Below, piece by piece: positions 1 through 64,000 of a stretch of 64,000 nucleotides of DNA. This stretch comes from Pseudomonas phage BRkr, in the sequence record LC765218.1. The stretch is one strand, 5' to 3'. Below the pieces are notes generated by a model that was given only the letters and a program-made list of their open reading frames with translations, had not been told where the DNA came from and did no database searches. How positions within the stretch are numbered: position 1 is the stretch's first letter; every line of letters starts with the position of its first letter. A program made the position numbers and the translations under genes.

Positions 1-73
1 GTCAGTTTCATAAACTCAGGACTAACAAATGTGAAATATACAGCGTTCTGTGTTGGGGTTAGATGATTCATAT

Positions 74-361
74 TTACTCCGTATGTTTGAGATAGGTTTC
101 AACTGCTTTAAGACCTTTATTAAAGAACATGGTTTCAACATAAGTAATATTACTTATACTCTCCTCGATAAGTTCCCATTTGATACAACGTGTAATAGCG
201 TTGATTGTAATATCTAATCCGTTTGGGAATAGGGTTACTTCATCAGTAAGGCGAATCCAATCGGGAGCTTTCGCTCCATTACGTAAGCGGGGACTAAACG
301 TAAGATTGTAGAGTTTCTGCAATGGTTCTTTTAGTAGCGCTTTTTGTTCTTGGTGTTCCAT
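74..361 (-). CDS. hypothetical protein (95 aa)
   Basis: Complete ORF in the six-frame track. GAGAG Shine-Dalgarno 6 nt upstream of the ATG at 359-361. No recognisable motifs. Confidence 0.4.
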   Translation of the reverse strand: MEHQEQKALLKEPLQKLYNLTFSPRLRNGAKAPDWIRLTDEVTLFPNGLDITINAITRCIKWELIEESISNITYVETMFFNKGLKAVETYLKHTE

Positions 362-370
362 GCGTTTCTC

Positions 371-592
371 TCAAAGACATTTGAATATAAAAATAGAATA
401 CTCGTTATGATCAGTAACTTTCAAAACGTTATCCGTTCGTAGTATCTCGTGTCTACGGTATTTGTTTTCCAAAATGTCTAAGTGTGATATGCATTGTTCT
501 TTATTTTCAAAATGAATGGTCGATTCTTTTGTAGATGTAATTCCAAACCAGCCAACATGTATTGCCAGAACAAACATTGTCGCGATGTTCAT
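371..592 (-). CDS. hypothetical small protein (74 aa, hydrophobic N-terminus)
   Basis: Internal ATG of the 371..691 ORF, whose longer version would overlap the tRNA. No Shine-Dalgarno. The ORF may be spurious. Confidence 0.2.
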   Translation of the reverse strand: MNIATMFVLAIHVGWFGITSTKESTIHFENKEQCISHLDILENKYRRHEILRTDNVLKVTDHNEYSIFIFKCL

Positions 593-647
593 GTTTATTA
601 TCCCGATGCAATATAATACCCTCCATAACGGAGGGCTTATATTTAAA

Positions 648-723
648 TGGTCGGAGTGGAGAGACTCGAACTCCCGACATCCTGCTCCCAAAGCAGGCGC
701 GCTACCAACTGCGCTACACTCCG
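648..723 (-). tRNA. tRNA-Pro (anticodon UGG), CCA encoded
   Basis: Hand-folded reverse complement: acceptor CGGAGTG/CACTCCG, D-stem GCGC/GCGC, anticodon stem CCTGC/GCAGG with loop TTTGGGA (anticodon TGG), T-arm GGGAG-TTCGAGT-CTCCC, 3' ACCA. Confidence 0.8.
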
Positions 724-729
724 TAAATT

Positions 730-815
730 TGGTACCCGGTGTCGGACTCGAACCGACACGGCTTTCGCCGAGAGATTTTAAGTCTCTTGTGTACTACCAA
801 TTTCACCAACCGGGC
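730..815 (-). tRNA. tRNA-Leu (anticodon UAA), type II with long variable arm, CCA encoded
   Basis: Reverse complement folds with acceptor GCCCGGT/ACCGGGT (G1-U72 wobble), anticodon stem AGAGA/TCTCT with loop CTTAAAA (anticodon TAA), variable arm GGCGAAAGCCGT, T-arm GTCGG-TTCGAGT-CCGAC, 3' ACCA. Confidence 0.75.
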
Positions 816-855
816 ATTTCTTCTCTATAAATAGAGGCTCCTCAGTATTATTCAA

Positions 856-884
856 CATAAAGCCTCCCAGTGGGAGGCGATATG
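856..884 (-). terminator. intrinsic terminator hairpin (GCCTCCC/GGGAGGC) followed by a U-tract on the minus-strand RNA
   Basis: Inverted repeat gcctcccagtgggaggc flanked by cataaag, whose reverse complement is cuuuaug, downstream of the minus-strand gene 1055..1807. Confidence 0.5.
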
Positions 885-1054
885 CTCATCAACACAACAA
901 GGAGAAAGATACAACTTACCAACTGAAAGGAGGGGATCACAACAGGGAGTCTTACTTCCTAGAAGCCAGCTGGAAGGGTTGCTGGCTCCGGCGCGCTGTG
1001 ATCCTAGTAAAGATGAGGAGTGACATCTCTACATATCATTACATAGCTGGTAAG

Positions 1055-1807
1055 TTATTCTTCTTCGCTAACGAAAGCAATACGCTCTTCGATATTTTCC
1101 AGAGTTATTACTTCATCGAAGTTCTCAGTAGAAACACTTGTGAAATTATGTTCTTTATCAATTTGCGCTAGTCCAATCTGCATCACTTTGCGAGCGTCTG
1201 GGCTAAGTCCATCAATACCTGCTGCTTCAATAGCAGCTTTATATCCAGTGAGGGTAGTAAGAGAAGACATGTTCTTTTCCTCTTTTTTGTTTCTTACATG
1301 AATGAAGATTATAGGTCCTTCAGATTTATACATTTCAAAACCTGGAGTTAGGATAATCTCATTATTAATATTTTTAGCTACATAACCACCACGGATAACC
1401 TTGCTGATATAACTGTTCAAACCAGCACCGCCATCAGCGAAGTATTTCATGTCCTGTAGTTGTATTTCAGTGATACTTTTTAGTGTATAAAGATAAAACA
1501 CCTCTCCACCGAATTCTACAAGCATCCAATCAGGACCATATTTGTAACTCTTTACATTAGATCTTCCGGAGCGATTGTAGTAAGTCCACATATCGTCCGT
1601 ATTATTAATAAGCTCAGTTATGGTTGGTGGTTGGATAACGTTATCTGTATCTGGTTCTACCCATACATCGTAAGGACGATCCGCGCGTGGATTGTTAACT
1701 TCATCAAACAACTGATTGATGAGGTCATCCATTTCCGCTTCGAGTGATATCGCGTATCGCAGCAAAAGGTTAATGTTAGGCATGATTGTTACCTTTAGAA
1801 TTGACAT
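1055..1807 (-). CDS. hypothetical protein (250 aa)
   Basis: Complete ORF. Its ATG sits directly after the terminator hairpin and the CTTTATGTT motif on the minus strand. Acidic C-terminus. Confidence 0.55.
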   Translation of the reverse strand: MSILKVTIMPNINLLLRYAISLEAEMDDLINQLFDEVNNPRADRPYDVWVEPDTDNVIQPPTITELINNTDDMWTYYNRSGRSNVKSYKYGPDWMLVEFGGEVFYLYTLKSITEIQLQDMKYFADGGAGLNSYISKVIRGGYVAKNINNEIILTPGFEMYKSEGPIIFIHVRNKKEEKNMSSLTTLTGYKAAIEAAGIDGLSPDARKVMQIGLAQIDKEHNFTSVSTENFDEVITLENIEERIAFVSEEE

Positions 1808-1813
1808 AACATA

Positions 1814-1836
1814 AAGCCCTCCCGAAGGAGAGCTAT
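1814..1836 (-). terminator. intrinsic terminator hairpin
   Basis: On the minus-strand RNA, GCUCUCC-UUCG-GGAGGGC including one U-G wobble, then CUUUAUGUU. Sits after gene 1841..2254. Confidence 0.5.
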
Positions 1837-1840
1837 ATGT

Positions 1841-2254
1841 TTACATTACTTCTCGGGTACCATCTACCATTTCAAGAACTGTAATCGTTTTACCGACCTC
1901 TGGTTTCTTGTTAGCAACAGTTTGCACCAGATGTTGCTTTCCATCAGCTTCGATAATCATTTTACACTGGAATGTTTCAGTAGCCCCTATCTCGTTTCCG
2001 ACAGCACCGCCAGCGGCGCCTCCAACGAGACCACCAATCCAGCCGCCTGATTTACCGAAGATAGCTCTACCCAACATTGCACCGCCAACTGCACCTGCTG
2101 TACCGCCAACAGTTGCACCAACGATACTGTTATCTTTAGTAACCAGTTGACACTCAGACTGCTTTACGATACCAGTGGTAGAAGATTTGATCTCCCCTGC
2201 TGCAAATGCAATTAGAGGGAACATTAGAGTTACAGCAAGAGTGATCTTTTTCAT
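1841..2254 (-). CDS. secreted glycine-zipper protein (signal peptide, GxxxG-rich, 17-kDa-antigen/Slp-like)
   Basis: N-terminal MKKITLAVTLMFPLIAFAAG looks like a signal peptide. A long GxxxG glycine-zipper run follows (GATVGGTAGAVGGAMLGRAIFGKSGGWIGGLVGGAAGGAVG). Its ATG overlaps the nrdB stop as TAATG. Confidence 0.6.
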   Translation of the reverse strand: MKKITLAVTLMFPLIAFAAGEIKSSTTGIVKQSECQLVTKDNSIVGATVGGTAGAVGGAMLGRAIFGKSGGWIGGLVGGAAGGAVGNEIGATETFQCKMIIEADGKQHLVQTVANKKPEVGKTITVLEMVDGTREVM

Positions 2255-3411
2255 TACAGGAAATCCACATCAAATTCGTCTTTCTCACCACGGGTGTCAA
2301 GAAGGTTAACCATGTAGTCACCTTTCTCTGCTTCTTGTGGAGAGGCTTGAGTTGCCGAAATGTCGAGATATTCTACCATGAACGGCAGTGGGTTATCTTC
2401 AGGGAATTCCAGAGGAACACCAGTAAGTTCCAGGTATTCTGCCGAATGCTTTTCCAGAGTCTCCGGAATAATATTCAGGAAAGTACCAGCAGCGTTACCA
2501 TTAAACAGAACCCATTGGAACAGTTTTTGTGCGTTAACGCCAGCCAAGCTACGACCTTCGGAGAACAGGTATTTAACCCAAGTAACTTCAGTCCGAATGA
2601 TTTCCCAGAACAGTTCAACGATTTGTGGTTTACATTGCTCATAAGCAGTCATACCACGTTCAGTTTTCAGAAGAGCCTTGATGACTTCTTGTCCGTATTG
2701 GGCATGGATCTCGAATTCATCTTGAGCGATCTTCTTAACCGCTTCACCGATTTGTTGGAACAGGCCAGTTTTACAAATAGCAAAAGTCACTGCAAACGAT
2801 GCCATGAACTGAATACGTTCCAACATATAAAGTGCAATGAAGAACATGAAGATCTTATTGTAAGTTTCCTGGTTGTTGGGTACTTGCTTCAATGCATAGG
2901 CGTGAGATGTATCGTGTGCTTCACCCATTACACGTGCAACAGCAACCATGCGTTCCTGTGCTTCTTCAACGCGCAGGATTTCATCGAGAATAACACGCGG
3001 ATTCTTAAACGAACCCCGGACAATCTCGGAATAAGTAAGGGCGTGAACATCTTCGTTATCATTGATTCGAACATAACCAGTCCAAATCCTAGAGTCAGTC
3101 ATTACAGGACCAAGAATATTCACAATTGCTCGACTAGCTACAGAGTCAGCTTCCCATTGCCATGCAAGGGTTTTGATCATCATGTCGTAAGTCGATTTAT
3201 TGCATGTTTCAAATTCGATAAGACATTGTTGGAAGTCGAATTCCAATTCGTCCCAGTCAAGCTTACGTAGACGTTTGTAGAGAGACCATGGTACAGGGAA
3301 GTGAGTATGAATAGAATCTAGGAGTCCAGGTTCTTGACCAAGGATAATTTCAGGTACGTCATAGTCGGTCTTTTCTACGTTAAAGATTTTCTTGGGGAGC
3401 TTGTCAGTCAT
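2254..3411 (-). CDS. nrdB: ribonucleotide reductase class Ia small subunit
   Basis: Ferritin-like diiron/tyrosyl-radical segments are visible: EAHDTSHAYAL, FFIALYMLERIQFMASFAVTFAI, EFEIHAQYG. ATG at 3411 is preceded by AAGGAAA. The track ORF extends to a TTG at 3462. Confidence 0.85.
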   Translation of the reverse strand: MTDKLPKKIFNVEKTDYDVPEIILGQEPGLLDSIHTHFPVPWSLYKRLRKLDWDELEFDFQQCLIEFETCNKSTYDMMIKTLAWQWEADSVASRAIVNILGPVMTDSRIWTGYVRINDNEDVHALTYSEIVRGSFKNPRVILDEILRVEEAQERMVAVARVMGEAHDTSHAYALKQVPNNQETYNKIFMFFIALYMLERIQFMASFAVTFAICKTGLFQQIGEAVKKIAQDEFEIHAQYGQEVIKALLKTERGMTAYEQCKPQIVELFWEIIRTEVTWVKYLFSEGRSLAGVNAQKLFQWVLFNGNAAGTFLNIIPETLEKHSAEYLELTGVPLEFPEDNPLPFMVEYLDISATQASPQEAEKGDYMVNLLDTRGEKDEFDVDFL

Positions 3412-3517
3412 TTCAGTTTCCTTGTTGATGTCAAAATTGCTTACAATTGATATGGTTATCAAGTAAAATTATAATAACATCTTGTTAGAATATTAAAGGG
3501 CAGCTAAGAGCACGATC

Positions 3518-4465
3518 ATGTTTGAATTATTGTTATCATTACCGAAGAGAGCACCGAAGCTGACATACACCTACGATTTAGTGACATTAACACCAAGACC
3601 AACAATAGCTAATCATGCCACGGCCTGTGAACATGCTGGAAAATATATGTTGGTGGTGGACTTAACGCATCTACTCGTTCTATAAACAACTTCGATATTT
3701 ACGATATTGAAAATGATGCATGGACAGTTGGTGCAGTACTACCTGGTCAAAGACGATCGGGTGTAATGGCAGCTGACGGTAATCGCGTTATTTACGTCGG
3801 TGGGTATAACCAAGGTGGTAACCCAGTAGGACCGTTCTCTACAATCTACACTTACAATACAGCTAATAATACTTGGGGAACTTCAAACACGAGCGACGTA
3901 GCGCGATTTGAAGCTACAGGTATCCCGTTAGCAGGTGGACAGGTTATTGACTACTCTGGTTGGTCTGGTACGACAATGTTACCCAACGCTAGTCGTATTG
4001 ATGTTAATCCAACTGGTGGTGTTAGTACAACCCCATTACCAAATATACCGGCAGCTTATAGAACCCGTTATGCTGGTTCGTGCCGTAATGGAAATGACAT
4101 TTATATTGGTGGTGGATTAGACTCTGCTGGTTCTCCAGTAGATACATTCTTTTTACTATAGCCCCGTCACGAATACATTTAGGGCACTTGCACCGTTGCC
4201 AGTAAAACTAAATGCGGTTCAGTTGATGTGGCATAACAATGAAGTTATTGCTTATCTAGTAAATAGTGGTATATGGGCATATAACCCTGGTTCAAATGAA
4301 TGGAGACCTGTAAATGAAACTCCATCTGGAAATGTACATGGTTTATCGACCGGTGTACAAGTTAATAACGAACTATATCTAATCGGTGGTTTTGATACAG
4401 CTCGTCATGGATACCTTTCTAAGATTGTACCAACCTTGGTAGCAATAGATGACGTTCCAGTGTGA
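3518..4465 (+). pseudogene. frameshift-disrupted Kelch/beta-propeller-repeat gene (paralogue of 34085..35002)
   Basis: Three consecutive reading frames together encode a Kelch-like repeat protein: 3518-3685 frame 2, about 3631-4161 frame 1, 4196-4465 frame 2. N-terminus MFELLLSL... parallels MFESLLATL... of the intact minus-strand paralogue. Motifs YDIENDAWT, IYVGGYNQGG and LYLIGGFD are typical. Confidence 0.4.
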
Positions 4466-4469
4466 CATC

Positions 4470-4500
4470 ATAAAGCCCTCCCCTAAAGGGAGGGCGATAT
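4470..4500. terminator. bidirectional intrinsic terminator hairpin
   Basis: GCCCTCCC-ctaaa-GGGAGGGC 8-bp stem, flanked by cataaa and gatatat, between convergent 3' ends at 4465 and 4505. Confidence 0.5.
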
Positions 4501-4504
4501 ATCG

Positions 4505-6790
4505 TTACAGAGTACAGGCACCGCCAGCACATCCTTTCGAACCATCGTTATTTTCAAACGCAGATTCAAGAGCAGCCAGGGACAGGTTAGCAGAAGTCTC
4601 GGTATTCATGTAGTATCGAGTCTTCATACCAAGCTTAACTTGCAGGAAGTAGTCGCGAAGCATTTCGTTGGAGCTAATCTTCTCATCGCCGATAATCCGA
4701 CGATACAGGTCAGCAGAAATACCTTGGTCGGTCCATTTCTGGAAGATAGCGTAAGCTTCGATCATGTCCTTAGTTGGAATATCATAAGCCAGTTCGTACT
4801 TATACGCTTTGTCGTCTCCAAACGGGGCAGCCCAGTTAATCAGGTTATTGTTGTCCGACTTATTGATAACCAGACGACGAACCGGGTAAATAGAGTTAGC
4901 ACCACCTACCGCTTTCGAGGAGGCTTCACCTGGCATGTATGCAACAAGTACCGAGTGGCCGATACCACCGTTAGCAATGATTTCCTTACGAAGTTTCTCC
5001 CAGTTGTAAATGTTCTCAAACCCACCTGGTACGATTTCATCTACATTTCGTTTGTAGGTATCAAGAGGCAGCCAACCTTCAGGCCACAGAGTCTTATGTA
5101 TCCACGGTGCAAGACCACGTTCTTTAGAGATCCGCAGTGATGCCTCGATCAGGTGATACATGTGGCGTTCTGCAACAAAGTGCATCTCGCGCTTACCGGC
5201 CTCAGAAGAATACGCCAGACCGGCGCGGGCCATGTGTGTAGCAAGACCCATGATACCAACCCCAGCACTCATACGCTGTTTGGCAGTGAAACCGAGATGA
5301 GGGAAAGCATATTCTGCATTGAGGATACAATAATCAATCATCTTCAGTGCATAGTAAGCCGCTTTACGATAAGTTGCTGCATCAGGGATATTGTCAACAA
5401 CGATTGCTGCGAGAGAACAGGTAGCAATCTCACCTCGACCATGGTCTTCCTCAGAATAGAGGTCACGCATGTCGTAGTAAGGTTTGGTTGGTTCAGCAAT
5501 TTCCATGCAGAGGTTCGAACTATGAATCGGCTCTTTAAACGGAGTATGGCGATTCATTTCATCGATTTGAGCAGTATATGCAACACCAGTTTCATAGGCT
5601 TCGTTAAGAACCGTTTTTAGAAGATCCCGTGCATCGATGTATGTCTTAGTGAAATTCGGATCTGCTTCATACTTCTCGTAGAGTTCTTTGAACTTAGCTT
5701 GATCTTTACCGTAGAATGCTTCGAACAGGTCAGGTGCAGTATACGGGTTAAATACGAAGACCTTTTCATTCTTAGCTGCTTTAGCTGCGAACAGAACGTT
5801 ACCCATTGCTGCATAGTGAAGATCACGATTCTTACGGTCTTCAGTAGAGCGAGGGTTACGGAGTTGAGAGATCATATCCGCTTCTGGGTCAAAGAGACTA
5901 TAGAAGCTAGTTACAGCACCGCCGCGACCATTTTGCAGGTTAGCTCGAACAGCCTTACCCATTACATCGATGTAAGGTTTCTTACCTTGGTGAACGATGA
6001 GACCGTTACGTACAGGATCCCCAACAGAACGGGACATGATGTTTACACCAATACCAGCCGAAGACTGGGTCATGATGTTCGCGATGTAGTCTCCGATAGC
6101 CAACGAAGTACCGTTGTCGCCAGAAGCGAAGAGGCAGCAAGAAGCAAAGCCCCGCAGTACAGTACCAAGATTAACGTAGTTAGGAGTCGGCGCCGACAAT
6201 TGTTTTTGAGAGAACAATTCATAATAGTTCTTCACATGTTCCAGCCGCTCAGCTTTAGGTTCTTTCTCAGAAAGAGCCATTGCCATCCGCATGTATGTAA
6301 ACTGCTGAGTTTCATACTCTTTTCCAGACACGCGATTACGAAGGGAATACTTACCACGGATATGATGGAGAGCGAAATGGGGGGAATTGAAATCAAGATC
6401 ATGATTAATCATCTCCTGGATAGCCTGATATTCATCATCGCTATAATCCAGTTTGATCATTACTCCATCTTCATGCATTTTGGCATGAAGTTGTTTTACT
6501 GTCGGAATACCGTCCAGTCCATAGATTTTCTTACGCAGAAATACTGCGTACAGACGACCAGCCATTAGGTAATACGACCAGGTCTTACGATTAAGACATT
6601 CTTCGATCAGCCAACCCTGGAACTCCTGAGATGTAACCTTTTTGGGCTTACCGCTTACAGCACCTAGTACGATACTACCCCAGTCAACTTTGTTGCCCAG
6701 ACGTGCCGCTGCCCACTCACCCCAGCCATTTGCTTTCTCGTTATCGAAGGGTTGTTCAGTGCCATCCAGTTTGATAATAGTTTCAATCAT
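4505..6790 (-). CDS. nrdA: ribonucleotide reductase class Ia large subunit
   Basis: 761 aa. An N-terminal ATP-cone-like region is followed by a catalytic core with the NLCMEI active-site region, and the C-terminal tail carries a radical-transfer cysteine pair (...GCAGGACTL). Adjacent to nrdB. Confidence 0.9.
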   Translation of the reverse strand: MIETIIKLDGTEQPFDNEKANGWGEWAAARLGNKVDWGSIVLGAVSGKPKKVTSQEFQGWLIEECLNRKTWSYYLMAGRLYAVFLRKKIYGLDGIPTVKQLHAKMHEDGVMIKLDYSDDEYQAIQEMINHDLDFNSPHFALHHIRGKYSLRNRVSGKEYETQQFTYMRMAMALSEKEPKAERLEHVKNYYELFSQKQLSAPTPNYVNLGTVLRGFASCCLFASGDNGTSLAIGDYIANIMTQSSAGIGVNIMSRSVGDPVRNGLIVHQGKKPYIDVMGKAVRANLQNGRGGAVTSFYSLFDPEADMISQLRNPRSTEDRKNRDLHYAAMGNVLFAAKAAKNEKVFVFNPYTAPDLFEAFYGKDQAKFKELYEKYEADPNFTKTYIDARDLLKTVLNEAYETGVAYTAQIDEMNRHTPFKEPIHSSNLCMEIAEPTKPYYDMRDLYSEEDHGRGEIATCSLAAIVVDNIPDAATYRKAAYYALKMIDYCILNAEYAFPHLGFTAKQRMSAGVGIMGLATHMARAGLAYSSEAGKREMHFVAERHMYHLIEASLRISKERGLAPWIHKTLWPEGWLPLDTYKRNVDEIVPGGFENIYNWEKLRKEIIANGGIGHSVLVAYMPGEASSKAVGGANSIYPVRRLVINKSDNNNLINWAAPFGDDKAYKYELAYDIPTKDMIEAYAIFQKWTDQGISADLYRRIIGDEKISSNEMLRDYFLQVKLGMKTRYYMNTETSANLSLAALESAFENNDGSKGCAGGACTL

Positions 6791-6986
6791 CTCTATTTTT
6801 CCAGTTGTTTATTGCGTAAAACGTAAATTGATGAATTCTAACATAACTAAAACCACGCAAGTATTTTTACGATCATTTAGTTTTAAATAAGTTAAAATCT
6901 TCTAACAGCATACCATACAACACCTAAAAAGAAGAACTACTCAGATGGAAAAGGATATGCTATTTATTTCAATCTGGAGAATACAA

Positions 6987-7340
6987 ATGCCTTATTATCA
7001 AGCTATTCTACCACTCGTAGAAGCTCACCAATGGTTTAAAAATGGCGACCATCCCATGGACCGCACCGTTAATGGAATTAACGAAGGGGCTATCGTTGGA
7101 CGGCATATTAGCCATGGTAGTGTACAAGGTGGAATGATCTGTCCTGACTGTAACTGTAAGATGGCCCTTCATGGGATCCTTAAAGTTCGAACTGACGATA
7201 GTCCCGCTGTTGTTTGTCCAGGTGACTATATTGAGTTTATTCGGGATGACAAGAAACGTATTCTGAGTTACAGGCTTCATCATAAAAAAGAATTTGAAGC
7301 GATCTTTGAAAAAGTTGTTACCAATGGAGTTAAGAAATGA
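6987..7340 (+). CDS. hypothetical Cys-rich protein (117 aa)
   Basis: ATG at 6987 is preceded by GGAGA. CPDCNC...CPGD could bind zinc. The track ORF starts 14 codons upstream. Confidence 0.5.
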   Translation: MPYYQAILPLVEAHQWFKNGDHPMDRTVNGINEGAIVGRHISHGSVQGGMICPDCNCKMALHGILKVRTDDSPAVVCPGDYIEFIRDDKKRILSYRLHHKKEFEAIFEKVVTNGVKK

Positions 7341-7918
7341 CCGCTGTTAATTACCCGTTTGTAGATACCATGGATAAATTTGATAAGATCACAAAAGGTC
7401 TTATTTTTGAACATCAAGCCGAGGGTGAGAGCGAAACGATGATTTCGCATGAACTCTCTATTCTTGATAATGACGGTGTTGTTCATTCACTTCATTTCAG
7501 TCAAATCACTAGCCTCATTGATACCATCACTGGTAAGCACCCTTCACTCGAACTCCCGCCACAACTATTCCTTATCACGCAATATCTGCTAGAGGATCTT
7601 AAGGAAGTTGGAGAGAAAGGATTTGTAATTACCGAATATTTTATCGATGTCCTTCCCACTGGTAATAAAGCTATTTTCCGTGGTACGCTGGCACATAAAT
7701 CGACAGTTGATGGACATCCTGACTTTGATCCGTCTTCCACGATTAGTAAAAAAGAGTTTGAGTTCTCTCTTAATCAATTCAGTATTCTACAGCAGATTGC
7801 TTTGAGTCATTGCATCGCTAATCTACACGAGGAGTGTGCTGGGTTCCGTGGCACTTTCGATGTGGAATATACTTTCCATTGGACGCCCTTTGCCTTTAAC
7901 GTTAAATTCTCCGAGTAA
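7337..7918 (+). CDS. hypothetical protein (193 aa)
   Basis: ATGA overlap with the upstream stop. GGAG Shine-Dalgarno. Confidence 0.55.
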   Translation: MTAVNYPFVDTMDKFDKITKGLIFEHQAEGESETMISHELSILDNDGVVHSLHFSQITSLIDTITGKHPSLELPPQLFLITQYLLEDLKEVGEKGFVITEYFIDVLPTGNKAIFRGTLAHKSTVDGHPDFDPSSTISKKEFEFSLNQFSILQQIALSHCIANLHEECAGFRGTFDVEYTFHWTPFAFNVKFSE

Positions 7919-7929
7919 GTGAGTTAATC

Positions 7930-8454
7930 ATGCCCACCCTAGCAATGATCTTTGCTGTATCCACGAATGGCATTATTGGAATCAATGGGAGTATTCCATG
8001 GCATATTCCTGAAGACTTTAAATGGTTTAAAGAAAAGACTTTAGGGCATGCTGTTGTAATGGGGCGGAAGACTTGGGAATCGTTAGGAAATAAACCTCTT
8101 CCAGGTCGGACTAACTATGTCCTTTCTTCAGATAGTGATAACTTGAAGGGAGATGGATATATCCATGTTAAGTCTTTAGACGAAGTACTAGAATTATCCC
8201 AAAATGAAAAGAAGGTTTTTATCATTGGTGGTGAAAGACTATTTAAAGATGGTATCACTCGTTGTAGTGAGTTCTATCGCACGATTGTTGATATGGACAT
8301 TGATTGTTCTTCCGATGACGTAACTGACGTTGCTAAGTTCGAGGAATATATTGATCCAATTAAATGGCGATTCATTTCCTGTCAGAAAGGTGTAACTAAC
8401 GCTCCCCGTAATCCAGGTCTTGGATATAGTTTGCAATACTGGGCAAGACGTTAA
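7930..8454 (+). CDS. folA: dihydrofolate reductase
   Basis: Classic DHFR N-terminus IGINGSIPWHIPEDFKWFKEKTLGHAVVMGRKTWESLG...PLPGRTNYVLS. Size matches at 174 aa. Confidence 0.85.
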   Translation: MPTLAMIFAVSTNGIIGINGSIPWHIPEDFKWFKEKTLGHAVVMGRKTWESLGNKPLPGRTNYVLSSDSDNLKGDGYIHVKSLDEVLELSQNEKKVFIIGGERLFKDGITRCSEFYRTIVDMDIDCSSDDVTDVAKFEEYIDPIKWRFISCQKGVTNAPRNPGLGYSLQYWARR

Positions 8455-8485
8455 CCCAATCCTTTGTGGTTAACGGAGATTGTAA

Positions 8486-8980
8486 ATGAGTAGCTATACT
8501 AAGTTTAATGCCAAGATGTCTATCCAGTATGACGATGATGCATCTGTTATTCTGGGTGATGACTACTGGCGGATTATGGAGACCTTTCAATACGACATTG
8601 GAAGTGAAGGCTCTGGTAAATACGCAGTTGTTAATAAATGTTTCCTAACAGATGGTGCATCTATTCCACGGCCAGTACGTTGGTTGATCCCTCGATTAGG
8701 TAAGCATGGTCAGGCAGCAGCGTTGCATGATAAGCTTTGTGAGACATACACTATCTTCCAGATGGTAGATGGGAAAGAGACAGAAGTTAAGGTAACTCGA
8801 AAAGAGATAGACCATATCTTCTATGAGGCGCTAAAAGTATCTAAGGTTAATCCAATTATCCGTGGTTTGATTCGTGCAGGTGTGGATAGCTACCGAATTG
8901 TTACACGTCCCTCTAAACCGAATGTTAAGAAAGAGAAACGTCGACTTGAACAACAATGTTCTTTAGGTCAAAGAGCTTAA
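8486..8980 (+). CDS. DUF1353-like protein
   Basis: TDGASIPR motif, characteristic of DUF1353 as recalled from memory. Basic C-terminus. Confidence 0.5.
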   Translation: MSSYTKFNAKMSIQYDDDASVILGDDYWRIMETFQYDIGSEGSGKYAVVNKCFLTDGASIPRPVRWLIPRLGKHGQAAALHDKLCETYTIFQMVDGKETEVKVTRKEIDHIFYEALKVSKVNPIIRGLIRAGVDSYRIVTRPSKPNVKKEKRRLEQQCSLGQRA

Positions 8981-8983
8981 CGG

Positions 8984-9016
8984 CATAAAGCCTTCCCCAA
9001 CGGGAAGGCTTTTATG
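8984..9016. terminator. bidirectional intrinsic terminator hairpin
   Basis: AGCCTTCCC-caac-GGGAAGGCT then TTTATG, with CATAAAG on the left, between convergent genes ending at 8980 and 9024. Confidence 0.55.
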
Positions 9017-9023
9017 TTGTCAC

Positions 9024-11210
9024 TTACCGTCCATAGAATCCAAGTGAATTGAAACTACGTTCTTGTTGGAAACGAGAAGTACGGACACGTCTAACACGAT
9101 CATCACGTACTTGTTTCAACATGGCGTCGATACCAACACCGGTTGTTTCTTCCATGTTAATACTCTTCGAAAGATTACGAAGACGCATCTCAAGCTTGGT
9201 AATTACGAATGGATTTGTCTCACCTTTTAGCTGAGCAATCAAGTCCTCGAACTCACCTTTGTTTTGCTTCTCTTTATCTTCACGATATTTTTCCAGAGCA
9301 GTTAACTCTACGTCACGAGTAACAGCACGGGAGAAAATTGTTGCTGGATTAATACCGTAATAAGAAAGGTTCTGTCCACGAATACATACCCAGTGCGCCA
9401 ACAGCATGGAAATTACCATGTCGTCGTGATTATCACGAGTGTGGTCAATTCGCCCATTCTTAATTGTCAAAGCAAGTAGTTCTGTAATCAGCGTCTTATC
9501 CGCCATTCTCCGGCTACCGTAATCCATTGAACTCGGTAATGCTTCAAGGAACAGGCTGTTACGAGAATACCGACCGGAACCTGAGGTGTTGAAACCAAAG
9601 TAACGTTTGAATCGATCATAGAACGAAGCAGGTCGTTGAGACAACGGAGTCTGAATATCACGGAACTCAGATTCTAGTACCGTGTGTTCATCTACGATTC
9701 TATTAAAGATTCGGCGGAACGGATCTATCCCAGCTTTATGCAGTTGCATTACAACGAAGTCAATGAGAGCAGTGCCCATCGATTTACGTTCAGGTACCCA
9801 TGTAATCGTCGGATAACGAATTAATAGATTACCGACGAATGCAGCAATAACAGGAACAGAGGTTTCATTATAACAACCAGCTGCTACTACTTCGTGTGTC
9901 TCCACATCGAATATAACCATACCAGTGGCGTCATTACCCGATCCTAAAAGTTCACTTGGGTCCATGCCCATCATAAAGCGACCTTCAGCCATTCTCTGGT
10001 CAACTTCATGTTTAGGGATATACCAGCGAATGGTGTAACCGTCTGGCGTGATCTCGGTCCAAATTGGTTCACGTTCAGATGATTTTAGCTGCTTCTTATG
10101 TTCGGGTGATAATGGAGAACCTTCACCACCAACAGTCCAGATATTGAAGAAGTCTCGGTCAGCGATCTCGCCAAAAGAACTAGACTCTTTAAGTTCCTGG
10201 AACAACCATTCATCTGTACGACCTAACTGCCTATGGTTAAAAGCTCCGTAGATGATAGGTTTCTGATCAGCCTTGGATCCTTTCTCCATTACCAACACTG
10301 CCATACGTTGGTTCACTAGATCGAACATTGTTTCAGACCAGGTATGTCCACCTGTCATGAACTTGTAAGCAAATGCTCCATCGCGAGTGGTAATGTTGCC
10401 AGCAGTTGTTGTAAAGATGTTTCCGTATGGTTGACCTTGACGCTTGGCTTCGGCACGGGCGGCTGAACCAGAGGCCAGGGCTACAGGAAGAGAGATCTCA
10501 ATCAAGTTAATATACGCAAATTCGTCGAACTGCATGATAGGTACTGTAAGACCACGACCAAGTTTGTCGGCAGCAATCTTATCGTTACGACCAACTGCGG
10601 TCTTATAACGGTTACCTAAACGAATACACGTCATCAGCTCGTTATTGTCCACGTCATTTGGATTAGCCCAGTGAATGTAATCAGGTAATAGATCTCGCAT
10701 TACCTTTAGACGTTCAATGTTCGCTGTTCGAAGTTTATTATCTTTAGTGATCAGGTTGATCGTGGTGTTCTCACCCCAGATATACATCATACCCGTCATC
10801 AAGATGTCAGTTGAAACCGATTTACCAGTCTGTCGTGGTTGTAACAGACCAAAGTCTAAGTGGTTAAAGAAGCACCAGAAAAGTGCAATGTTACCACGGT
10901 TAGCGCGGAAAGGGTTTGGGACGTTACCAGATGTCGCTGGGACACGGGCAACTTCACGGAAGTAATACCAAGGATTGTATTTACACTCCAAGGCAATCTT
11001 CATTTTTGTAGCATCGTCTAGATCTGGATCATAGGGATCTACTCCCTGAAGATCAGGCTGGAGTAATGCTAAAATGAATTTCCAGTTTGCTATTTTAAGC
11101 TCATCTCTATAAAGAGCTGCTAATTTTAAGAATGTTTTATTTGACGTTTTTGTATCCGCTATTGCTGTTGGGAACTTCTCCCAATCATCGCGGAATAAAA
11201 TAAGTTCCAT
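9024..11210 (-). CDS. terL: terminase large subunit
   Basis: 728 aa. Walker-A-like LLQPRQTGKSVS, ATPase coupling motif, and an RNase-H-like nuclease region (DHTRDNHDDMVISMLLAHW). Position relative to sheath and tube matches phiKZ-like layout. AAGGAAACGGTC Shine-Dalgarno before the ATG. Confidence 0.8.
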   Translation of the reverse strand: MELILFRDDWEKFPTAIADTKTSNKTFLKLAALYRDELKIANWKFILALLQPDLQGVDPYDPDLDDATKMKIALECKYNPWYYFREVARVPATSGNVPNPFRANRGNIALFWCFFNHLDFGLLQPRQTGKSVSTDILMTGMMYIWGENTTINLITKDNKLRTANIERLKVMRDLLPDYIHWANPNDVDNNELMTCIRLGNRYKTAVGRNDKIAADKLGRGLTVPIMQFDEFAYINLIEISLPVALASGSAARAEAKRQGQPYGNIFTTTAGNITTRDGAFAYKFMTGGHTWSETMFDLVNQRMAVLVMEKGSKADQKPIIYGAFNHRQLGRTDEWLFQELKESSSFGEIADRDFFNIWTVGGEGSPLSPEHKKQLKSSEREPIWTEITPDGYTIRWYIPKHEVDQRMAEGRFMMGMDPSELLGSGNDATGMVIFDVETHEVVAAGCYNETSVPVIAAFVGNLLIRYPTITWVPERKSMGTALIDFVVMQLHKAGIDPFRRIFNRIVDEHTVLESEFRDIQTPLSQRPASFYDRFKRYFGFNTSGSGRYSRNSLFLEALPSSMDYGSRRMADKTLITELLALTIKNGRIDHTRDNHDDMVISMLLAHWVCIRGQNLSYYGINPATIFSRAVTRDVELTALEKYREDKEKQNKGEFEDLIAQLKGETNPFVITKLEMRLRNLSKSINMEETTGVGIDAMLKQVRDDRVRRVRTSRFQQERSFNSLGFYGR

Positions 11211-11264
11211 GACCGTTTCCTTAAAGAAACAAAAGGTTCATACCTTTAGGGTTAATTTACGACA

Positions 11265-11292
11265 TAAAGCTTCCCCCGAAGGGAAAGCTTCT
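11265..11292 (-). terminator. intrinsic terminator hairpin (minus strand)
   Basis: Reverse complement gives AGCTTTCCC-TTCG-GGGGAAGCT then TTATGTC. Confidence 0.45.
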
Positions 11293-11296
11293 GTAT

Positions 11297-11947
11297 CTAG
11301 ATTAACTCTAGTACTGGGCGCCAACCATAACCTACGTTAGGTTGAGATGGTGCGTTCTGCCCCCACCCTGTTACGCCATTAGGTCCACCACGTAAGACTT
11401 TGAACCTAGGAGACCCAGTGTTACCATTAGTGGGTGTCCATGTCCAAATACCGAGGTTACTTGGATGTACAAATCCAAGATCCTCATTACTTAAATTTTC
11501 CCAGAATGTTCCAGTTGGATCATTCGCGGATACACGGTACATCAGCTGACCCCACTCCGAGTTGGCTGGGGAACCACTTGCACCGCCTGACAGATAAGAT
11601 ATCTTACAATCAATATCTTTTACTTTAGATGAATTAGTATTGAAGTTATTAATGGCCAAAACTAATTGATCAAAGGACATTGAATGACGGATAGTCTTTG
11701 TAGAGACTAAGAGTCGTCTGTCATTTAAAGAGAACATTAACCAATCTACATCTGTTTGATCTGGCATTCGCGTTCCATACGGATTACCAGAAAAACCGTG
11801 TACATCGTTCATTTGTTCAGCGCCAATGAAATCGGCAGCTGTAACTGTACCAAAATAACCTAGTGTCGAATCACCGGCTATCAGTTCAGTAGGTAAAACA
11901 CTTGGTTTAGCTCTTTTAGAGTTGACCGATAGTAAAATTTCAATCAT
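11297..11947 (-). CDS. hypothetical protein, Gly-rich C-terminus (possible virion protein)
   Basis: Complete ORF of 216 aa in the terminase/structural minus-strand block. Confidence 0.5.
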   Translation of the reverse strand: MIEILLSVNSKRAKPSVLPTELIAGDSTLGYFGTVTAADFIGAEQMNDVHGFSGNPYGTRMPDQTDVDWLMFSLNDRRLLVSTKTIRHSMSFDQLVLAINNFNTNSSKVKDIDCKISYLSGGASGSPANSEWGQLMYRVSANDPTGTFWENLSNEDLGFVHPSNLGIWTWTPTNGNTGSPRFKVLRGGPNGVTGWGQNAPSQPNVGYGWRPVLELI

Positions 11948-11980
11948 GGTCCAGCTCCTATTTGTTACATACTAAAACGA

Positions 11981-12013
11981 CATAAAGCCGTCTCTAATGA
12001 GACGGCACTATGC
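11981..12013 (-). terminator. intrinsic terminator hairpin (minus strand)
   Basis: GCCGTCTC-taat-GAGACGGC 8-bp stem. Reverse complement is followed by CTTTATGTC. Confidence 0.5.
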
Positions 12014-12014
12014 C

Positions 12015-13679
12015 TTAAGCGCGTTTCAGTACTGGAATACCGGTCATCGCCAATTGAAGATCAGTGTCGTATTCACGACGAATCCATTGGATGTAGAGAA
12101 GCTCTCCATCGGCAAGATCGTTATTAACACGCAACTTATCTTTCCATTGTTCAACACTGAACTCGTATTTGTTATGCAAGAAATGCAATACAAAGTGAGT
12201 TGGTGTAGGTGCCACAATTTCAGAGTCCGGATTTACAAGAGGCTCGGCTGCTTCATACATCTTCCGCAACCATGTTTCTTTGGTATTAGCTCCGTTCTGG
12301 AGACGTAGATCCCAAGCGTTGGTTTGGATGTATTCCAGATCGGCTTTCAGACCACGTCCATAAGCTGCGTCTACATCAGGACGAGTGTAGATTTCCCAGT
12401 TAGCATCACGGTTTTCACCAGATGTCAGGAGTGCAACTTGGAATGTAGTAACGAATCGATGTGGTGCGAAACGACCATCGACCTTGTTCAGGTTAACAGC
12501 GTAGGTAAGCGTTTGTAGATTACCATAACCCTTCGGATTGAATGGTGCTGAGTTAACACCAAGTTCAACCAAAGAAGTAACGTTGTAGAAACGTTGGCGA
12601 TCCAAGTTGTAAAGCCAGAATTCCAGACGGTAACCAGCAGTAACGTTTTGCCATACTGGATAAACGAATAGACGACATTCGTAAGCTCCATCGGCAGCAG
12701 TTGTACGGGCAATGTAGTTTTCTGTAATCCGACGATTTGCTGTTGGTGTCAACGCATAGGAAATTTCATCTTCTGCTAACTGGTAAGCAAGAGTAAGCGG
12801 GAACTCCTGTCCAATCTCAGTAGCGATATAGTTTTCCATGCCAAACAAGAACATTGTCGAGTTATCGATACCGCGACGTACTTTAGAACCACCACGATAG
12901 TTAATCATACCAACCATCGGAAGAGATTCAACGTTTACGTTCAGCGGGAATTCAATAACCTTAGGATCGGCAGCAGACAGGAACGGACTCTCGATCTCGA
13001 TACCGGCAATGTACTTCTTCGAATTATCAGACTGTCGAATTGCTTTCGTGTTTTGTACGAGCAACTGTGCTATCGACACAACCCCGCCAAGGTCATCGTA
13101 GGCCACCAAGGTGCAACGCTCACCGTCATCCATCTCCTCGGCTGTAAAACCAACCATAGGGGCCTTAATGACGTTCTGAGAGCCATTACCGACGGTTACT
13201 GTCTCAACTGGAATAAGTGGACCCGTGTAATCACCAGAGGGGGTGAAGAAAGCAGAGATGATCTTACCAAATTCTTCAGAGATATCACTACCCTTAAAGA
13301 CTTTGTAACTAGCAACCATCGAGCCATAAAAATGCAGACGTTTATCGGGTGCGAGAGTATGTGGAATAACGCTGGTATCAAGGAACAGACGGTAGCTTTC
13401 GGAGCTATAGCCTGGACCTACGCCCACCAGTACGTTTTCTTCGCCGTCGGGGTCAACTTTGGTTGGAGGATACCATTCTTTAAGAGTAGCTACGTGAGTA
13501 CCCTCTTCGACATCCTCAACTGTGAACCAGCCATTCTCGCGGTCCCAAACGAGGTCCCCAATATTGGGGACCCACTTATTTACTTGTCCAGCTTGCTGGA
13601 CGATATCTTTGCGGTTCCAAACCCACCAACCCCTATTAGGGTCCATGTAGTCGGAATTCCCGTATGGTACAGGAAGCAT
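12015..13679 (-). CDS. hypothetical protein (554 aa), probable virion/morphogenesis protein
   Basis: Complete ORF. Its start abuts the stop of the 898-aa upstream gene, so they form an operon. No diagnostic motif. Confidence 0.55.
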
Positions 13680-13680
13680 G

Positions 13681-16377
13681 TTAAGTCCTCGTTAGGTATA
13701 CGAATGGCGCGATGTCCATAGGGCGCTGTAAATACAACTTCAGTACACGAATGTAGAAGTCATACTGATCAGTATCTAACCCAATAGGATCACTATGCCA
13801 ATGTGGATAAACTACCACATGGTTGGTGTTGTAGTCTGTGTTTAGGATATCAAATGGAACCAACCACTCGTAGGATGCCATAACCCGAGCAATATCCATC
13901 TCGTTGTAACGACCATTAACAAGCGGTGGCTTCAGCGTACCCTTAACAATGTCATGGAGAACTTTGTTAGAGAATGCCGAATATACCACATAACGACGTG
14001 TAACCGAGTCAACTTGATCGCGTGTTCTCTTAGGGAAATACGCTGTCATGTAATCGGAAACTTGTTTATCACGTTCGTCATCTGCGATACGTGCTTGCTG
14101 ATCAGTATCGTAAACATCACGGAAAGTGGATTGCGGTGTTTGGATTTGGAAGGGTGCTCCATTTCGTTCATCGGTAATCAGAAGAGAATTATTATCCTCC
14201 TCAAACACCAAATCTTCACGGGCGCGGTAATGTCCATCTACAATGATCCTTTGCATTTTGTGCGTATGGATATCGTAAATACCATTATTGGAAAGAACAT
14301 TATACTCTACCCAACCAACTTCACCAGGTTTATAACGCTGAAGATCAGGAGTACAGTAACCGGTACCTCGTACAAGAACGGTATTAATACCATCGACCAA
14401 ATACTCATGGTTATTCAGTACAGTCATAATACCTTTATCAAAGTAATCGAGACCATTTATGATCGGTCGATTATTTAAGAAGATATCTAGTTGTCCGAAT
14501 GGGATCTCCATGAGCTTGTTGATTAGTTCACCGTTATGCTCTTCCCAGTTATCGATTCCAAATCGAATAATACCCTGGTCTTTAGTAAACCGCATTTCCT
14601 TCAGGTAGAAGTAGTTATCCATACGGACATAACCGTACCATTCATTTGGTAAAGCAGTCCATGTCCATTTAGGATGTTCAATATCAGTTGTATCATGGAA
14701 ACCCCAATCATTTCGATTAGGTAGGTCAGTGATATCAATCCATTCGTTGGTTGGTACACCAGCCCAGACTTTACAGACGTAAAGACGGAAGTTATAACCT
14801 TCCGAAAGATCGACTGTTCCATTACCAAATACACCATGAAGATTGGTATCACCTTTACCAGTAATACATTCTACCATCTTACATTCGGTTTGATTTACCA
14901 CGCGGTATCGGCGCCCTGCGACATGATGGTAATAACCCAACAAAATCCCTTTCGAATCATATTCGAAAACAGTAGCATTTTCCCAATAGTTGTATGGAAG
15001 ACTTGCATATACTGTACCTTGGTCAACATGGACCTTGGTTGGATTATGTGCCTGAATATCTGCGGCTTTATGGTAACCGAATACATCGCCGGCAAAATTC
15101 TGGGCATCGATCTTACCCTGAGATATCTCATCAGGATCTTGGAAAGCGATAGGGTAGATTACATCTGGATCAGCGGACATGAATTGAACGTAAGCCGATT
15201 GTTCAAGATTCTCTGCTCTCCATAATGGGCAAGTAGCGTCTGCTCCAGTCATGGCCCTAAGGATATTATCCGAGGATAAACGATAGAGTTCTTGAATGCG
15301 GCCAACATCGGCTACCAGAGGTCGTTCGTATCCAGAATGACGAATGTAAAGGCGAAGGAACTTATCTTCAATACCTGTCCATTTGTCAGAAGGCCAACGC
15401 GATGGATCATTTGCATGGCGTGGGTCTTCAGGGTGACTTGTGATGAAAGACTGAATTCGATCAACAGGAGCCGAATAGTCTTTATGCGTCAACATTCGAA
15501 GCCAATTACCTTCATTGTGGTGATACATCACACCACTGAACCGACCAGGCAATGAACCCCTTTTGCAAAGATAAACATCTAGATCGTCGAAGTACTCAAT
15601 CGTGTTGACATTCTTATCGTCGTAGTGAAGGATATATTTCCTTTCTTTATCGAGCGTAGAATTGAATGTTTTAAGATCACGTAGATCTAAATCGACTACA
15701 CGTTTAATACTTGGATCAAGGATGAATTCACAGTAATCACCCGGACCAGCTGTTACTAACGATATCTCTTGTACGAACCTACCGTTAACGAAGTACTGGG
15801 GGTAACCGCCTTTAGTTTCAATCAAGTCCATAATTTGAATTTGGAATTGACGAAGCTCTTCGTTAGAGTTAGGTGTCAAAGTCATCACATCGATATAACG
15901 GGCTGCTGCTATATCGCTACGATCAGAGTTGAAATACGCGTTGTGATAAACATGGAGATATGGATTATTCTCGGCTTCGTCCAAATCAGGGAAGCGATCA
16001 TTTCGTCGAATAGCTACAAGCAAGTTTTGCGTTTGGGTTACCAGGATATATGTTTCAGAACGTGGGAACTGAATTCCATTACTGACATAAACTTCCGCGA
16101 GAGTATGTACCTCTTTACCCAGTTGCTCAAGGCTGATCCAGTTATTCAACAGCTTTGGAATACCAAGATGGCGAGGAATAACCTGACCGATTTGGTAGAT
16201 ATGCCAGAAGTCACGAGTAGAGATTTGTGGAAGTTTATAACGTTCGTGCTCCACCACGTAACTACCCCGTACACCGTAGCGGGGAGTTAATTGACGGAGC
16301 TTATATACGAACTGTCGATCCTGAGTAGGGTTACACCAAACGTTCTCAATTGCGTAGCGCAATAGATAGTCGTTCAT
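13681..16377 (-). CDS. hypothetical large protein (898 aa), candidate portal/virion protein
   Basis: Longest ORF of the minus-strand operon between terminase and sheath. Portal assignment is inferred from size and position only. Confidence 0.5.
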
Positions 16378-16387
16378 TAATCACCCA

Positions 16388-17323
16388 TTACTGATGCAGA
16401 CGTGTGAATTGCTCGGAAACCGCTTTGAAAACGAGGTCAGTAAAGACTTTAAGCTCGTTTCCACGAGCTAACGATTCTACTCGTTGAGTAATTACTGTTT
16501 TACGGTATGAGCGTTCTGCAATTGCCATGTAAAGCAATGCAATGAAAGTCGGTAAATGTTCGAGGGCTACACCCACGTTTTCACGGGAGTTTACACCGAA
16601 CCAAGAAGTCGAGATCAATGCAAAAAGATCCCCAAACTTCAATTCACCGGTACGCTGTTGACGGGAGTTAACTGACATCTCATGAATGAGGTCAGAGGCA
16701 TTCTCCAGCTTACCCATCGTTGCGGCAACATCGAGTACAAATTCTGGCGGCACCGAAGTGCAGCGAGAAATAATCGGTGCAAATTTCTCACGCTCTTCAC
16801 CCGGTTGACGAAGTTCAGGGGTGGACATGGCGTAATAGTAATAAGCCGTAATGACAAAGAGTGCCATCTGCGATTCGATCGGTAGATTGTAGCGTGTAAT
16901 CAATACACCGCTAACCCAACGATGGAATACTTTTGCAGGTAGGTCCGATAAGCGATTAAAGAAAGCTTCGTCGCCAGAAAGCAGGCGATTGTTCAAAGCT
17001 AGACGAACGCATTGGAACTGCCAGTCGTTTTGAGCGATCAAAGAATACTTCTGAGATCGAGCGTCAAACTTCATGTATTGGCGGCTATCAATAAGAAGCC
17101 GTGGTTTATTGGGTTCGCCCACATTGATAATCTGAGTGAAGTTCGGAATTGCTTCGTGTTCTTCACGAGGTGTTACGAACGCAGAGTTCATTAACTGATT
17201 TCCACCGGGTGTTTCTACCAGGGGGAATGGCAAATCAATTTCTGCCCGACGGGCTGCTGCGATCACCTGTTGATATTTAGGATAGATCCCACAGACTGTT
17301 GTTTGATACGGTAGCGAAAACAT
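16388..17323 (-). CDS. hypothetical protein (311 aa)
   Basis: Complete ORF with AAGGAG Shine-Dalgarno. First gene of the minus-strand operon 17323 to 9024. Confidence 0.55.
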   Translation of the reverse strand: MFSLPYQTTVCGIYPKYQQVIAAARRAEIDLPFPLVETPGGNQLMNSAFVTPREEHEAIPNFTQIINVGEPNKPRLLIDSRQYMKFDARSQKYSLIAQNDWQFQCVRLALNNRLLSGDEAFFNRLSDLPAKVFHRWVSGVLITRYNLPIESQMALFVITAYYYYAMSTPELRQPGEEREKFAPIISRCTSVPPEFVLDVAATMGKLENASDLIHEMSVNSRQQRTGELKFGDLFALISTSWFGVNSRENVGVALEHLPTFIALLYMAIAERSYRKTVITQRVESLARGNELKVFTDLVFKAVSEQFTRLHQ

Positions 17324-17454
17324 TACCGTTTTACTCCTTTCATGGGTAGGGAAAAATAACTATCACAGCCAACTATGAACAATATTTATGATTGACTGTT
17401 AGTTAACACTCATAACATCGAGTTTAAAGCTCCACATCTGGGAGAAACATAAAG

Positions 17455-19548
17455 ATGTCCACGTACTACAACGCTGTTCCTAAGGTTGTGTTTAACGGGA
17501 TTCGAGATCGTAGCCGTCGGGCGTTCATTCGTCCCGAGATTACTTTCGCCCAACACACTCCTCTGCTTCGTCTCTTCACTGAGACTGGCCCAACTGAAAC
17601 CACTTATGTAGGTGATTCCGAAGATGGCTTCGCGTCTATCTTTGGTCAAAGCTCTCTTGATCCACGCAGCAAGTATTTTAACCAGCAATCGCTGCTGGCG
17701 CTGAACCTGCTTGGTCAAGGTAACGGTTTCTATGTTAAACGCCTGAAACCCGAAGACGCTGGTAACCCTGCTCGAATCACTGTGGCCCTGGAAATGGTCC
17801 AAGACATGATTCCTGCTTCTGTGACCCGTCTCAGTGGCTTTAACTATCCTGATGCTGTAACTGACACTGGTAACGGTCCGATTGCTTCTGGTACCGATAC
17901 TGTTGAAGGTTATCGTGCACGCATCGTTCTGATTGCTGATAACCAATCCGAAGTGGGTACTCAACGGCGCCTGCCGGGTACCATGGTCTCCGGTATGGAC
18001 GGTAGTCAGTCCACTGTATATCCGCTGTTCGAACTACCCGCTTCGTTCTTCGGTCAGCCCGGTAATAACCTGGGCATGCGTATCTGGGCACCGACTCAGC
18101 TCGATCCGGATGGCTACGATGAATTCACCGGCCAGCGCTTCAAGACTCGTCTGTATCGTGTTCAATTCGTTGAACTCATGGACGGGACAAGCACTCCGAT
18201 CATCATCAAGACCAAGACCGATGAAGACTACGTCAACGTATCGTTCGACGAAGGTGTTTGGTCGGAACAGTATGATCGTGATCTAACCATCGATGAAGTT
18301 CTTATCGATCAGTATAACGACGACGGTATTGAGTCGGGTATGTCCCCGCTTTATAGCCCGTTCTCGCAGTGCTATGTATATCGTGACAACGTAGAACTCG
18401 TTCGCGAGATTATCTACGATGCAGAGACCCGTGTAAACCCGGCAATCAATGCACATATCGATGCACCTGGTCAGATTGACTTCCTCACTATGCTTGGTGA
18501 AGATGGTGACCCGTATCAATCCATCAAACTGGAAGGTCCGATTGAAGGTGGTGTGCTTCTAGGTAAGAACGCTACTGTCTACGCCCAAGGCGGTAAAGAC
18601 GGTACCACTACCCTGGATGAATACGTCAAGCTTGTTGACATCGAGAATACCAACTTTGGTAAGCTTGGTGATCAGTACGAAAACGTTGCGCTCTATCAAT
18701 TCGGTATCCTGTACGACACCGGTCTGCCGATGGCCTCGAAATATAAGGCAATGCAAGTATTGTCTGCTCGTCGTGACGTACAGTACTTCTTCACTACCTT
18801 TGTTGAAGGTGAGACCCGTCTTCCGACGGCATCTGAAGAAGTATCCCGTGTACAGGCTCTGATGACTCGTCTGAAGGCTTTCCCGGAAGCTACCCTGTAT
18901 GGTACCCCTGTGTGCCGTGCGATGATTGTAATGCAATCTGGTAAGCTTGTTGGCGGCGGTTACAATAAGTTTGTTCCGCAGTTGCTCGACGTTGCCATGA
19001 TGTGGTCGCGTTATGCTGGTGCTGGCACCGGTATCCTACGTGCAGGCGCTGAAATGGACGTTGATCCGAATAACCGTGTAACCATGGTTAAGAAGCTTAA
19101 CGTACCGTTCTTCAATGCTCGTACATCGGCTAACCTCTGGGCCAATGGTGCAACTTACTCTACTTCGTACGACCATCGTTCGAATTACTACCCGTGTCTG
19201 CGTTCGGTATATCTGGACGACACATCGGTACTGCTTAGCCCGATCACTGTGAATATCTGCTGCGTAATCATGCGGTTGATCCACAAGATCCATGCTAAGT
19301 TCTCGGGTAACGCTTTCCTGACTAAAGAACAGCTTGTTGAACGTTGCGACCAAGAGATCCTTGATCGTACTCGTGATCTGTTTGGTGGTCGTGTAGACGT
19401 GATCCCGCGTACCGAGATCACCGGTATTGATGAGAACAATGGCACCAGCTGGACTTGCACTGTGACTGTTGCGGCTAATAACCCGCGCACCACTCTGAAC
19501 TTCCAACTGGAAACCGTTCGCCGCGAGAACGTTACCGAGCAGCAATAA
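17455..19548 (+). CDS. tail sheath protein (phiKZ gp29-like)
   Basis: 697 aa, close to the 695 aa I recall for the phiKZ sheath (from memory), and followed directly by a tube-sized gene. Strongly host-like G/C-ending codon usage implies very high expression. Assignment rests on size, order and expression, so it is moderate. Confidence 0.55.
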
Positions 19549-19580
19549 GCTCGGTAACTACTCATTTTTGAGGAATCGAA

Positions 19581-20456
19581 ATGAAACGTTATAATGACCC
19601 GATGGCTCCTCAGTCCGGCTACGGTGCAGGTGGTTCCAAGAACACCATCAACCTGGCTCAGGCTGGTACGGATGTCTTTCGTCCTGATCTGGCTAACCTT
19701 GCGAGTAACACTCCTTACGTTAGCCGGAACCTCGTCCCGTTCCTTCTGGAAGCTCCACGCTTCTTCCAATACGCTAGCAATAGCCGGCAACTAGTTCGTT
19801 CGCTTAAAGCCCTGGTAGAGAACCATGTTCGTACTATCGATGGTCTACAGCAGACTGTAACTGTTGATACCGCAGAAGCTCCTTGGGGTGGTTCTGGTGA
19901 AGCCATCCAGGCTGCCACCAACGTTACCCGTGCTCGTTCGACTCCGTCGTTGGGTTGCTGGGAACTGCAAGGTCGTGCTATCCAGCGTTACCTGAAATGG
20001 TGGATCACCTACGGTATCGGTGACGAGAATACCAAGATCCCGCGTATCGTTGCAGAAGGTAACGTTCCGCCGGAGAAATACGATGCTACCTTCTACGGTG
20101 CCACGATTCTATTCGTTGAACCAGACCCGACTTTCCAAGACGTTGTTAGCGCATATCTCTGCACCAACATGTTCCCGCTGTCGACTGGTCAATGGGAGAG
20201 CCGTAAAGACGCCGCACAGATCGGCCAGAACCTTGACCTCAGTATTGAGTTCTCGGCGATGACTGACGTATCTGAAGGTGTTACCATGTATGCTCGTCAA
20301 CTGTTCCGTACACTGAACATTAAAGGGATGAACCCGAACGAACAACGTGGTTGGATTGAATCCATCTCTGCTGACGTACGTGCCGCCAACATTGGTCTGC
20401 GTGATCAGCTGGAGAAATCCGCTACTAACCGTGTAACCTACGATGGTGCTGACTAA
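19581..20456 (+). CDS. tail tube protein (phiKZ gp30-like)
   Basis: 291 aa, immediately downstream of the sheath gene, same optimised codon usage. Confidence 0.45.
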
Positions 20457-20668
20457 TGGCTAATCCCCTTAAGCTAGATGATGCTTCGACGCAAACTCCC
20501 GCTCAAGGGGGTTCCGTTGAAAGGTACAACGATTTGATCTCTGCTGATGTCGCTGCTGAAGATAATGGTCTTTGGCACCGTATTAATCGAGTAGCTGCTT
20601 CTGTAGCTACCGATGCAGATAACATCGCTCGTGGTTTACCCGTAGAAGCAAACGCACAGTACGCTTGA
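20456..20668 (+). CDS. hypothetical protein (70 aa)
   Basis: TAATG overlap with the tube gene stop, so it is translationally coupled. Confidence 0.4.
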   Translation: MANPLKLDDASTQTPAQGGSVERYNDLISADVAAEDNGLWHRINRVAASVATDADNIARGLPVEANAQYA

Positions 20669-20672
20669 TATA

Positions 20673-20700
20673 TGGCCCAGCTTCGGCTGGGCTTTATGTC
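20673..20700 (+). terminator. intrinsic terminator
   Basis: GCCCAGC-TTCG-GCTGGGC then TTTATGTCG. Confidence 0.55.
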
Positions 20701-20710
20701 GGCTTGTATT

Positions 20711-20735
20711 TAAATATATTAAAAACCTATATTAC
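20711..20735 (+). promoter_or_regulatory. early-promoter-like element (AT-rich, then CCTATATTAC)
   Basis: One of ten or more copies of the ATCTATAT(T/A)AC family. Matches the TATATTAC early-promoter consensus I recall for phiKZ (from memory). Lies 36 nt upstream of the ATG at 20771. Confidence 0.5.
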
Positions 20736-20770
20736 AAATGTGAATTCAATACCACAATAGGGATCTACAA

Positions 20771-21130
20771 ATGCACCTCAATAAAGAACTTCTCAAAGAA
20801 CTGTTCACTGTTATCGAAGACAATATGCGCACCAAAGGTGAGTACTTCGATAAACAAGTCCGTATCAGTACCTTCGGTGAACTGGAGATTCGTACCTTCG
20901 CCGGATCGTTCATCTTCTACAAAGCTGGTACCTCTGAACAGTATGCCATGTTCAGCGTGGAGTTCGATGCTACTGGCAAGATCATTCGTTTCATTGCACC
21001 AGCGCTGCTGCGTGCCACTATCTACTGGGATATGGTAGAAGACGAGAACTCAGAACCAGAATACCGTAAGGTCGATATCGAAGAGATGTTGATCAACGCT
21101 GTAACCAACCATTTCAAAACCGCTAAGTAA
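20771..21130 (+). CDS. hypothetical protein (119 aa)
   Basis: First ORF after the promoter-like element. Confidence 0.5.
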   Translation: MHLNKELLKELFTVIEDNMRTKGEYFDKQVRISTFGELEIRTFAGSFIFYKAGTSEQYAMFSVEFDATGKIIRFIAPALLRATIYWDMVEDENSEPEYRKVDIEEMLINAVTNHFKTAK

Positions 21131-21141
21131 GGAACATCGAA

Positions 21142-21507
21142 ATGCGTAAACTGTTCATCGCTGTGGTATCCACTATTGCATTACAAGTCGCTGTCGCTGA
21201 TCCGTTCAATCCGGTGGAATACGATGCCCAACTCTACGCTGAAATGGTAGATAGTTCTGATCTGATCTACTGTAACAAAGGTATCTGTAATTATGTCGAT
21301 AATGGTGACTTGTTCACCGAATTTGACATGCCGCCACCTGATGGTTACACAATCGCTTTTCCTAAAGGCAAATACAGTGAACATGAAATCAACAAATATC
21401 GACCACTGTTAACTGAGTTTTATCAAACCCTGGTAGCACTGAAGACTGGTGACTGCACTGGTCCTCTGAGTGAACAGACTAAACGTACCCTTAAATGCAT
21501 ACGGTGA
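21142..21507 (+). CDS. hypothetical secreted protein (signal peptide MRKLFIAVVSTIALQVAVA)
   Basis: N-terminal hydrophobic signal-like segment. 121 aa. Confidence 0.5.
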   Translation: MRKLFIAVVSTIALQVAVADPFNPVEYDAQLYAEMVDSSDLIYCNKGICNYVDNGDLFTEFDMPPPDGYTIAFPKGKYSEHEINKYRPLLTEFYQTLVALKTGDCTGPLSEQTKRTLKCIR

Positions 21508-21510
21508 GTT

Positions 21511-21714
21511 ATGGCCATAACAATTCCCTACACCCGACTGGCTTCCTTTAAGAACCTCGACAAGAATCTACGTTGGGGTCAAGCTTTCCATAGTCACATG
21601 GAACTTCACAAAATCACCAATCCGGAAGATAAGGAGTGGTGTGATAAACTATGGAATGCTGATGATCGGACTGCCGCTGATCTTCTCGCATCTGTAGTTG
21701 ATTACAATAACTAA
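21511..21714 (+). CDS. hypothetical protein (67 aa)
   Basis: Small ORF tightly packed in the operon. Confidence 0.4.
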   Translation: MAITIPYTRLASFKNLDKNLRWGQAFHSHMELHKITNPEDKEWCDKLWNADDRTAADLLASVVDYNN

Positions 21715-21929
21715 TGATCGCTTTCGGTTTAGCTAGTCTGTTCTTTATTGCAATGATTTTAAATATCGGATATCTCTATTCGACAAAGCAATATGAACAT
21801 GAAAAGCTAGCTAGGTGTGACTCAGTTACATTGAAACGATCTAAGTGGTGGATACGCGTATTCAAAGGCGGGAGAAATACATTACTCGCTTTGTTCGTTG
21901 TAATCCTGGCAGACCACTTATTCAAGTAA
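21714..21929 (+). CDS. hypothetical membrane protein (71 aa, two hydrophobic segments)
   Basis: TAATG overlap. Hydrophobic helices FGLASLFFIAMILNIGYL and LLALFVVILA. Confidence 0.4.
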   Translation: MIAFGLASLFFIAMILNIGYLYSTKQYEHEKLARCDSVTLKRSKWWIRVFKGGRNTLLALFVVILADHLFK

Positions 21930-21933
21930 CACG

Positions 21934-21968
21934 ACATAAGCCCTCTCCTTCGGGAGAGGGCATTTATG
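21934..21968. terminator. bidirectional intrinsic terminator
   Basis: GCCCTCTCC-TTCG-GGAGAGGGC flanked by CATAAG and TTTATG, between convergent genes ending at 21929 and 21980. Confidence 0.6.
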
Positions 21969-21979
21969 TTTTTTTTTCT

Positions 21980-23224
21980 TTACCTGGAATAATAATTCCT
22001 GGTCATAGCTCGAAGAATAATGTAAAGCATGATCCCAGTACGGGTAGCTGCAATAACAGCTGGGTTCTTAATCTTCGTTGCTTCTTTCACCATTGCTTCA
22101 CCGGTGTCCCGCATAAAGAGTACACGTGGATCTTCTGAACGCGAAGCCATCAGCTTAGCACGGATCTTCACGATAATACCGTTTAGGTCGGTATTACGCT
22201 GTACAGAGGTTTTAATCGACTGCATGTAGTCAAACGCGTAGAGCAGACATTCATCAACTAGTTTCTCTAGATGACCCATTCTCGGTTGACCATAATTTCG
22301 CGACATGTACTGTAGCGATTCCACTAGAAGCTTTGGAGGCATAGCTGCCATTGAGTTCTCAATCACACCCAACAGCTCAGGTCTAATAAAGTTCTGTTCG
22401 TTGTTAACAACACCATGCATGTAGCGAAGATAACCCGAATAACCGTTAACTTTATCTCTTAGTATTTGATCTCCATCAGTATTGACACCAATGTCAGAGG
22501 TCATAACCAATCTAGAACCAGATTGTAAAGTACGGATATAAACTTCGTAGTATTTATTGATCAATTCACGAATACGTGACTGCGTGTCAGTTACAACGCG
22601 TTTCGACATATAACCGTCTTTATCCTCGATCTTATCATGAAGATACGAGTAATAAATATTCGAAGTGTCGTTCGAAGAAATCCCCTCGGAACGTTCACGA
22701 ATTAATTTTCCCCAGCTACCAATAGCTTTAATATCAAACTTGTAGTTAAGAGCAGCAAATGTCGCTTCGGCCACTTCACGCCTAGCCGGATATTTAAATC
22801 GTCTAACCAATAGAGATGTTAGATATTTAAAATGTAGCACCATGAAAGCGCATGTAATTGCTTCTTGTTTGATATTCAACGGAATGTCATTACGTTTATT
22901 CAGTTGGATCGTAAGATAACCTGGAATATGGTTGAATGGATCAGATGCCACAATGTGTGTAGGATCGATACCTTCAGCTTTAACGAAATCGTGACGGAGT
23001 AGATCGTCATCTACACGTAGCACGTCATCAAACCAAATCTCACGGTCAGTATCATAGAAGCGAACTTCTTGAACACCTAGAAGAACTCCACCAAAAAATG
23101 CAGAGTGATCTTCATTACGGTTCATGTAACGGACGGTGTAGTCGATGATTCGTTTGCAAAGGTCTCGGTCAAACTTGACATCTTCGAAATGCTTGTCAAG
23201 AACTTGACGAATAGTGAGAGCCAT
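21980..23224 (-). CDS. hypothetical protein (414 aa)
   Basis: Complete ORF with AAAGAGG Shine-Dalgarno. A lone minus-strand gene in a plus-strand region. Confidence 0.55.
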   Translation of the reverse strand: MALTIRQVLDKHFEDVKFDRDLCKRIIDYTVRYMNRNEDHSAFFGGVLLGVQEVRFYDTDREIWFDDVLRVDDDLLRHDFVKAEGIDPTHIVASDPFNHIPGYLTIQLNKRNDIPLNIKQEAITCAFMVLHFKYLTSLLVRRFKYPARREVAEATFAALNYKFDIKAIGSWGKLIRERSEGISSNDTSNIYYSYLHDKIEDKDGYMSKRVVTDTQSRIRELINKYYEVYIRTLQSGSRLVMTSDIGVNTDGDQILRDKVNGYSGYLRYMHGVVNNEQNFIRPELLGVIENSMAAMPPKLLVESLQYMSRNYGQPRMGHLEKLVDECLLYAFDYMQSIKTSVQRNTDLNGIIVKIRAKLMASRSEDPRVLFMRDTGEAMVKEATKIKNPAVIAATRTGIMLYIILRAMTRNYYSR

Positions 23225-23260
23225 GGTTATACCTCTTTGATTAATCAGATCATTGCGCTA

Positions 23261-23284
23261 AAAAATATCTTAGATCTATATTAC
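23261..23284 (+). promoter_or_regulatory. early-promoter-like element AAAAATATCTTAGATCTATATTAC
   Basis: AGATCT-containing subclass, shared with the elements at 47836 and 57294. Confidence 0.55.
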
Positions 23285-23323
23285 ATGCAAGCTAAACATT
23301 CCGTTAAAAAGAGGTTTTGCAAT

Positions 23324-24328
23324 ATGTCCAATGTTGTTGTAAAAGAAGAAGCTGTAAAACATGAAGAACCCAAATTCACCTGGGAAAACTGGTCAGCTAA
23401 ATATGTTGGTCTTGATCTGATCGAACCTGGTGTTCATGGCAACCTACTGGTAAGTGATTGGTATAATACCGGCTATGAAAATACCCAGGTTTCTGTAAAT
23501 CAATGTCCAAGACTAAATCAGTATATCTTCGATCTTAATACCCGAAAGATGATTGGTGCTATTGGCATCATTCGTAAATACGGGGGTGGTTATAATGGAT
23601 TCGGTGAAGAGGATGGTTATTACGAACCTTACCGTAATTCCAGTAATTCTATTGTTCTACGGAGCACCGATTTCACCAAGGTGTCGGTAAGTAAAGAACT
23701 AGCCACGCTTTATGGCGAGTATGCTGAGAAGAGTCCGGCTGGTAGTGAGCTATTGAAGCTCCTTGCTAAGGTATCAGACGAATTGGCCGGTAAAGGTTAT
23801 GCATTGAATTACCTTCACTCTGAACAGCAAGCAAACCGGACTATTGACGCAAAGCCTTACGCAAACGTCCGGATCGATTACGCTGGTAGTGATGTAATGG
23901 TGCAGCTCGATTCCACCATTGGTGAAGCTTCAAATGGCATCGTTGATAAACTGGCTCCCCTGTACCCTGACAATCTGTATGTTCTTGAAAACTACAGTTA
24001 TTCGCATCGGCGTGTGGATGTCGTTAGTCAGGTTGGTGGCATTCTTAAACGTAAGTACACAATTTGTCATTTTGAACATTACTCTGTAATCGACCAGCAA
24101 ACGGCATTCGTTGAACCTCTTACTCAAGAGCGCATTGAACAACTGCTAGTTAGTTACGCAAATCAACCTTCTAGTATTGATGCAAAAGAAATCATGGATA
24201 CTCTCCATGTCCTCGGTGCCACTAAACTGGTATCTGTTTCTAAGTCCATTCGTCATTACGAGACTATCATTAGTCTCCGTGCCATTGACGATAACAAAGA
24301 CGAAGTAACCATCACCATTGATTTCTAA
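23324..24328 (+). CDS. hypothetical protein (334 aa)
   Basis: ATG at 23324 preceded by AAAAAGAGG. The track ORF extends upstream across the promoter, which is unlikely. Confidence 0.55.
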   Translation: MSNVVVKEEAVKHEEPKFTWENWSAKYVGLDLIEPGVHGNLLVSDWYNTGYENTQVSVNQCPRLNQYIFDLNTRKMIGAIGIIRKYGGGYNGFGEEDGYYEPYRNSSNSIVLRSTDFTKVSVSKELATLYGEYAEKSPAGSELLKLLAKVSDELAGKGYALNYLHSEQQANRTIDAKPYANVRIDYAGSDVMVQLDSTIGEASNGIVDKLAPLYPDNLYVLENYSYSHRRVDVVSQVGGILKRKYTICHFEHYSVIDQQTAFVEPLTQERIEQLLVSYANQPSSIDAKEIMDTLHVLGATKLVSVSKSIRHYETIISLRAIDDNKDEVTITIDF

Positions 24329-24337
24329 GGAGTTATC

Positions 24338-24964
24338 ATGTCTCAACCAACCCTGCGTAATGAAGAAGTAACTTTCAAATCCCCAAGTAAGTCTGACGTT
24401 GTCGCACTGTATCTGGATGGAATGATGCGCAATGTTGGTTCCCGCTGGAAGTATGAGCAAGATGGGAATGTATTCCGTTTCTTGATTAATGGTGAGTATG
24501 CCAGTGACTGCATTGAAGTTTACGATAGTTCGACTATCGAAATTCCCATGTCCGCTGTTGATCTAACTCCCACGGAAATTCATCGCCTTTGGTTAGGCTC
24601 TGGTAGCATGTCTACCTTTGCATTGTCTAAAGCGATGGCTGTTATCACGGATATCGAGATCACCGCAAATAGTCTTCACCAGAAGACTGCTGTTCGAGCT
24701 CGATTCAGTTATGATGAACTCTCTGAAACTCATTACATCCAATGCCAGAACGTTCTGTTCGTTGTAAAGGCATATGTGGATGAGACATACATGATTCCGA
24801 ACGAGGCTGTGTTTGCTTACATGTCAAATGTAGCTGAACGTGAGATGGACGAGACTGATATCATCCGTCTGAAGCTGGATAAAGGTCTTCTTGTCATTGA
24901 ACTTAATGGGGTTGATTTCAAAACCATGCTCTGGCCAGAAGCATTCGTTAAAGTGTTTGGATAG
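24338..24964 (+). CDS. hypothetical protein (208 aa)
   Basis: Complete ORF. Confidence 0.5.
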   Translation: MSQPTLRNEEVTFKSPSKSDVVALYLDGMMRNVGSRWKYEQDGNVFRFLINGEYASDCIEVYDSSTIEIPMSAVDLTPTEIHRLWLGSGSMSTFALSKAMAVITDIEITANSLHQKTAVRARFSYDELSETHYIQCQNVLFVVKAYVDETYMIPNEAVFAYMSNVAEREMDETDIIRLKLDKGLLVIELNGVDFKTMLWPEAFVKVFG

Positions 24965-24967
24965 TTC

Positions 24968-25354
24968 ATGTTAGAGATTGGTGAAATTCGACATGAAGTA
25001 ATTGGTGAGTTCATAAAGGTCGAGAGGACACATGTTGTCCTCCCTGACTATCTTGAATCTCTTCTCGATTACGAGGGTAATATACGAACGTTGTTAACCA
25101 GTAAAGCTTTCGCTTGCACTAGGAAAGCCTATGGTATTTGGTTTGATGGTGATTTGCGTGGTTATGCTATTCTCTATACACCGGAGATGCATTTGGACTG
25201 TCTGTATATAGCAGAGTCAGCCCAAGGTATGGGGTATGGTGAACAGCTAGTACGATACATTCAAGCCAAGAAAGTTTTTGTACACAAAAAGAATGAAGCA
25301 GCTATAGCGCTTTATAAGAAAATTGGTTTAGTCATTGAGTTTGATGACGAATAA
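24968..25354 (+). CDS. GNAT-family N-acetyltransferase
   Basis: Acetyl-CoA motif A, LYIAESAQGMGYGEQLVRYI, then HKKNEAAIALYKKIGL. 128 aa. Confidence 0.7.
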   Translation: MLEIGEIRHEVIGEFIKVERTHVVLPDYLESLLDYEGNIRTLLTSKAFACTRKAYGIWFDGDLRGYAILYTPEMHLDCLYIAESAQGMGYGEQLVRYIQAKKVFVHKKNEAAIALYKKIGLVIEFDDE

Positions 25355-25462
25355 ATACTGAGATCCAGTATTTAATACAGGTTAGATTTCCCTGTTGTCT
25401 ATTTTGCATGAACGTTGCAAACGTTTTTTTGCATTCCGCAAAGACAACATAAAGGTGAAATC

Positions 25463-25810
25463 ATGTACTTCGGTATTTTTGAAAATGAGCAAGATGTAAT
25501 TTCTGAGTTCGGTCTGACTAATGGTGAACTTGATAATGCTACCATTCTTTTTGCGTGGTATGAATACGAGGATTACTCGGGTAGTGCTTTCGTGCTCTTT
25601 GAGCGCGATGGTAAATACTACGAGGTCCACGGTTCACATTGCAGCTGCTATGGGCTCAGTCCGGGCAGTGGTGGTGATAATCAATGGGATCCCGAAGAAT
25701 GTTCCGTAGAGTCCCTGAAAAAGACTACTCAGAATAGCTACTACCTCCATGGGGTTCGCCCCGCTTGGGAGAAGTTTCTTGCTTCCCTGGATGAACAGGT
25801 GAAATCTTAA
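25463..25810 (+). CDS. hypothetical protein (115 aa; HGSHCSCYGL Cys/His cluster)
   Basis: ATG at 25463 with AAAGGTGAAA Shine-Dalgarno. The track ORF begins at an upstream TTG. Confidence 0.5.
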   Translation: MYFGIFENEQDVISEFGLTNGELDNATILFAWYEYEDYSGSAFVLFERDGKYYEVHGSHCSCYGLSPGSGGDNQWDPEECSVESLKKTTQNSYYLHGVRPAWEKFLASLDEQVKS

Positions 25811-25817
25811 CCTGGCA

Positions 25818-25848
25818 TTGGCCTCTCCTTCGGGAGAGGCTATATGTC
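25818..25848 (+). terminator. intrinsic terminator
   Basis: GCCTCTCC-TTCG-GGAGAGGC then TATATGTCG. Confidence 0.55.
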
Positions 25849-25897
25849 GCCTTTTTCTTTTATCATGTGAACGCCAAATATAATTGAAGAGGTGCGT

Positions 25898-26659
25898 ATG
25901 AGTTGTTGTGCTCAGAGAGAAATCCCGGATACATCGATTGACCTGGATGGACTAGGTAGCGATTGTGATGTTTGGGCCCATCTCAAAGACATGTTTGATT
26001 ATCTCAAAGAAGAACGAGCTGGTGCCATTCCATGTGATATGACCCGGTATAGCGTTCAACATTCTTTGGTTGATGCCATGACGTACTTATTCGTTATCAC
26101 CGATCATCTGACTGGTGAAACGATTGAATACACCGTTGTAAAAGAATTTACAAAAGAAGGCCCGCAGGAAGCGTTTGAACGTGATTATCGTGAAAGAGAG
26201 CTACGGTATAACCGTGGTATCGTTCGCGCACTAGAGGATCATTTAGAGGCCCTACAAGAAGCACATCCAGATGATGGATATAAGCTTCGGAGGACCAAAG
26301 ATGGTTATCGTATTTTCCGACCAATCCAAAAAGATTTGGGTGTTGTTGTATTCAAGGTAGATTATGAAGTTGAAGATGGTCCTGTGATCATGCCTAGAAT
26401 TGCATCAGCAACAGAATTTCCGGATGTCCCCGGTGAGCTTGGTAGATCTATTGAACTACTGATTAAACGTTTTAGTAAACTCGGGGTCGTGTTCGAGGAA
26501 GAAGTGAAAGACGAACACGTAAATGATTACCGTGAAGTATCGTTAACTGGACGCGCATTCCGATCTCCATGGAACCATATGAAGATTACGATCAGTTATC
26601 AAGAGATCGCGTTGGATGATGACAAACTTCGCCGTTATCACGAATATTACACAATCTAA
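25898..26659 (+). CDS. hypothetical protein (253 aa)
   Basis: ATG with GAAGAGG Shine-Dalgarno. Confidence 0.5.
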   Translation: MSCCAQREIPDTSIDLDGLGSDCDVWAHLKDMFDYLKEERAGAIPCDMTRYSVQHSLVDAMTYLFVITDHLTGETIEYTVVKEFTKEGPQEAFERDYRERELRYNRGIVRALEDHLEALQEAHPDDGYKLRRTKDGYRIFRPIQKDLGVVVFKVDYEVEDGPVIMPRIASATEFPDVPGELGRSIELLIKRFSKLGVVFEEEVKDEHVNDYREVSLTGRAFRSPWNHMKITISYQEIALDDDKLRRYHEYYTI

Positions 26660-26668
26660 GGATTTAAC

Positions 26669-26974
26669 ATGGCAACACAATTTGAAGTTACCTTGGAAGA
26701 AATAAAAGCCGAACTAGGTACCCCTCTAGAAATCGTTCCAATGGTCCTACATAAGCTTTTTCAACTTCCCTATGACTTACCCTATCCAAGTAAGATTCTC
26801 TTCGAAGAACAACGTCTGGAGAGCAATAAACCACGTCTACTGATCCGTAATAAAGATAGTATCGTAATCGGTATCGCTTTAGAACCTACAGTTGACAAAG
26901 CCTCTATCTTAACTTACATTAAGAAGGCTGCTCCCACAATAATGGATCTTCGTCCATGGGTTGAACGCGAGTAA
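26669..26974 (+). CDS. hypothetical protein (101 aa)
   Basis: Complete ORF. Confidence 0.45.
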   Translation: MATQFEVTLEEIKAELGTPLEIVPMVLHKLFQLPYDLPYPSKILFEEQRLESNKPRLLIRNKDSIVIGIALEPTVDKASILTYIKKAAPTIMDLRPWVERE

Positions 26975-26979
26975 TATAA

Positions 26980-27008
26980 ACGCCTCCCTTCGGGGAGGCT
27001 TTATGTTG
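26980..27008 (+). terminator. intrinsic terminator
   Basis: GCCTCCC-TTCG-GGGAGGC then TTTATGTTG. Confidence 0.55.
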
Positions 27009-27014
27009 TATTTG

Positions 27015-27032
27015 TTTTTAAATCTATATTAC
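27015..27032 (+). promoter_or_regulatory. early-promoter-like element TTTTTAAATCTATATTAC
   Basis: Member of the ATCTATATTAC family, 35 nt upstream of the ATG at 27067. Confidence 0.5.
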
Positions 27033-27066
27033 TAAAATGATATTCAATCACTAAATAGGAGTTACG

Positions 27067-27852
27067 ATGAGCAATATTGATTTTAGTTTTAACGCAAAAG
27101 AATTAGGGCTCACCAAAAACCATCTAGACACCATCTGGTTCGATATTACAGGTAATGGCGCCTTGGATGCGTACAACATCCGTGTACAGGTGGAAAGCCA
27201 CAGTGGTTGGAGTAAACCAACTGTCACGTTCGAAGGACGAGATCGTTCTTACTTGAACGTACGTGGATTGAATTCTTCTTTCAATGAGGAATCGTACGTT
27301 GCCCATGTTAAGTCTTTGTTGCGTGACGTTTACATTGAAAAATGTGGGTGGATCGAACAACGTATTCAACGTGCGTATCGTGATGTAGTAGATGAGTTCT
27401 CTGACCGTGGCTTCTTGTCTAATACTACTGGTGTGTACCAGGTGATTACAGACGCCTCTGATAAACCGGTTAATTTCCAGATCATGGGTTTGGTATCGTC
27501 CTATGTATTTGGTGATCTCGATGAAGAGACTGATTCTATTCGTAAACTGGAAAACAATAATGTCTTACATTATCCGCAATGGGTTCGTCCAGAGGTTCTG
27601 CGTTTTGCGGAGGTAGCTAAACGACGGCTTGAATGGTTGACTGGTAGCAAGGGTGTCAAATCGTTCGTACACGTAATGAAAAACGATGCGAATGAATACA
27701 CCCGTTCTGTTGTTATCGCAGTTGATGATGTCGAAAGTATCTATCATGGAGTTGCAGTTGGATTCATGATGCATCCTATCCGTTACTTTGATATGGATAG
27801 GCTGGCTTGGGATCCTAAGTTTGTCTCCATGATCAAGCTTAGTAATCGTTAA
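27067..27852 (+). CDS. hypothetical protein (261 aa)
   Basis: Complete ORF. Confidence 0.5.
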   Translation: MSNIDFSFNAKELGLTKNHLDTIWFDITGNGALDAYNIRVQVESHSGWSKPTVTFEGRDRSYLNVRGLNSSFNEESYVAHVKSLLRDVYIEKCGWIEQRIQRAYRDVVDEFSDRGFLSNTTGVYQVITDASDKPVNFQIMGLVSSYVFGDLDEETDSIRKLENNNVLHYPQWVRPEVLRFAEVAKRRLEWLTGSKGVKSFVHVMKNDANEYTRSVVIAVDDVESIYHGVAVGFMMHPIRYFDMDRLAWDPKFVSMIKLSNR

Positions 27853-27854
27853 GG

Positions 27855-27900
27855 CATAAAGCCCTCTCCTTCGGGAGAGGGTTATTCCACTTTATTTTTT
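27855..27900 (+). terminator. intrinsic terminator with T8 run
   Basis: GCCCTCTCC-TTCG-GGAGAGGG then ttattccactttatttttttt. Confidence 0.55.
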
Positions 27901-28160
27901 TCGCGGGGCCGGCCGCGCATAAGTAACTTGTTGTTAAAGAATAGATATCTTTAATAAAGAGTATTTTCCTTATTAAATGCTTTTTCTTTAAAAGAAATTT
28001 TATATAAATAGTAATTATATGTGGGGGGGACCCTTTGGGGGGGTCCCATATATAATTTCCTTATTCTTTAGTACGGGGTAGGGAAACAAAAACGACTATG
28101 TCGCAAAACTTGGAAGAGGGTGTCGTGGGGCTACAAAGCCCCATCCACCCAGTAGTAAAA

Positions 28161-28181
28161 ATTATTTCAAATCTATATTAC
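28161..28181 (+). promoter_or_regulatory. early-promoter-like element ATTATTTCAAATCTATATTAC
   Basis: TTTCAAATCTATAT subclass, shared with the elements at 35931 and 45951. Confidence 0.5.
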
Positions 28182-28220
28182 TTAGTTGAATATTAACTCG
28201 TAAAACTGGAAAAACCGAAA

Positions 28221-28442
28221 ATGAAAACATTGCTCCCTGATTCTTTGTTCTTGGTTAACAACGACGAAGACGTCCATGAGTTGATCAAACAGATGTACAT
28301 TAAGTTCAAAGTCGACATGGTCTCCCCTAAGACGATTCTCTGTTCTTATCCGTCAGTGATAATGGCAACGGTTAGTAAAGAGTATCAATCTCCAACGACC
28401 CTGATTATTCGTGTGGTACCCATTTCTGAAATTCTAACCTGA
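28221..28442 (+). CDS. hypothetical protein (73 aa)
   Basis: First ORF after the promoter element. Confidence 0.4.
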   Translation: MKTLLPDSLFLVNNDEDVHELIKQMYIKFKVDMVSPKTILCSYPSVIMATVSKEYQSPTTLIIRVVPISEILT

Positions 28443-28452
28443 GGAAGTACAA

Positions 28453-28581
28453 ATGAGCGCTATCAATTACAACCGCCTGATGCAACATGCTATCGACAAC
28501 GGTGGCAAATTGGAACTGGTTATCCATGCAAGTGGTAACGGGTTTACTTTCTTGGTCCTTCCTAAAGAGGAATCGAAATGA
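28453..28581 (+). CDS. hypothetical small protein (42 aa)
   Basis: Not in the track because it is under 60 aa. GAGGAAG Shine-Dalgarno. Its stop overlaps the next start as ATGA, so it is translationally coupled. Confidence 0.35.
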   Translation: MSAINYNRLMQHAIDNGGKLELVIHASGNGFTFLVLPKEESK

Positions 28582-29342
28582 AATCTATTGGCGAAGCACT
28601 TCCAGCCATCAAAGATATCTTCAAGAACTTCCTGGTTATTGAAAACGTAGATGAAATCACCTTTGGTGCAGTTAACCCAGTTACCAACGATATCTTTCTG
28701 AAAGTATCGGAATGGAACGTAACACAGGAAGACTTCGAACTGACTTACAAACCTAGTGAGACAAATATTGAAATCACTAAACAGAATCTAGGTTCGTTCT
28801 TCAGTGTAATTGGTCAACGTAATACAGTTCATCAATTGGGAGAACATTATCAGAAGCTTATTGAACTGATGATTGCTGAAGGATATAAATTCTTCGATGT
28901 CCAAAGTTCTTGGAGCTTCGATACCGGTGTTCATTCGGTTAGTTATTATAAACCCAGTGAGTGGATCAAACAGGAAATCGGTCGTATTACTTTCTACAGT
29001 AATGATCGAGTATATCAGCTTCTAGTTCCTGAGAATACGTCATCTGCGATTAAACATGTCGAAGTTGATGAATACTGTCGTCCAAAGACAATCACGTTCT
29101 TGGATCTGAATACACTGAAGGTTAGTGAACGACACGAGTTTGACTTCGAGTCAATTCCGAAGATTTATCGGATAACGCCGACAATCAGGAATTTTGCTAA
29201 TCTGGATAGTGTATCCATTGTTAACACCATGGTTCACGATAACTGTACGGTAACCTTGATGGTAGGTTACTATCTTGGAGTCGATGTTCAGGTTAAAGTC
29301 TATCTCAATTCGTTCAAAGACCAAGAGCTAGTTCTTAGCTAA
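28578..29342 (+). CDS. hypothetical protein (254 aa)
   Basis: Complete ORF upstream of PhuZ. Confidence 0.5.
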   Translation: MKSIGEALPAIKDIFKNFLVIENVDEITFGAVNPVTNDIFLKVSEWNVTQEDFELTYKPSETNIEITKQNLGSFFSVIGQRNTVHQLGEHYQKLIELMIAEGYKFFDVQSSWSFDTGVHSVSYYKPSEWIKQEIGRITFYSNDRVYQLLVPENTSSAIKHVEVDEYCRPKTITFLDLNTLKVSERHEFDFESIPKIYRITPTIRNFANLDSVSIVNTMVHDNCTVTLMVGYYLGVDVQVKVYLNSFKDQELVLS

Positions 29343-29488
29343 CAAATACCGGAGTTACGGTTAATATGTGTGACAATGGAGCGTTTGATAGTATTCATTT
29401 TGGGATGAACAGCAAGACTGTGCTCAATGAACAAGAACGCGACACGCTAGTTACAATTCAAGAAGGTTAATCAAGAGGAAACGTGGAA

Positions 29489-30436
29489 ATGACTAAAGTA
29501 AAAACTCGTGTATACTGCTGTGGTGGTGCTGGTCTGAATATTGGTGTAAACCTTCAATGGCATCCGGATCTGGTATACATTGACACCTGCGATAAGAACG
29601 TAAGTTCTAGTCATGATATCGATCGTGTCTTTTTGACCGAGGGTACTCGTGGGGCAGGTAAGAACCGTGCATTCATCATGCCTAAGGTTCGCCATCAGAT
29701 TGCACCTTTCCTTGAACGATATCCAGCTGGCGATTTCAATATCGTCCTGTTTTCTATGGGCGGTGGTTCTGGTTCTGTTCTTGGTCCGCTGATTGTATCG
29801 GCTCTGGCTAAAGCTGGTGAAACTGTAATTCCGGTCGTTGTCAGTGGTATTGAATCTACTGAGGTTCTGCAAAACGATATCGATACCATGAAGACTCTGG
29901 AAGGTATCGCTGCTGCAACCAACACCCCGATCAACATCTGTCCGATCGAAAACGTGAACGGCGTTCCGTATTCCGAAATCGACAAAGATGCGGTATTTGC
30001 TGTCCATGCTCTGATTTACCTGTCTAATCAGAAACATGAACGTCTCGATGTACTTGATCTGGATCACTGGGCACGCTTCACTAGTAAGCATAGTTACATC
30101 CAACCGCAACTGTGTGAACTGCATATCCATACTTCTCGTCAAGAAGCAGCTTCTGTCCCTGAGATGATTTCTGTCGCATCCCTGTACACAGATGCTTCCA
30201 AAGAAGTAGCTTATGGTAATCCGTTTGTTCGGACTGTGGGTATCGCATCCCCTGACGACGAAGACGCTCTGTCTGAGCAACTGCACTTCGTTATCAACTC
30301 GGTTGGTATCCAAGAGCGGATTAAGTCTCTCCTGGATCAAAAACAGGAACATCATCGTCAGCAAGTTCGTTACACCCAACGTGCTGCGATCGTTGATATC
30401 GATGACAACCGTTCTGATGATGGTTTCGTCCTCTAA
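29489..30436 (+). CDS. phuZ: phage tubulin PhuZ (FtsZ/tubulin-like GTPase)
   Basis: N-terminal nucleotide-binding VYCCGGAGLNIG and the tubulin signature loop SMGGGSGSVLGPL (GGGTGSG-like). About 315 aa, as I recall for the 201phi2-1 PhuZ (from memory). Acidic C-terminal tail DIDDNRSDDGFVL, resembling the acidic tail used for filament contacts. Alternative GTG start at 29483. Confidence 0.8.
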   Translation: MTKVKTRVYCCGGAGLNIGVNLQWHPDLVYIDTCDKNVSSSHDIDRVFLTEGTRGAGKNRAFIMPKVRHQIAPFLERYPAGDFNIVLFSMGGGSGSVLGPLIVSALAKAGETVIPVVVSGIESTEVLQNDIDTMKTLEGIAAATNTPINICPIENVNGVPYSEIDKDAVFAVHALIYLSNQKHERLDVLDLDHWARFTSKHSYIQPQLCELHIHTSRQEAASVPEMISVASLYTDASKEVAYGNPFVRTVGIASPDDEDALSEQLHFVINSVGIQERIKSLLDQKQEHHRQQVRYTQRAAIVDIDDNRSDDGFVL

Positions 30437-30441
30437 ATAAC

Positions 30442-30467
30442 TGGGGAGCTTCGGCTCCCCTTTTATT
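30442..30467 (+). terminator. intrinsic terminator
   Basis: GGGGAGC-TTCG-GCTCCCC then TTTTATT, directly after phuZ. Confidence 0.55.
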
Positions 30468-30482
30468 CCGTCTGGAGGTTTC

Positions 30483-30725
30483 ATGAGTTGGATCTTAGCT
30501 ACCATTGTCTCTACAGGAGCTATTGGCGAATTACCTGTAGTTAAAGAAGAAGAAGTTTCTGTGTCTTCCATTGAGGTGTGTAGAGCCATCATCGACCAAC
30601 ACAGTTCTTTGTATACCCGGAATAATTGGAATATCAGTTACCACCGTGGCGATAACAGTGAACTCCACGTTATAAACATGAATCGAACGACAAAGATTAT
30701 ATTTGTTTGTAAGGAGAAGAAATGA
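30483..30725 (+). CDS. hypothetical protein (80 aa)
   Basis: Small ORF. Confidence 0.35.
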   Translation: MSWILATIVSTGAIGELPVVKEEEVSVSSIEVCRAIIDQHSSLYTRNNWNISYHRGDNSELHVINMNRTTKIIFVCKEKK

Positions 30726-31144
30726 TAAAGCTTACACCGGAACGTCTTATCAAACTGGCCGTTGATTGCACTGAAGTATTGATGCGAACTGTGGCACAGA
30801 ATGACCGTATTACCATTGGTGAACTCGCTATTAACTGCGACGTCTGTAATAACACAATGCGCAGTGCATTGAAAGCTTTGCTCTCTGACTCCGAGACAAG
30901 GGCTGCACTCCAAGTACTGTTTTATTATATCCAAGCAGAGGATACTTTCTACAAACAGGAAGATCTACCGGACGATGAGTTTATTCAAGCTCTGAGTGGA
31001 ACTGACCTTTATCAAAGGGATATAATGGACAGTGCCCGCATTTGGGCTACGTATGCCAGGCGCGATGCTATTGAAATGCATGAACATCGTAAAGCCGTAG
31101 GTGAACGAGCTATAGAACGTTATCAAGGTTATATGAAGCCTTAA
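30722..31144 (+). CDS. hypothetical protein (140 aa)
   Basis: ATGA overlap with the upstream stop. Confidence 0.45.
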   Translation: MIKLTPERLIKLAVDCTEVLMRTVAQNDRITIGELAINCDVCNNTMRSALKALLSDSETRAALQVLFYYIQAEDTFYKQEDLPDDEFIQALSGTDLYQRDIMDSARIWATYARRDAIEMHEHRKAVGERAIERYQGYMKP

Positions 31145-31220
31145 TAACCGTCCAATCTTTTGTATCAATTAACAACAGTAAGGAATCAATAATGAAACCT
31201 GATTAAACCTCTAAGGAGGA

Positions 31221-31718
31221 ATGATGGCTAAGACAGCAGCGAAAAAGCTCGATGAGCTAATGGCAGCTGAGCTTAACCTCGAACTCTCCAATTACACAGC
31301 GATGTTACACCATGCCGTCACCTTAGTCGGCGTTCTTGAAGGCTTTGTGTTTGTATATGACAAGAATGGAGTCACATGTTACGACAAAGTTGATGCGTGG
31401 TCTGAAGTCAATGGAATGCGTTTGAGGATAGCTCGGTTCCAGTCTAATCCAATGGTCGAGGATAGGCTTGCTAAAAGGATTTACAAACGTTGGTATGTTC
31501 ATGGGGGTGGAATGTTAATTCCATTGAACATTACTAAAGTAGATGACCTAAAAGAAAATTTCTATTTCAAGATTGATGACAACCCCGGTCATTGTACATT
31601 CACCATTTTTACAGAGGATGCTCCGTTTATACGTAGTAAGCCATTGTTATTTAACAGAAAGAGTCATCCCGGATGGGGTGTAACATTAACCGAAACATGT
31701 AAAGAAAAAGTGGCATAA
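31221..31718 (+). CDS. hypothetical protein (165 aa)
   Basis: Strong AAGGAGG Shine-Dalgarno. Tandem ATG at 31221 and 31224. Confidence 0.5.
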   Translation: MMAKTAAKKLDELMAAELNLELSNYTAMLHHAVTLVGVLEGFVFVYDKNGVTCYDKVDAWSEVNGMRLRIARFQSNPMVEDRLAKRIYKRWYVHGGGMLIPLNITKVDDLKENFYFKIDDNPGHCTFTIFTEDAPFIRSKPLLFNRKSHPGWGVTLTETCKEKVA

Positions 31719-31748
31719 ATGCTCTCCCTTAGATGGGAGAGCTTATGT
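31718..31748 (+). terminator. intrinsic terminator
   Basis: GCTCTCCC-ttagat-GGGAGAGC then TTATGTCC. Confidence 0.5.
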
Positions 31749-31763
31749 CCATGGGAGATAGAA

Positions 31764-32330
31764 ATGTTTAACGATATAGCTACCCTGATCCAGATCTGGA
31801 GACTTCTCGGCCGTCAGCGTTCTGCATGTATCGACCCTAATACCAAACGGCATGTTCAATTGTGGTATGCGCCAAATAAAAATTCTATCCTGATGCAAGG
31901 GACGGATCCAAATAAGCGGTTGTGTCCCGATGTTATATTTGAACTTGATCCTCTCTCGAAACGGCTTGATCGTATCAACTGTCTTTGGGCTGAAGATCAG
32001 GATAGTGCCCATGAGTTAATTTATAACACTCTCCAATTTATCGTTCATCGATCGTTTGAAAAGACAGTCGTAGATCGGGTGTCTAAACTTCCACGTCAAG
32101 CGTGGAATGATAGCGTGCATAATAACCTAGAGTTCTACAGTTCTCCTATCGACAAAGATATACTGTGGATCCGTCACACTGCCGCCAGATGGCGTCAATG
32201 GCCCGTAGAGGTCAATCTTTCAGAAAAGACCGTGACGTTTGATTACTCTACTGAAGAACCTATCCCTACCCGTGCTGGTATCATGCTAGCAATTGAAGCG
32301 ATGGAGAAAGTTAATGCAAAGTCCAAATGA
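31764..32330 (+). CDS. hypothetical protein (188 aa)
   Basis: ATG after GGGAGATAGAA. The track ORF would begin inside the terminator hairpin. Confidence 0.5.
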   Translation: MFNDIATLIQIWRLLGRQRSACIDPNTKRHVQLWYAPNKNSILMQGTDPNKRLCPDVIFELDPLSKRLDRINCLWAEDQDSAHELIYNTLQFIVHRSFEKTVVDRVSKLPRQAWNDSVHNNLEFYSSPIDKDILWIRHTAARWRQWPVEVNLSEKTVTFDYSTEEPIPTRAGIMLAIEAMEKVNAKSK

Positions 32331-32592
32331 GCAACTCAAAGAAATGATCCGAGAATGGATCGAACTTGAACTCGATGAAACCTGCGTAGCTGGTGATAGC
32401 TATACTCGTCTTGCTGTCAAAAAGAAGGGTAATGTAATTACCTTTTCTAGTCGTAGTCGCGGACATACAAAGGAATATCTCACCGCCACTTTGACGGGCG
32501 ATGAAATTGAACTCTCGTCTACGCAAGGTGAAGTCCGCCAGTGGATCAGTACGGCACAGTTTTGTATTGGAAAGACACTCCAAAACTACTGA
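32314..32592 (+). CDS. hypothetical protein (92 aa)
   Basis: ATG preceded by GGAGAAAG. Overlaps the upstream stop. Confidence 0.4.
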   Translation: MQSPNEQLKEMIREWIELELDETCVAGDSYTRLAVKKKGNVITFSSRSRGHTKEYLTATLTGDEIELSSTQGEVRQWISTAQFCIGKTLQNY

Positions 32593-33047
32593 TATGTAAT
32601 CACTATAGAGTACTTAGCATGTCGCAACGTGAACACATCATCGAGATCATGAAAACTTGGGCTACTACCAATAAGTGCCCACCTGAAGAAATGGCCCTAG
32701 GTCATCTCAGTGCAATGGTTATTTACAATCTGCGTAAAGAAGTGAATACCATTGATATCTTTCTGACACCTGCTCAATACAATCGCTGGATTGAAGCTGG
32801 TAACGAAGAGACAGAAGACGATCAAGGTAAGTTCATTGTCTTCTATGATTTCACCCGTTTGCGCAAAATGACAAAGGAGCAACAAGGACAACTTGTTAAT
32901 AGTTACGAGGTCCAAGTTCTCCATCCCCTTCACCTGAAAGAAACGTTTGAAGCCCTTGAGAAGATAGAATCGAGAGACCCTAAAGTACGAGCTAAGGATC
33001 ATCGTGCTGTACAAGATCTCGATGTATTCCTTAGACGTTATTGGTGA
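32541..33047 (+). CDS. hypothetical protein (168 aa; alternative start at 32616 gives 143 aa)
   Basis: The ORF overlaps the upstream gene by 52 nt, so the start is uncertain. Confidence 0.4.
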   Translation: MDQYGTVLYWKDTPKLLICNHYRVLSMSQREHIIEIMKTWATTNKCPPEEMALGHLSAMVIYNLRKEVNTIDIFLTPAQYNRWIEAGNEETEDDQGKFIVFYDFTRLRKMTKEQQGQLVNSYEVQVLHPLHLKETFEALEKIESRDPKVRAKDHRAVQDLDVFLRRYW

Positions 33048-33053
33048 GATAAA

Positions 33054-33461
33054 ATGATAAGTTTGTTTGCGATATTTTTGTCTTTCTTCATCGGTCTTGG
33101 TATTTCCTTTACTATCATTGCGATAGATAAAAAGAAATATAGAGACGATAACAATAACCGTCATCCTGAACTGGAGCTACGTGTTAATCAGTTAGCTAAT
33201 TGGTTGATAACCACGGTTGTTGTATTCATAGCAAGCGTGACGGTTGGCTTCCTTAATAAGAATGTTGATAGCATGTGGATTGGTGCAGGTATTGTTACGC
33301 TTGTAGCGATAATTGCTATTATAGGTAAACTATATTCGATACATGTATTCAACTTAATGGAAGATGTAAAACAGAAATATAAGCCTGCTGCTGTTGAAGC
33401 ATACTTATTTTCTTTCTGGGTTATCTTGTTGTTGGATAAAGCTCTTTTAGTAAACATTTAG
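33054..33461 (+). CDS. hypothetical integral membrane protein (3-4 TM helices)
   Basis: Hydrophobic segments LFAIFLSFFIGLGISFTIIAI, LITTVVVFIASVTVGFL, IGAGIVTLVAIIAIIG and LFSFWVILLL. Confidence 0.5.
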   Translation: MISLFAIFLSFFIGLGISFTIIAIDKKKYRDDNNNRHPELELRVNQLANWLITTVVVFIASVTVGFLNKNVDSMWIGAGIVTLVAIIAIIGKLYSIHVFNLMEDVKQKYKPAAVEAYLFSFWVILLLDKALLVNI

Positions 33462-33467
33462 ATACAG

Positions 33468-33500
33468 GCCCACCCTTCGGGGTGGGTTTATTTTGTTTTT
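33468..33500 (+). terminator. intrinsic terminator
   Basis: CCCACCC-TTCG-GGGTGGG then TTTATTTTGTTTTTCTTTTTT. Confidence 0.55.
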
Positions 33501-33510
33501 CTTTTTTACA

Positions 33511-33537
33511 TTCAAACCAATTTAAAGGCTATATTAC
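33511..33537 (+). promoter_or_regulatory. early-promoter-like element ...AAAGGCTATATTAC
   Basis: TATATTAC core 34 nt upstream of the ATG at 33571. Confidence 0.45.
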
Positions 33538-33570
33538 AAACGTGATAATAAACCTTAGAGGTATCACGAC

Positions 33571-33795
33571 ATGAATAGCCATGCGTACAAAACCGTAAAG
33601 GTTCTCGGTCGTGATTACCGAGTAACCAGCAATAGTAAATTTGTAACCATTCTTGATGCACGTGGTAACATGTGCTTTAACTTGAATGTAGTTGAACGTA
33701 AAGCTACACAGCCATGCGAATCTTTCCGTCGTTATTGTGCCGGTGTTGGCGTTACTCCGAAAGCAATGATCCTGTCTATTCTTAATAACGTGTAA
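33571..33795 (+). CDS. hypothetical protein (74 aa)
   Basis: Complete ORF. Confidence 0.45.
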   Translation: MNSHAYKTVKVLGRDYRVTSNSKFVTILDARGNMCFNLNVVERKATQPCESFRRYCAGVGVTPKAMILSILNNV

Positions 33796-33806
33796 GGAGA
33801 TTGATT

Positions 33807-34037
33807 ATGCAAGCTTTCTTTGATAAGGTCCAAGCTGAAGCCAAACGTGTTGTCGAAACTAATCCTCAGGGCCGTTGGACTTATGGGGATTGGGATGTCT
33901 TCGTTCAGGAAGATAAAGTCATCATTAATGATAGTAATCTAGAGCTTGTTGCTGAAGCATCGGCATCGAAACCTGATTTGGTTTGCATGAAATGTGATCC
34001 TGATGACGTTCTGGAATGCTTGGAGCGTTTGTCATAA
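33807..34037 (+). CDS. hypothetical protein (76 aa)
   Basis: ATG 8 nt after AAGGAG. Confidence 0.45.
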   Translation: MQAFFDKVQAEAKRVVETNPQGRWTYGDWDVFVQEDKVIINDSNLELVAEASASKPDLVCMKCDPDDVLECLERLS

Positions 34038-34040
34038 TGG

Positions 34041-34092
34041 CATAAAGCCCCTACCTTCGGGTAGGGGCTATGCTTATTTTTTTTTTATTTTA
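34041..34092. terminator. bidirectional intrinsic terminator
   Basis: GCCCCTACC-TTCG-GGTAGGGGC, flanked by CATAAAG and TATGCTTATTTTTTTTTTTATTTT. The same 22-nt stem-loop recurs at 44821. Confidence 0.6.
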
Positions 34093-35002
34093 GATAATAC
34101 ATGGCATTACTAGCAGCGTTGACTGAACTGTTACCAGAACCACCGAAACAATACAACCGTTTTCCATCGGATACAATACTCGAATTGAATACGATATTAG
34201 CTATATTCTTGAACAATACCCATTTATTTTCATCGGGTAAATATTCGTAGATATTTTTATTCGCGTTGTTATTGATTAAGGGTGCACCAGGCATCAGGAA
34301 TATCCGACCATCCATGGTGAAGCCACTACCAACCCAAGTAGTAATTGGGAAATTACTTAGCTGTACCCACGTATTTGTGGATAAAGTATATTCCCAGAAA
34401 TCATTACGATTGCTAACGCCACCGATTAAATAGAATTTACCATTTAGATAAACACTAGCAGACGATGTTCTAGCTGGCGGACGAAGTGTTGGTTGGGTTA
34501 CAGTTTCCCAAGTGTCGGTAGCGATATTATATTTCATTAACACGTCGTTTGACGGCGTGCCACCGTAAGTATAAATAAAGCCCGACTCATAGAACATATG
34601 GAAATCGTAACGAGCCACAGGTGGGGATTTCAAAACCAGTTTTTCTTTTGTTAATGGATCAATCCTAACAAAAGTGCTATTAACAGCATTACCTGGAAAT
34701 GTAGCGCCGCCGAGGTGGTACAGATATGTTCCATCGTTAACGATACCAGAGAAATATACAGACGACGGAACAGTACTGAAGTTTTGATCATACACACCAG
34801 TGGCAAGATCATACGTCATTAACGTCGAAGTGGATACACCATTTGTTCCACCTTGCGTGCCGCCACCAGCAATATATACTTTACCATTGAGTAGGGTTGC
34901 AGATGCACCTACCCTAGTAACAGGCATGTTAGGACCCTGTACAGGGATTCCTTGCCATCCAAGATTAGTTCTGACTAATGTAGCGAGTAAAGACTCGAAC
35001 AT
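34085..35002 (-). CDS. Kelch-repeat / beta-propeller protein
   Basis: Repeated blades carrying Y-x-x-GG motifs, for example VYIAGGGTQGG, LYHLGGATFPG, IYTYGGTPS, FYLIGGVSN and LYCFGGSGN. Start is taken at the ATG that corresponds to the paralogue at 3518. The track ORF extends to 35071 and would overlap the upstream gene. Confidence 0.55.
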   Translation of the reverse strand: MFESLLATLVRTNLGWQGIPVQGPNMPVTRVGASATLLNGKVYIAGGGTQGGTNGVSTSTLMTYDLATGVYDQNFSTVPSSVYFSGIVNDGTYLYHLGGATFPGNAVNSTFVRIDPLTKEKLVLKSPPVARYDFHMFYESGFIYTYGGTPSNDVLMKYNIATDTWETVTQPTLRPPARTSSASVYLNGKFYLIGGVSNRNDFWEYTLSTNTWVQLSNFPITTWVGSGFTMDGRIFLMPGAPLINNNANKNIYEYLPDENKWVLFKNIANIVFNSSIVSDGKRLYCFGGSGNSSVNAASNAMYYLK

Positions 35003-35018
35003 ATAAACACCTACGCCC

Positions 35019-35831
35019 TTACGGCGCCGCCATGATAGTACGAATATGGTGTCGGTTACCTTCAGGGTCATTGAAGTTCCGGGATACCTTCCGCCACTTC
35101 TTCAGTTGCTCATCATAGAGATCGTTCGCTTCAGACCATTCGTAAACTTTGTCACGGAATACACCAAGCTCTTGACCGCCAGATAACTGAGCTTCACCCA
35201 TATTGATGTAAAGTTCATTATAACAGTAGGCTTTAACAGCATATTCAACTAGTTTAGAGAATACAGGGATAGCCTGAGGACGAATATTAAGTAACTCGTC
35301 ATCATTACCCAAGCGACACGATAAATACGCGGCATGTGAAGGCAAGTAAATAAATCTAACCATTACAGTGTTATGGTTAATCAAGTTAATGTATGCAGTC
35401 TGTGCAACAGGTAGTCTTCGCGCAGAGTCTAATACTTTACGTGATTCAGCACCAATAGTCGATTCATTATAGTGCATTGCATATCCAGAGTTCTGATAAC
35501 CTAGGATACCGAAGTGAATACTAAATACCTGGACGATGGGACGCTGTTGGGTGTATTCATCCGGGATATAGTAAATAACAGTGTACGGATCGACATATTC
35601 AGACTTAACAGGAAAGTCCAGTGGAATATAAGTTTTAGTTCCACCGATCAAGTTCATGTCTGCAAAGACACGTGGTTCTAATACCGCCTCTCGAATTCTA
35701 GTTTCAAGAGAAATGACTTCACCGCAAATAGCTGCATTAGATGCAGCTTCTTGTCCAATGAAAACAGACTCTAGAATCTGACGGGGAATTCGGAAAGGTA
35801 AATCTCGAAGTGCATATTGAATAGCATTCAT
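35019..35831 (-). CDS. hypothetical protein (270 aa)
   Basis: Complete ORF co-oriented with the Kelch-like gene. Confidence 0.5.
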
Positions 35832-35930
35832 GTTTAAACGCCCCTAGGAAGCTCACCAGCGAACGAACACCCATGGAGATAATACCCAGGTGGGGTATCA
35901 TATACAACGGGGGTTCTGTGACGATTTTAA

Positions 35931-35951
35931 AAGATTTCAAATCTATATCAT
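35931..35951 (+). promoter_or_regulatory. early-promoter-like element AAGATTTCAAATCTATATCAT
   Basis: TTTCAAATCTATAT subclass. Confidence 0.45.
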
Positions 35952-35980
35952 AGCTCTGAGTGATTTCCGGAATACTAACT

Positions 35981-36373
35981 ATGATTCCTCAAAGACAAGT
36001 TCAACTTCATGCCTTCGAGTTGGCTGGAGTCATAAAGGCCATTACTCAACCACCCTTCATGGCTTTAGTTAAATCTAAAGCAATTGAATCGGTTGACATG
36101 GATACTACTGACTTCTCAGGACTCCTGGTAAAAGCTAAGGAACAGTTAATAGATGATTTCATCCAGAACGCAATAAATTCGTTTCAATGTTGTTTTGTAA
36201 TGGGTTACGCACCATATCGTAACACACAGGCCGAACTGGAATGGATGGCATTTCATAATGAGGCGCGTTCATTACTTTACGACACTCTCAATCTTCCAGT
36301 GGAAGCTTCCGGGATGCATGTTGGTTACAGACGTATTGGTTCTGTTATCTACTTAGCAATACCTATCAATTAA
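35981..36373 (+). CDS. hypothetical protein (130 aa)
   Basis: First ATG after the promoter element. The track start is a GTG at 35960. Confidence 0.45.
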   Translation: MIPQRQVQLHAFELAGVIKAITQPPFMALVKSKAIESVDMDTTDFSGLLVKAKEQLIDDFIQNAINSFQCCFVMGYAPYRNTQAELEWMAFHNEARSLLYDTLNLPVEASGMHVGYRRIGSVIYLAIPIN

Positions 36374-36389
36374 TAAATGGAGCAATGCA

Positions 36390-37409
36390 ATGTCGTCCAA
36401 ACGGTTTGTAGTGCTTGAGATTAACCCACAGGTAGATGTCCTGTATACATATCTCGAACACTTTACCAAAAGCAATCCGCATTTGGGTCTACCGCGCCCG
36501 ACTCGTAACACCGCGATTCAACTGGTGTTCCTTACAGTCAAAGAAATCTTGACTAGTCGAAGTGCATTCGAAACAGAGATTGACTATGAGGTACATAAAG
36601 CAGGTGCCCTATTTAATTCTCCTCCAGGCAAATTAGATGAAAAACAACTGGAGGTTTATAAGATCTTTGCTAGTGATGTTATCTGGGAAGGCGTTACGAT
36701 TGAAATCGATAATCAATTGGAACACCACATTGATCGACGCACCTATACCGAATGGAAACCAGTCTGCATTGGTAACCTTATTGGGCTTGCTGAAGGTGAA
36801 GATCATAGAATCCAAGAATACTATCGCCTGACCGATCAGCATAATGATGACAGCCATGCCGAGATTGCATTGAACTGCACTTCTCTAGTGTCGTATCTGC
36901 ATGGTGAATTCATGCGTACATTTGGAGCCGTAATGCGAGATCCAAATACGTTGACCCGTGCAATTGCAATGATGGGTAAACATCGTACACCTGAACGAGT
37001 TCAGAAAGTAATTGATTTCCTGAATAATCCCAACAGGGCCATGGCAGCAGTGTTCTTGGATACACTGACAACTATGTATCCAATGATAACCCTTGATCCC
37101 ATTTGTCCTCAAGTGAACGATGATTTGTTCGCACTTGTTGGTATTGCTAACATGGAGGAATTCAAACAAAATTACGTGCGTAAAGTTATCACGGCTTTCG
37201 GCCTGAGTTACTTCTCGTCGTATGTTAAACGGGATAAGAAATACACGCTTGAATACAGTTCTAGCCACATTCTCGCCATATACGAAATGAAAGGGATCAG
37301 TCGTACGGAGAAAGAAATGATGGAGCTTGTTGCATCGTTCCTTCGTAACGATTATCTTCCCCCAGAACAACGGGCTATTGCAGAACGTTGGTATTTGGAA
37401 AATAACTAA
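36390..37409 (+). CDS. hypothetical protein (339 aa)
   Basis: Complete ORF. Confidence 0.55.
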   Translation: MSSKRFVVLEINPQVDVLYTYLEHFTKSNPHLGLPRPTRNTAIQLVFLTVKEILTSRSAFETEIDYEVHKAGALFNSPPGKLDEKQLEVYKIFASDVIWEGVTIEIDNQLEHHIDRRTYTEWKPVCIGNLIGLAEGEDHRIQEYYRLTDQHNDDSHAEIALNCTSLVSYLHGEFMRTFGAVMRDPNTLTRAIAMMGKHRTPERVQKVIDFLNNPNRAMAAVFLDTLTTMYPMITLDPICPQVNDDLFALVGIANMEEFKQNYVRKVITAFGLSYFSSYVKRDKKYTLEYSSSHILAIYEMKGISRTEKEMMELVASFLRNDYLPPEQRAIAERWYLENN

Positions 37410-37413
37410 CATA

Positions 37414-37437
37414 GGGCCTCCGAAAGGAGGCTTTATG
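37414..37437 (+). terminator. intrinsic terminator
   Basis: GCCTCC-GAAA-GGAGGC then TTTATGCCG. Confidence 0.5.
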
Positions 37438-37451
37438 CCGGAGAGATAAAT

Positions 37452-37844
37452 GTGAAAGAACAATTATTGATAACATTCAAGGCGTCGGATTTCATCGGTA
37501 TGGTCGATGATAAATATTACGATGTAATGCGTAATATCGGACGAGAAGGTCTTGTCGATCTAATTGCCACATCTATTTGCTGGCAGCTTGACTTTGATAA
37601 TGAAGAACATATTGAGCTCTTTGAGAAATCAGTTCTTTTAATCTGCGGATACAAGAAAGAGTCAAATAAATCTAAACCCAAAGACACTCATGACAAGATA
37701 CTCATTGAGTTCGTCATGAATAGGGTTAAGGCACTGGGATATCTTATCCCAGATTGTATCCATCTTGACTACGTAAATAGAAAAGTTTACTTAGACGAGA
37801 AATCAGATACAGTCTACTTAATCGTGGGGTATTACGTTGCGTGA
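37452..37844 (+). CDS. hypothetical protein (130 aa)
   Basis: Complete ORF. First of four overlapping ORFs in successive +1 frames. Confidence 0.45.
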   Translation: MKEQLLITFKASDFIGMVDDKYYDVMRNIGREGLVDLIATSICWQLDFDNEEHIELFEKSVLLICGYKKESNKSKPKDTHDKILIEFVMNRVKALGYLIPDCIHLDYVNRKVYLDEKSDTVYLIVGYYVA

Positions 37845-38211
37845 GACGATATTCGTGAGGCTATCCATGGATGTTCTTTATGGACCTCGTAGTTGGCAAA
37901 TAGAAGCATGGGCAGATTTGGTTGGCTTCACGGTATCCGATATCAACTCATTAGCTATATTGATGGCTGAGGCTGATATAGGTCACGGAACTGATCTCGA
38001 TGACGATGCAATTATCACTGAAGTTTTTATGGATTCAGATATTGGTAAATGTATCGTTAGGACAATCCGACGACAAATAAAAGAGATAATATCATACCTT
38101 CCAACCGACACCATTGAACTTCGTTACTTAAGAACTTATGGAGATGCAGTGTATGTTATCGCCACCCGCGTCCCTAGTCTTCTCAATGGACCTGGGAATA
38201 TTCTTCCCTAA
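37837..38211 (+). CDS. hypothetical protein (124 aa)
   Basis: ATG overlaps the upstream stop by 8 nt. Confidence 0.4.
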   Translation: MRETIFVRLSMDVLYGPRSWQIEAWADLVGFTVSDINSLAILMAEADIGHGTDLDDDAIITEVFMDSDIGKCIVRTIRRQIKEIISYLPTDTIELRYLRTYGDAVYVIATRVPSLLNGPGNILP

Positions 38212-38623
38212 TTACAACGAGCTTGAAAGATTACATCGAGTGATCTACAAGAAGAAAGAGTTCAAGGGCTACGGTCCAGGAGGAGTATGGGATGACGTTA
38301 TAACTTGGGTACTTAGTGTATCTAAGGCGTTAAATGAAAATCCAGAGGTAATACCAAAGGATGTTACCATACCAAATTTTAGTTATAATGGTAAACTAGC
38401 GGAACGATATCAGGAGTTGTTTCTAGAGCACGCGATCATATTTCTGAAAGCATTACCACGAGGAATTGTTAGTATATTCCCGATAATGTTTAAAGGAACA
38501 GCTGCTAGATTTCTGCTAGAGTACTATGGGAGTAAGTGGCAACAGCATGCGATCGTTACTGGTTTTCGAATCGAAGACTTTAACCGACCAGTTGGTAAAG
38601 GAAGAAAACGCGCTTCTAGTTAA
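38138..38623 (+). CDS. hypothetical protein (161 aa; an alternative in-frame GTG at 38240 gives 127 aa)
   Basis: Overlaps the upstream ORF by 74 nt in the +1 frame, so the start is uncertain. Confidence 0.35.
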   Translation: MEMQCMLSPPASLVFSMDLGIFFPNYNELERLHRVIYKKKEFKGYGPGGVWDDVITWVLSVSKALNENPEVIPKDVTIPNFSYNGKLAERYQELFLEHAIIFLKALPRGIVSIFPIMFKGTAARFLLEYYGSKWQQHAIVTGFRIEDFNRPVGKGRKRASS

Positions 38624-38978
38624 GCGTGTGCTGGCTTACTTTGCCGACTGTGTTCGGCAGTACATCGGGCACTTAAACCTACCGAGCTGGGATGGCTATT
38701 ATGAGCTCTATCTGGAGGATTCTTATTTATCTCTTATTAGTGAAGATTTTGATGGTCAGGACATCATAAAGACAATTAGCGACGATGGTGAAGCTGTCGA
38801 TTGGCGCCTCCGTTTTCGAGAATTGATGGATGTCTGTGTAAATGCCTATAAGGACGATATGGTATCTACCCTACGTTCGTTCCAGTCAAAATCAGAGATA
38901 ATTTCTACTGTGAACATAGTAGGTTATGACAAATACAAACTCTCAATAATGGTGATCTCCATGGAGGCCCCTAAATGA
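38526..38978 (+). CDS. hypothetical protein (150 aa; an alternative in-frame GTG at 38628 gives 116 aa)
   Basis: Overlaps the upstream ORF by 98 nt in the +1 frame. A GTG sits 5 nt after the upstream stop. Confidence 0.35.
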   Translation: MGVSGNSMRSLLVFESKTLTDQLVKEENALLVKRVLAYFADCVRQYIGHLNLPSWDGYYELYLEDSYLSLISEDFDGQDIIKTISDDGEAVDWRLRFRELMDVCVNAYKDDMVSTLRSFQSKSEIISTVNIVGYDKYKLSIMVISMEAPK

Positions 38979-39769
38979 ATGTCCAAGAAATGCAACATGT
39001 GATACACGGTGTCTTCAATTCGGATGGCACCGTTGATCTAATTGGTGTTGCTAATAGAACCCATTACATCGCCCCAACCCAGATTCAAGAATCTGCTGGT
39101 CCCCGTACTTGCGGGATCATGATCAACTCTAAAGTGATTGATCGTCAGATTGTTCAGATGACAGATGTTGTCCGGAACAAGATGTTACAGACACATGTAC
39201 CAAAAAACGAAGACGATCATGTAGCAGAAGAAGATTCTGTTATTGCACTCATGCAAGACTGTGTTAACAAACACGTCGAATATATCCTAACTGCCCCAGC
39301 TAAGGAAAACGTAGGTTTTGTACACTACGTAGAAGAATATTTCCCGAGCATTAAGAATGATCTTATTAATGACTCTACAACTATGCTTTATCTTGAAGCT
39401 AAGTTTGCAGAGACAACGGGAATGCTCGGAGAATGTCTTCAACCAGCGATCGCTGATTTGGAAAATAATGGTTGTTTAATCGATAAGATAGAGAACTTTG
39501 CTGTTGGTCAGTACGACAGCTATTATGTTCTGGTCGGTGACAATCCTGACGCTCCATACACAGATGATCCGGCCGATGGTCCACATGTACGTGAACCTTA
39601 CAATCCTAATGACAATCCGTATCGCGAACAAGCTCGTCTTGAACGTGAACAGGAGCTACAGCTTGCAATGCTGCCGCCAGAGGATCGTGAGTCATATTTG
39701 CGTACAATTAATTCACCCCTTAGCGTAACTAAAGAACAAATCGGGTTGGGATTGAACGATGATACATGA
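38975..39769 (+). CDS. hypothetical protein (264 aa)
   Basis: ATGA overlap with the upstream stop. Confidence 0.5.
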   Translation: MNVQEMQHVIHGVFNSDGTVDLIGVANRTHYIAPTQIQESAGPRTCGIMINSKVIDRQIVQMTDVVRNKMLQTHVPKNEDDHVAEEDSVIALMQDCVNKHVEYILTAPAKENVGFVHYVEEYFPSIKNDLINDSTTMLYLEAKFAETTGMLGECLQPAIADLENNGCLIDKIENFAVGQYDSYYVLVGDNPDAPYTDDPADGPHVREPYNPNDNPYREQARLEREQELQLAMLPPEDRESYLRTINSPLSVTKEQIGLGLNDDT

Positions 39770-40184
39770 TCTTGTCATAGCTGGTACAATTGCAGGAGCT
39801 CAGTATGCAGAGAGATTCGGATTGCGGTTCTATCAGGATCGTTGGATGGACGAGCGGGATAAAAAGGAAGTAGATGATTCCCTGGAAGACGAATTAGCTG
39901 CAACTGTAGGTAAAGATATTAAGTTGCCGGTTGATCAAATCCGTAAGCGCGTTCTGTTCTATTTTCAACGAGAAGTAATGAACAATTTCGGGATACATAT
40001 TCTCGAATCAGCCGGCGCTACGGACGATCTGTTAGACGACGATGATATCAACGTGGTTGAGATGTATAAAGTCTTTAAAGAGTTTACACTGAATAACCCG
40101 TTATTAGACGTTCTGTCAATGTGGCCGATTGATATGAATGGATCGTTTGCATTCGTGGTTTCACGCAAACCTATGAGTGCTTAA
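39759..40184 (+). CDS. hypothetical protein (141 aa)
   Basis: Complete ORF. Confidence 0.45.
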   Translation: MIHDLVIAGTIAGAQYAERFGLRFYQDRWMDERDKKEVDDSLEDELAATVGKDIKLPVDQIRKRVLFYFQREVMNNFGIHILESAGATDDLLDDDDINVVEMYKVFKEFTLNNPLLDVLSMWPIDMNGSFAFVVSRKPMSA

Positions 40185-40207
40185 CAATCAGTTCAACGGA
40201 GTCAATC

Positions 40208-40615
40208 ATGCCATCCATTCGTGACGTAGCAATTGGCCAGAAAATCAGTTTTGAAGTTTATCCGTCTGCACAATACGGAAACAACTTTAAGAATGTAACA
40301 CTGGCCGCATTCCTAGACGCAAATCTTGTACGTATCCTGGGTTTCGATTTAATCGCCGCTCACCAAAACGTGTATCCGACTCTCCCAGCGGGTACACCAA
40401 ACGATCCATCGCAGTACAGTTATGTACGCGTTGAATTTGAAGGTGGGCAGCACCAGTATATTGGTATTCCATGGATTCGTGAAGGAAGCGTGGTCGTCAA
40501 CAACGGTCAGAAAGCTACCTTAGTATTCCAGAATATCGATCAACGACGTTTGGAACGAATCATCGAAGCTTGCAAGATGAATAACGAAGTTCCAGATTCA
40601 GTTGTCTTGGAATAA
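40208..40615 (+). CDS. hypothetical protein (135 aa)
   Basis: Complete ORF. Confidence 0.5.
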   Translation: MPSIRDVAIGQKISFEVYPSAQYGNNFKNVTLAAFLDANLVRILGFDLIAAHQNVYPTLPAGTPNDPSQYSYVRVEFEGGQHQYIGIPWIREGSVVVNNGQKATLVFQNIDQRRLERIIEACKMNNEVPDSVVLE

Positions 40616-40620
40616 ACATA

Positions 40621-40650
40621 GTGCCCTCCACTCGGAGGGCATATATGTCG
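40621..40650 (+). terminator. intrinsic terminator
   Basis: GCCCTCC-actc-GGAGGGC then ATATATGTCG. Confidence 0.5.
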
Positions 40651-40796
40651 TCGCGAACTTTTACCTTGTGGCACATCAATATGTGAAAGTAATTTGATGT
40701 GCTACCGCTCAATCTTTGGACATCCATTGGGTGTCCTAATTTTTTTCCGTTTTAGCGTAGCCATCTCTTGAAAGATCAAATTTTAAGAGAGGAAAT

Positions 40797-42947
40797 ATGA
40801 ACCAGTGCAGTATGCCTAACCCGTTCATTCTCCCGGTCGATGAATATGCCCGTGACTTGAACATCATTGAAGGATACCTCAATGATCAGGCTCTTTATAT
40901 CTCGGCAATGACGGGAGATGATTTTGAAACCTGTCTGGAGTTTGTAAAAGAACAATCTCGTCCTCAAGGTCAATTTGCCTTGAATAATCCAAAAACCCTG
41001 GTGGTTGATAAAAACCCCCATGGTGACCGTAGTCTTAAAGAAACCACTTTTATGGGTTTTCTTGGACGCGTAAAAAAACAGAATCTTTTGCTGTCGCCGA
41101 GTATGACTGTGTATCTCCCAGAATCACAGCGACAGTCTACACACTCGCAGTATATTGCTGAAGGTGTTGCTAACCGTAAACGTGTAAAGAAAGAACAAAT
41201 GCGGCTGGAAGGTGAAGGTACTCCTGAAGCAGCAGAACTTGCCCAGGTTCGTAAAGGCGAACAAGAGAACTTCAAAATTAACAATAACTCCTATAGTGGA
41301 GCAACCGTATCAGCTGCAACAATTCTGTATTACAAGTCGACTCACTCCAGTTTGACATCGACCTGCCGTACAGCAACCTCGTATGCTAACGCTAACAACG
41401 AGAAGTTCATCACCGGTAACCGTCACTATTATAGTCCGGAAATCACCAAGGCTAATCTTCTGTCGATTGCTAACAACACCGACATGAAGAAGCTGAAAGA
41501 TTGCATCGAACATTTCAACATGCACTATCCGACTCCGGAAGAAGTGGTTGAGATGGTTCTGTATTCGACTGCGCACTATTGGCAGAACCGTGACTACACC
41601 GAACAGATTCGGATGTTGGTTACTGGCTTCACACCACTACAACGTGCTGCTGTTATGTACGTAGGTGATCTGTATCATACTTACAAACATAACAAAACTT
41701 TGATTCGCGGTTTCCTGACTGAGCTTGCTAAAGTAGGTACCGATGAACAAAAGGTTACCAAAGAAGTTTACAACACTTACGATGGTGACCTCCAACTGTT
41801 GGCTAACTTCATCTGCTTTGACTTGGTTAAAGGTCGTAACTACGACAAGCTGAGTAAAGAGTCTCCTGAAGTATTCGACAAGATCTATGCAACAGGTAAG
41901 AACATCTCTGATACGCTGTGGAAATACAAGCGTCTTATTGATGCACTATTGCTGACCAAGAACGTTCCTTCCAGCATTCATGCTTTCCCAACTGCTTATC
42001 GTCGTGCAGCTGTTATTTCCGATACAGACTCGACCATGTTCACGATGCAGTATTGGGTAGAAGAGTTCTTTGGTAAGATCACTTTCACTGACGAAGCCAA
42101 GCGTCTAGTGTTTGCGTTGGTATTCTTGGTGTCGTGTGTTGTAGCACACATTCTAGCGATTCAATCGGCTAACATGGGCGTATCGAAAGAGAAGCTCCGC
42201 CTGCTCGCTATGAAGAACGAATATTACTTCGCGGTACTTTCCCTGACCACACGTTCAAAACACTATTACGCGTCTCAAGATGCACAAGAGGGTGTTATGT
42301 TTGCTAAAGCACGTATGGAAGTTAAAGGTGTCGGCCTTCGAGATTCTAAAGTTCCACCGAAGATTAACAAGACCGCTAAGCGAATGATGGATGATATTAT
42401 TAAATCCATTAAAGCTGAAACACCTTTAGATCTACCAGCAATGTTGAAAGAAGTAGCAGATCTGGAAAGAGACATTATCGCATCTGTACGTTCTGGTAAA
42501 GCTGAATATCTTACCACTGGTAAGTGTAAGAAAATAGATGCATACAAATCTGAAGATAATGCCACTTATGCCAAACATACTTTCTGGAAAGAAGTATGCA
42601 GTCCATCCTTTGGTGAGATTGAAGAACCACCTTATAGTTTCGTAAAGATTTCTGTAACGGTGGACAACAGAACCCGTTTTAACGAATGGGTTGAATCCAT
42701 CGAAGATAAAGGCTTGGCCATGCGTCTAAAACGCTGGGCTATGGAAAATAAGAAGACTGGTATTACCAACTTCCATGTTCCAATGTCTGTTGTAGAAAAC
42801 CGTGGTATCCCAGATGAGATCACACGTGTAGCGGATGTTCGTACGATCATCTCCAACACGATGGGTGTCTTCTATCTGATCTTTGAATCTTTGGGTATCT
42901 TCCTGATCGATAAAGGTAACACTCGTTTGATTTCCGATTTCTATTAA
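40797..42947 (+). CDS. large hypothetical protein (716 aa) with polymerase-like motifs (NSYSG and VISDTDS)
   Basis: KINNNSYSGA resembles family-B motif B (K-x3-NS-x-YG). AAVISDTDSTMF resembles motif C (YGDTDS). The order is consistent with a divergent or split DNA-polymerase palm. This is tentative, and no motif A was seen. Confidence 0.55.
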   Translation: MNQCSMPNPFILPVDEYARDLNIIEGYLNDQALYISAMTGDDFETCLEFVKEQSRPQGQFALNNPKTLVVDKNPHGDRSLKETTFMGFLGRVKKQNLLLSPSMTVYLPESQRQSTHSQYIAEGVANRKRVKKEQMRLEGEGTPEAAELAQVRKGEQENFKINNNSYSGATVSAATILYYKSTHSSLTSTCRTATSYANANNEKFITGNRHYYSPEITKANLLSIANNTDMKKLKDCIEHFNMHYPTPEEVVEMVLYSTAHYWQNRDYTEQIRMLVTGFTPLQRAAVMYVGDLYHTYKHNKTLIRGFLTELAKVGTDEQKVTKEVYNTYDGDLQLLANFICFDLVKGRNYDKLSKESPEVFDKIYATGKNISDTLWKYKRLIDALLLTKNVPSSIHAFPTAYRRAAVISDTDSTMFTMQYWVEEFFGKITFTDEAKRLVFALVFLVSCVVAHILAIQSANMGVSKEKLRLLAMKNEYYFAVLSLTTRSKHYYASQDAQEGVMFAKARMEVKGVGLRDSKVPPKINKTAKRMMDDIIKSIKAETPLDLPAMLKEVADLERDIIASVRSGKAEYLTTGKCKKIDAYKSEDNATYAKHTFWKEVCSPSFGEIEEPPYSFVKISVTVDNRTRFNEWVESIEDKGLAMRLKRWAMENKKTGITNFHVPMSVVENRGIPDEITRVADVRTIISNTMGVFYLIFESLGIFLIDKGNTRLISDFY

Positions 42948-42957
42948 GAGGTGAATA

Positions 42958-43122
42958 ATGAGCGATCCTGAATTGAAAATGATCTATGAACGTATGCGTA
43001 AATTCACGTTTAATAAAGATGTGGTTATCGTTACAGCCAAGCAACCATGTAACGACCGCATAGTCCGTAGTGGTATTGAGTTCAAGGGACCGATCATTAT
43101 TGATTACATCGGAAAACTTTAA
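42958..43122 (+). CDS. hypothetical small protein (54 aa)
   Basis: GAGGTG Shine-Dalgarno 7 nt upstream. Ends just before a terminator hairpin. Under 60 aa, so it is absent from the track. Confidence 0.35.
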   Translation: MSDPELKMIYERMRKFTFNKDVVIVTAKQPCNDRIVRSGIEFKGPIIIDYIGKL

Positions 43123-43125
43123 ACC

Positions 43126-43155
43126 AGAGGAGTCCTTCGGGACTCCTTTATGTCG
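43126..43155 (+). terminator. intrinsic terminator
   Basis: GGAGTCC-TTCG-GGACTCC then TTTATGTCG. Confidence 0.55.
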
Positions 43156-43176
43156 TAAATCCACAGATGAGAAAAT

Positions 43177-44346
43177 ATGATGTATAATTCCAATCCAACG
43201 CAAAATAAAGAAGTTGTATCTTTTCCTTTCGGTACTTACAATGTACTGGATGGTAATCTATGTGGTGAGATTGCTCAACCTGGAGCTAGCCGTTTCGCAA
43301 AGATCTGTACACTTGGCTTAGACTACCCCTATATGGAACAAGCATTACTGTTGGATTACAACATGTACTGCCATTTTGATGTTGCTCTACGTCAGGCATT
43401 CGCTCCGGAAGGCAAACTGATTACAGATTCTTACTCGGGTTATACACTTGCAGGATATCTACCGGATGAACTCCAAGAATTAGATGATCTTATCGCTAAC
43501 TTCATGAAAGAACATGAAGAACTCTCTAAGGATCAACTAGAAACTCTTTGGGCTGGTATGACCCTGGTTCGTCGTAGCTGGGTATTGCATGGTACAAGAT
43601 CGACAACTTCGCAAAGCCAAAGACTATGGACCCAGTACAATAACCTGATCAGCAAAAACGGTGAACTACCTGGTACACGACATGAGGTACTTATGAAAAA
43701 GATACCCACCTACGATACCGAATGTAATGAAATGCCAAAGTTCGATGGTATCGTTACTCCTCCTGAATGGTTGAGTATAAACGACGTTTTCACCAAGGGT
43801 TTCAAACCGGGCGAACTCCAAATCATTTCCTCTCCTGTATTGGACGACATTCCCAAAACGAATAGCCGTCTCTACATGTACAATAAACTTCGTGAACTAG
43901 GACATAACAACATCATGTTGGAATCTACTGATACTGAATCTGAAATGTCTACTGACCTTCTGGAACAACACCTGAGCAAAATGGAAACTGTTGAAGCTGA
44001 GCCGACCGAAATCGATTCGATCGAATCCCGCATGCGCACCCGCCGTAAGAAAAAGAAAGGTGCCAAGCGTTCCAAGCATATCACCAACTGTAAGTCCGGT
44101 ATGGTGAAAGCTTTGATGGGTGGATCTATTTTGGCTAAGCTGAGTCAGATTCAAACTCAGACCCAAGATGGTATTAAACGTGAGATCCTCAAGAACCATA
44201 CCTTGAGTTCTTTCGTTGAAACTGTTTCCGGCGAGGCTATCCCTGAGTATCAGAAACGTCTCCTGGATAAGTTCCAAGAGCGTGCTGATAGTAAACCCCT
44301 GAAACCTGTTGAGGAAGTCTCTGTACAGGACGGTGAACAGGTTTAA
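43177..44346 (+). CDS. hypothetical protein (389 aa) with basic patch RTRRKKKKGAKRSKH
   Basis: Complete ORF with a lysine/arginine cluster that looks nucleic-acid-binding or like a targeting signal. Confidence 0.5.
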   Translation: MMYNSNPTQNKEVVSFPFGTYNVLDGNLCGEIAQPGASRFAKICTLGLDYPYMEQALLLDYNMYCHFDVALRQAFAPEGKLITDSYSGYTLAGYLPDELQELDDLIANFMKEHEELSKDQLETLWAGMTLVRRSWVLHGTRSTTSQSQRLWTQYNNLISKNGELPGTRHEVLMKKIPTYDTECNEMPKFDGIVTPPEWLSINDVFTKGFKPGELQIISSPVLDDIPKTNSRLYMYNKLRELGHNNIMLESTDTESEMSTDLLEQHLSKMETVEAEPTEIDSIESRMRTRRKKKKGAKRSKHITNCKSGMVKALMGGSILAKLSQIQTQTQDGIKREILKNHTLSSFVETVSGEAIPEYQKRLLDKFQERADSKPLKPVEEVSVQDGEQV

Positions 44347-44352
44347 CTTAAA

Positions 44353-44378
44353 CGCCCAGCTTAAGCTGGGCTTTATGT
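44353..44378 (+). terminator. intrinsic terminator
   Basis: CCCAGC-TTAA-GCTGGG then CTTTATGTCG. Confidence 0.5.
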
Positions 44379-44388
44379 CGAGGTTAAT

Positions 44389-44811
44389 ATGATCCATAAC
44401 CCAAAAGTTCATGGTCCACTACTCAGGGTTAAGAGTCATTACAATTTATCTTCTAATGACTTCGTTGTGACTGGTATGGCTGCACTAGCTGTATCAGTTA
44501 GACGGCAGATCGACCCACAACACATCTCTATTTCGATAAAGAAAGATGTATGGGATAAGCTGATCGCTAAGTACCCTAACCTAAAAGCCGAAACTGTAAA
44601 GAACAGTATTCGTAATCAGCGTTACATTCGTTTGTTGTCGGATGTATATGCTGAGTGTGAAGACGTTCCATCTAAAGATATCAATTGGTATTCTGGTTAT
44701 CAGTTCCTCAAGGCTAATGTACTGAAGAAAGAACTGATCGGTCTTCGCGCTGAGGCAACTAAGAAGAAGAATCAAGAGTTCTACGATAAACTCTTGGAAC
44801 AATTCAAATAA
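44389..44811 (+). CDS. hypothetical protein (140 aa)
   Basis: Complete ORF. Confidence 0.5.
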   Translation: MIHNPKVHGPLLRVKSHYNLSSNDFVVTGMAALAVSVRRQIDPQHISISIKKDVWDKLIAKYPNLKAETVKNSIRNQRYIRLLSDVYAECEDVPSKDINWYSGYQFLKANVLKKELIGLRAEATKKKNQEFYDKLLEQFK

Positions 44812-44812
44812 C

Positions 44813-44860
44813 GACATAAAGCCCCTACCTTCGGGTAGGGGCTGTTTATTATGTTTTTTT
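44813..44860. terminator. bidirectional intrinsic terminator (same stem as at 34047)
   Basis: GCCCCTACC-TTCG-GGTAGGGGC flanked by CATAAAG and TGTTTATTATGTTTTTTT, between convergent ends at 44811 and 44849. Confidence 0.6.
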
Positions 44861-45934
44861 CATTTCTTCAATTAGGATAGCTACATCACGACGTAGCGCT
44901 TTAACCATTTCGGTATTACCAGCGGTTTTGAAGACTTGGTCGTTGGTAGCGTCAATCAGATCGATTAATACTTCGTTCATCTGGGAACGGTCGTAACCTG
45001 GGTTCTTCTTAAGCATGGTTACTAGATACTTAATGTACGGTAGACGTGCTAAAGTGTAAGCCCATTCGTTTTGATACGTGATAGGTTCCCGAGGAATCTC
45101 CATAACTTCGAAAAGATTAGTCTTAACAATAGCAGGAGTAATCCAAGCTAGACCTTCCAGCTCTATGCCTTTAATAGAGTTCTCAAAGTTTACATTCTCT
45201 ACGAGCTTATCAACCCGTGGAGTCATATCGGTTAGATAGAAAGGATGAGATACAGGGAAATTCAAACATTTGATACCCTGTGCTTGTCGAGATAACCTAT
45301 TGAAGTAAGCAACATCTAAATAGCTCTCTACCATGTTGGGGAGGACGATACTCCCAACGAAGCGATAGGCATTCTCTAGTTGTTCTACACCACGTTGTTG
45401 TTGCCAACGTAACCAATAGCGATATTGAACTAACAGCATTGGAATGTTAACTGTGATAACACCGTAACCTTTACCAGCTGTAGTATTATTCATCATTGGA
45501 AGATTCACGTCTGTCCGGGTATGATAAAGATATTTAACTGGAGTCAGATCTCTCCAGCGCTTTCCGAGACCCTCCTTCTCGAACTTCTCATAACTGGCTA
45601 TAGCGACTTCTTCACAGTTGGGACCTAGTGTAATCCCCTTCTCATGAATCTTCCCTCTATTAATAGCTGAGGTAAGACCAAATACGCGTGATAAACCTTT
45701 AGCCTGATCTTCAACCTTCTTTGCCCAAGCGGCATCATCAATCTTCCAGTCGATGATAAAATGTTGAATCATGTTGGCGAAAATATTAGCCGAGCCAACC
45801 GCTTTGGGGGCTCGACGGTAATACGTTTTTACATCATTGATCAGTTCCCGATACGTCCTACGGAGATAGACGATCTTTGGGTCAACTGCTTGCCCTAAGC
45901 GCCGCGCTGGGGCGTCCCGGAATAGCATGTACAT
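44849..45934 (-). CDS. hypothetical protein (361 aa)
   Basis: Complete ORF. A lone minus-strand gene. Confidence 0.55.
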   Translation of the reverse strand: MYMLFRDAPARRLGQAVDPKIVYLRRTYRELINDVKTYYRRAPKAVGSANIFANMIQHFIIDWKIDDAAWAKKVEDQAKGLSRVFGLTSAINRGKIHEKGITLGPNCEEVAIASYEKFEKEGLGKRWRDLTPVKYLYHTRTDVNLPMMNNTTAGKGYGVITVNIPMLLVQYRYWLRWQQQRGVEQLENAYRFVGSIVLPNMVESYLDVAYFNRLSRQAQGIKCLNFPVSHPFYLTDMTPRVDKLVENVNFENSIKGIELEGLAWITPAIVKTNLFEVMEIPREPITYQNEWAYTLARLPYIKYLVTMLKKNPGYDRSQMNEVLIDLIDATNDQVFKTAGNTEMVKALRRDVAILIEEMKKT

Positions 45935-45950
45935 GGTTTTCGTCCATTAG

Positions 45951-45973
45951 AAATTATTTCAAATCTATATCAT
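45951..45973 (+). promoter_or_regulatory. early-promoter-like element AAATTATTTCAAATCTATATCAT
   Basis: TTTCAAATCTATAT subclass, 43 nt upstream of the ATG at 46016. Confidence 0.45.
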
Positions 45974-46015
45974 AGTTTTGATATATTCACCCTAATCAAA
46001 GAAAAGGAAATTGTA

Positions 46016-47641
46016 ATGATAAATAAAGCATTGAACAGCACGTCTTCTTATAAACTTGCTGTTGTCAATAATTCGCTCAGACGTTTCTTCGAGGAAACGA
46101 TGGGTCGAATTAACACGGATCTTTTCGTGATACATAACCCGAAATTTGTTAAAGCCATGTTCGATGAGATTTTGAAAACCCTTCCGGATTTTCATGCACC
46201 CACGGACGTTATTAATAATCACATCCGTATTCAGTTCCTTAATACTGTTTCTGATCGCGTTAAAGCGATGTCTGAAAATTTCAGTATATTTAAAGAAACA
46301 TATCAGAAAAGTAATACTGGTATTCTTTTTGAAGACTGGTATTACGAGAGACAACGCGAAGGTATCATGTTGGCTCAGTCCGGTAAATACGACGAACTTA
46401 TTGACAAAGTGGAGAATAGTGAGATGCAATCCAAAGACAAGAATATTGACATTAATCTTGCCGAAGCCATTACTGACTTCATCGCCAGCGTTATACCTAC
46501 AGAACATCGCATGGATTTCATTGGGTACAACGGCAAGTTCGTTAAAGAACTGGCAGTTAAAGTAGCTATTGATCTGGATATTCGAAACCTGCCTTCGGAC
46601 AAGATCCCAACTGTTGGGGAAGTACTGAACTTCCTTAATTCCAATTATAGCAAAGCTCTCGATGAACGAGCTATCGTTTATGGGAAATATATTAACTTCT
46701 ATAAACGTTGCTGTGAAGCCGGCCAGATGAATGGGATGCTGTTTGAAGATTGGTTGATCTCTACTGGTCGAATGGAGAAAAAGGAAATCAAACACGATAA
46801 CCCGTACATCGTTGGTCAGTATACTTCGAAAGGTCCGATTAGTTACGCGCCCTCCCAGAAAACGAACCAACTCGGTGATGATTTCATTGCTGAAACTCGC
46901 CTTCGTTCCGTGCCTTCTATTTTCCGTGGTGGTAATCGGATCAATACTGGGTTCGAACATGAAACAGTGAAAAGTTCGTCATACCTGCAAAACCCAGGTC
47001 TCACTGATCTCTACTATGCAGAGAGTGATAATAACGATAATGACAAACATGTAGAAGAGAATACGCATACACTTGATCGGATCTCTACTGCTTTCACGAG
47101 TGGTAAACTTTCCCCAGAGGAAGAAGCGCGTGCTGCTATCCATCGTGAATTTTCTGGTCCTTCTATTGCACAACTTCTTGTTGAAGAGGCTCAGCGTATT
47201 AGTGAAACCGCAAATAAAATTAATAAGGAAGGAGGCAATGTAAAATCGATGAAGATTGCGGCACTTTCGGCAGATAGTATTCGCCGGGGTGAGTATTTCC
47301 GTTCTCCGCTGACTATTGTTTTCTCTTCTATCAAAGATAAGAAGGAACGAGACTGGGTATTCTCTATCGTCAAGGCGCATGTTCGGGATTGTGTTAAAAA
47401 CAACACCATCGATCCAGTGACGGCCATTCAAGGTCTTCGCAATTTGCATTCTTCCTTTATTGAAGATGACAATCGTTTTGATGACACGATGCTCACTCAC
47501 ATGAAAGAGTATTCTTCGGCGATTGCGCAATACGCTGATCAACTCAGTAAAGTTGTGAACATTAAGAGTGCGAAGGAAATCTACAGTAAGTTGAAAGACC
47601 ACTTGGATGATCTTGAAGACCTCTTGTCTGACGAGAAATAA
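46016..47641 (+). CDS. hypothetical protein (541 aa)
   Basis: Complete ORF upstream of chimallin. Confidence 0.55.
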   Translation: MINKALNSTSSYKLAVVNNSLRRFFEETMGRINTDLFVIHNPKFVKAMFDEILKTLPDFHAPTDVINNHIRIQFLNTVSDRVKAMSENFSIFKETYQKSNTGILFEDWYYERQREGIMLAQSGKYDELIDKVENSEMQSKDKNIDINLAEAITDFIASVIPTEHRMDFIGYNGKFVKELAVKVAIDLDIRNLPSDKIPTVGEVLNFLNSNYSKALDERAIVYGKYINFYKRCCEAGQMNGMLFEDWLISTGRMEKKEIKHDNPYIVGQYTSKGPISYAPSQKTNQLGDDFIAETRLRSVPSIFRGGNRINTGFEHETVKSSSYLQNPGLTDLYYAESDNNDNDKHVEENTHTLDRISTAFTSGKLSPEEEARAAIHREFSGPSIAQLLVEEAQRISETANKINKEGGNVKSMKIAALSADSIRRGEYFRSPLTIVFSSIKDKKERDWVFSIVKAHVRDCVKNNTIDPVTAIQGLRNLHSSFIEDDNRFDDTMLTHMKEYSSAIAQYADQLSKVVNIKSAKEIYSKLKDHLDDLEDLLSDEK

Positions 47642-47835
47642 GAAAAGAAATACTGGGGCTAGTTATTTAATACAGGAAATGACCGTGAGGTCCTGACCTG
47701 CTATTTGAGCTATGCCCCAGATCACTGCATACTGAAGTTTGAATCTTAAGGAAACAAATATGTAATACAGTATGTGAAGACTGAATGTCCTCAAATGACC
47801 TTGCTTTTATAGCGGGTCCTCCGGTCTATATTGTA

Positions 47836-47862
47836 TTAAAAAAAATCTGAGATCTATATAAC
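47836..47862 (+). promoter_or_regulatory. early-promoter-like element AAAAAAAATCTGAGATCTATATAAC upstream of chimallin
   Basis: AGATCT subclass. The shell gene is expected to be expressed immediately on infection. Confidence 0.55.
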
Positions 47863-47931
47863 AGTTTTGAATCCAATACACTGTTGGATCTCATTCTTGA
47901 TCAAGAAACGTTACAAACATAGGAACAAATC

Positions 47932-49797
47932 ATGATTCGTGATACCGAAACTCAAAACACTCAAGCTCAAGCCAACAACGCTCCGGCTCAAGCTGCTCCG
48001 CGCGCACAACAGGAAGCTCCTCGTATGCAACAAGCTGCACCTCAAGCTCTGCAAGGCGGTATTTCCGGCCTGCCGAACATGTTTAAACGTTCCGGTCGTA
48101 CTGATGGCGGCGACGCCCGTGCGAGCGAAGCGCTGCAAGTAATGACCCGCGTTGGCAAAGATGCCATCGACCATCAAGACCTGGAAAACGATTTCCAGAT
48201 TCTGCGTTTCGACCGTGATGCCAACCGTGTTGGCTACTCCGCGCTGCTGATCGTCAAGCACGCTGCTGGTGGTAACGGTATCATCGTAGTTCGTCCGCTG
48301 ATCATGCCGAACCCGGCAATCACCCTGCCTCCGCGTCAGGTTACCATTCAGAACGGCATGAGCCACGATCGCTTCGATGTAGACGTCGAAGTACAAGACG
48401 TATTCACCGTTCAGTACTGGAACCGCATCTGCGAATTCGTTCGTCAGACCACCGGTCGTCCGAAGGCTGAAGTACACCCGGCTGGACCGCTGCCGATCCC
48501 GGCTGAATTCGATCTGAAAGACGAAGTCCTGCTGAAAGACATTCTGATCCGTTCCGTCAACCTGTGTGACGACGTTCTGGCTAAGAAAGCTGGCGAGACT
48601 CCGTTCCAGATCGCAATGCTGCGCGGCCAAGATGAAACCCTGGCTGCCAAGATGGACTTCTCCGGTCGTCCGGTAATGGACAGCGTCGGTAACCCGATCA
48701 AGTCCGACATCGTGATCAGCCTGAACCGTACCAAGAAACAAGGTCAACAAGAGAACGAGTTCTACGAAGCAGACACCATGCTTAACCAGGTGTCGGTACA
48801 AGTAACCCTGGAGTACACCCCCACTCCGCAAGCCCAGATGTTCGGTCAACAGACCCAACCGCTGCCGCCGTTCTCCCCGGCGATCCTGGTAACCGACATT
48901 CGTCAGGCCAACTGGATCAAGGCAAACACTCTGGAACTGTACCTCTTCGCTCTGTCGAACGCCTTCCGCGTAACCGCTGGCCAGGCTTGGGCTCGTAAGT
49001 TCCTGCCTCAAGTTGGTAAAGTTAAAGACCTGGGTGACATCGGTGCTCTGGGTTGGCTGTCCAACCTGGGTAAGAAGATCGATACCAAGTCCGATACCTT
49101 CACCGATCAGAACTTCGCTGATCTGATGCTGAGCATGGTTCGTCCGAACCCGTCCTTCCTGATCGATCTGGATCGCATGGGCGACAACGCAGCACTGGAC
49201 GTAATCTTCCTGGATGCCATGGGTGGCCCGAACCAACAGAAAGCTACTGCCGCGATCATTCGCGCTGTACAGAACCTGGTTGGTGGTGGCTTCGAGCGCT
49301 TCTTCGACTTCAACACTCAGCCGATCATTGCATCGACTGGCACTGAAGTGAACAAGGGCTACTACTGGGATGGCGACGAGAAACGTGACCGTCGTGACCT
49401 GGATGCACTGGGTGCACTGAACGCTGCTGAGGGCAACCAACAAGAGTGGATGTCCTGGTACGGTACTCAATGCAACCCGAACATCCATCCGGAACTGCGT
49501 AACAAGCAATCCAAGAACTACGACCGTGCGTTCCTGGGTGCTGTAACCTACACCACTCGTGCACATCGTGGTATCTTCAACCCGAAGTTCATCGAGGGTC
49601 TGGATAAGGCGATTGCTGCTGCTGGTCTGACTGTAGCAATGGACAACGTTGCACAGGTCTTCGGTGCTCAGCGCTTCGTTGGCAACACCATGATCCAAGA
49701 CTTCGCTGTCGGTTCTACCGCACAGGTTGTCAACGGCATGGGCGTTGGTGGCGGCTACCAGATGAACATGGTAGGTTCGGTTGGTACTCTGTACTAA
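47932..49797 (+). CDS. chmA: chimallin, phage-nucleus shell protein (phiKZ gp54-like)
   Basis: 621 aa. N-terminal Q/A/P-rich low-complexity region, about 45 aa, as in chimallin N-terminal segments, and a Gly-rich C-terminal tail. Immediately upstream of the beta-prime N-terminal fragment, matching phiKZ gp54/gp55 synteny. Extreme host-like codon optimisation and an early-type promoter. No direct sequence comparison was possible. Confidence 0.7.
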   Translation: MIRDTETQNTQAQANNAPAQAAPRAQQEAPRMQQAAPQALQGGISGLPNMFKRSGRTDGGDARASEALQVMTRVGKDAIDHQDLENDFQILRFDRDANRVGYSALLIVKHAAGGNGIIVVRPLIMPNPAITLPPRQVTIQNGMSHDRFDVDVEVQDVFTVQYWNRICEFVRQTTGRPKAEVHPAGPLPIPAEFDLKDEVLLKDILIRSVNLCDDVLAKKAGETPFQIAMLRGQDETLAAKMDFSGRPVMDSVGNPIKSDIVISLNRTKKQGQQENEFYEADTMLNQVSVQVTLEYTPTPQAQMFGQQTQPLPPFSPAILVTDIRQANWIKANTLELYLFALSNAFRVTAGQAWARKFLPQVGKVKDLGDIGALGWLSNLGKKIDTKSDTFTDQNFADLMLSMVRPNPSFLIDLDRMGDNAALDVIFLDAMGGPNQQKATAAIIRAVQNLVGGGFERFFDFNTQPIIASTGTEVNKGYYWDGDEKRDRRDLDALGALNAAEGNQQEWMSWYGTQCNPNIHPELRNKQSKNYDRAFLGAVTYTTRAHRGIFNPKFIEGLDKAIAAAGLTVAMDNVAQVFGAQRFVGNTMIQDFAVGSTAQVVNGMGVGGGYQMNMVGSVGTLY

Positions 49798-50128
49798 GAA
49801 ACAACTCCCCCGGTTGATAGGGGTGTCAGAAGGCTGGCATCCCGATTCAAATACTGCGACCCTGGTTCACTTCGGTGATAACGGTTAGGAGTAGGTTCCG
49901 CGAAGTAATCGACTAGTGGGCGTAAAGTCTAGGTCGACCTCTCGCTACACGGGCCGTGAGTGATCACTTAACCGAAAGGAGTTACTCTTGGGTAACGTGT
50001 GATCAAACAACGATGGATGGTAAAAGGTCCTAGTGCCAGAGTGCTACAGAGAAGAGCGGAGGTTAAGCTTTGTAGACGACGCTAGGATCGTGCCAGGCTC
50101 CGTTGGTGGTCCATCGATAGTAGATAAG

Positions 50129-50168
50129 GCGGCTCCTTCGGGAGCCGCTTCTATCTCCTTTTTTTGTC
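50129..50168 (+). terminator. intrinsic terminator
   Basis: GGCGGCTCC-TTCG-GGAGCCGC then ttctatctccTTTTTTTgtcg. It ends a roughly 370-nt untranslated tail after chimallin. Confidence 0.55.
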
Positions 50169-50189
50169 GAGACATAATAGGAAGTAGGT

Positions 50190-51656
50190 ATGGGTCTATA
50201 TGCTCAGGTTGTCAATCATGACGAGATGCTCGCTAACCAAAGAGGTAAAGTAGTATTCGCTAATGACTTTAATACCAGCAATGCTGAACAAAAGGAGGAA
50301 TTCCAACGTTATCTGTTCTCCCATTATCAGGATGCAGATGCGATCGAGAACTCAGCTTCGTGTGACTGTGAGCATATCACAGAAGCATACAAGCTTGGGG
50401 TAATCTGCGATAACTGCGGTACACCAGTAGTAAGCACGAGCAACCGACCCATCGTTCCATCGATGTGGATTCGGGCACCGGAAGGGGTGGATCGTCTGGT
50501 GAGTCCCGAGTTGTGGATTATGCTTTCAGGTTATATGTCGATGAAAGAATTCGACTTCCTGGAGTATCTGACCAACACCCAGTATCAGTACGATTACGAT
50601 ACGATCAGTTCGAAGGAAACAAAACGGAAACTTGACAAGTTGCTGGCTCGCCAGTTCCCGCGTGGACTGAACAACTTCGTTCAGAACTTCGATACGATCT
50701 TCCAGTTCTTGCTCGATAGCAGTATCATCAATACCAACAAAGGTGAGATGGCTGCATTCGTTAACCAGAATAAAGAACATCTGTTCCCGAAGAACATTCC
50801 GATCCCAACTAAACTCTGCTTCGTTGTAGAGTCTACGACCTCGGGTGTTTACATCGATAAGCCGATCGGCGCAGCAATCGATGCGGTACTGACTATTAGT
50901 AGTATCGGTAGTTCGGCAATTCCGCTGAAACCAATCACTGTACAAAACCGTGTAGCTCGTGCATTGAAGCTTCTAGCTATCTTCCACGAGAACTACGACA
51001 AACAACGAATTGCACAGAAACCCGGTTTGGTTCGTCGACATGTACTAGGTGGTCGTCTTAACCTGACTGCACGTGCAGTAATTACTTCTATCAGTGATCC
51101 GCATGATTACGATGAACTTCACATTCCGTGGGGTGTTGGTTGTCAGCTGTTGAAGTATCATCTGATCAACAAGCTCAAACGCAAATTCCGTATGACGACT
51201 CGCCAAGCGAACTCGTTCATTTACGAGAACGTTCTGAAGTACAACGAAGTCATCGATCAACTGTTCAAAGAGATCATCGCGGAATCGAAGTATAAGGGTC
51301 TTCCTTGTGTATTCCACCGCAACCCGACTCTGCAACGTGGTTCGACTCAACAGTTCTTCATCACCGTTATCAAGAATGACATTCGCGATAACTCAATCAG
51401 CATGTCGGTCCTCTGTCTTAAAGCTCCTAATGCTGATTTCGACGGCGATCAGTTGAATTTGACGTTGATGCCCGATAACTATCTGGCTGATGCAACTGAG
51501 CGAATCGCTCCGCATACTTGGGTACTAAGTCCTGATGATCCGCACGAGATCTCGGGTAACTTGGAACTACAAGGTCCGGTAGTAGAGACCATCATCAACT
51601 ATGCTCACGAGGACTATCTTCCGTCCTTGGAAGAATGGTTGGCGAAAGCAGCTTAA
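50190..51656 (+). CDS. multisubunit RNA polymerase beta-prime subunit, N-terminal fragment (phiKZ gp55-like, non-virion RNAP)
   Basis: N-terminal zinc finger CDCEHITEAYKLGVICDNCG and the absolutely conserved catalytic Mg-binding loop NADFDGDQ near residue 415. The protein ends about 70 aa later, as in split phiKZ-type beta-prime. Confidence 0.8.
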   Translation: MGLYAQVVNHDEMLANQRGKVVFANDFNTSNAEQKEEFQRYLFSHYQDADAIENSASCDCEHITEAYKLGVICDNCGTPVVSTSNRPIVPSMWIRAPEGVDRLVSPELWIMLSGYMSMKEFDFLEYLTNTQYQYDYDTISSKETKRKLDKLLARQFPRGLNNFVQNFDTIFQFLLDSSIINTNKGEMAAFVNQNKEHLFPKNIPIPTKLCFVVESTTSGVYIDKPIGAAIDAVLTISSIGSSAIPLKPITVQNRVARALKLLAIFHENYDKQRIAQKPGLVRRHVLGGRLNLTARAVITSISDPHDYDELHIPWGVGCQLLKYHLINKLKRKFRMTTRQANSFIYENVLKYNEVIDQLFKEIIAESKYKGLPCVFHRNPTLQRGSTQQFFITVIKNDIRDNSISMSVLCLKAPNADFDGDQLNLTLMPDNYLADATERIAPHTWVLSPDDPHEISGNLELQGPVVETIINYAHEDYLPSLEEWLAKAA

Positions 51657-51676
51657 CGATCCAAGAGGAGTAATCC

Positions 51677-52291
51677 ATGTTACAACAGGCATACGGCGTC
51701 GATCTGATGGACATCGTCGCTGGTGGCCATCTGGATCAAAATACCACGAACTGGTTGGGTGAACGTTCTCAGACACTTCGTAGTAACCTGAGTTCGATGG
51801 CAACTTCGTTCTTCGATCAAGCACAAAATCTTTACCAGATGATCAGTACCAGCACAGCGGTACAGGCGATGCGGAACATTGTTGCTAAAACGGATAACAG
51901 TTGGATGTCTAACAACATTCATGGACTGTATACGTTAGAGCAATTGCAAACCGCAAATCCGATCATGCAACGATACATCATGGCACAAGAACGCCTGCGT
52001 GGTATGTATCTGAACAACATGGTTGAAGGTTATGCTGATTCGTATGTAAACCATCATGGTGATCGTGTTGGCGAACGCCATTACGATTATCGTCGTGTGA
52101 TGGACGAAGTACTGGTTGTCAATGATGACCACACCGTAGTCAAGCAGTTCTACGAAGAAATCCCAGAAGGTGATAAAGAGCTTTCTCTCTACGAGAAGGT
52201 TGATATTCTCCGTTCATGGAATCTTGTGAATGTTGCTCTAGATGAAAACGAAATGGATCCAACCAGTCCTGTAGGGAACTTGTTGGGTTAA
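51677..52291 (+). CDS. hypothetical protein (204 aa)
   Basis: Complete ORF. Confidence 0.5.
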   Translation: MLQQAYGVDLMDIVAGGHLDQNTTNWLGERSQTLRSNLSSMATSFFDQAQNLYQMISTSTAVQAMRNIVAKTDNSWMSNNIHGLYTLEQLQTANPIMQRYIMAQERLRGMYLNNMVEGYADSYVNHHGDRVGERHYDYRRVMDEVLVVNDDHTVVKQFYEEIPEGDKELSLYEKVDILRSWNLVNVALDENEMDPTSPVGNLLG

Positions 52292-52299
52292 CAACATAA

Positions 52300-52328
52300 A
52301 CGGAGTCCCTTAGGGGACTCCTTTATAA
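52300..52328 (+). terminator. intrinsic terminator
   Basis: GGAGTCCC-TTAG-GGGACTCC then TTTATAACG. Confidence 0.5.
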
Positions 52329-52349
52329 CGAGGATATAAGGAATTTAGT

Positions 52350-52772
52350 ATGATCGAACCGGTGTCGTTTAAGGCCGATCCTAATAAAGCACGTCGCCCT
52401 ATTCTCGATAGTTACGCTCAAAAAATACAAGCTCAAAAAGGGCGTATGAATGTAGTAACTTACTGTGCCAATAACCCCGATAAGATGGTTAAGATACATC
52501 GCGACGGTAATAAATGGTATTGTTGTATTGAACGTGATGGCGTCGAAGTAATTGACAAAAATGAAATAATTGTCATGGGTCCCCCTGGATTCCCAGATAC
52601 GATTCAATTACAGATTTCCAATGACCCTAATGATAAAGTACATTTCGTGGAAATTCATGATGGTCGTATTTGGGAAGCAATCAACGCTATCGGTGGCGGC
52701 TATACCCGAAAAAGGATTGAGTTGCCATTCGGACATCCTTTCTTAGACTTCCTTTTCGTGGAGTCCGATTGA
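52350..52772 (+). CDS. hypothetical protein (140 aa)
   Basis: Complete ORF. Confidence 0.5.
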   Translation: MIEPVSFKADPNKARRPILDSYAQKIQAQKGRMNVVTYCANNPDKMVKIHRDGNKWYCCIERDGVEVIDKNEIIVMGPPGFPDTIQLQISNDPNDKVHFVEIHDGRIWEAINAIGGGYTRKRIELPFGHPFLDFLFVESD

Positions 52773-52787
52773 GTCCAATGATGTAGT

Positions 52788-52812
52788 TAGCGGAGTCTTA
52801 GGACTCCGCATA
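52788..52812 (+). terminator. intrinsic terminator-like hairpin
   Basis: GCGGAGTC-TTAG-GACTCCGC. The GGAGTCC stem motif is shared with the hairpins at 43128 and 52302. Confidence 0.4.
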
Positions 52813-52841
52813 CTTTCCTATTATTTTTTTTTGGAGTTGCC

Positions 52842-53246
52842 ATGACAGTCTCTCTCCCAACACTAGGTACTGATGGTTGGATTACCTCAATGGAATCCAA
52901 AGCAGACTACATCATCTCTACTTTCCTTACAACAAATAGGTCCATGTCAACGTTACATAGGACACAAAATACTTCGCTTCAATATCTACTGAAGGAATAT
53001 GCTAACGATATCCTTAATCTGGAAATTCAGCTTCGTGATGTACTAACAAATAAACTACGAACCGTGTTTGGTGAATCAGCTCAGGCTTTGGTTAGTATTG
53101 TTCCAGCGAGTCCAGATAATCCGGATGCATTCTCCATTCAGTTTACAGGTATAGTCACTGATGGTACTAAAGAGTATACAGTGGGTAAACTGGTTCAATT
53201 CCAAAATTCACACATTGTGAATATTGCTAATATCAACAACGGGTAA
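52842..53246 (+). CDS. hypothetical protein (134 aa)
   Basis: Complete ORF. Confidence 0.45.
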   Translation: MTVSLPTLGTDGWITSMESKADYIISTFLTTNRSMSTLHRTQNTSLQYLLKEYANDILNLEIQLRDVLTNKLRTVFGESAQALVSIVPASPDNPDAFSIQFTGIVTDGTKEYTVGKLVQFQNSHIVNIANINNG

Positions 53247-53250
53247 ATAT

Positions 53251-53841
53251 ATGTCGAATCTTGATTCTCAAATGGAAGAAGCACAGGTACTGGTCGATGG
53301 GGAATCAGATGTTAAATCTGCTCCTGACCTTAATGAAACAGATGCACTCATTCAACGAGTGGAACATCTTAATCGCACGGTAGAACGGCTGAGCGAAAGG
53401 CTTCATGTTTCTGAAAAGGCTATTAAACAAATTTTGGAAGCACTGACCCAATCGGAAGATCTACATGAACTCCGTGTCATTAAGATTCTCTCTAGTTTCT
53501 TTGGTGGGTTGAATAATAGCCTTCGTGAAAGTCTTGAGCATATGACTCAAGAAGTATCCACACGTCGTTATGGTTTTACTATTGAAGTTGTTGATGGTGT
53601 TAACGTAACGGCACACGAGAATAGTGTAATTGCAACCAAACGAGAAGATGGTGGTATTGATTTCGCATCTATTAATACCCCCGATCAAATCCAAAACCAT
53701 GGAACCGAACCATTCGTTCAATACCTGAAGCAACATGATGAACTGTTTGAAGGTCAGAATGCAATCGTCATTAATATCCTTGCTTCTAAAGATGCACTTG
53801 AAAAAGTACAAGGAGAATTGAATGAGCCAGTATCAAACTGA
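53251..53841 (+). CDS. hypothetical protein (196 aa)
   Basis: ATG 5 nt after the upstream stop. The track ORF starts 9 codons earlier and would overlap. Confidence 0.45.
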   Translation: MSNLDSQMEEAQVLVDGESDVKSAPDLNETDALIQRVEHLNRTVERLSERLHVSEKAIKQILEALTQSEDLHELRVIKILSSFFGGLNNSLRESLEHMTQEVSTRRYGFTIEVVDGVNVTAHENSVIATKREDGGIDFASINTPDQIQNHGTEPFVQYLKQHDELFEGQNAIVINILASKDALEKVQGELNEPVSN

Positions 53842-54433
53842 TACAGCTGAAGAAATCCGCGCACGTCATGTAACGCGTGGAATCGATGATTGTCTGAATA
53901 CAATCATCGCAAACGACGAGATGCAGTTGCCCATTATCCTGGAAGACAGGTTTGTGAAAGAGGTCTTACCCCTACTAGTAAGACCATGGGATACTGATAA
54001 CTTAACCCGTTATCGGAAATACGTACTAGAATTGACAAATCCTCTGCGTGTAGCTTCTAATGAAGCAGAGCCGAAGATTCTTTTTACGGTACCAGCTTTG
54101 TATCCCAGGCCAGCTACCTCATGGGCAGCCGATGCTACAACTGCATCTATTTCACATGTAGTAGATTACATTGCTATTGAACGTGAACGGTCTCTGCAAG
54201 ATCTTGAACCGTATATCACGGAATTCTTAAGTAGTGTATCTATTACTACAACCGTGGACAAAAGTGTTCTCATTCCTTTAGCTAACATCCTGGCGATGTA
54301 CAACCGCACTTTCGAAGATGAAAGTGGGAATCCATTGTACACCCTCGCCGGGGGTGTTCCCGTTAAAGGGTCTAATGGTAGTGTACGTCAACAGGCTGAT
54401 ACAAGCTCATTTGACGACGATTATGAAGACTGA
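53822..54433 (+). CDS. hypothetical protein (203 aa)
   Basis: Complete ORF. Confidence 0.5.
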   Translation: MSQYQTDTAEEIRARHVTRGIDDCLNTIIANDEMQLPIILEDRFVKEVLPLLVRPWDTDNLTRYRKYVLELTNPLRVASNEAEPKILFTVPALYPRPATSWAADATTASISHVVDYIAIERERSLQDLEPYITEFLSSVSITTTVDKSVLIPLANILAMYNRTFEDESGNPLYTLAGGVPVKGSNGSVRQQADTSSFDDDYED

Positions 54434-55568
54434 TAAAACAAAGTTCCCCGGTACATTTCGATATATAAGCCTAGGTGATATTCACCTAGGTCATCGGACA
54501 ACTCCTACCTCTCATATTCTGTTAAACTTAGATAAAGTTATTACAGATAAGATGTTAAAGGAACTCGATATGGTCATTATTACTGGTGACCTATTCGACC
54601 GACAGCTTAACTACGGTGATGAATCTGTACATCAGATAAACCGTTGGGCAACAACGTTCATGATGCGCTGCGCTGCAAATAACGTGATGCTCAGAATAGT
54701 TGAAGGTACACCTAGCCATGATAGGGAACAAACCCAGTTCTTTGTAGAGCAAAAAGTAAACGTAAATATTCCAGTCGATCTCCATTACTCTAAGACACTG
54801 TCAATTGAGTATATTGAGAAGCTCGATGCACATTTTCTTTATGTCCCAGATAAATGGCATCCATCAACAGCTGTTACTTTATCGCAGGTAAAAGAACAGA
54901 TGGCTTCACTGGGCATAGAGAAGGTTGACTTTGCTATTATGCATGGTGCATTTAGTTATCAGCTACCTTCCATTGTAGAAGAACCAACTCACGATGAAGA
55001 AGAATACTTAGCTTTAGTAAAACATCAGATCTTAATTGGTCATGTCCACAACATGACTATTAATGATAGAATTTACGCAGCTGGTTCTTTCGATCGAATC
55101 TGTCATGGCGATGAGATCGATAAAGGGTTGTTTCATTTTATCGTTCGTGAGGATGGTAATTTCACGGCGACATTTATAAAGAACAAGAATGCTAAGAAGT
55201 ATGTTACTTTAGAAGTTCACGGTTATGATACTAAACAACTTCTTAATAAAGTAAAAGAAACCTTAGCAGAACTACCCAAGTATTCTGCTATACGACTGCG
55301 TTGTGACCCAATGGACGTAGCTAACGGCGATATCGAAACATTTCGAGTTGAGTATCCTAACTACGAATGGTCTGTCTTGGTGGAAAAAGCTACTAAGAAA
55401 AAGAATAGTGTAGCGACAAGTCTAAAAGAATTTGACATGTCTAAGTTTATCGCTATTACACCAGAGACAATTAGTGATCTTCTTAAAGAAGAGATTTCAA
55501 AAGTCACTGATGATCAGACCATACAAGTCCGTTGTCTTGAAAGGTTGGCACAGTTCGTTAGGAATTAA
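54423..55568 (+). CDS. SbcD/Mre11-like calcineurin-type phosphoesterase (DNA repair or recombination nuclease)
   Basis: Metallophosphatase motifs appear in the canonical order: GDIHLG (I), ITGDLFD (II), EGTPSHD (III, GNHD-like), MHGAF (IV) and IGHVH (V). ATG at 54423 overlaps the upstream stop. 381 aa. Confidence 0.75.
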   Translation: MKTDKTKFPGTFRYISLGDIHLGHRTTPTSHILLNLDKVITDKMLKELDMVIITGDLFDRQLNYGDESVHQINRWATTFMMRCAANNVMLRIVEGTPSHDREQTQFFVEQKVNVNIPVDLHYSKTLSIEYIEKLDAHFLYVPDKWHPSTAVTLSQVKEQMASLGIEKVDFAIMHGAFSYQLPSIVEEPTHDEEEYLALVKHQILIGHVHNMTINDRIYAAGSFDRICHGDEIDKGLFHFIVREDGNFTATFIKNKNAKKYVTLEVHGYDTKQLLNKVKETLAELPKYSAIRLRCDPMDVANGDIETFRVEYPNYEWSVLVEKATKKKNSVATSLKEFDMSKFIAITPETISDLLKEEISKVTDDQTIQVRCLERLAQFVRN

Positions 55569-55570
55569 AT

Positions 55571-56398
55571 ATGGAACTCATTGAAAGAGATGTCGGACAG
55601 CTTCCAGTTAGTATCGGTACTTCTCTTGCCTTTGAGGGATTCTTAGGAATTCACCCGAATCAACCTAAGCATCCGATTGACGTTAAATCGGTAAAAGAGA
55701 TATGGGTCAATCTTCGAACATTGGCCCGTAATCTTAATTCAGCTGTAGCTACGGATAAAGTCCATGGCATTAATCCAGCTGATGCTGTTACAATCCTAAT
55801 GCAGGAAATACAGACAATTCCGGTTGCACTGGGGCAACATGGATCGAAAGTCAAGGTGCGTTGGTATATCGCATCTAAAGACGCGGTCAAGTGGGAATAC
55901 CCCAAGGCTATTTATAAAGAAGCCAAAACGCCAAAACAAATGGCATATGAAGTATACGAACGTTACGCGGCAATTGAACTTCTGCATCAAATGAAAGATG
56001 CAGGAATAGAAGTGATGGAGATCGATAAAGCTCCAGTAAGGACCCAAGGTACGATCGCTTTGGTTACCCATTTTCCACATGAGCTATTGTGGAAACAATA
56101 TTTCGATCGTCTTCTTTTGTTGGAATCCCACACTGGGAAAATAAAACCGTACAACTTGTGGTACACCAAGCTTAACGGCATAAAAGAGGATACGCCCATC
56201 CCATTCACTAAATTCACTCTACAAGTGTTTGGCGATAGCGTTGTTTTCGATGCACAACCAAAAGCTATTAAGGCCCAACTGAAACAGTTAGCTGCTTCGA
56301 GACGTTGGTCGCCTGTAACTACACAAGACAAAATCTATCATGACATTACAACTCATGGCAGTAAAGAACTTAAAGAATGTTACGCGCTATTACGCTGA
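55571..56398 (+). CDS. hypothetical protein (275 aa)
   Basis: Complete ORF directly after the nuclease gene. No Walker motifs, so it is not an SbcC/Rad50. Confidence 0.5.
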   Translation: MELIERDVGQLPVSIGTSLAFEGFLGIHPNQPKHPIDVKSVKEIWVNLRTLARNLNSAVATDKVHGINPADAVTILMQEIQTIPVALGQHGSKVKVRWYIASKDAVKWEYPKAIYKEAKTPKQMAYEVYERYAAIELLHQMKDAGIEVMEIDKAPVRTQGTIALVTHFPHELLWKQYFDRLLLLESHTGKIKPYNLWYTKLNGIKEDTPIPFTKFTLQVFGDSVVFDAQPKAIKAQLKQLAASRRWSPVTTQDKIYHDITTHGSKELKECYALLR

Positions 56399-56483
56399 TT
56401 AGAAAGAATACTCTTCATCGATATAGTACGTAGAAACACTTTCGCGAAGTGTAAAAAATTAATCCAATTGGAGCTAACACATC

Positions 56484-57230
56484 ATGTCTCAACAATCCCA
56501 AGGCCCTGCCCTCTCTCCGTTCTCTGTAATGTCCACTTGGCTACATGCTGATCCGGTAGAAGGTTCTCAGAAACGTCCTAACCTGCGTTTCGGTGTCTTT
56601 GGTAACGTACCTCGCCTGACCGTACGTACTAACGTTCAAGGTGATCTGAATAACGGTAAGATTGAATTCAAAACTGACCTGGCTACTTTTGCAGCTGCAA
56701 TGAAGTATGCACGGGATCTTGTCGATGGTAAAGATGTTCCTCAAGAACGTAAGTTTGTTCACCAAGATGACTTTGTTGGCGGTAAAAAGATCGATAAGAT
56801 CATTCCGATCACCACACTGGTAATCGGCCGCGAACAGAACTCTGGTCGTATTTACATTGCTCTTATCTCTTCTCAGCAACAGCGCCCGCGTATTCGGTTC
56901 TTCTTCGGTCCGTCGAAATATCACACCATCCTGAATGGTGATGGTTCCCCCATCTCTCCGAAAGAGATGTCCGAAGCTTACGCTACCGGTTTCCTGGAAC
57001 CGGCCACTGCAATCATTTACCAGATGATGGTAAGCAGTTTTGACCAGAACGCTAAGAACGTAGCCAACCCAGCTAACTTTGGTAACGGTGGCGGCGGTGG
57101 TCAACGTCAAGGTGGCTATAATGGCGGCAACCGTGGTGGTAATAGCGGTGGTGCTCCTCAAGGTTACAATCGTCCGTCCTCCGGTGGTTTCCAGGACAAT
57201 GGCTTTGACGATTCCATTCCTGACTTCTAA
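56484..57230 (+). CDS. putative single-stranded-DNA-binding protein (SSB-like Gly-rich linker and acidic C-terminal tip)
   Basis: C-terminus NFGNGGGGGQRQGGYNGGNRGGNSGGAPQGYNRPSSGGFQDNGFDDSIPDF mirrors the bacterial SSB disordered linker plus DDDIPF tip. The N-terminal domain is not a canonical OB fold by eye. Strongly optimised codons. Confidence 0.45.
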   Translation: MSQQSQGPALSPFSVMSTWLHADPVEGSQKRPNLRFGVFGNVPRLTVRTNVQGDLNNGKIEFKTDLATFAAAMKYARDLVDGKDVPQERKFVHQDDFVGGKKIDKIIPITTLVIGREQNSGRIYIALISSQQQRPRIRFFFGPSKYHTILNGDGSPISPKEMSEAYATGFLEPATAIIYQMMVSSFDQNAKNVANPANFGNGGGGGQRQGGYNGGNRGGNSGGAPQGYNRPSSGGFQDNGFDDSIPDF

Positions 57231-57240
57231 ATAAATCTAC

Positions 57241-57276
57241 AGCATCTCTTTGGTAAACACCGAGAGATGCTGTATG
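57241..57276 (+). terminator. terminator-like hairpin
   Basis: AGCATCTCT, a 13-nt loop, then AGAGATGCT, followed by GTATG. Confidence 0.4.
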
Positions 57277-57293
57277 CCCTCTATTTCCTGACA

Positions 57294-57320
57294 TTAAAAA
57301 ATATCTCAGATCTATATTAC
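57294..57320 (+). promoter_or_regulatory. early-promoter-like element AAAAAATATCTCAGATCTATATTAC
   Basis: AGATCT subclass, 33 nt upstream of the ATG at 57353. Confidence 0.55.
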
Positions 57321-57352
57321 AACTGTGCATCACCAGAACTAAAGAGGTATAA

Positions 57353-58930
57353 ATGCGCATCGACGTTACTGGGGTACAAGGCAACGGCTTTGTGGAAGTA
57401 ACCACTAGCCATAAAGGAAACGAAATCAAGTGGAGTACAAGGGCTTATAGCAAAGTAAAACTCAATGATCCAACTCGTGTTTTCAAGGAATTTAATGATT
57501 ACCTAGAAAGCTGCGATGAGGCTGATCAAGATCGTATCTGGAACAGCTATGTCAAAATCAACGATCTGTTCAAGATGGACTTCGAACCGGCGCACATCTC
57601 CAGTACGCTGATCCATTACATCCATGAACTGTACTCAGCTCTGCCAATGAACAAACTCCGTCGTTGGCTGTTGACTATTGGTAATCTGCATATTCCACCA
57701 GAGATCCAGAAAACGATCACTGATGAATCGCGCTACACCAAGCGTGAGCAGACTTATCTTCAACATGACTACATCAACCTCGCTACTGTGGCACTTGGTC
57801 TTCGACCGATGGTTCCGATTTGGGGAGAATACATTGATTCGGGTACGGATCAAGAACTCCACAAAGAAAACGAAGTTGTTGGTTTGATTAGCCGTTGTGA
57901 AATTGCTAACTGGCCGCTACTTGAAAAAGATGAAGTGGGTGAAGATGTAGATACTGCATTTGACAAACTGGAAGGGTACGTCAAATTCTGCGTTGAAGAT
58001 GAACCGACTACTTTGGGTAGCCTTTGGCGTGGTATGAGTTCAGTTGAAATTCCAGTACATCTTCGTTCGAAGGTTCTGGTTCGCCGACTGACAATCGTTC
58101 CTCTGAACGATCCAATGTCCCACTCTATCGTAGCTAACACGTTCCGTTACGTACGTAGCAATCTCAATCCTGCCGAGCGTAGTCCAACTGATCGCGTTAA
58201 TGAAAAGCGTCCAGAAGGCGGCGGTGGTGACGACGAAGATAAAACTTCGTTTATTGAGGCACACAAGACGAAAGGTCGAGTTAGCCCAGGTGACATTGAG
58301 GCATACAACATCGATGCGATGGATTATGAGCTACTGGCACAAACGGTAGATCCTACTATCGACATGGAGAAACTGAGAAAATGTATTAGTTGCGTGAGTC
58401 AGGTCGCGAACTTTGAGATCCGTCCTCACCAAGTACTACTGGCACAATGGGTAATGGCAAAAGCTTTCCCGGCGCGTGCTTTCTATCATATCTCCAAACT
58501 GCCAGTCAATACACTGTTGGCAACTACCCAGGCTCTACTGTGGCATTGGGGTTACCTTGATGTAGCTGTGTTCCTACAAGTCGAACCTGTTTATCACGGT
58601 GAACATGGATCGACTAATCAGCTTAGTAATACCCGAAGTGGTTCGAGAATTGCTCAGAAGTATAAGGCACAGCTCGATGAACTCTATCCGCATATGAAAC
58701 TCGCTAAGGTCCCCCAATCGGGAGAGATTCCTAAGCCAGATAACATGGCGGGTATTGCAGTGAATAACTGTAACCAGTCCATCCGCTCCTCTACTTGGAT
58801 CTATCATGGTCCACCTGAGCTGTTCAAGCTTTCTGGACAGATTGCTCAGAACAACATTCTGATTCCACCTCCAAATATCAAGCACACGATCACCGAAGTG
58901 GTTCTACACCTCGCTCAGATCAACCAGTAA
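57353..58930 (+). CDS. hypothetical protein (525 aa)
   Basis: Complete ORF with optimised codons. By position it could correspond to the accessory non-virion RNAP subunit gene of phiKZ. That is only a guess from synteny. Confidence 0.55.
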   Translation: MRIDVTGVQGNGFVEVTTSHKGNEIKWSTRAYSKVKLNDPTRVFKEFNDYLESCDEADQDRIWNSYVKINDLFKMDFEPAHISSTLIHYIHELYSALPMNKLRRWLLTIGNLHIPPEIQKTITDESRYTKREQTYLQHDYINLATVALGLRPMVPIWGEYIDSGTDQELHKENEVVGLISRCEIANWPLLEKDEVGEDVDTAFDKLEGYVKFCVEDEPTTLGSLWRGMSSVEIPVHLRSKVLVRRLTIVPLNDPMSHSIVANTFRYVRSNLNPAERSPTDRVNEKRPEGGGGDDEDKTSFIEAHKTKGRVSPGDIEAYNIDAMDYELLAQTVDPTIDMEKLRKCISCVSQVANFEIRPHQVLLAQWVMAKAFPARAFYHISKLPVNTLLATTQALLWHWGYLDVAVFLQVEPVYHGEHGSTNQLSNTRSGSRIAQKYKAQLDELYPHMKLAKVPQSGEIPKPDNMAGIAVNNCNQSIRSSTWIYHGPPELFKLSGQIAQNNILIPPPNIKHTITEVVLHLAQINQ

Positions 58931-58949
58931 AATTCAAGAGGTAAATTAC

Positions 58950-60584
58950 ATGCACGGAATCAACATGGGCATTTCCGCTGGTGCAGCTGTCAACTCGAAG
59001 TTGTCCGTACAGAACTTTGTTCTGGTGGAAACCGGCACCTATCAAGAACAGCACATTCGACCTTTCTCGATTAATGCTAACCAAGAAGTAGCTCGTCAAC
59101 TGGAACAAGCTACAAATGGTGGCATGAACCTTCGGGTAAGTGCTGTACAAGAAGTAGCTTCTTCGGTTATCACTCCCCAAGCATCGGTAGAAGGTAGTGT
59201 CGGTATTGCACATGGCTGGCGTTCTCGCCGGTTCCGCTTCTTGATGAAAGTGAATGAGCAACATCCATTCATTGCGGGAACGCTGACTCAACGTATCTTC
59301 TTTGGCTATAGTGACCACGCTGATGCATCTCAGAATTATCTGCCGGATGACATGCGTATCTACTTCAACTCCGAAACTATCATTGCTCAAGCTATTCAAC
59401 AAACCATTCATGGTCCCCAACACGTTGCATCGATCGTAGGTTCCAACCAGATCGTTTCTCCTGTTGACATGATGGGTGGAATGAATGGAATGTTCTCTCG
59501 TGCAACTGCTCACCTGATCCGTCCTGAAGATATCTTTAGTATTGGTCAAACAGCGCATGTGGCACAGAAACTGCAAAGCTCTGGTTTGTTTGACGGAATG
59601 ATCAATCGGTCCATCGACCATCGCACGATGGTTGGTGAAGGAGGAGCATACAAGTATAGCCAACGTCGAGATACCTCTCCAACTCGTTATCTGTCGAATA
59701 CTCTTGGCGCATACCAACATGCTGTCAAAGAGAATGCAATGGAGAACCAAGGGGATGATCTGTTCGGGGCTCCTGATAAAGATGTAATGTTTGGTGAAGC
59801 TGCTGCCCAGTGCAGGAATCAGCAGATCCATACTAACACCTTCTTGGCTGTTCTTAAAGATCATGCCGGGTATATGGAGAATGGCTATATCACTTTCCGT
59901 GATCTCAAGCGGCTCTTCCCTGAATGCGGCACCCAACAGGTTACTCAGTTCTCCATGAACGATGGCCGTTCAATCCGTCGTATTTCTCAGGCAGAAGACT
60001 CCGAAGTTTGGAGCGGTGCAGACTATACCTCCATTGGTGCAAGTCTGTTGGCACAGACCATTCCGTCGATCATGATGGATACCTTCCTCCGCACTTGCTC
60101 GTTTGCTGTAACTAATGGTACTGGTCCGAATAACTATTCGTTCGAGTTCCATCCGCAGAACTCTAAGGCTATCATTGATAACCTGGACATGCGTCAATAC
60201 ATTCTGGAATTCGAACGCCGCCTGGCTATCGATATCCTGAACAACATCACCCGTGGTAACCAGCTGCCGTTCCGTATCTCGATGCATTCGGACTTGGCTG
60301 GTGACTCGATCATCGATATTGCCATCGGTGGTCAGTCGCTGACTCGTTTCATTGCACCGACCTTTACGGATAGTCTGTTCTCCCCGATGATTACCCGTAA
60401 CGAGCAACACCCGACTAACCTGTCTGGTGATATGCTGTGGCTGGTACAAGAAGTAATTCCCAATCCGACTCAACATCAGGCTCTTCAGTCTGTCGGTTAC
60501 CAACATCCGGTAGCTGCACCCATCATGATGCCTAACGCTATTAACCAAGGAGCAAGCAATGTCGTTGATCTTGGACTCGTATAA
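58950..60584 (+). CDS. hypothetical protein (544 aa)
   Basis: Complete ORF with optimised codons. Confidence 0.55.
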   Translation: MHGINMGISAGAAVNSKLSVQNFVLVETGTYQEQHIRPFSINANQEVARQLEQATNGGMNLRVSAVQEVASSVITPQASVEGSVGIAHGWRSRRFRFLMKVNEQHPFIAGTLTQRIFFGYSDHADASQNYLPDDMRIYFNSETIIAQAIQQTIHGPQHVASIVGSNQIVSPVDMMGGMNGMFSRATAHLIRPEDIFSIGQTAHVAQKLQSSGLFDGMINRSIDHRTMVGEGGAYKYSQRRDTSPTRYLSNTLGAYQHAVKENAMENQGDDLFGAPDKDVMFGEAAAQCRNQQIHTNTFLAVLKDHAGYMENGYITFRDLKRLFPECGTQQVTQFSMNDGRSIRRISQAEDSEVWSGADYTSIGASLLAQTIPSIMMDTFLRTCSFAVTNGTGPNNYSFEFHPQNSKAIIDNLDMRQYILEFERRLAIDILNNITRGNQLPFRISMHSDLAGDSIIDIAIGGQSLTRFIAPTFTDSLFSPMITRNEQHPTNLSGDMLWLVQEVIPNPTQHQALQSVGYQHPVAAPIMMPNAINQGASNVVDLGLV

Positions 60585-61878
60585 GTCTGTACTCCCCTCG
60601 TTCGCCTGCGAGTTCGATGAAGAAGGTTATATCAGCCTCCGCAATCCGGTAGGTACTGCTTCTCCTTCGACCGTAGACGGTAAACGTCTTGTAATCCCAA
60701 CCGATAAGTTCCTTCGCAAGGGATTCGGTGAAGACTTCCAGCCGTTCCACCCGCTGAGTGAAGCATTGAGTCGCCGGGGTACTTCCCCGGTGATTCAGTA
60801 TCTGCAACGCGCAGCAAAAGCACACATTAGTTTCGTCGTCCACAAAATGGCCGAACAACTTCTGACCATCGCAGCGGACAAGTCGTCCCACAAGGACCTG
60901 CCACCGGATGCAACTGACTTCCTGAAGAAACTGGCAGATGCGGATAAAGCAACTGTCGGTCTGTTCGAGAAACTGATGCCTGCTGCTACTAAGAAGAACC
61001 GACTGGTTGCAGTTTACTTGAAGAATGGCGGTACTTTCGATGGTAAGAAAGTAAACCGTATGGCGATCATTCGCTTCCCGATCCTGGAAGATCTTCAGGC
61101 TGAAACTGATGATGTTCTTGGTATCAAGATGGCGAAGAAACAACGTAAGGTTCTCACTGCGCTGTTCAAACTGATCGTTCCGTTTGGTGACAATCCGGAA
61201 GAGTATGCCTTTGGTACTACCAGCCGTGTTGCACCTTATTACACCAGTCTTCTGACAGCGTATCACAAAGTAATCGTGATGCTCAATCAGCTGATTAACC
61301 GGTACGCGATCCCACTGCAAATCCCCGTCAATCTTATTCCTGTGTTTGATCTGGATCTGATCGACGAGTTCCCGAAGATCTATAACCTTATCCCTCCGCT
61401 GAATGGCAACCTCGGTGGTCGTGATGAGGATACTCCGGAAACTGCCGAAGCTGTACAAACCCAGCAACAAGCACCGAGCGTTACTGCTCCACAAGCCAGT
61501 ACTCCTCAGCTGACTCGTCCCGCCGCAGTTGTTAGCAAACCTGTAGAAAAAGATACTGTCTCCATGAGCGAATTCATGGCCGCACAGAATCCCCAACCGC
61601 AGATGATGCAGCAGCAAATGGGAATGATGATGCCGATGAATAACGGCATGATGATGCCAGGCAATGGCATGATGCAGATGAATGGCATGGGTGGGATGAT
61701 GCAACCTATGCAAATGGGTAACATGCAGCCCCAGGGTATCCAAGCGAACGCACCCATTCCCGCGTGGATGGGTGGCCAACAACAGGGCACGATGATGATG
61801 GGTAACGGTCAACCGGCTAACCCGTACATGCAGGCTGTGGCTGGCATGCGTCAAACCAATGGTCTTGGATTGGTGTAA
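60559..61878 (+). CDS. hypothetical protein (439 aa) with Met/Gln/Gly/Asn-rich low-complexity C-terminal tail
   Basis: AAGGAG Shine-Dalgarno. The C-terminal roughly 110 aa are almost purely M, Q, G, N and P, for example MMQQQMGMMMPMNNGMMMPGNGMMQMNGMGGMMQPMQMGNMQPQG. Confidence 0.55.
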   Translation: MSLILDSYKSVLPSFACEFDEEGYISLRNPVGTASPSTVDGKRLVIPTDKFLRKGFGEDFQPFHPLSEALSRRGTSPVIQYLQRAAKAHISFVVHKMAEQLLTIAADKSSHKDLPPDATDFLKKLADADKATVGLFEKLMPAATKKNRLVAVYLKNGGTFDGKKVNRMAIIRFPILEDLQAETDDVLGIKMAKKQRKVLTALFKLIVPFGDNPEEYAFGTTSRVAPYYTSLLTAYHKVIVMLNQLINRYAIPLQIPVNLIPVFDLDLIDEFPKIYNLIPPLNGNLGGRDEDTPETAEAVQTQQQAPSVTAPQASTPQLTRPAAVVSKPVEKDTVSMSEFMAAQNPQPQMMQQQMGMMMPMNNGMMMPGNGMMQMNGMGGMMQPMQMGNMQPQGIQANAPIPAWMGGQQQGTMMMGNGQPANPYMQAVAGMRQTNGLGLV

Positions 61879-61887
61879 GACGGCATA

Positions 61888-61911
61888 AAGCAGGGGGCCT
61901 TAGGGTCCCCT
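61888..61911. terminator. bidirectional intrinsic terminator
   Basis: GCAGGGGGCC-TTAG-GGTCCCCTGC with one G-U pair, flanked by CATAAAG, between convergent ends at 61878 and 61921. Confidence 0.5.
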
Positions 61912-61920
61912 GCTGTTGCT

Positions 61921-62283
61921 TTAAAATTTTCGACTAGTGTAGAACTGTTGTAATGCACCGATCTCGTTGTTAGATGGCTTGATCAAGATATTGTTGTACA
62001 CTTTGTCTAAAGGGTTACGGACATCTGCTGCAAACTGGTTTGGATTTTCCATGCCATTAACACGCAAATAAATCCAATGGAGTTCAGGCTCAATACCGAT
62101 CTCTGTTAAATACCCATAAAAGTTTCCTTCGTATTGCCAGTACAACTCATTCGGAATCTCTACTCTAACCGAGTTGATATTACGGAGAATGTTGATATGT
62201 GTTTCGACAATTAAACGGAAAGCTGGATCATAAAACATTGATGCTCCACCGTCACCGGTTTGTTCCATAATTGTAAATGCCAT
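61921..62283 (-). CDS. hypothetical protein (120 aa)
   Basis: Complete ORF. A lone minus-strand gene. Confidence 0.5.
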   Translation of the reverse strand: MAFTIMEQTGDGGASMFYDPAFRLIVETHINILRNINSVRVEIPNELYWQYEGNFYGYLTEIGIEPELHWIYLRVNGMENPNQFAADVRNPLDKVYNNILIKPSNNEIGALQQFYTSRKF

Positions 62284-62300
62284 AGAGGAATCCTACAAAA

Positions 62301-62324
62301 AAATAATTTTCACATCTATATAAT
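62301..62324 (+). promoter_or_regulatory. early-promoter-like element ...TTTTCACATCTATATAAT
   Basis: ATCTATAT core 33 nt upstream of the ATG at 62357. Confidence 0.45.
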
Positions 62325-62356
62325 CATTCTGCACCAACGATCAACAGGAGTTATAG

Positions 62357-64000
62357 ATGCAAAGTCTACCAAATGCCATCCGTGAAATTAACCTGCGTTT
62401 GCTCGGTCACGCGGCAATTGATCCATATTACGGAACAACCTCCGCGGCACGCGGTGCCATGTTGCTGTCACATATTGGACAATCGCCAGTAGTGGAAGGG
62501 AACGAGCCACGTCGGGTAATGGCGGGTATCGAAATGCGTTATGCTGAACATACCTTCGATATTCGTTTCCCAACGGATTGCGTTGTTCTGAATATTATCC
62601 GTAAGTATCCCACTGGTGTGGGTCGTGGATCTATTCGACATAACCCCGTAACTACGATCGTGTATGAGGAGTATTACGACGAGTTTAAACGAATCGGTGT
62701 TATCCATGTACCAGAGTACCTAAGCTTTCACCAGGACTTTGGATTCAAACTTGAGAAGCAGAAAGATGTATGGAATAACCTTGCCGTTGGTGAGATGTTT
62801 GCCAAAGATACGGTTATTGCACAATCCACAACTGTAAAAGAAAATGGTCTTCTGGGCATGGGCGTTAACGCCACCGTGATGTTCGGTTCTATGCCTGGTA
62901 CTATTGAGGATGGTTTCGTATTCTGCGATGAGTTCCTTCGGGAGAAGATGGCTCCTCGTACTTATACAACCGCTACTGGCGGAGCTGGTAAGAAAGCATT
63001 CTTCCTCAATATGTACGGTGACGATAAAAACATCAAGCTCTTCCCTGATATCGGTGAACGTATTCGTGATGATGGTGTTATCTTCGCTGTTCGAGACCTT
63101 GATGACGATCTCTCGCCAGCTGAAATGACTCCACGTGCATTGCGCACCCTCGATCGTACGTTTGACCGTGCCGTAATTGGTGATCCGGGCGCAATCATTA
63201 AAGACATCAAAGTGTATTGGGATGATCGTCAAAATCCATCTTATACTCCGAGTGGTATGGATGGACAACTGCGGAAGTACTATGACGCACTGGCGTCGTA
63301 TTACCGTGAGATCATCAAGGTATATAAAGGTCTGTCTGCCCGCCGTAAAGATCGCCTCCATATGACCGAGGAATTTCGTCAACTTGTAGTAGAAGCGATG
63401 ATCTATCTGCCTCAAGCCGAAGGTCAACGTAAGCTGACCCGTATGTATCGACTGGATCAACTTGATGAATGGCGTGTTGAAATCACCTATGAATCGATTA
63501 AAGAACCGGGCGGTGCATATAAAGCCACTGATTTCCATGGCGGCAAAGGTGTCGTTTGTAAGATCATGAAGCGAGCAGATATGCCTCGTGACGTGAATGG
63601 TAACGTTGCAGATGTTGTTATCTTTGGCGGCTCGACTATGCGTCGTTCTAACTATGGTCGTATCTATGAACATGGTTTCGGTGCAGCATCTCGCGATCTG
63701 GCTCAACGTCTCCGAGTTGAATGTGGGCTAGAGCGTCATGGTTCCTATGAACTTGACGACGTTGTAAACCATATCAGAAACAATCCTGACTTTATCAAGT
63801 ATGCCTTTAATGAGCTGCTTGATTTCTATGCAATCGTTACTCCGACAATGCATGGAATGGTTAAGGATCACCCGAATCCGATTCAACATGTATCGCATGT
63901 ATTGAGAGATGGTTTTGCGTACTTGTATTCCCCGGTTGATGACCCCGTACATTTGCCGACAGCAAGTAACCAAATCCTTAATTCTCGCTTCTGTCCAACA
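62357..64000 (+). CDS. multisubunit RNA polymerase beta subunit, C-terminal fragment (partial, runs off window end)
   Basis: CAGGAG Shine-Dalgarno then ATG. The frame is open to the end of the window. FHGGKGVVCKIMKRADMPRDVNGNVADVVIFGGSTMRRSNYGRIYEHGFG aligns by eye with E. coli beta [50 protein letters not shown], the catalytic region near the active site. Confidence 0.85.
   Translation, partial: MQSLPNAIREINLRLLGHAAIDPYYGTTSAARGAMLLSHIGQSPVVEGNEPRRVMAGIEMRYAEHTFDIRFPTDCVVLNIIRKYPTGVGRGSIRHNPVTTIVYEEYYDEFKRIGVIHVPEYLSFHQDFGFKLEKQKDVWNNLAVGEMFAKDTVIAQSTTVKENGLLGMGVNATVMFGSMPGTIEDGFVFCDEFLREKMAPRTYTTATGGAGKKAFFLNMYGDDKNIKLFPDIGERIRDDGVIFAVRDLDDDLSPAEMTPRALRTLDRTFDRAVIGDPGAIIKDIKVYWDDRQNPSYTPSGMDGQLRKYYDALASYYREIIKVYKGLSARRKDRLHMTEEFRQLVVEAMIYLPQAEGQRKLTRMYRLDQLDEWRVEITYESIKEPGGAYKATDFHGGKGVVCKIMKRADMPRDVNGNVADVVIFGGSTMRRSNYGRIYEHGFGAASRDLAQRLRVECGLERHGSYELDDVVNHIRNNPDFIKYAFNELLDFYAIVTPTMHGMVKDHPNPIQHVSHVLRDGFAYLYSPVDDPVHLPTASNQILNSRFCPT

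Follow-up and report, generated by a model that had tools for sequence, protein, structure and literature searches.

The chimallin and RNA polymerase locus of Pseudomonas phage BRkr and an apparently undescribed structured RNA between its genes

The shell and polymerase genes

The window analyzed here is a 64,000-nt stretch of Pseudomonas phage BRkr (LC765218.1) that is ~99.6% identical to Pseudomonas phages PA1C and PS119XW (genus Pawinskivirus). The 4-kb region discussed below has a nucleotide identity of 99.5%–99.6% throughout to PA1C, PS119XW, phiLBG22, and HHBS36_1, all of this genus. The biology of its shell and polymerase genes is already known. The locus is a textbook case from the phiKZ group and near-identical genomes have been deposited and annotated; for these relatives, a “nuclear shell protein” is already named in RefSeq and in the HHBS36_1 record. 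The sole novelty at the locus is a large folded RNA between the shell and beta-prime genes. This RNA is apparently undescribed, and the spacer that contains it carries no annotation in the records of the four relatives. All features described here are on the + strand.

The shell gene spans positions 47932–49797 and encodes a protein of 621 aa (68.2 kDa), exactly the ORF that the initial annotation had read as chimallin (ChmA/PhuN). Searches of profile and structure databases, run at the level of sequence and profile, make that identification unambiguous. The protein matches Pfam PF25677 end to end (residues 1–621 on profile positions 1–627, 1101.8 bits, E = 0), PHROG 4795 “nuclear shell protein” (E = 1e-198), and solved chimallin structures of phiPA3 (PhuN; PDB 8fne, E = 7e-261), 201phi2-1, and Goslar (the other entries matched being 7sqq, E = 7e-204, and 7sqt, E = 4e-15). 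All published chimallin segments are found, in order: the N-tail, NTS (residues 45–58), NTD (59–223), CTD (224–571), CTS1 (580–601), and CTS2 (612–621). The Q/A/P-rich N-terminus and Gly-rich tail on which the first reading was built are both present, with Q/A/P making up 56% of residues 1–45 and Gly 27% of the last 30 residues. Identity is 48.5% to the chimallin of phiKZ and 66% to that of phiPA3. Judged by its sequence, the product is full-length chimallin, and it presumably self-assembles into the phage-nucleus shell, a role known from its homologues. The gene had also been called the most codon-optimized in the window; this holds by proxy, in that its GC (0.551) and GC3 (0.616) are the highest among the credible genes of the window.

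The ORF at 50190–51656 (488 aa), which likewise has the coordinates first proposed, is preceded by a Shine-Dalgarno sequence, AGGAAG, at 50179–50184. Its predicted product is the homologue of phiKZ gp55, the catalytic N-terminal beta-prime fragment of the non-virion RNA polymerase. It matches phiKZ gp55 in the non-virion polymerase structure PDB 7ogp_A over its full length (residues 1–485, E = 1.8e-239), as well as PHROG 2987 (E = 1e-188) and Pfam RNA_pol_Rpb1_2 (E = 5.7e-10). The zinc finger and NADFDGD loop attributed to this fragment at the outset are both there. The zinc-binding motif, CDC-x12-CDNC, lies at 50361–50417 (aa 58–76), with the CxCx12CxxC spacing of the E. coli beta-prime zinc-binding domain; the catalytic Mg-binding loop NADFDGD lies at 51429–51449 (aa 414–420).

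The beta-prime gene of the window is an intron-less allele. Blastn break-points against PS119XW and phiKZ place the empty insertion site of the sister phages' group I intron at the junction 51449/51450. The PS119XW gene contains a ~368-nt group I intron without an ORF, and phiLBG22 has an additional stretch of similar length, presumably the same intron. In phiKZ, the NADFDGD codons are the site of a group I intron that carries an HNH endonuclease, whereas the gene in the window is uninterrupted. Rfam RF00028 (group I intron) matches at 75.7 bits in PS119XW and 75.6 bits in phiKZ, and an intron is likewise annotated in Goslar.

The description of the shell gene as directly followed by the beta-prime gene stands for gene order but not for adjacency. 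The order is family-wide, being found in phiKZ, phiPA3, Phabio, 201phi2-1, RVTF4, Psa21, Noxifer, Goslar, and RAY, but a 392-nt spacer (49798–50189) intervenes in the window. The phiKZ gp54 (ChmA)/gp55 and phiPA3 gp53 (PhuN)/gp54 loci have the same two proteins in the same order and on the same strand, with an early-promoter motif upstream and a terminator ahead of the polymerase gene, as in the window. The two companion genes named initially were also recovered. First, the PhuZ tubulin gene is at 29483–30436 (PDB 3r4v/3j5v, E = 2e-90; phiKZ PhuZ 3zbp, E = 6e-63), and its PS119XW counterpart is annotated “tubulin PhuZ.” Second, a beta-type subunit of the non-virion polymerase, homologous to phiKZ gp71-73, starts at 62357 and leaves the window at 64000 (PDB 7ogp_C, E = 5.2e-241; Pfam RNA_pol_Rpb2_6), with an early-promoter motif at 62314. 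Between them lie homologues of phiKZ gp68 (57353–58930; tblastn 57% over 525 aa to PHIKZ068, with an early motif at 57310) and of gp69, or PicA (58950–60584; tblastn 50% over 526 aa to PHIKZ069). In the literature, gp68 is the fifth subunit of the phiKZ non-virion polymerase and PicA is a nuclear protein importer.

The early promoter and the chimallin leader

A phiKZ-type early promoter motif, of the kind used by the virion RNA polymerase, can be read directly at 47838–47862, where a run of eight A precedes AGATCTATATAAC (47850–47862). This confirms the early-promoter element that had been proposed ahead of the shell gene. An alignment of the nine phages listed above has the motif, as A-run ... 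YTATATNAC, 64–83 nt before the shell gene in every case, and published dRNA-seq data map an early-promoter start ahead of PHIKZ054 (PMC8244752). The window has eight copies of the motif, all on the + strand and each ahead of an ORF start; a motif scan of the window found none between 47852 and 57310. In the chimallin 5′ UTR (47868–47907), RNAfold predicts a hairpin of variable sequence (47868–47893), then a 14-nt palindrome or hairpin, TTCTTGATCAAGAA (47894–47907). Seven genera of Pseudomonas phages share CTTGATCAAG without variation; in Phabio, outer positions are swapped (AACTTGATCAAGTT).

A three-domain RNA in the spacer

The spacer contains a ~330-nt structured RNA of three domains, on the sense strand, followed by an intrinsic terminator. 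Domain 1 (49808–49955) is multi-branched in the RNAalifold consensus, with three hairpin arms under a long-range closing helix. With phiPA3 included, it has 11 compensated pairs, versus 0–1 in shifted controls, and a covariance model of this domain recovers the phiPA3 copy at E = 8e-9. Domain 2 (49962–50004) is a three-way hairpin (GAUCAC / CC-GAAA-GG / GUUACU...GGUAAC / GUGAUC) and is the most widely kept module, occurring in Pawinskivirus, Phikzvirus, phiHQ, and phiPA3; in phiPA3, GAUCAC/GUGAUC is changed in compensated fashion to AACCAC/GUGGUU. Domain 3 (50009–50118) is closed and encloses two hairpins, one long and irregular and the other short; helices 12 and 13 include compensated pairs. 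The two loops, CGGAG and CUCCG, are invariant and mutually complementary, so they may form a loop-loop contact, a suggestion that comes from complementarity rather than covariation. Domain 3 is not recognizable in phiPA3.

The consensus structure as a whole has 116 pairs, with 98.8% of cells paired and seven compensated pairs versus 0–1 in shifted controls, all counted on the same alignment that yielded the structure, whose effective diversity is low (~three lineages). Domains 2 and 3 have seven compensated pairs when phiPA3 is included. The folding z-score is −4.9 on the + strand versus −1.3 on the − strand, and for about ten invariant G-U pairs, the opposite strand would have C-A mismatches. 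The element is a conserved, covarying, strand-specific, non-coding RNA. The phiKZ locus has the same RNA at 84%–85% identity, versus 57% for the chimallin coding sequence and 64% for that of gp55; four-fold degenerate sites are 31%–43% identical, meaning that silent sites are saturated. Substitution rates are 0.18 at unpaired and 0.10 at paired positions. Unpaired positions are also strongly conserved, which speaks against a purely cis-regulatory role and which such a role leaves unexplained.

The RNA was found only in phages that infect P. aeruginosa, in three genera, always as a single copy at the same site. The 330-nt insert is accessory, since it is missing from the spacers of Noxifer, RVTF4, Goslar, and RAY (84–105 nt) and phiHQ lacks domain 1, having unrelated sequence in its place. 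No Rfam family matches the spacer, and a literature search found no earlier description of the RNA. The group I introns of the beta-prime gene resemble it in size (about 300–370 nt) and in richness in GNRA/UUCG loops, share its 2-kb neighborhood, and are mobile between these phages. However, the true introns score ~75 bits and lie inside the gene, whereas the spacer lies between genes and gives no RF00028 match even at E = 10.

The terminator is predicted to fold at 50123–50166 as a GGCGGCUCC-UUCG-GGAGCCGCU hairpin followed by UAUCUCC and seven U. It ends ~25 nt upstream of the beta-prime start codon and is nearly invariant across the three genera. A comparable GC hairpin with a T-run lies within ~40 nt of the beta-prime start in phiKZ, phiPA3, phiHQ, Phabio, Psa21, RVTF4, and Noxifer, and its position is kept in every Pseudomonas phage that was compared. 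This placement makes the terminator look like an attenuator.

A model for expression of the locus

How might the shell and polymerase genes be expressed together? The virion polymerase would start at the early promoter (~47838–47862) and transcribe a structured leader of ~65 nt and the chimallin gene. Transcription would continue through the 392-nt spacer, producing the ~330-nt structured RNA and then the intrinsic terminator, and the next product would be the catalytic N-terminal fragment of beta-prime, from the split non-virion RNA polymerase of the phage, which has five subunits. The lack of a promoter motif between the two genes suggests that the beta-prime fragment is expressed from the shell promoter by read-through of the terminator. 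Co-transcription with attenuation at the terminator would yield a high ratio of shell to polymerase from one early promoter. For 201phi2-1, no promoter has been found for the beta-prime gene gp107, and its only early-promoter match, ~3 kb upstream, is the shell-gene promoter (PMC11512511); Gp55 is an early protein that appears at about 10 min (PMC10612078).

The structured RNA would be part of every chimallin 3′ UTR. The favored reading is that it belongs to a cis-acting 3′-UTR/attenuator module, most likely stabilizing the abundant chimallin mRNA or tuning read-through into the polymerase gene. The E. coli rplJL-rpoBC attenuator has the same logic: a highly expressed gene, a long structured intergenic region, and a partial terminator precede a promoterless, weakly expressed polymerase subunit gene. 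The two systems have no sequence or structural relationship, and the polymerases of the putative phage attenuator are the phage's own. Taken as a whole, mechanism included, the region very probably represents the conserved “nucleus core” transcription unit of a jumbo phage in the phiKZ group (genus Pawinskivirus of the Chimalliviridae).

Other possible roles for the spacer

There are four other ways to read the spacer. The first, which merits tentative consideration, is that processing of the abundant chimallin transcript releases a stable ~350-nt non-coding RNA that acts mainly in trans rather than in cis. It could sequester, as a decoy or sponge, an RNA-binding protein, RNase, or RNA-targeting defense of P. 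aeruginosa, or else serve as a scaffold for a phage protein. Constraint on unpaired positions nearly equals that on paired ones, and the terminator, including its UAUCUCC-U7 tail, hardly varies across three genera; both suggest contacts that depend on sequence and not simply a need for stability. The restriction to three genera infecting P. aeruginosa also fits a trans role, as does the fact that phiKZ already makes a 3′-UTR-derived non-coding RNA, at PHIKZ298 (PMC8545117). Like other small RNAs of phiKZ and 201phi2-1, the PHIKZ298 RNA includes the terminator of an abundant mRNA and is kept between jumbo-phage genera (PMC8545117; PMC11512511). However, RNAs of this type are about 100–250 nt long, have two stem-loops, and come from other loci, whereas the element in the window is ~370 nt long, has three multi-helix domains, and is known from sequence. 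Moreover, the phiKZ Grad-seq survey listed no more than two candidate non-coding RNAs, both from other loci (PMC8545117). GGA motifs occur about as often as expected by chance (five in 392 nt), the RNA resembles no Rfam family, and a processing site cannot be inferred from sequence alone.

Second, the insert could be a selfish or neutral non-coding cassette exchanged by recent recombination when jumbo phages co-infected P. aeruginosa, so that recent transfer and not function would account for the high identity. This is unlikely, although the spacer and protein trees are indeed incongruent: phiPA3 is closer than phiKZ in proteins and at silent sites, yet its 515-nt spacer is homologous only in part, with an insertion and a different third domain. 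Lateral exchange fits this pattern at least as well as vertical constraint. In phiHQ, the sequence in place of domain 1 has 73% identity with a stretch of the Psa21 spacer and 82% with a site in Ralstonia phage RP13; one helix variant is common to SL2, PA7, T2P, and Pawinskivirus and absent from phiKZ, LC, PA02, and NK1; and mobile introns of the neighboring gene pass between these phages (preprint 10.1101/2023.09.30.560319). On the other hand, high identity begins and ends at the stop and start codons of the flanking genes, as expected under selection on a non-coding segment, and substitutions in helices are compensated, which indicates selection for structure. The constant single-copy site also argues against a cassette, and searches of metagenomes, bacterial genomes, and plasmids turned up no copies.

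Third, the spacer could act as DNA, as a replication origin, packaging signal, or protein-binding region. Its nucleotide conservation exceeds the needs of secondary structure and it adjoins a replication and transcription gene cluster, but this role is made very improbable by the strand asymmetry of folding, the invariant G-U pairs, the compensatory changes in helices, and the position of the segment between a stop codon and a terminator within a transcription unit. Fourth, it is scarcely credible that the spacer encodes small proteins, such as that of the 62-aa GTG ORF at 50033–50221 or two HPP-Temi “hypothetical proteins”: HPP-Temi and other records do carry annotated ORFs of 35–62 aa, but substitutions have no codon periodicity (19/20/18), indels are 1–2 nt, each forward frame has at least five stops, and the 62-aa ORF is broken by stops in phiKZ.

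The nuclear shell protein and the split polymerase

The 621-aa open reading frame that the initial annotation read as chimallin (ChmA, PhuN; phiKZ gp54) lies exactly at 47932-49797 (+), and its 68.2-kDa product matches both the chimallin family, end to end, and solved chimallin structures. Residues 1-621 align with positions 1-627 of the 627-position Pfam profile PF25677 at 1101.8 bits (cut-off, 27 bits), and PHROG 4795, "nuclear shell protein," is matched with E = 1e-198. The solved shell proteins matched are phiPA3 PhuN (8fne, E = 7e-261), 201phi2-1 chimallin (7sqq, E = 7e-204), and Goslar chimallin (7sqt, E = 4e-15). The chimallin core consists of two domains, an N-terminal alpha/beta domain and a GNAT-like C-terminal domain (Laughlin 2022, PMC9365700). 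Around this core are a flexible N-tail and three segments, NTS, CTS1, and CTS2, that form the lattice. When the published anatomy of 201phi2-1 chimallin (PMC9365700) is transferred onto the window protein, all published segments are found, in the same order. The N-terminus described as rich in Gln, Ala, and Pro (56% of residues 1-45) corresponds to the disordered N-tail (residues 1-44), and is followed by NTS (residues 45-58), the N-terminal domain (NTD; residues 59-223, 53% identity), the GNAT-like C-terminal domain (CTD; residues 224-571, 57% identity), and CTS1 (residues 580-601), in which the QRFxGN start is conserved and 10 of 22 residues are identical. The Gly-rich tail was also described correctly (27% Gly in the final 30 residues); it comprises a flexible Gly-rich linker (residues 602-611) and CTS2 (residues 612-621), which ends in Tyr, like 201phi2-1. 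The alignment of NTD and CTD to solved chimallin is colinear with at most five gaps, and a two-domain chimallin fold is predicted from the 53-66% identity to solved chains. A nucleus-like compartment with a chimallin shell has been demonstrated in the literature for the phiKZ, phiPA3, 201phi2-1, and Goslar homologues. The shell gene had also been called the most codon-optimized in the window. This holds by proxy only: its GC content (0.551) and GC3 (0.616) are the highest among the credible genes in the window, which fits adaptation to a GC-rich host.

The beta-prime gene, likewise, is present exactly where it was placed, as a 488-aa open reading frame at 50190-51656 (+). Its product matches phiKZ gp55 over its full length in the solved non-virion RNA polymerase (residues 1-485 against 7ogp_A 21-506, from the cryo-EM structure; E = 1.8e-239), contains the Pfam domain RNA_pol_Rpb1_2 (E = 5.7e-10; 40.1 bits, cut-off 25.3), and locally matches many bacterial beta-prime chains. 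The predicted zinc finger (CDC-x12-CDNC, aa 58-76) and catalytic loop (NADFDGD, aa 414-420) are both there, the loop belonging to the Rpb1 domain 2, or double-psi beta-barrel, region. Bacterial beta-prime is ~1400 aa long, and the phage polypeptide stops shortly past the catalytic loop, meaning that beta-prime is "split." The other components proposed for the window were also recovered. PhuZ is encoded at 29483-30436 (match to 3r4v, E = 2e-90), and the beta fragment at 62357 is a gp71-73 beta-type subunit (7ogp_C, E = 5e-241) whose gene extends beyond 64000. Between the shell/beta-prime block and 62357 are homologues of gp68, gp69/PicA, and gp70; the gp68 homologue (57353-58930, 57% identity) corresponds to the fifth subunit of the non-virion polymerase. 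The partner subunits in the window are the gp68 and gp71-73 homologues, and homologues of gp74 and gp123 would fall outside it.

The arrangement of the two genes was said to be that of phiKZ gp54/gp55, and the shell gene is indeed followed by the N-terminal beta-prime gene in phiKZ. The same order is found in phiPA3, Phabio, 201phi2-1, RVTF4, Psa21 (a P. syringae phage), and Noxifer, as well as in two distant phages, Goslar, which infects E. coli, and RAY, an Erwinia phage. Since it extends from the phiKZ group to Goslar and RAY, this order is family-wide. The initial annotation had the shell gene "directly followed" by the beta-prime gene, which is correct for gene order but not for adjacency: a 392-nt spacer (49798-50189) separates the two.

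The observation is therefore confirmed and its interpretation supported, with both proteins being family members on every testable feature. The Chimalliviridae are defined by chimallin, PhuZ, and the split non-virion polymerase, all of them well studied. In addition, the 4-kb region is 99.5-99.6% identical to that of the Pawinskivirus phages PA1C, HHBS36_1, phiLBG22, and PS119XW, and the RefSeq record for PS119XW already labels the gene "nuclear shell protein." Because these features are well studied and near-identical genomes are public, the finding as stated was already known and adds nothing new. The remaining interest lies only in an unannotated structured RNA and a conserved attenuator layout.

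A conserved promoter-to-terminator layout

What drives and what separates the two genes? As a phiKZ-type early promoter, used by the virion polymerase, we counted AT-rich sequence in which a TATATTAC-like box follows an A/T-run and lies a few tens of nucleotides before an early gene. The element proposed for the shell gene, AGATCTATATAAC, is found at 47850-47862 behind a run of eight A; the longer sequence AAAAAAAATCTGAGATCTATATAAC spans 47838-47862 and ends 69 nt before the shell ATG. An A-run with YTATATNAC occurs 64-83 nt upstream of the shell start codon in eight of nine relatives, including Goslar and RAY, and the same motif is visible in the alignment for phiPA3, such that it is conserved in nine phages. 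Within the window, the early-promoter-like motif (A-run ... ATCTATATWAY) has eight copies, all on the + strand and each just ahead of the start of an open reading frame (23274, 27022, 28171, 35941, 45963, 47852, 57310, and 62314). Two of these precede the gp68 and gp71-73 polymerase-subunit homologues. The count of a looser 10-mer, taken alone, is not significant in the window (9 found, 5.6 expected). For the phiKZ counterpart PHIKZ054, two start sites are known from dRNA-seq (PMC8244752): the primary one carries the early motif, and the secondary one, a middle promoter for the shell gene, carries the middle motif. The leader element downstream of the promoter (47868-47907) consists of a hairpin of variable sequence followed by a 14-nt palindrome, TTCTTGATCAAGAA (47894-47907). 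The palindrome core, CTTGATCAAG, does not vary across seven Pseudomonas phage genera, and the outer bases are swapped in Phabio; the palindrome could be a protein-binding site or fold into an RNA hairpin whose loop is GAUC.

At the other end of the spacer is an intrinsic terminator (50123-50166) consisting of GGCGGCUCC-UUCG-GGAGCCGCU, then UAUCUCC and seven U, that ends ~25 nt before the beta-prime start codon. Its sequence is nearly invariant across three genera, and a GC hairpin with a T-run is found at the same position in all Pseudomonas relatives except 201phi2-1, where an extra gene is inserted after the hairpin and T-run. The spacers of Noxifer, RVTF4, Goslar, and RAY are only 84-105 nt long, which argues that the terminator is the ancestral content of the spacer. 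A motif scan found no early-promoter motif in the spacer, and none after the shell promoter until 57310. Similarly, no promoter could be detected for the 201phi2-1 beta-prime gene itself, and the early promoter closest to it is that of the shell gene, ~3 kb upstream (PMC11512511). Hence, the family-wide layout is an early promoter, a structured leader, the shell gene, a terminator, and a polymerase gene without its own promoter.

This layout suggests how one promoter yields much shell protein and little polymerase. Specifically, the beta-prime fragment would be expressed by read-through of the terminator, which may serve as an attenuator, and the early (virion) and middle (non-virion) polymerases could differ in how often they read through. 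Production of Gp55 starts early in infection, and the amount declines after 20 min (PMC10612078). The structured RNA of the spacer has a logic resembling that of the E. coli rplL-rpoB attenuator and of 3'-UTR-derived RNAs reported from other phiKZ loci, and is much larger and more elaborate than those.

A large structured RNA between the two genes

The spacer of this phage, like that of phiKZ, has ~330 nt inserted after the shell stop codon and ahead of the terminator. A megablast comparison of the region with distant phiKZ-group phages recovered nothing but this insert. Identity between the window and phiKZ is 84% for the spacer, 57% for the chimallin coding sequence, and 64% for the gp55 coding sequence; at four-fold degenerate sites, the chimallin and gp55 genes are 43% and 31% identical, respectively, which is essentially saturated. 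In the whole 64-kb window, no nucleotide island shared with phiKZ is longer or better conserved than the spacer.

The spacer folds much more stably than shuffled controls in the sense orientation (z = −4.9), but not in the antisense orientation (z = −1.3). For nine sequences, the RNAalifold consensus comprises the terminator and three domains, with 116 pairs. In this consensus, 98.8% of cells are paired, compared with 34-43% when the partners are shifted, and seven pairs are fully compensated, compared with 0-1 in the shifted controls. Inclusion of the divergent phiPA3 copy gives 11 compensated pairs in domain 1 and seven in domains 2-3, in alignments that are model-guided and so lean toward the model.

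A search of Rfam 15 (E ≤ 1), whose families include the group I intron, riboswitches, ribozymes, 6S, RNase P, and tmRNA, over 47600-52400 and the phiKZ, PS119XW, and phiPA3 loci, returned no family for the spacer. With the spacer alone and E ≤ 10, the only Rfam matches were driven by the terminator and scored 9-20 bits, where the cut-offs are 42-68. The model for group I introns matches only true introns in relatives, and ARAGORN detected no tRNA or tmRNA. An RsmA-type sponge was considered and rejected, with five GGA motifs in 392 nt and no enrichment. The RNA is unannotated in almost all deposited genomes, and the papers searched describe no RNA at the gp54/gp55 spacer. The spacer RNA is probably, but not certainly, new to science.

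Distribution and exchange of spacer modules

Full-length copies of the insert are found only in Pawinskivirus and Phikzvirus. The phiPA3 copy is colinear but diverged: a covariance model recognizes the outer helices of domain 1 (E = 8e-9), domain 2 is retained and its changes are compensated, domain 3 differs, and the terminator is the same. Searches with nhmmer and two covariance models found no copy in Phabio, 201phi2-1, RVTF4, Psa21, or Noxifer; therefore, all carriers infect P. aeruginosa. The same searches found no copy in the rest of the window, nor in PS119XW over its first 41 kb. Exact-pattern scans of IMG/VR returned only phiPA3 and PA7, and a plasmid collection gave no match. Gapped-motif scans of metagenomes and bacterial genomes gave nine and six matches, respectively, all of which we attribute to chance: they lie inside unrelated coding sequence, have no similarity outside the seeded motifs, and compare with ~8 chance matches expected for the bacterial-genome scan.

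The distribution of the insert departs from the protein tree. Chimallin identity to this phage is 66% for phiPA3, 56% for Phabio, 53% for 201phi2-1, and 48.5% for phiKZ, and silent sites give the same ordering of relatives. In phiHQ, which is otherwise 99% identical, domain 1 is replaced by ~300 nt of unrelated sequence (positions 293-597 of the phiHQ locus, L011). The 3' half of this replacement resembles both part of the Psa21 shell/beta-prime spacer (73% identity; MK552327 44107-44251) and an unannotated site in the Ralstonia jumbo phage RP13 (82% identity over 87 nt; LC554890 141804-141891). The replacement appears to be a second exchangeable non-coding module. In Phikzvirus, one domain 3 helix (columns 231-296 of alignment A2; window ~50025-50090) comes in two variants separated by ~9 differences, with a compensated pair among them. 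The variant of SL2, PA7, and T2P is also that of Pawinskivirus, and phiKZ, LC, PA02, and NK1 carry the other, reflecting either an ancestral state or recombination between genera. Overall, the sequence comparisons indicate that the spacer is a place of module exchange.

Possible functions of the spacer RNA

What might the spacer RNA do? The 330-nt RNA would be present on every chimallin transcript and probably works in cis, by affecting either mRNA stability or read-through into the polymerase gene. More broadly, we see about an even chance that the insert at 49805-50118 represents a new family of modular, structured RNAs, specific to P. aeruginosa jumbo phages (Phikzvirus, Pawinskivirus, and the divergent phiPA3), more constrained than the two essential genes that flank it, and carried on the most abundant early phage mRNA, with a host-specific role in setting the shell-to-polymerase ratio, in protecting the exposed chimallin mRNA, or in titrating a host RNA-binding or RNA-targeting factor. 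The main rival is that the RNA is processed and acts in trans on a host-specific target. A trans-acting RNA would better explain why unpaired bases are constrained and why only P. aeruginosa phages carry the element. Next in standing is the possibility that the insert is a recently exchanged cassette without function. A DNA-level element is unlikely, since folding is asymmetric between the sense and antisense strands. A protein-coding spacer is also unlikely, given that substitutions are spread evenly over the codon phases (19/20/18), indels are 1-2 nt long, every frame has at least five stops, and the 62-aa open reading frame of some records is broken in phiKZ.

In phiKZ, the best-studied model, and in its relatives that infect P. 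aeruginosa, a large, conserved candidate RNA structure forms part of the shell mRNA. To our knowledge, mRNA is the only nucleic acid of jumbo phages that cytoplasmic defenses can reach, and phiKZ-like phages are used in therapy. An RNA element on a key early transcript is therefore a concrete and cheaply testable lead.

Introns and other features of the region

The beta-prime gene in the window is an intron-less allele with an empty site at 51449/51450. PS119XW, which is 99.5% identical, has a ~368-nt group I intron without an open reading frame directly after the NADFDGD codons, and phiLBG22 has extra sequence of similar length within the same 4-kb stretch. In phiKZ, an intron and an HNH endonuclease occupy the same beta-prime site, and in Goslar the beta-prime open reading frame is closely followed by an annotated group I intron and by an HNH-type gene. 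The stretches concerned in the loci of relatives are at L002 4228-4533, L001 6131-6452, and L035 6109-6485. Because introns are found there in several phages, the catalytic-site codons are a recurrent target of intron homing.

A second non-coding island is syntenic with phiKZ, at 27853-28175. Its conserved core (27949-28068) is 81% identical over 120 nt to phiKZ 31131-31248, between PHIKZ037 and PHIKZ038, and the whole intergenic region folds with z = −6.1, with several GC hairpins.

Two genes flank the nucleus/polymerase block: one at 40797-42947 (+) for a divergent family B DNA polymerase (Pfam PF20286, 1043 bits), the other at 54318-55568 (+) for an SbcD-like nuclease subunit (PHROG 100). 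Their order matches phiKZ (gp50 and gp65). Just 5' of the shell gene is a 541-aa open reading frame, 46016-47641 (+), that matches no Pfam or PHROG family. At this position, phiKZ has only the 121-aa gp53, and phiPA3, RVTF4, and Psa21 have open reading frames with lengths near 541 aa. Lastly, a 328-aa protein encoded at 34085-35071 (−) has clear matches to Kelch repeats, which form a beta-propeller (e.g., Pfam Kelch_6, E = 6e-24), a domain that is unusual in phage proteins.

Follow-up and report, generated by a model that had tools for sequence, protein, structure and literature searches.

Comparative evidence for a three-domain RNA module in the 3' tail of the chimallin mRNA of Pseudomonas aeruginosa jumbo phages

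Among described phage RNAs, the non-coding RNAs of PAK_P3 that derive from 3' UTRs, ncRNA1 (~210 nt) and ncRNA2 (~120 nt), are abundant and are demonstrably processed and accumulating (Chevallereau 2016; Putzeys 2024, PMC10914365). The RNA that we describe here resembles them in lying downstream of a coding gene, in having no transcription start site (TSS) of its own, in coming from a 3' UTR, and in being conserved among related phages, but it has an unrelated sequence and three domains (~320 nt), lies between two core genes, and appears to have been laterally exchanged. In phiKZ, Grad-seq and ONT-cappable-seq studies establish that non-coding RNAs are produced, the candidates being 5'UTR_gp40, 3'UTR_PHIKZ298, and 17 RNAs derived from 5' UTRs. 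These candidates come from the same phage group and are likewise intergenic structured RNAs ending at an intrinsic terminator. However, none lies in the PHIKZ054/055 spacer, and they are 70-200 nt long and arise mostly by premature termination after a promoter, whereas the RNA in the chimallin tail has no promoter of its own.

More distant systems offer partial parallels. The HIV-1 Rev response element (RRE, ~350 nt) and the MPMV constitutive transport element (CTE) are large multi-branched RNAs within a viral message that are bound by a viral or host RNA-binding protein and move the message out of the nucleus. The likeness is functional only: sequence and structure show no homology, an export role here would be by analogy, and the early chimallin mRNA is produced within the EPI vesicle, when no nucleus has yet formed. 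The HK022 put elements and EAR, like the RNA described here, are folded RNAs before a terminator, with downstream phage genes that need read-through. But put is a ~70-nt RNA of two stem-loops that acts on host RNAP; to it the chimallin-tail RNA has no similarity, and it gives no Rfam match, and relatives lacking our module retain the same operon layout. Finally, GOLLD and ROOL are also large multi-domain phage RNAs with expandable peripheral helices, but the chimallin-tail RNA is far shorter than they are, does not form a gene by itself, and occurs in three genera only; neither the gathering threshold nor a permissive E<=10 brought a match to the GOLLD and ROOL covariance models.

The locus lies in a window of 64,000 nucleotides, the whole stretch of Pseudomonas phage BRkr DNA that was analysed (LC765218.1), from a Pawinskivirus genome of the PA1C/PS119XW type. 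On the plus strand, an early-promoter core, TCTATATAAC (47853-47862), homologous to the phiKZ early promoter P028, precedes the gene for chimallin (ChmA, the nuclear shell protein; 47932-49797; Pfam PF25677, full-length, E=0), which ends in a TAA stop codon at 49795-49797. The N-terminal part of nvRNAP beta-prime (Pfam PF00623) starts at 50190 and, with its Shine-Dalgarno region, occupies 50179-51656; both ORFs are full-length against their homologues. Between them lies a plus-strand spacer of 392 nt (49798-50189); of the 53 intergenic spacers counted over the first 50 kb of the PS119XW record (median 45 nt), none is longer. Its GC content is 0.49-0.53 (0.51 in the near-identical PS119XW record), versus 0.39 when the remaining spacers are pooled and a genome value of 0.43 (PS119XW record), making it the only GC-balanced spacer in ~50 kb. 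A preliminary description of this DNA had noted a GC-balanced stretch of roughly 390 nt after chimallin, and both its position and its composition hold.

We consider it very probable that the spacer specifies a plus-strand RNA of ~320 nt with three specifically folded domains, riding on the chimallin mRNA, a judgement that jointly covers the fold, its transcription as a 3' tail, its intercistronic form upon read-through, and its standing as an accessory, exchanged module. Domain D1 (49808-49955) is a four-way junction defined by the RNAalifold fold and by pair counts. The comparative fold places in it helix P1 (49808-12 with 49950-55), helix P2 (49814-17 with 49847-50), hairpin P2a (49820-43), arm P3 with its UUCG loop (49852-93), and arm P4 (49900-45). 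The junction strands GAUAGGG, CCCGAUUC(A/U)AAU, GUAGGUUCCG, and CUACACG are conserved, and P1, P2, P2a, and the base of P4 covary across three genera. When D1 of PhiPA3 was folded independently, the same four-way junction emerged, with different helix sequences and a P4 that is 130 nt longer. A local hairpin proposed earlier, CCCC-ggttgata-GGGG, is superseded by this fold, in which CCCC(G) forms the covarying P1 with the distant CGGG at 49950-55 and GGGG sits in P2a.

In domain D2 (49962-50004), a closing stem of GAUCAC/GUGAUC surrounds two elements, a mini-hairpin (CC-GAAA-GG) and a hairpin of 6 bp; PhiPA3, with GAACCAC/GUGGUUC, and HPP-Temi show covariation in both the closing stem and the hairpin. 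The GTGATCAC palindrome, singled out in the preliminary description as a feature, is no more than the 5' side of the stem that closes D2, together with two adjacent bases, and it is not kept in phiKZ (UAGAUCAC). Pairing of the 5' UTR with the 3' UTR through UGAUCA palindromes was also considered, and was dropped because PhiPA3 retains the palindrome of the 5' UTR but loses that of D2. Domain D3 (50011-50116) is closed by a long-range stem, CGAUGGAU/GUCCAUCG; inside it are a long arm with bulges (50029-50092) and a short hairpin (50095-50110). Four pairs of the domain carry compensatory changes. Two alleles of the long arm are in circulation, SL2 and PA7 having the Pawinskivirus-like one, and D3 of PhiPA3 is too divergent for confident alignment.

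Covariation analysis against orthologous regions, which had been proposed as a check, bears the fold out, with covariation scores exceeding those of shuffled alignments. The RNAalifold consensus of seven sequences comprises 114 pairs and is 98.9% paired, with compensatory changes at eight pairs and a covariation score of 0.104, versus 0.066 for shuffled alignments (0 of 500 reach it), whereas slid control alignments are only 34-41% paired. When PhiPA3 is included, the number of compensatory pairs is 10 and the score is 0.184 versus 0.105 (again 0 of 500 shuffles), and P1, P2, P2a, the base of P4, and the D2 closing stem are still 100% paired. This evidence represents three lineages and close variants of them. 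Because the covariance models R1 and R2 fail to align PhiPA3 across the 130-nt insertion in P4 and the diverged D3, PhiPA3 was compared instead by independent folding, by helix-by-helix comparison, and by sequence-only alignment.

Thermodynamic stability is specific to the same strand. The whole spacer has a z-score of -3.8 on the plus strand, with 0 of 100 shuffles equally stable, and the spacer body without the terminator has z-scores of -2.6 on the plus strand and -0.09 on the minus strand; overall, values range from -2.6 to -3.8 (plus) and from -0.09 to -1.65 (minus). Many of the pairs are G-U pairs compatible with the plus strand alone, and substitutions in the spacer track base-pairing rather than codon structure. 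Together, the compensatory substitutions and the conserved junction strands indicate ongoing selection. Both the structure and its conservation are shown here.

The fold could not be assigned to a known RNA family. Rfam 15 (4227 models, among them riboswitches, ribozymes, RNase P, tmRNA, 6S, and GOLLD/ROOL/OLE) returned only two tRNAs (651-815) from the whole window at gathering score, and at E<=10 it gave only terminator-like chance matches, far under threshold, within 49000-51000. The homologous loci of PhiPA3, phiHQ, Psa21, Phabio, 201phi2-1, and L005 gave nothing at E<=1. ARAGORN found just tRNA-Pro and tRNA-Leu in the window (648-815) and no tRNA at the homologous loci; a tRNA- or tmRNA-like element was rejected, the spacer having no ARAGORN match.

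Absence from close relatives would have spoken against a functional RNA, but the spacer is 83% (79-92%) identical to that of phiKZ, and the fold is kept in PhiPA3. By comparison, the flanking coding DNA is 57-63% (45-65%) identical to phiKZ. The relationship to PhiPA3 is the reverse, with a much less similar spacer although the flanking genes are closer, and we therefore conclude from these identities that the module has been passed laterally among P. aeruginosa jumbo phages, between genera. The high spacer identity is not explained by co-conversion linked to the gp56 homing endonuclease of phiKZ, because the gp55 DNA lying between is only ~60-67% identical. Covariance model R1 matches nothing but this locus, in Phikzvirus and Pawinskivirus genomes and, with a partial match, in PhiPA3, and IMG/VR pattern scans with motifs for D1 and D2 and with the terminator found nothing beyond PhiPA3 and PA7. 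One metagenome scan and one GTDB genome scan gave three candidates (L019-L021), all rejected as chance matches antisense to the Walker A region of ABC-transporter ATPase genes. Only P. aeruginosa jumbo phages of three genera carry the module.

It is also an accessory module, being absent, replaced, or exchanged depending on the lineage. Other lineages have different structured RNAs at the same position, each followed by the same type of terminator. For example, phiHQ has an unrelated module in place of D1 but retains D2, another structured module occupies the site in Psa21, and the Phabio spacer has a weak D2-like match (E=0.2). Unrelated cargo, small ORFs among it, is found at the site in 201phi2-1 and Phabio, and an nhmmer search with the seven-sequence profile detected the terminator alone in 201phi2-1, Phabio, Psa21, and L005. 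Noxifer and RVTF4 lack the module altogether: their spacers are 84-102 nt long and contain only the terminator, with the same gene order around it, and the module is therefore not required for basic expression of chimallin or nvRNAP. A core of the alternative type-B module was found as well beside a tRNA gene in the unrelated Ralstonia phage RP13, outside any chimallin context. The preliminary description foresaw neither conservation above that of the flanking essential genes, nor the apparent exchange between genera, nor the alternative modules elsewhere.

The spacer ends in an intrinsic terminator (50123-50165), in which a GC-rich hairpin (50123-50155) is followed by UCC and a U-tract of seven (50159-50165). 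The hairpin has an 8-bp GC core with a UUCG loop, GCGGCUCC-UUCG-GGAGCCGC (50129-50148; its sole occurrence in the window), and a 5-bp extension; a simple terminator scanner missed it because of its internal loop. A terminator had been proposed at 50129-50168, and its hairpin and core stand, but the U7 run stops a few bases earlier, at 50165, 24 nt before the start of nvRNAP beta-prime. The terminator is almost invariant in three genera, and the same type lies upstream of nvRNAP beta-prime in all relatives examined.

The transcript data come from phiKZ and PhiPA3 rather than from BRkr. In phiKZ, ONT-cappable-seq established the homologous terminator as a mapped termination site, T025 (47888), classed as intrinsic (-16.7 kcal/mol). 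Units P025-P028 to T025 place the 3' end of chimallin mRNA there, and read-through units P026/P028 to T028, of 7.1-7.3 kb, extend into PHIKZ055-059. There is no TSS in phiKZ between 45583 and 49168, and so none within the homologous spacer; likewise, no promoter was found for 201phi2-1 gp107 (PMC11512511). A pattern check of the window located no early-promoter core within the BRkr spacer, a scan of the spacer for sigma-70 promoters found none, and a candidate middle-promoter motif (A-rich+TACT) was discarded as a poor match to the stop-codon region. Host sigma-70 promoters are in any case irrelevant for a phage that is independent of host RNAP. With no promoter core in the spacer and no TSS over the homologous phiKZ stretch, the module is not a 5' leader directly after a promoter; the first terminator that follows the chimallin stop codon is the one behind the module, which thus has its 3' end in common with the mRNA. 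The nvRNAP beta-prime gene, having no promoter of its own, is reached through read-through. The preliminary description had considered a structured 3' UTR controlling the chimallin mRNA, or a non-coding RNA: the identity is upheld, since the element is conserved, covarying, strand-specific, and transcribed in phiKZ, but control of the mRNA found no support.

What might such an RNA do? Our best overall reading, held tentatively and at a little under even confidence, is that of a structured 3'-UTR/intercistronic RNA serving as a protein-binding platform. The mechanism that we infer for it, recognition of the tertiary fold by a partner, is likewise a tentative proposal, one we would sooner doubt than assume. 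Conserved junction strands, freely covarying helices, and expandable arms are what would be expected of a binding platform with a tertiary fold, and these traits are unlike those of a generic stabilising hairpin. Made from the chimallin promoters, the module very probably forms the 3' tail of every chimallin mRNA, and, where the terminator is read through, becomes the intercistronic spacer of a chimallin-nvRNAP beta-prime transcript. Acting mainly in cis, it could provide a compact, nuclease-resistant, protein-bound 3' end on the most abundant early/middle message. Such an end may favour handling of the message, through its stability, its exit from the EPI vesicle or nucleus, or its translation, and the adjacent terminator would set the fraction of transcription that enters the promoter-less nvRNAP gene. 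The role as a platform, the action in cis, and any effects on stability, export, or read-through are put forward here as proposals.

The only partner with an experimental indication is ChmC, an RNA-binding protein of the phage nucleus, which in phiKZ is gp67. In PhiPA3, ChmC eCLIP established discrete crosslinking peaks in the homologous spacer, which its authors read as small regulatory RNAs. ChmC binds most phage mRNAs near their start codons with little sequence specificity, and the peaks could therefore merely mirror RNA abundance. The authors liken ChmC to Rev and NEP, and one could imagine the module as a compartment-crossing signal that is recognised by ChmC and marks the chimallin transcript, and the read-through nvRNAP one, for preferential passage out of the EPI vesicle or phage nucleus or for localised translation beside the growing shell. 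We regard this as improbable. If true, it would make the module a bacterial-virus counterpart of the retroviral RRE/CTE elements, and its lateral passage between P. aeruginosa jumbo phages that infect the same cell would reflect selection for quicker shell building.

The strongest alternative to a cis-acting platform is an accessory RNA that acts in trans, which we consider unlikely but a serious contender. The module would be cut from the 3' end of the chimallin mRNA or left as its stable remnant, and would act elsewhere in the cell, for instance by titrating away or imitating a factor of the host or the phage in host takeover, anti-defence, or competition between co-infecting jumbo phages; its location behind chimallin would merely exploit the strongest early/middle promoters. 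Lateral exchange and swapping of modules are typical of accessory cargo, the site hosts unrelated cargo in 201phi2-1 and Phabio, and the conserved junction nucleotides suggest a specific ligand. The type-B core in RP13 speaks against a cis reading, hinting that modules work without chimallin, and the abundant processed RNAs of PAK_P3 (PMC10914365) provide a precedent, to which the discrete eCLIP peaks and their interpretation by the authors can be added. However, the ONT study of phiKZ gives no boundary within the spacer, two phiKZ ncRNA screens do not report it, and neither a processed 5' end nor a discrete species nor a target has been described for it. At ~330-370 nt, with hardly any long conserved single-stranded run, the RNA is also unlike base-pairing sRNAs, and it exceeds the usual 50-250 nt of processed sRNAs from 3' UTRs: its conserved unpaired stretches are short junction strands with no obvious seed, and counts of RsmA-type GGA motifs and SD-like motifs in the spacer are near chance expectation.

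Reliance of the beta-prime gene on read-through raises the possibility of an attenuator or antitermination leader for nvRNAP, in which the RNA would sense a ligand or protein, or act directly on the phage RNAPs in the manner of HK022 put, and so set read-through. The layout is suggestive, since an aptamer-like conserved junction precedes the terminator and ribosome-binding site, and the almost invariant terminator adjoins D3. In the window and in phiKZ, a D3 loop, GGCUCC, even copies the 5' arm of the terminator and could compete for its 3' arm. Yet this duplicate is missing from PhiPA3, and inspection and folding revealed no mutually exclusive terminator/antiterminator pairing kept in all three genera. 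The bare terminators of Noxifer and RVTF4 in an identical gene order, the wholesale replacement of D1 in phiHQ, and the lack of a match to any riboswitch or leader family also count against it, and we judge such a leader unlikely.

There is a similarly low probability that the element is passive, either a stable hairpin stack that shields the 3' end or insulates the terminator, or a functionless remnant of a mobile element or intron. That the module is dispensable in some relatives and sits in an insertion hotspot fits this explanation, as does the proximity of introns and homing endonucleases in phiKZ-like phages, such as phiKZ gp56 right behind gp55. But a passive element does not predict junction strands that are conserved and unpaired in three genera while the helices vary with compensation, nor a module repeatedly kept following transfer. 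Nothing points to a group I or group II intron: the Intron_gpI and group II models gave zero matches even at E<=10 (49000-51000), and the spacer follows the chimallin stop and precedes the beta-prime start, interrupting no gene. Given these results and the signs of ongoing selection, the earlier suggestion of a decayed gene or intron remnant finds no support.

Least credible, with next to no chance of being right, is a small protein encoded by the 62-aa ORF at 50033-50221 (plus strand) or another short ORF: the 62-aa ORF has a weak AAGG motif 6 nt ahead of its GTG start, and automated annotation of HPP-Temi and KEN49 places short hypothetical CDSs in this stretch, but those CDSs disagree in position and strand, and the ORF, rightly called spurious at the outset, spans D3 and the terminator to enter the beta-prime gene, has no Pfam or PHROG match, is broken by indels and stops after ~29 codons in all five Phikzvirus genomes (phiKZ, SL2, PA7, LC, KEN49), where no other ORF of at least 25 aa is common to the homologues, and lies among substitutions that obey pairing, not codons.

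Among the early genes of nucleus-forming jumbo phages, chimallin is the defining one and the most abundantly expressed, and its downstream neighbour specifies part of the polymerase on which the remainder of infection depends. An RNA that is conserved above both flanking protein genes and is apparently passed between genera is hardly incidental. Both model phages, phiKZ and PhiPA3, have it, yet three transcriptome or ncRNA surveys do not list it, and it had surfaced solely as unexplained ChmC eCLIP peaks. The RNA is a new candidate for the short list of large structured phage RNAs, and the chimallin 3' UTR a hotspot for the swapping of structured-RNA modules. It provides a testable handle on how key messages may be stabilised, exported, and translated across the vesicle/shell barrier, and on how the promoter-less nvRNAP beta-prime subunit may be dosed.

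The chimallin ORF (47932-49797; full-length match to Pfam PF25677, E=0) and the ORF for the N-terminal beta-prime-like subunit of the nvRNAP (50190-51656; PF00623) lie in a locus 99.5-99.7% identical to Pseudomonas phages PA1C, PS119XW, phiLBG22 and HHBS36_1 (genus Pawinskivirus, ~302 kb). A preliminary description had taken the spacer between them (49798-50189) for an untranslated region of roughly 390 nt with balanced composition, and this held with small corrections: it measures 392 nt, with a GC content of 0.51 vs 0.39 for all other spacers pooled in the PS119XW RefSeq annotation. In the first 50 kb of that annotation it is the longest of 53 spacers (median 45 nt) and the sole long GC-balanced one, the other long spacers having a GC content of 0.37-0.44. 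In the second-longest spacer (window 27852-28222; 371 nt, GC 0.37, fold z=-5.0), an early-promoter core at 28172 occurs along with three or more GC hairpins that resemble terminators; unlike the structured RNA of the chimallin spacer, this one looks like a terminator/promoter junction. The third-longest annotated spacer (38212-38546; 335 nt, GC 0.39, fold z=-3.2) is coding-like by eye and may be a gene left unannotated in the RefSeq record. The chimallin gene itself (GC content 0.53-0.60) stands out from its neighbours (0.39-0.45) and from the genome as a whole (~0.43): GC rises sharply at its start and declines only past the spacer with the structured RNA, as would fit either a foreign origin or the marked codon bias of a gene expressed at very high levels. 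Downstream, both the window and PhiPA3 encode the beta-prime N-part in a single intact ORF, of 488 aa in the window. In the PS119XW record (NC_070882 43353-45181) it is split into 43353-44663 and a 62-aa CDS, leaving an apparent 329-nt spacer, and in phiKZ (our phiKZ locus L001, 3886-6168) gp55 ends at residue 419, followed by gp56.

The 62-aa ORF that looked spurious in the preliminary description does exist; in each of the five Phikzvirus sequences compared, its frame runs into a stop after ~29 codons. No ORF of at least 25 aa is common to the homologues, Pfam and PHROG gave no matches, and the short CDSs annotated here by pipelines in HPP-Temi and KEN49 conflict in position and strand. For practical purposes, the broken frame and the lack of a shared ORF or a protein family match rule out a protein-coding role. 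Neither Rfam (at gathering score or E<=10) nor ARAGORN returned a match in the window spacer or homologous loci; the sole Rfam gathering-score matches in the window are adjacent phage tRNA-Pro(UGG) and tRNA-Leu(UAA) genes at 648-815 (- strand).

The + strand of the spacer is more stable than shuffled sequences (z=-3.8; -2.6 without the terminator), and the - strand is not (z=-1.65 and -0.09, respectively). Folding seven sequences with RNAalifold (window, HPP-Temi, phiKZ, SL2, PA7, LC and KEN49) yielded a consensus of three + strand domains followed by a terminator. D1 (49808-49955) is a four-way junction in which the closing helix P1 meets P2 (with its hairpin P2a), arm P4 and arm P3, the last made up of three segments and bearing a UUCG loop. 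In D2 (49962-50004) a closing stem encloses a CC-GAAA-GG mini-hairpin and a 6-bp hairpin; in D3 (50011-50116) a long-range stem encloses a short hairpin and a long arm with bulges. The CCCC...GGGG hairpin and GTGATCAC palindrome singled out in the preliminary description arise only as side effects of other helices, and neither is conserved in its own right. In a covariation analysis of the kind that it had suggested, 98.9% of cells are paired across 114 consensus pairs and 8 pairs show compensatory double changes, with a covariation score of 0.104 vs 0.066 in shuffles (0/500); when the partners were slid by 1-3 columns, only 34-41% remained paired and no more than one pair was compensatory.

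PhiPA3 is the outlier, with sequence likeness limited to the junction strands, D2 and the terminator. Yet its D1, folded independently, forms the same four-way junction, though the sequences of P2a, P3 and P4 differ, the P3 loop is GAAA vs UUCG and P4 is ~130 nt longer. In a sequence-only alignment that took in PhiPA3, pairing stayed at 100% in P1, P2, P2a, the P4 base and the D2 closing stem, compensatory pairs numbered 10 (one P2a position has three different Watson-Crick pairs), and the covariation score was 0.184 vs 0.105 (0/500). The unpaired junction strands (GAUAGGG, CCCGAUUCUAAU, GUAGGUUCCG, CUACACG and CACUUAACC-AAAGG) are conserved; combined with helices that covary and a peripheral arm that can expand, this is the pattern expected for a specific tertiary fold. 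A passive hairpin stack or intron remnant leaves both the conserved junction strands and the compensatory changes unexplained.

The intrinsic terminator (+ strand; hairpin 50123-50155, U7 at 50159-50165) consists of a core, GCGGCUCC-UUCG-GGAGCCGC at 50129-50148, which occurs once in the window, and a 5-bp extension. Its phiKZ homologue is T025, a mapped termination site at 47888 classed as intrinsic (Putzeys et al., bioRxiv 10.1101/2023.10.13.562163, supplement). In the same study, units from the chimallin promoters P025-P028 stop at T025, and thus chimallin mRNAs bear a long 3' UTR; units of 7.1-7.3 kb, from P026/P028 to T028, continue past T025 into PHIKZ055-059; the next + strand start site after 45583 is at 49168; and the supplement has no boundary of any kind at 475xx-4782x. 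The window carries P026 and P028 homologues upstream of chimallin, no early-promoter core was found within its spacer, and the 201phi2-1 beta-prime gene has no detected promoter (PMC11512511). That chimallin transcripts carry a genuine structured RNA encoded in the spacer is, in our view, close to certain. An attenuator resembling a riboswitch is unlikely: by inspection and folding, no alternative pairing is conserved in all three genera, there is no promoter, and some relatives have a bare terminator. The chimallin 5' UTR holds a 10-nt palindrome, CTTGATCAAG (window 47896-47905; also L001 ~1577-1586 and PhiPA3 locus L002 ~1566-1575), kept in Pawinskivirus, phiKZ and PhiPA3 despite differing leader around it; it may be a hairpin or protein site, and in PhiPA3 it has no link to the 3' module.

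The preliminary description had named absence or lack of conservation in close relatives as a refutation; globally, the spacer is 83% identical to phiKZ, vs 57% for the chimallin 3' end and 63% for the beta-prime 5' end (in 100-nt windows, 79-92% vs 45-65% for flanking coding DNA). The 56 phage records in which BLAST located the element all belong to P. aeruginosa jumbo phages (Phikzvirus, Pawinskivirus and PhiPA3), and each has a single copy in the same position. No further true homologue came from pattern scans of IMG/VR, from a single metagenome scan or from a single scan covering 185,579 species genomes; three extra loci were rejected as chance matches within ABC ATPase genes. Flanking proteins of the window are closer to PhiPA3 (chimallin 66% aa, beta-prime 85% aa) than to phiKZ (48.5% and 67%), whereas the RNA shows the opposite affinity (49.5% to PhiPA3). 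The window and phiKZ have identical P3 arms, yet PhiPA3 demonstrates that this arm tolerates other sequences. The identity is therefore more than constraint by itself can account for, and the parsimonious reading is a recent transfer between the two lineages. SL2 and PA7 (Phikzvirus) carry a Pawinskivirus-like D3 long-arm allele within an otherwise phiKZ-like module.

The spacer ranges from 84 nt in Noxifer and 102 nt in RVTF4 (terminator only) through 194 nt in a metagenomic relative (L005), 394 nt in phiKZ, 435 nt in Psa21, 515 nt in PhiPA3 and 536 nt in phiHQ to 634 nt in Phabio and 874 nt in 201phi2-1, the last two holding a 90-aa and a 188-aa ORF, respectively. A UUCG-loop terminator of one type lies directly 5' of beta-prime in every relative compared. 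With length and content varying widely and the terminator constant, this position is a hotspot for cargo, and the structured module is accessory. In phiHQ, D2, D3 and the terminator are kept, and an unrelated structured segment of ~300 nt (L007 1193-1500) replaces D1. This type-B module, without an Rfam match, is homologous, with compensatory changes, to the RNA of the entire chimallin 3' spacer in P. syringae phage Psa21 (L016 4277-4600), and its ~110-nt core lies 10 nt upstream of tRNA-Leu in the 171-kb Ralstonia phage RP13 (L022 3001-3088), with compensatory changes in CCCAG/CUGGG, CUCGA/UCGAG and CCAGA/UCUGG. Elsewhere, the spacers of 201phi2-1 (L004 4822-5046) and the metagenomic relative (4900-5093) have a common hairpin displaying CCUAAAUACUGG, those of 201phi2-1 and Phabio (L014 4265-4548) have a common GGGAUC-GAAA-GGUCCC hairpin, and Phabio 4416-4496 gives a weak D2-like match (E=0.2).

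What might such a module do? Lateral exchange, module swapping and the tRNA-adjoining type-B core in RP13 all favour a trans-acting accessory RNA merely riding on the strongest promoters, which is the main rival. We favour a binding platform working mainly in cis, because different structured modules hold exactly this site in different lineages and because the junctions are conserved. Such a platform would act on the chimallin/nvRNAP transcript, affecting how stable it is, how it leaves the vesicle or nucleus, or how it is translated, and the terminator would set how much transcription runs on into the beta-prime gene, which has no promoter of its own. The phage-nucleus RNA-binding protein ChmC is the only partner indicated. 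We found no published account of the element's structure, conservation or function; it had been glimpsed only as unexplained eCLIP peaks, those of ChmC in the PhiPA3 spacer (Enustun et al.). Structured RNAs in phage 3' UTRs are already known as a kind, but the family described here, occupying the 3' UTR/intercistronic spacer of the chimallin gene in P. aeruginosa jumbo phages, is new.
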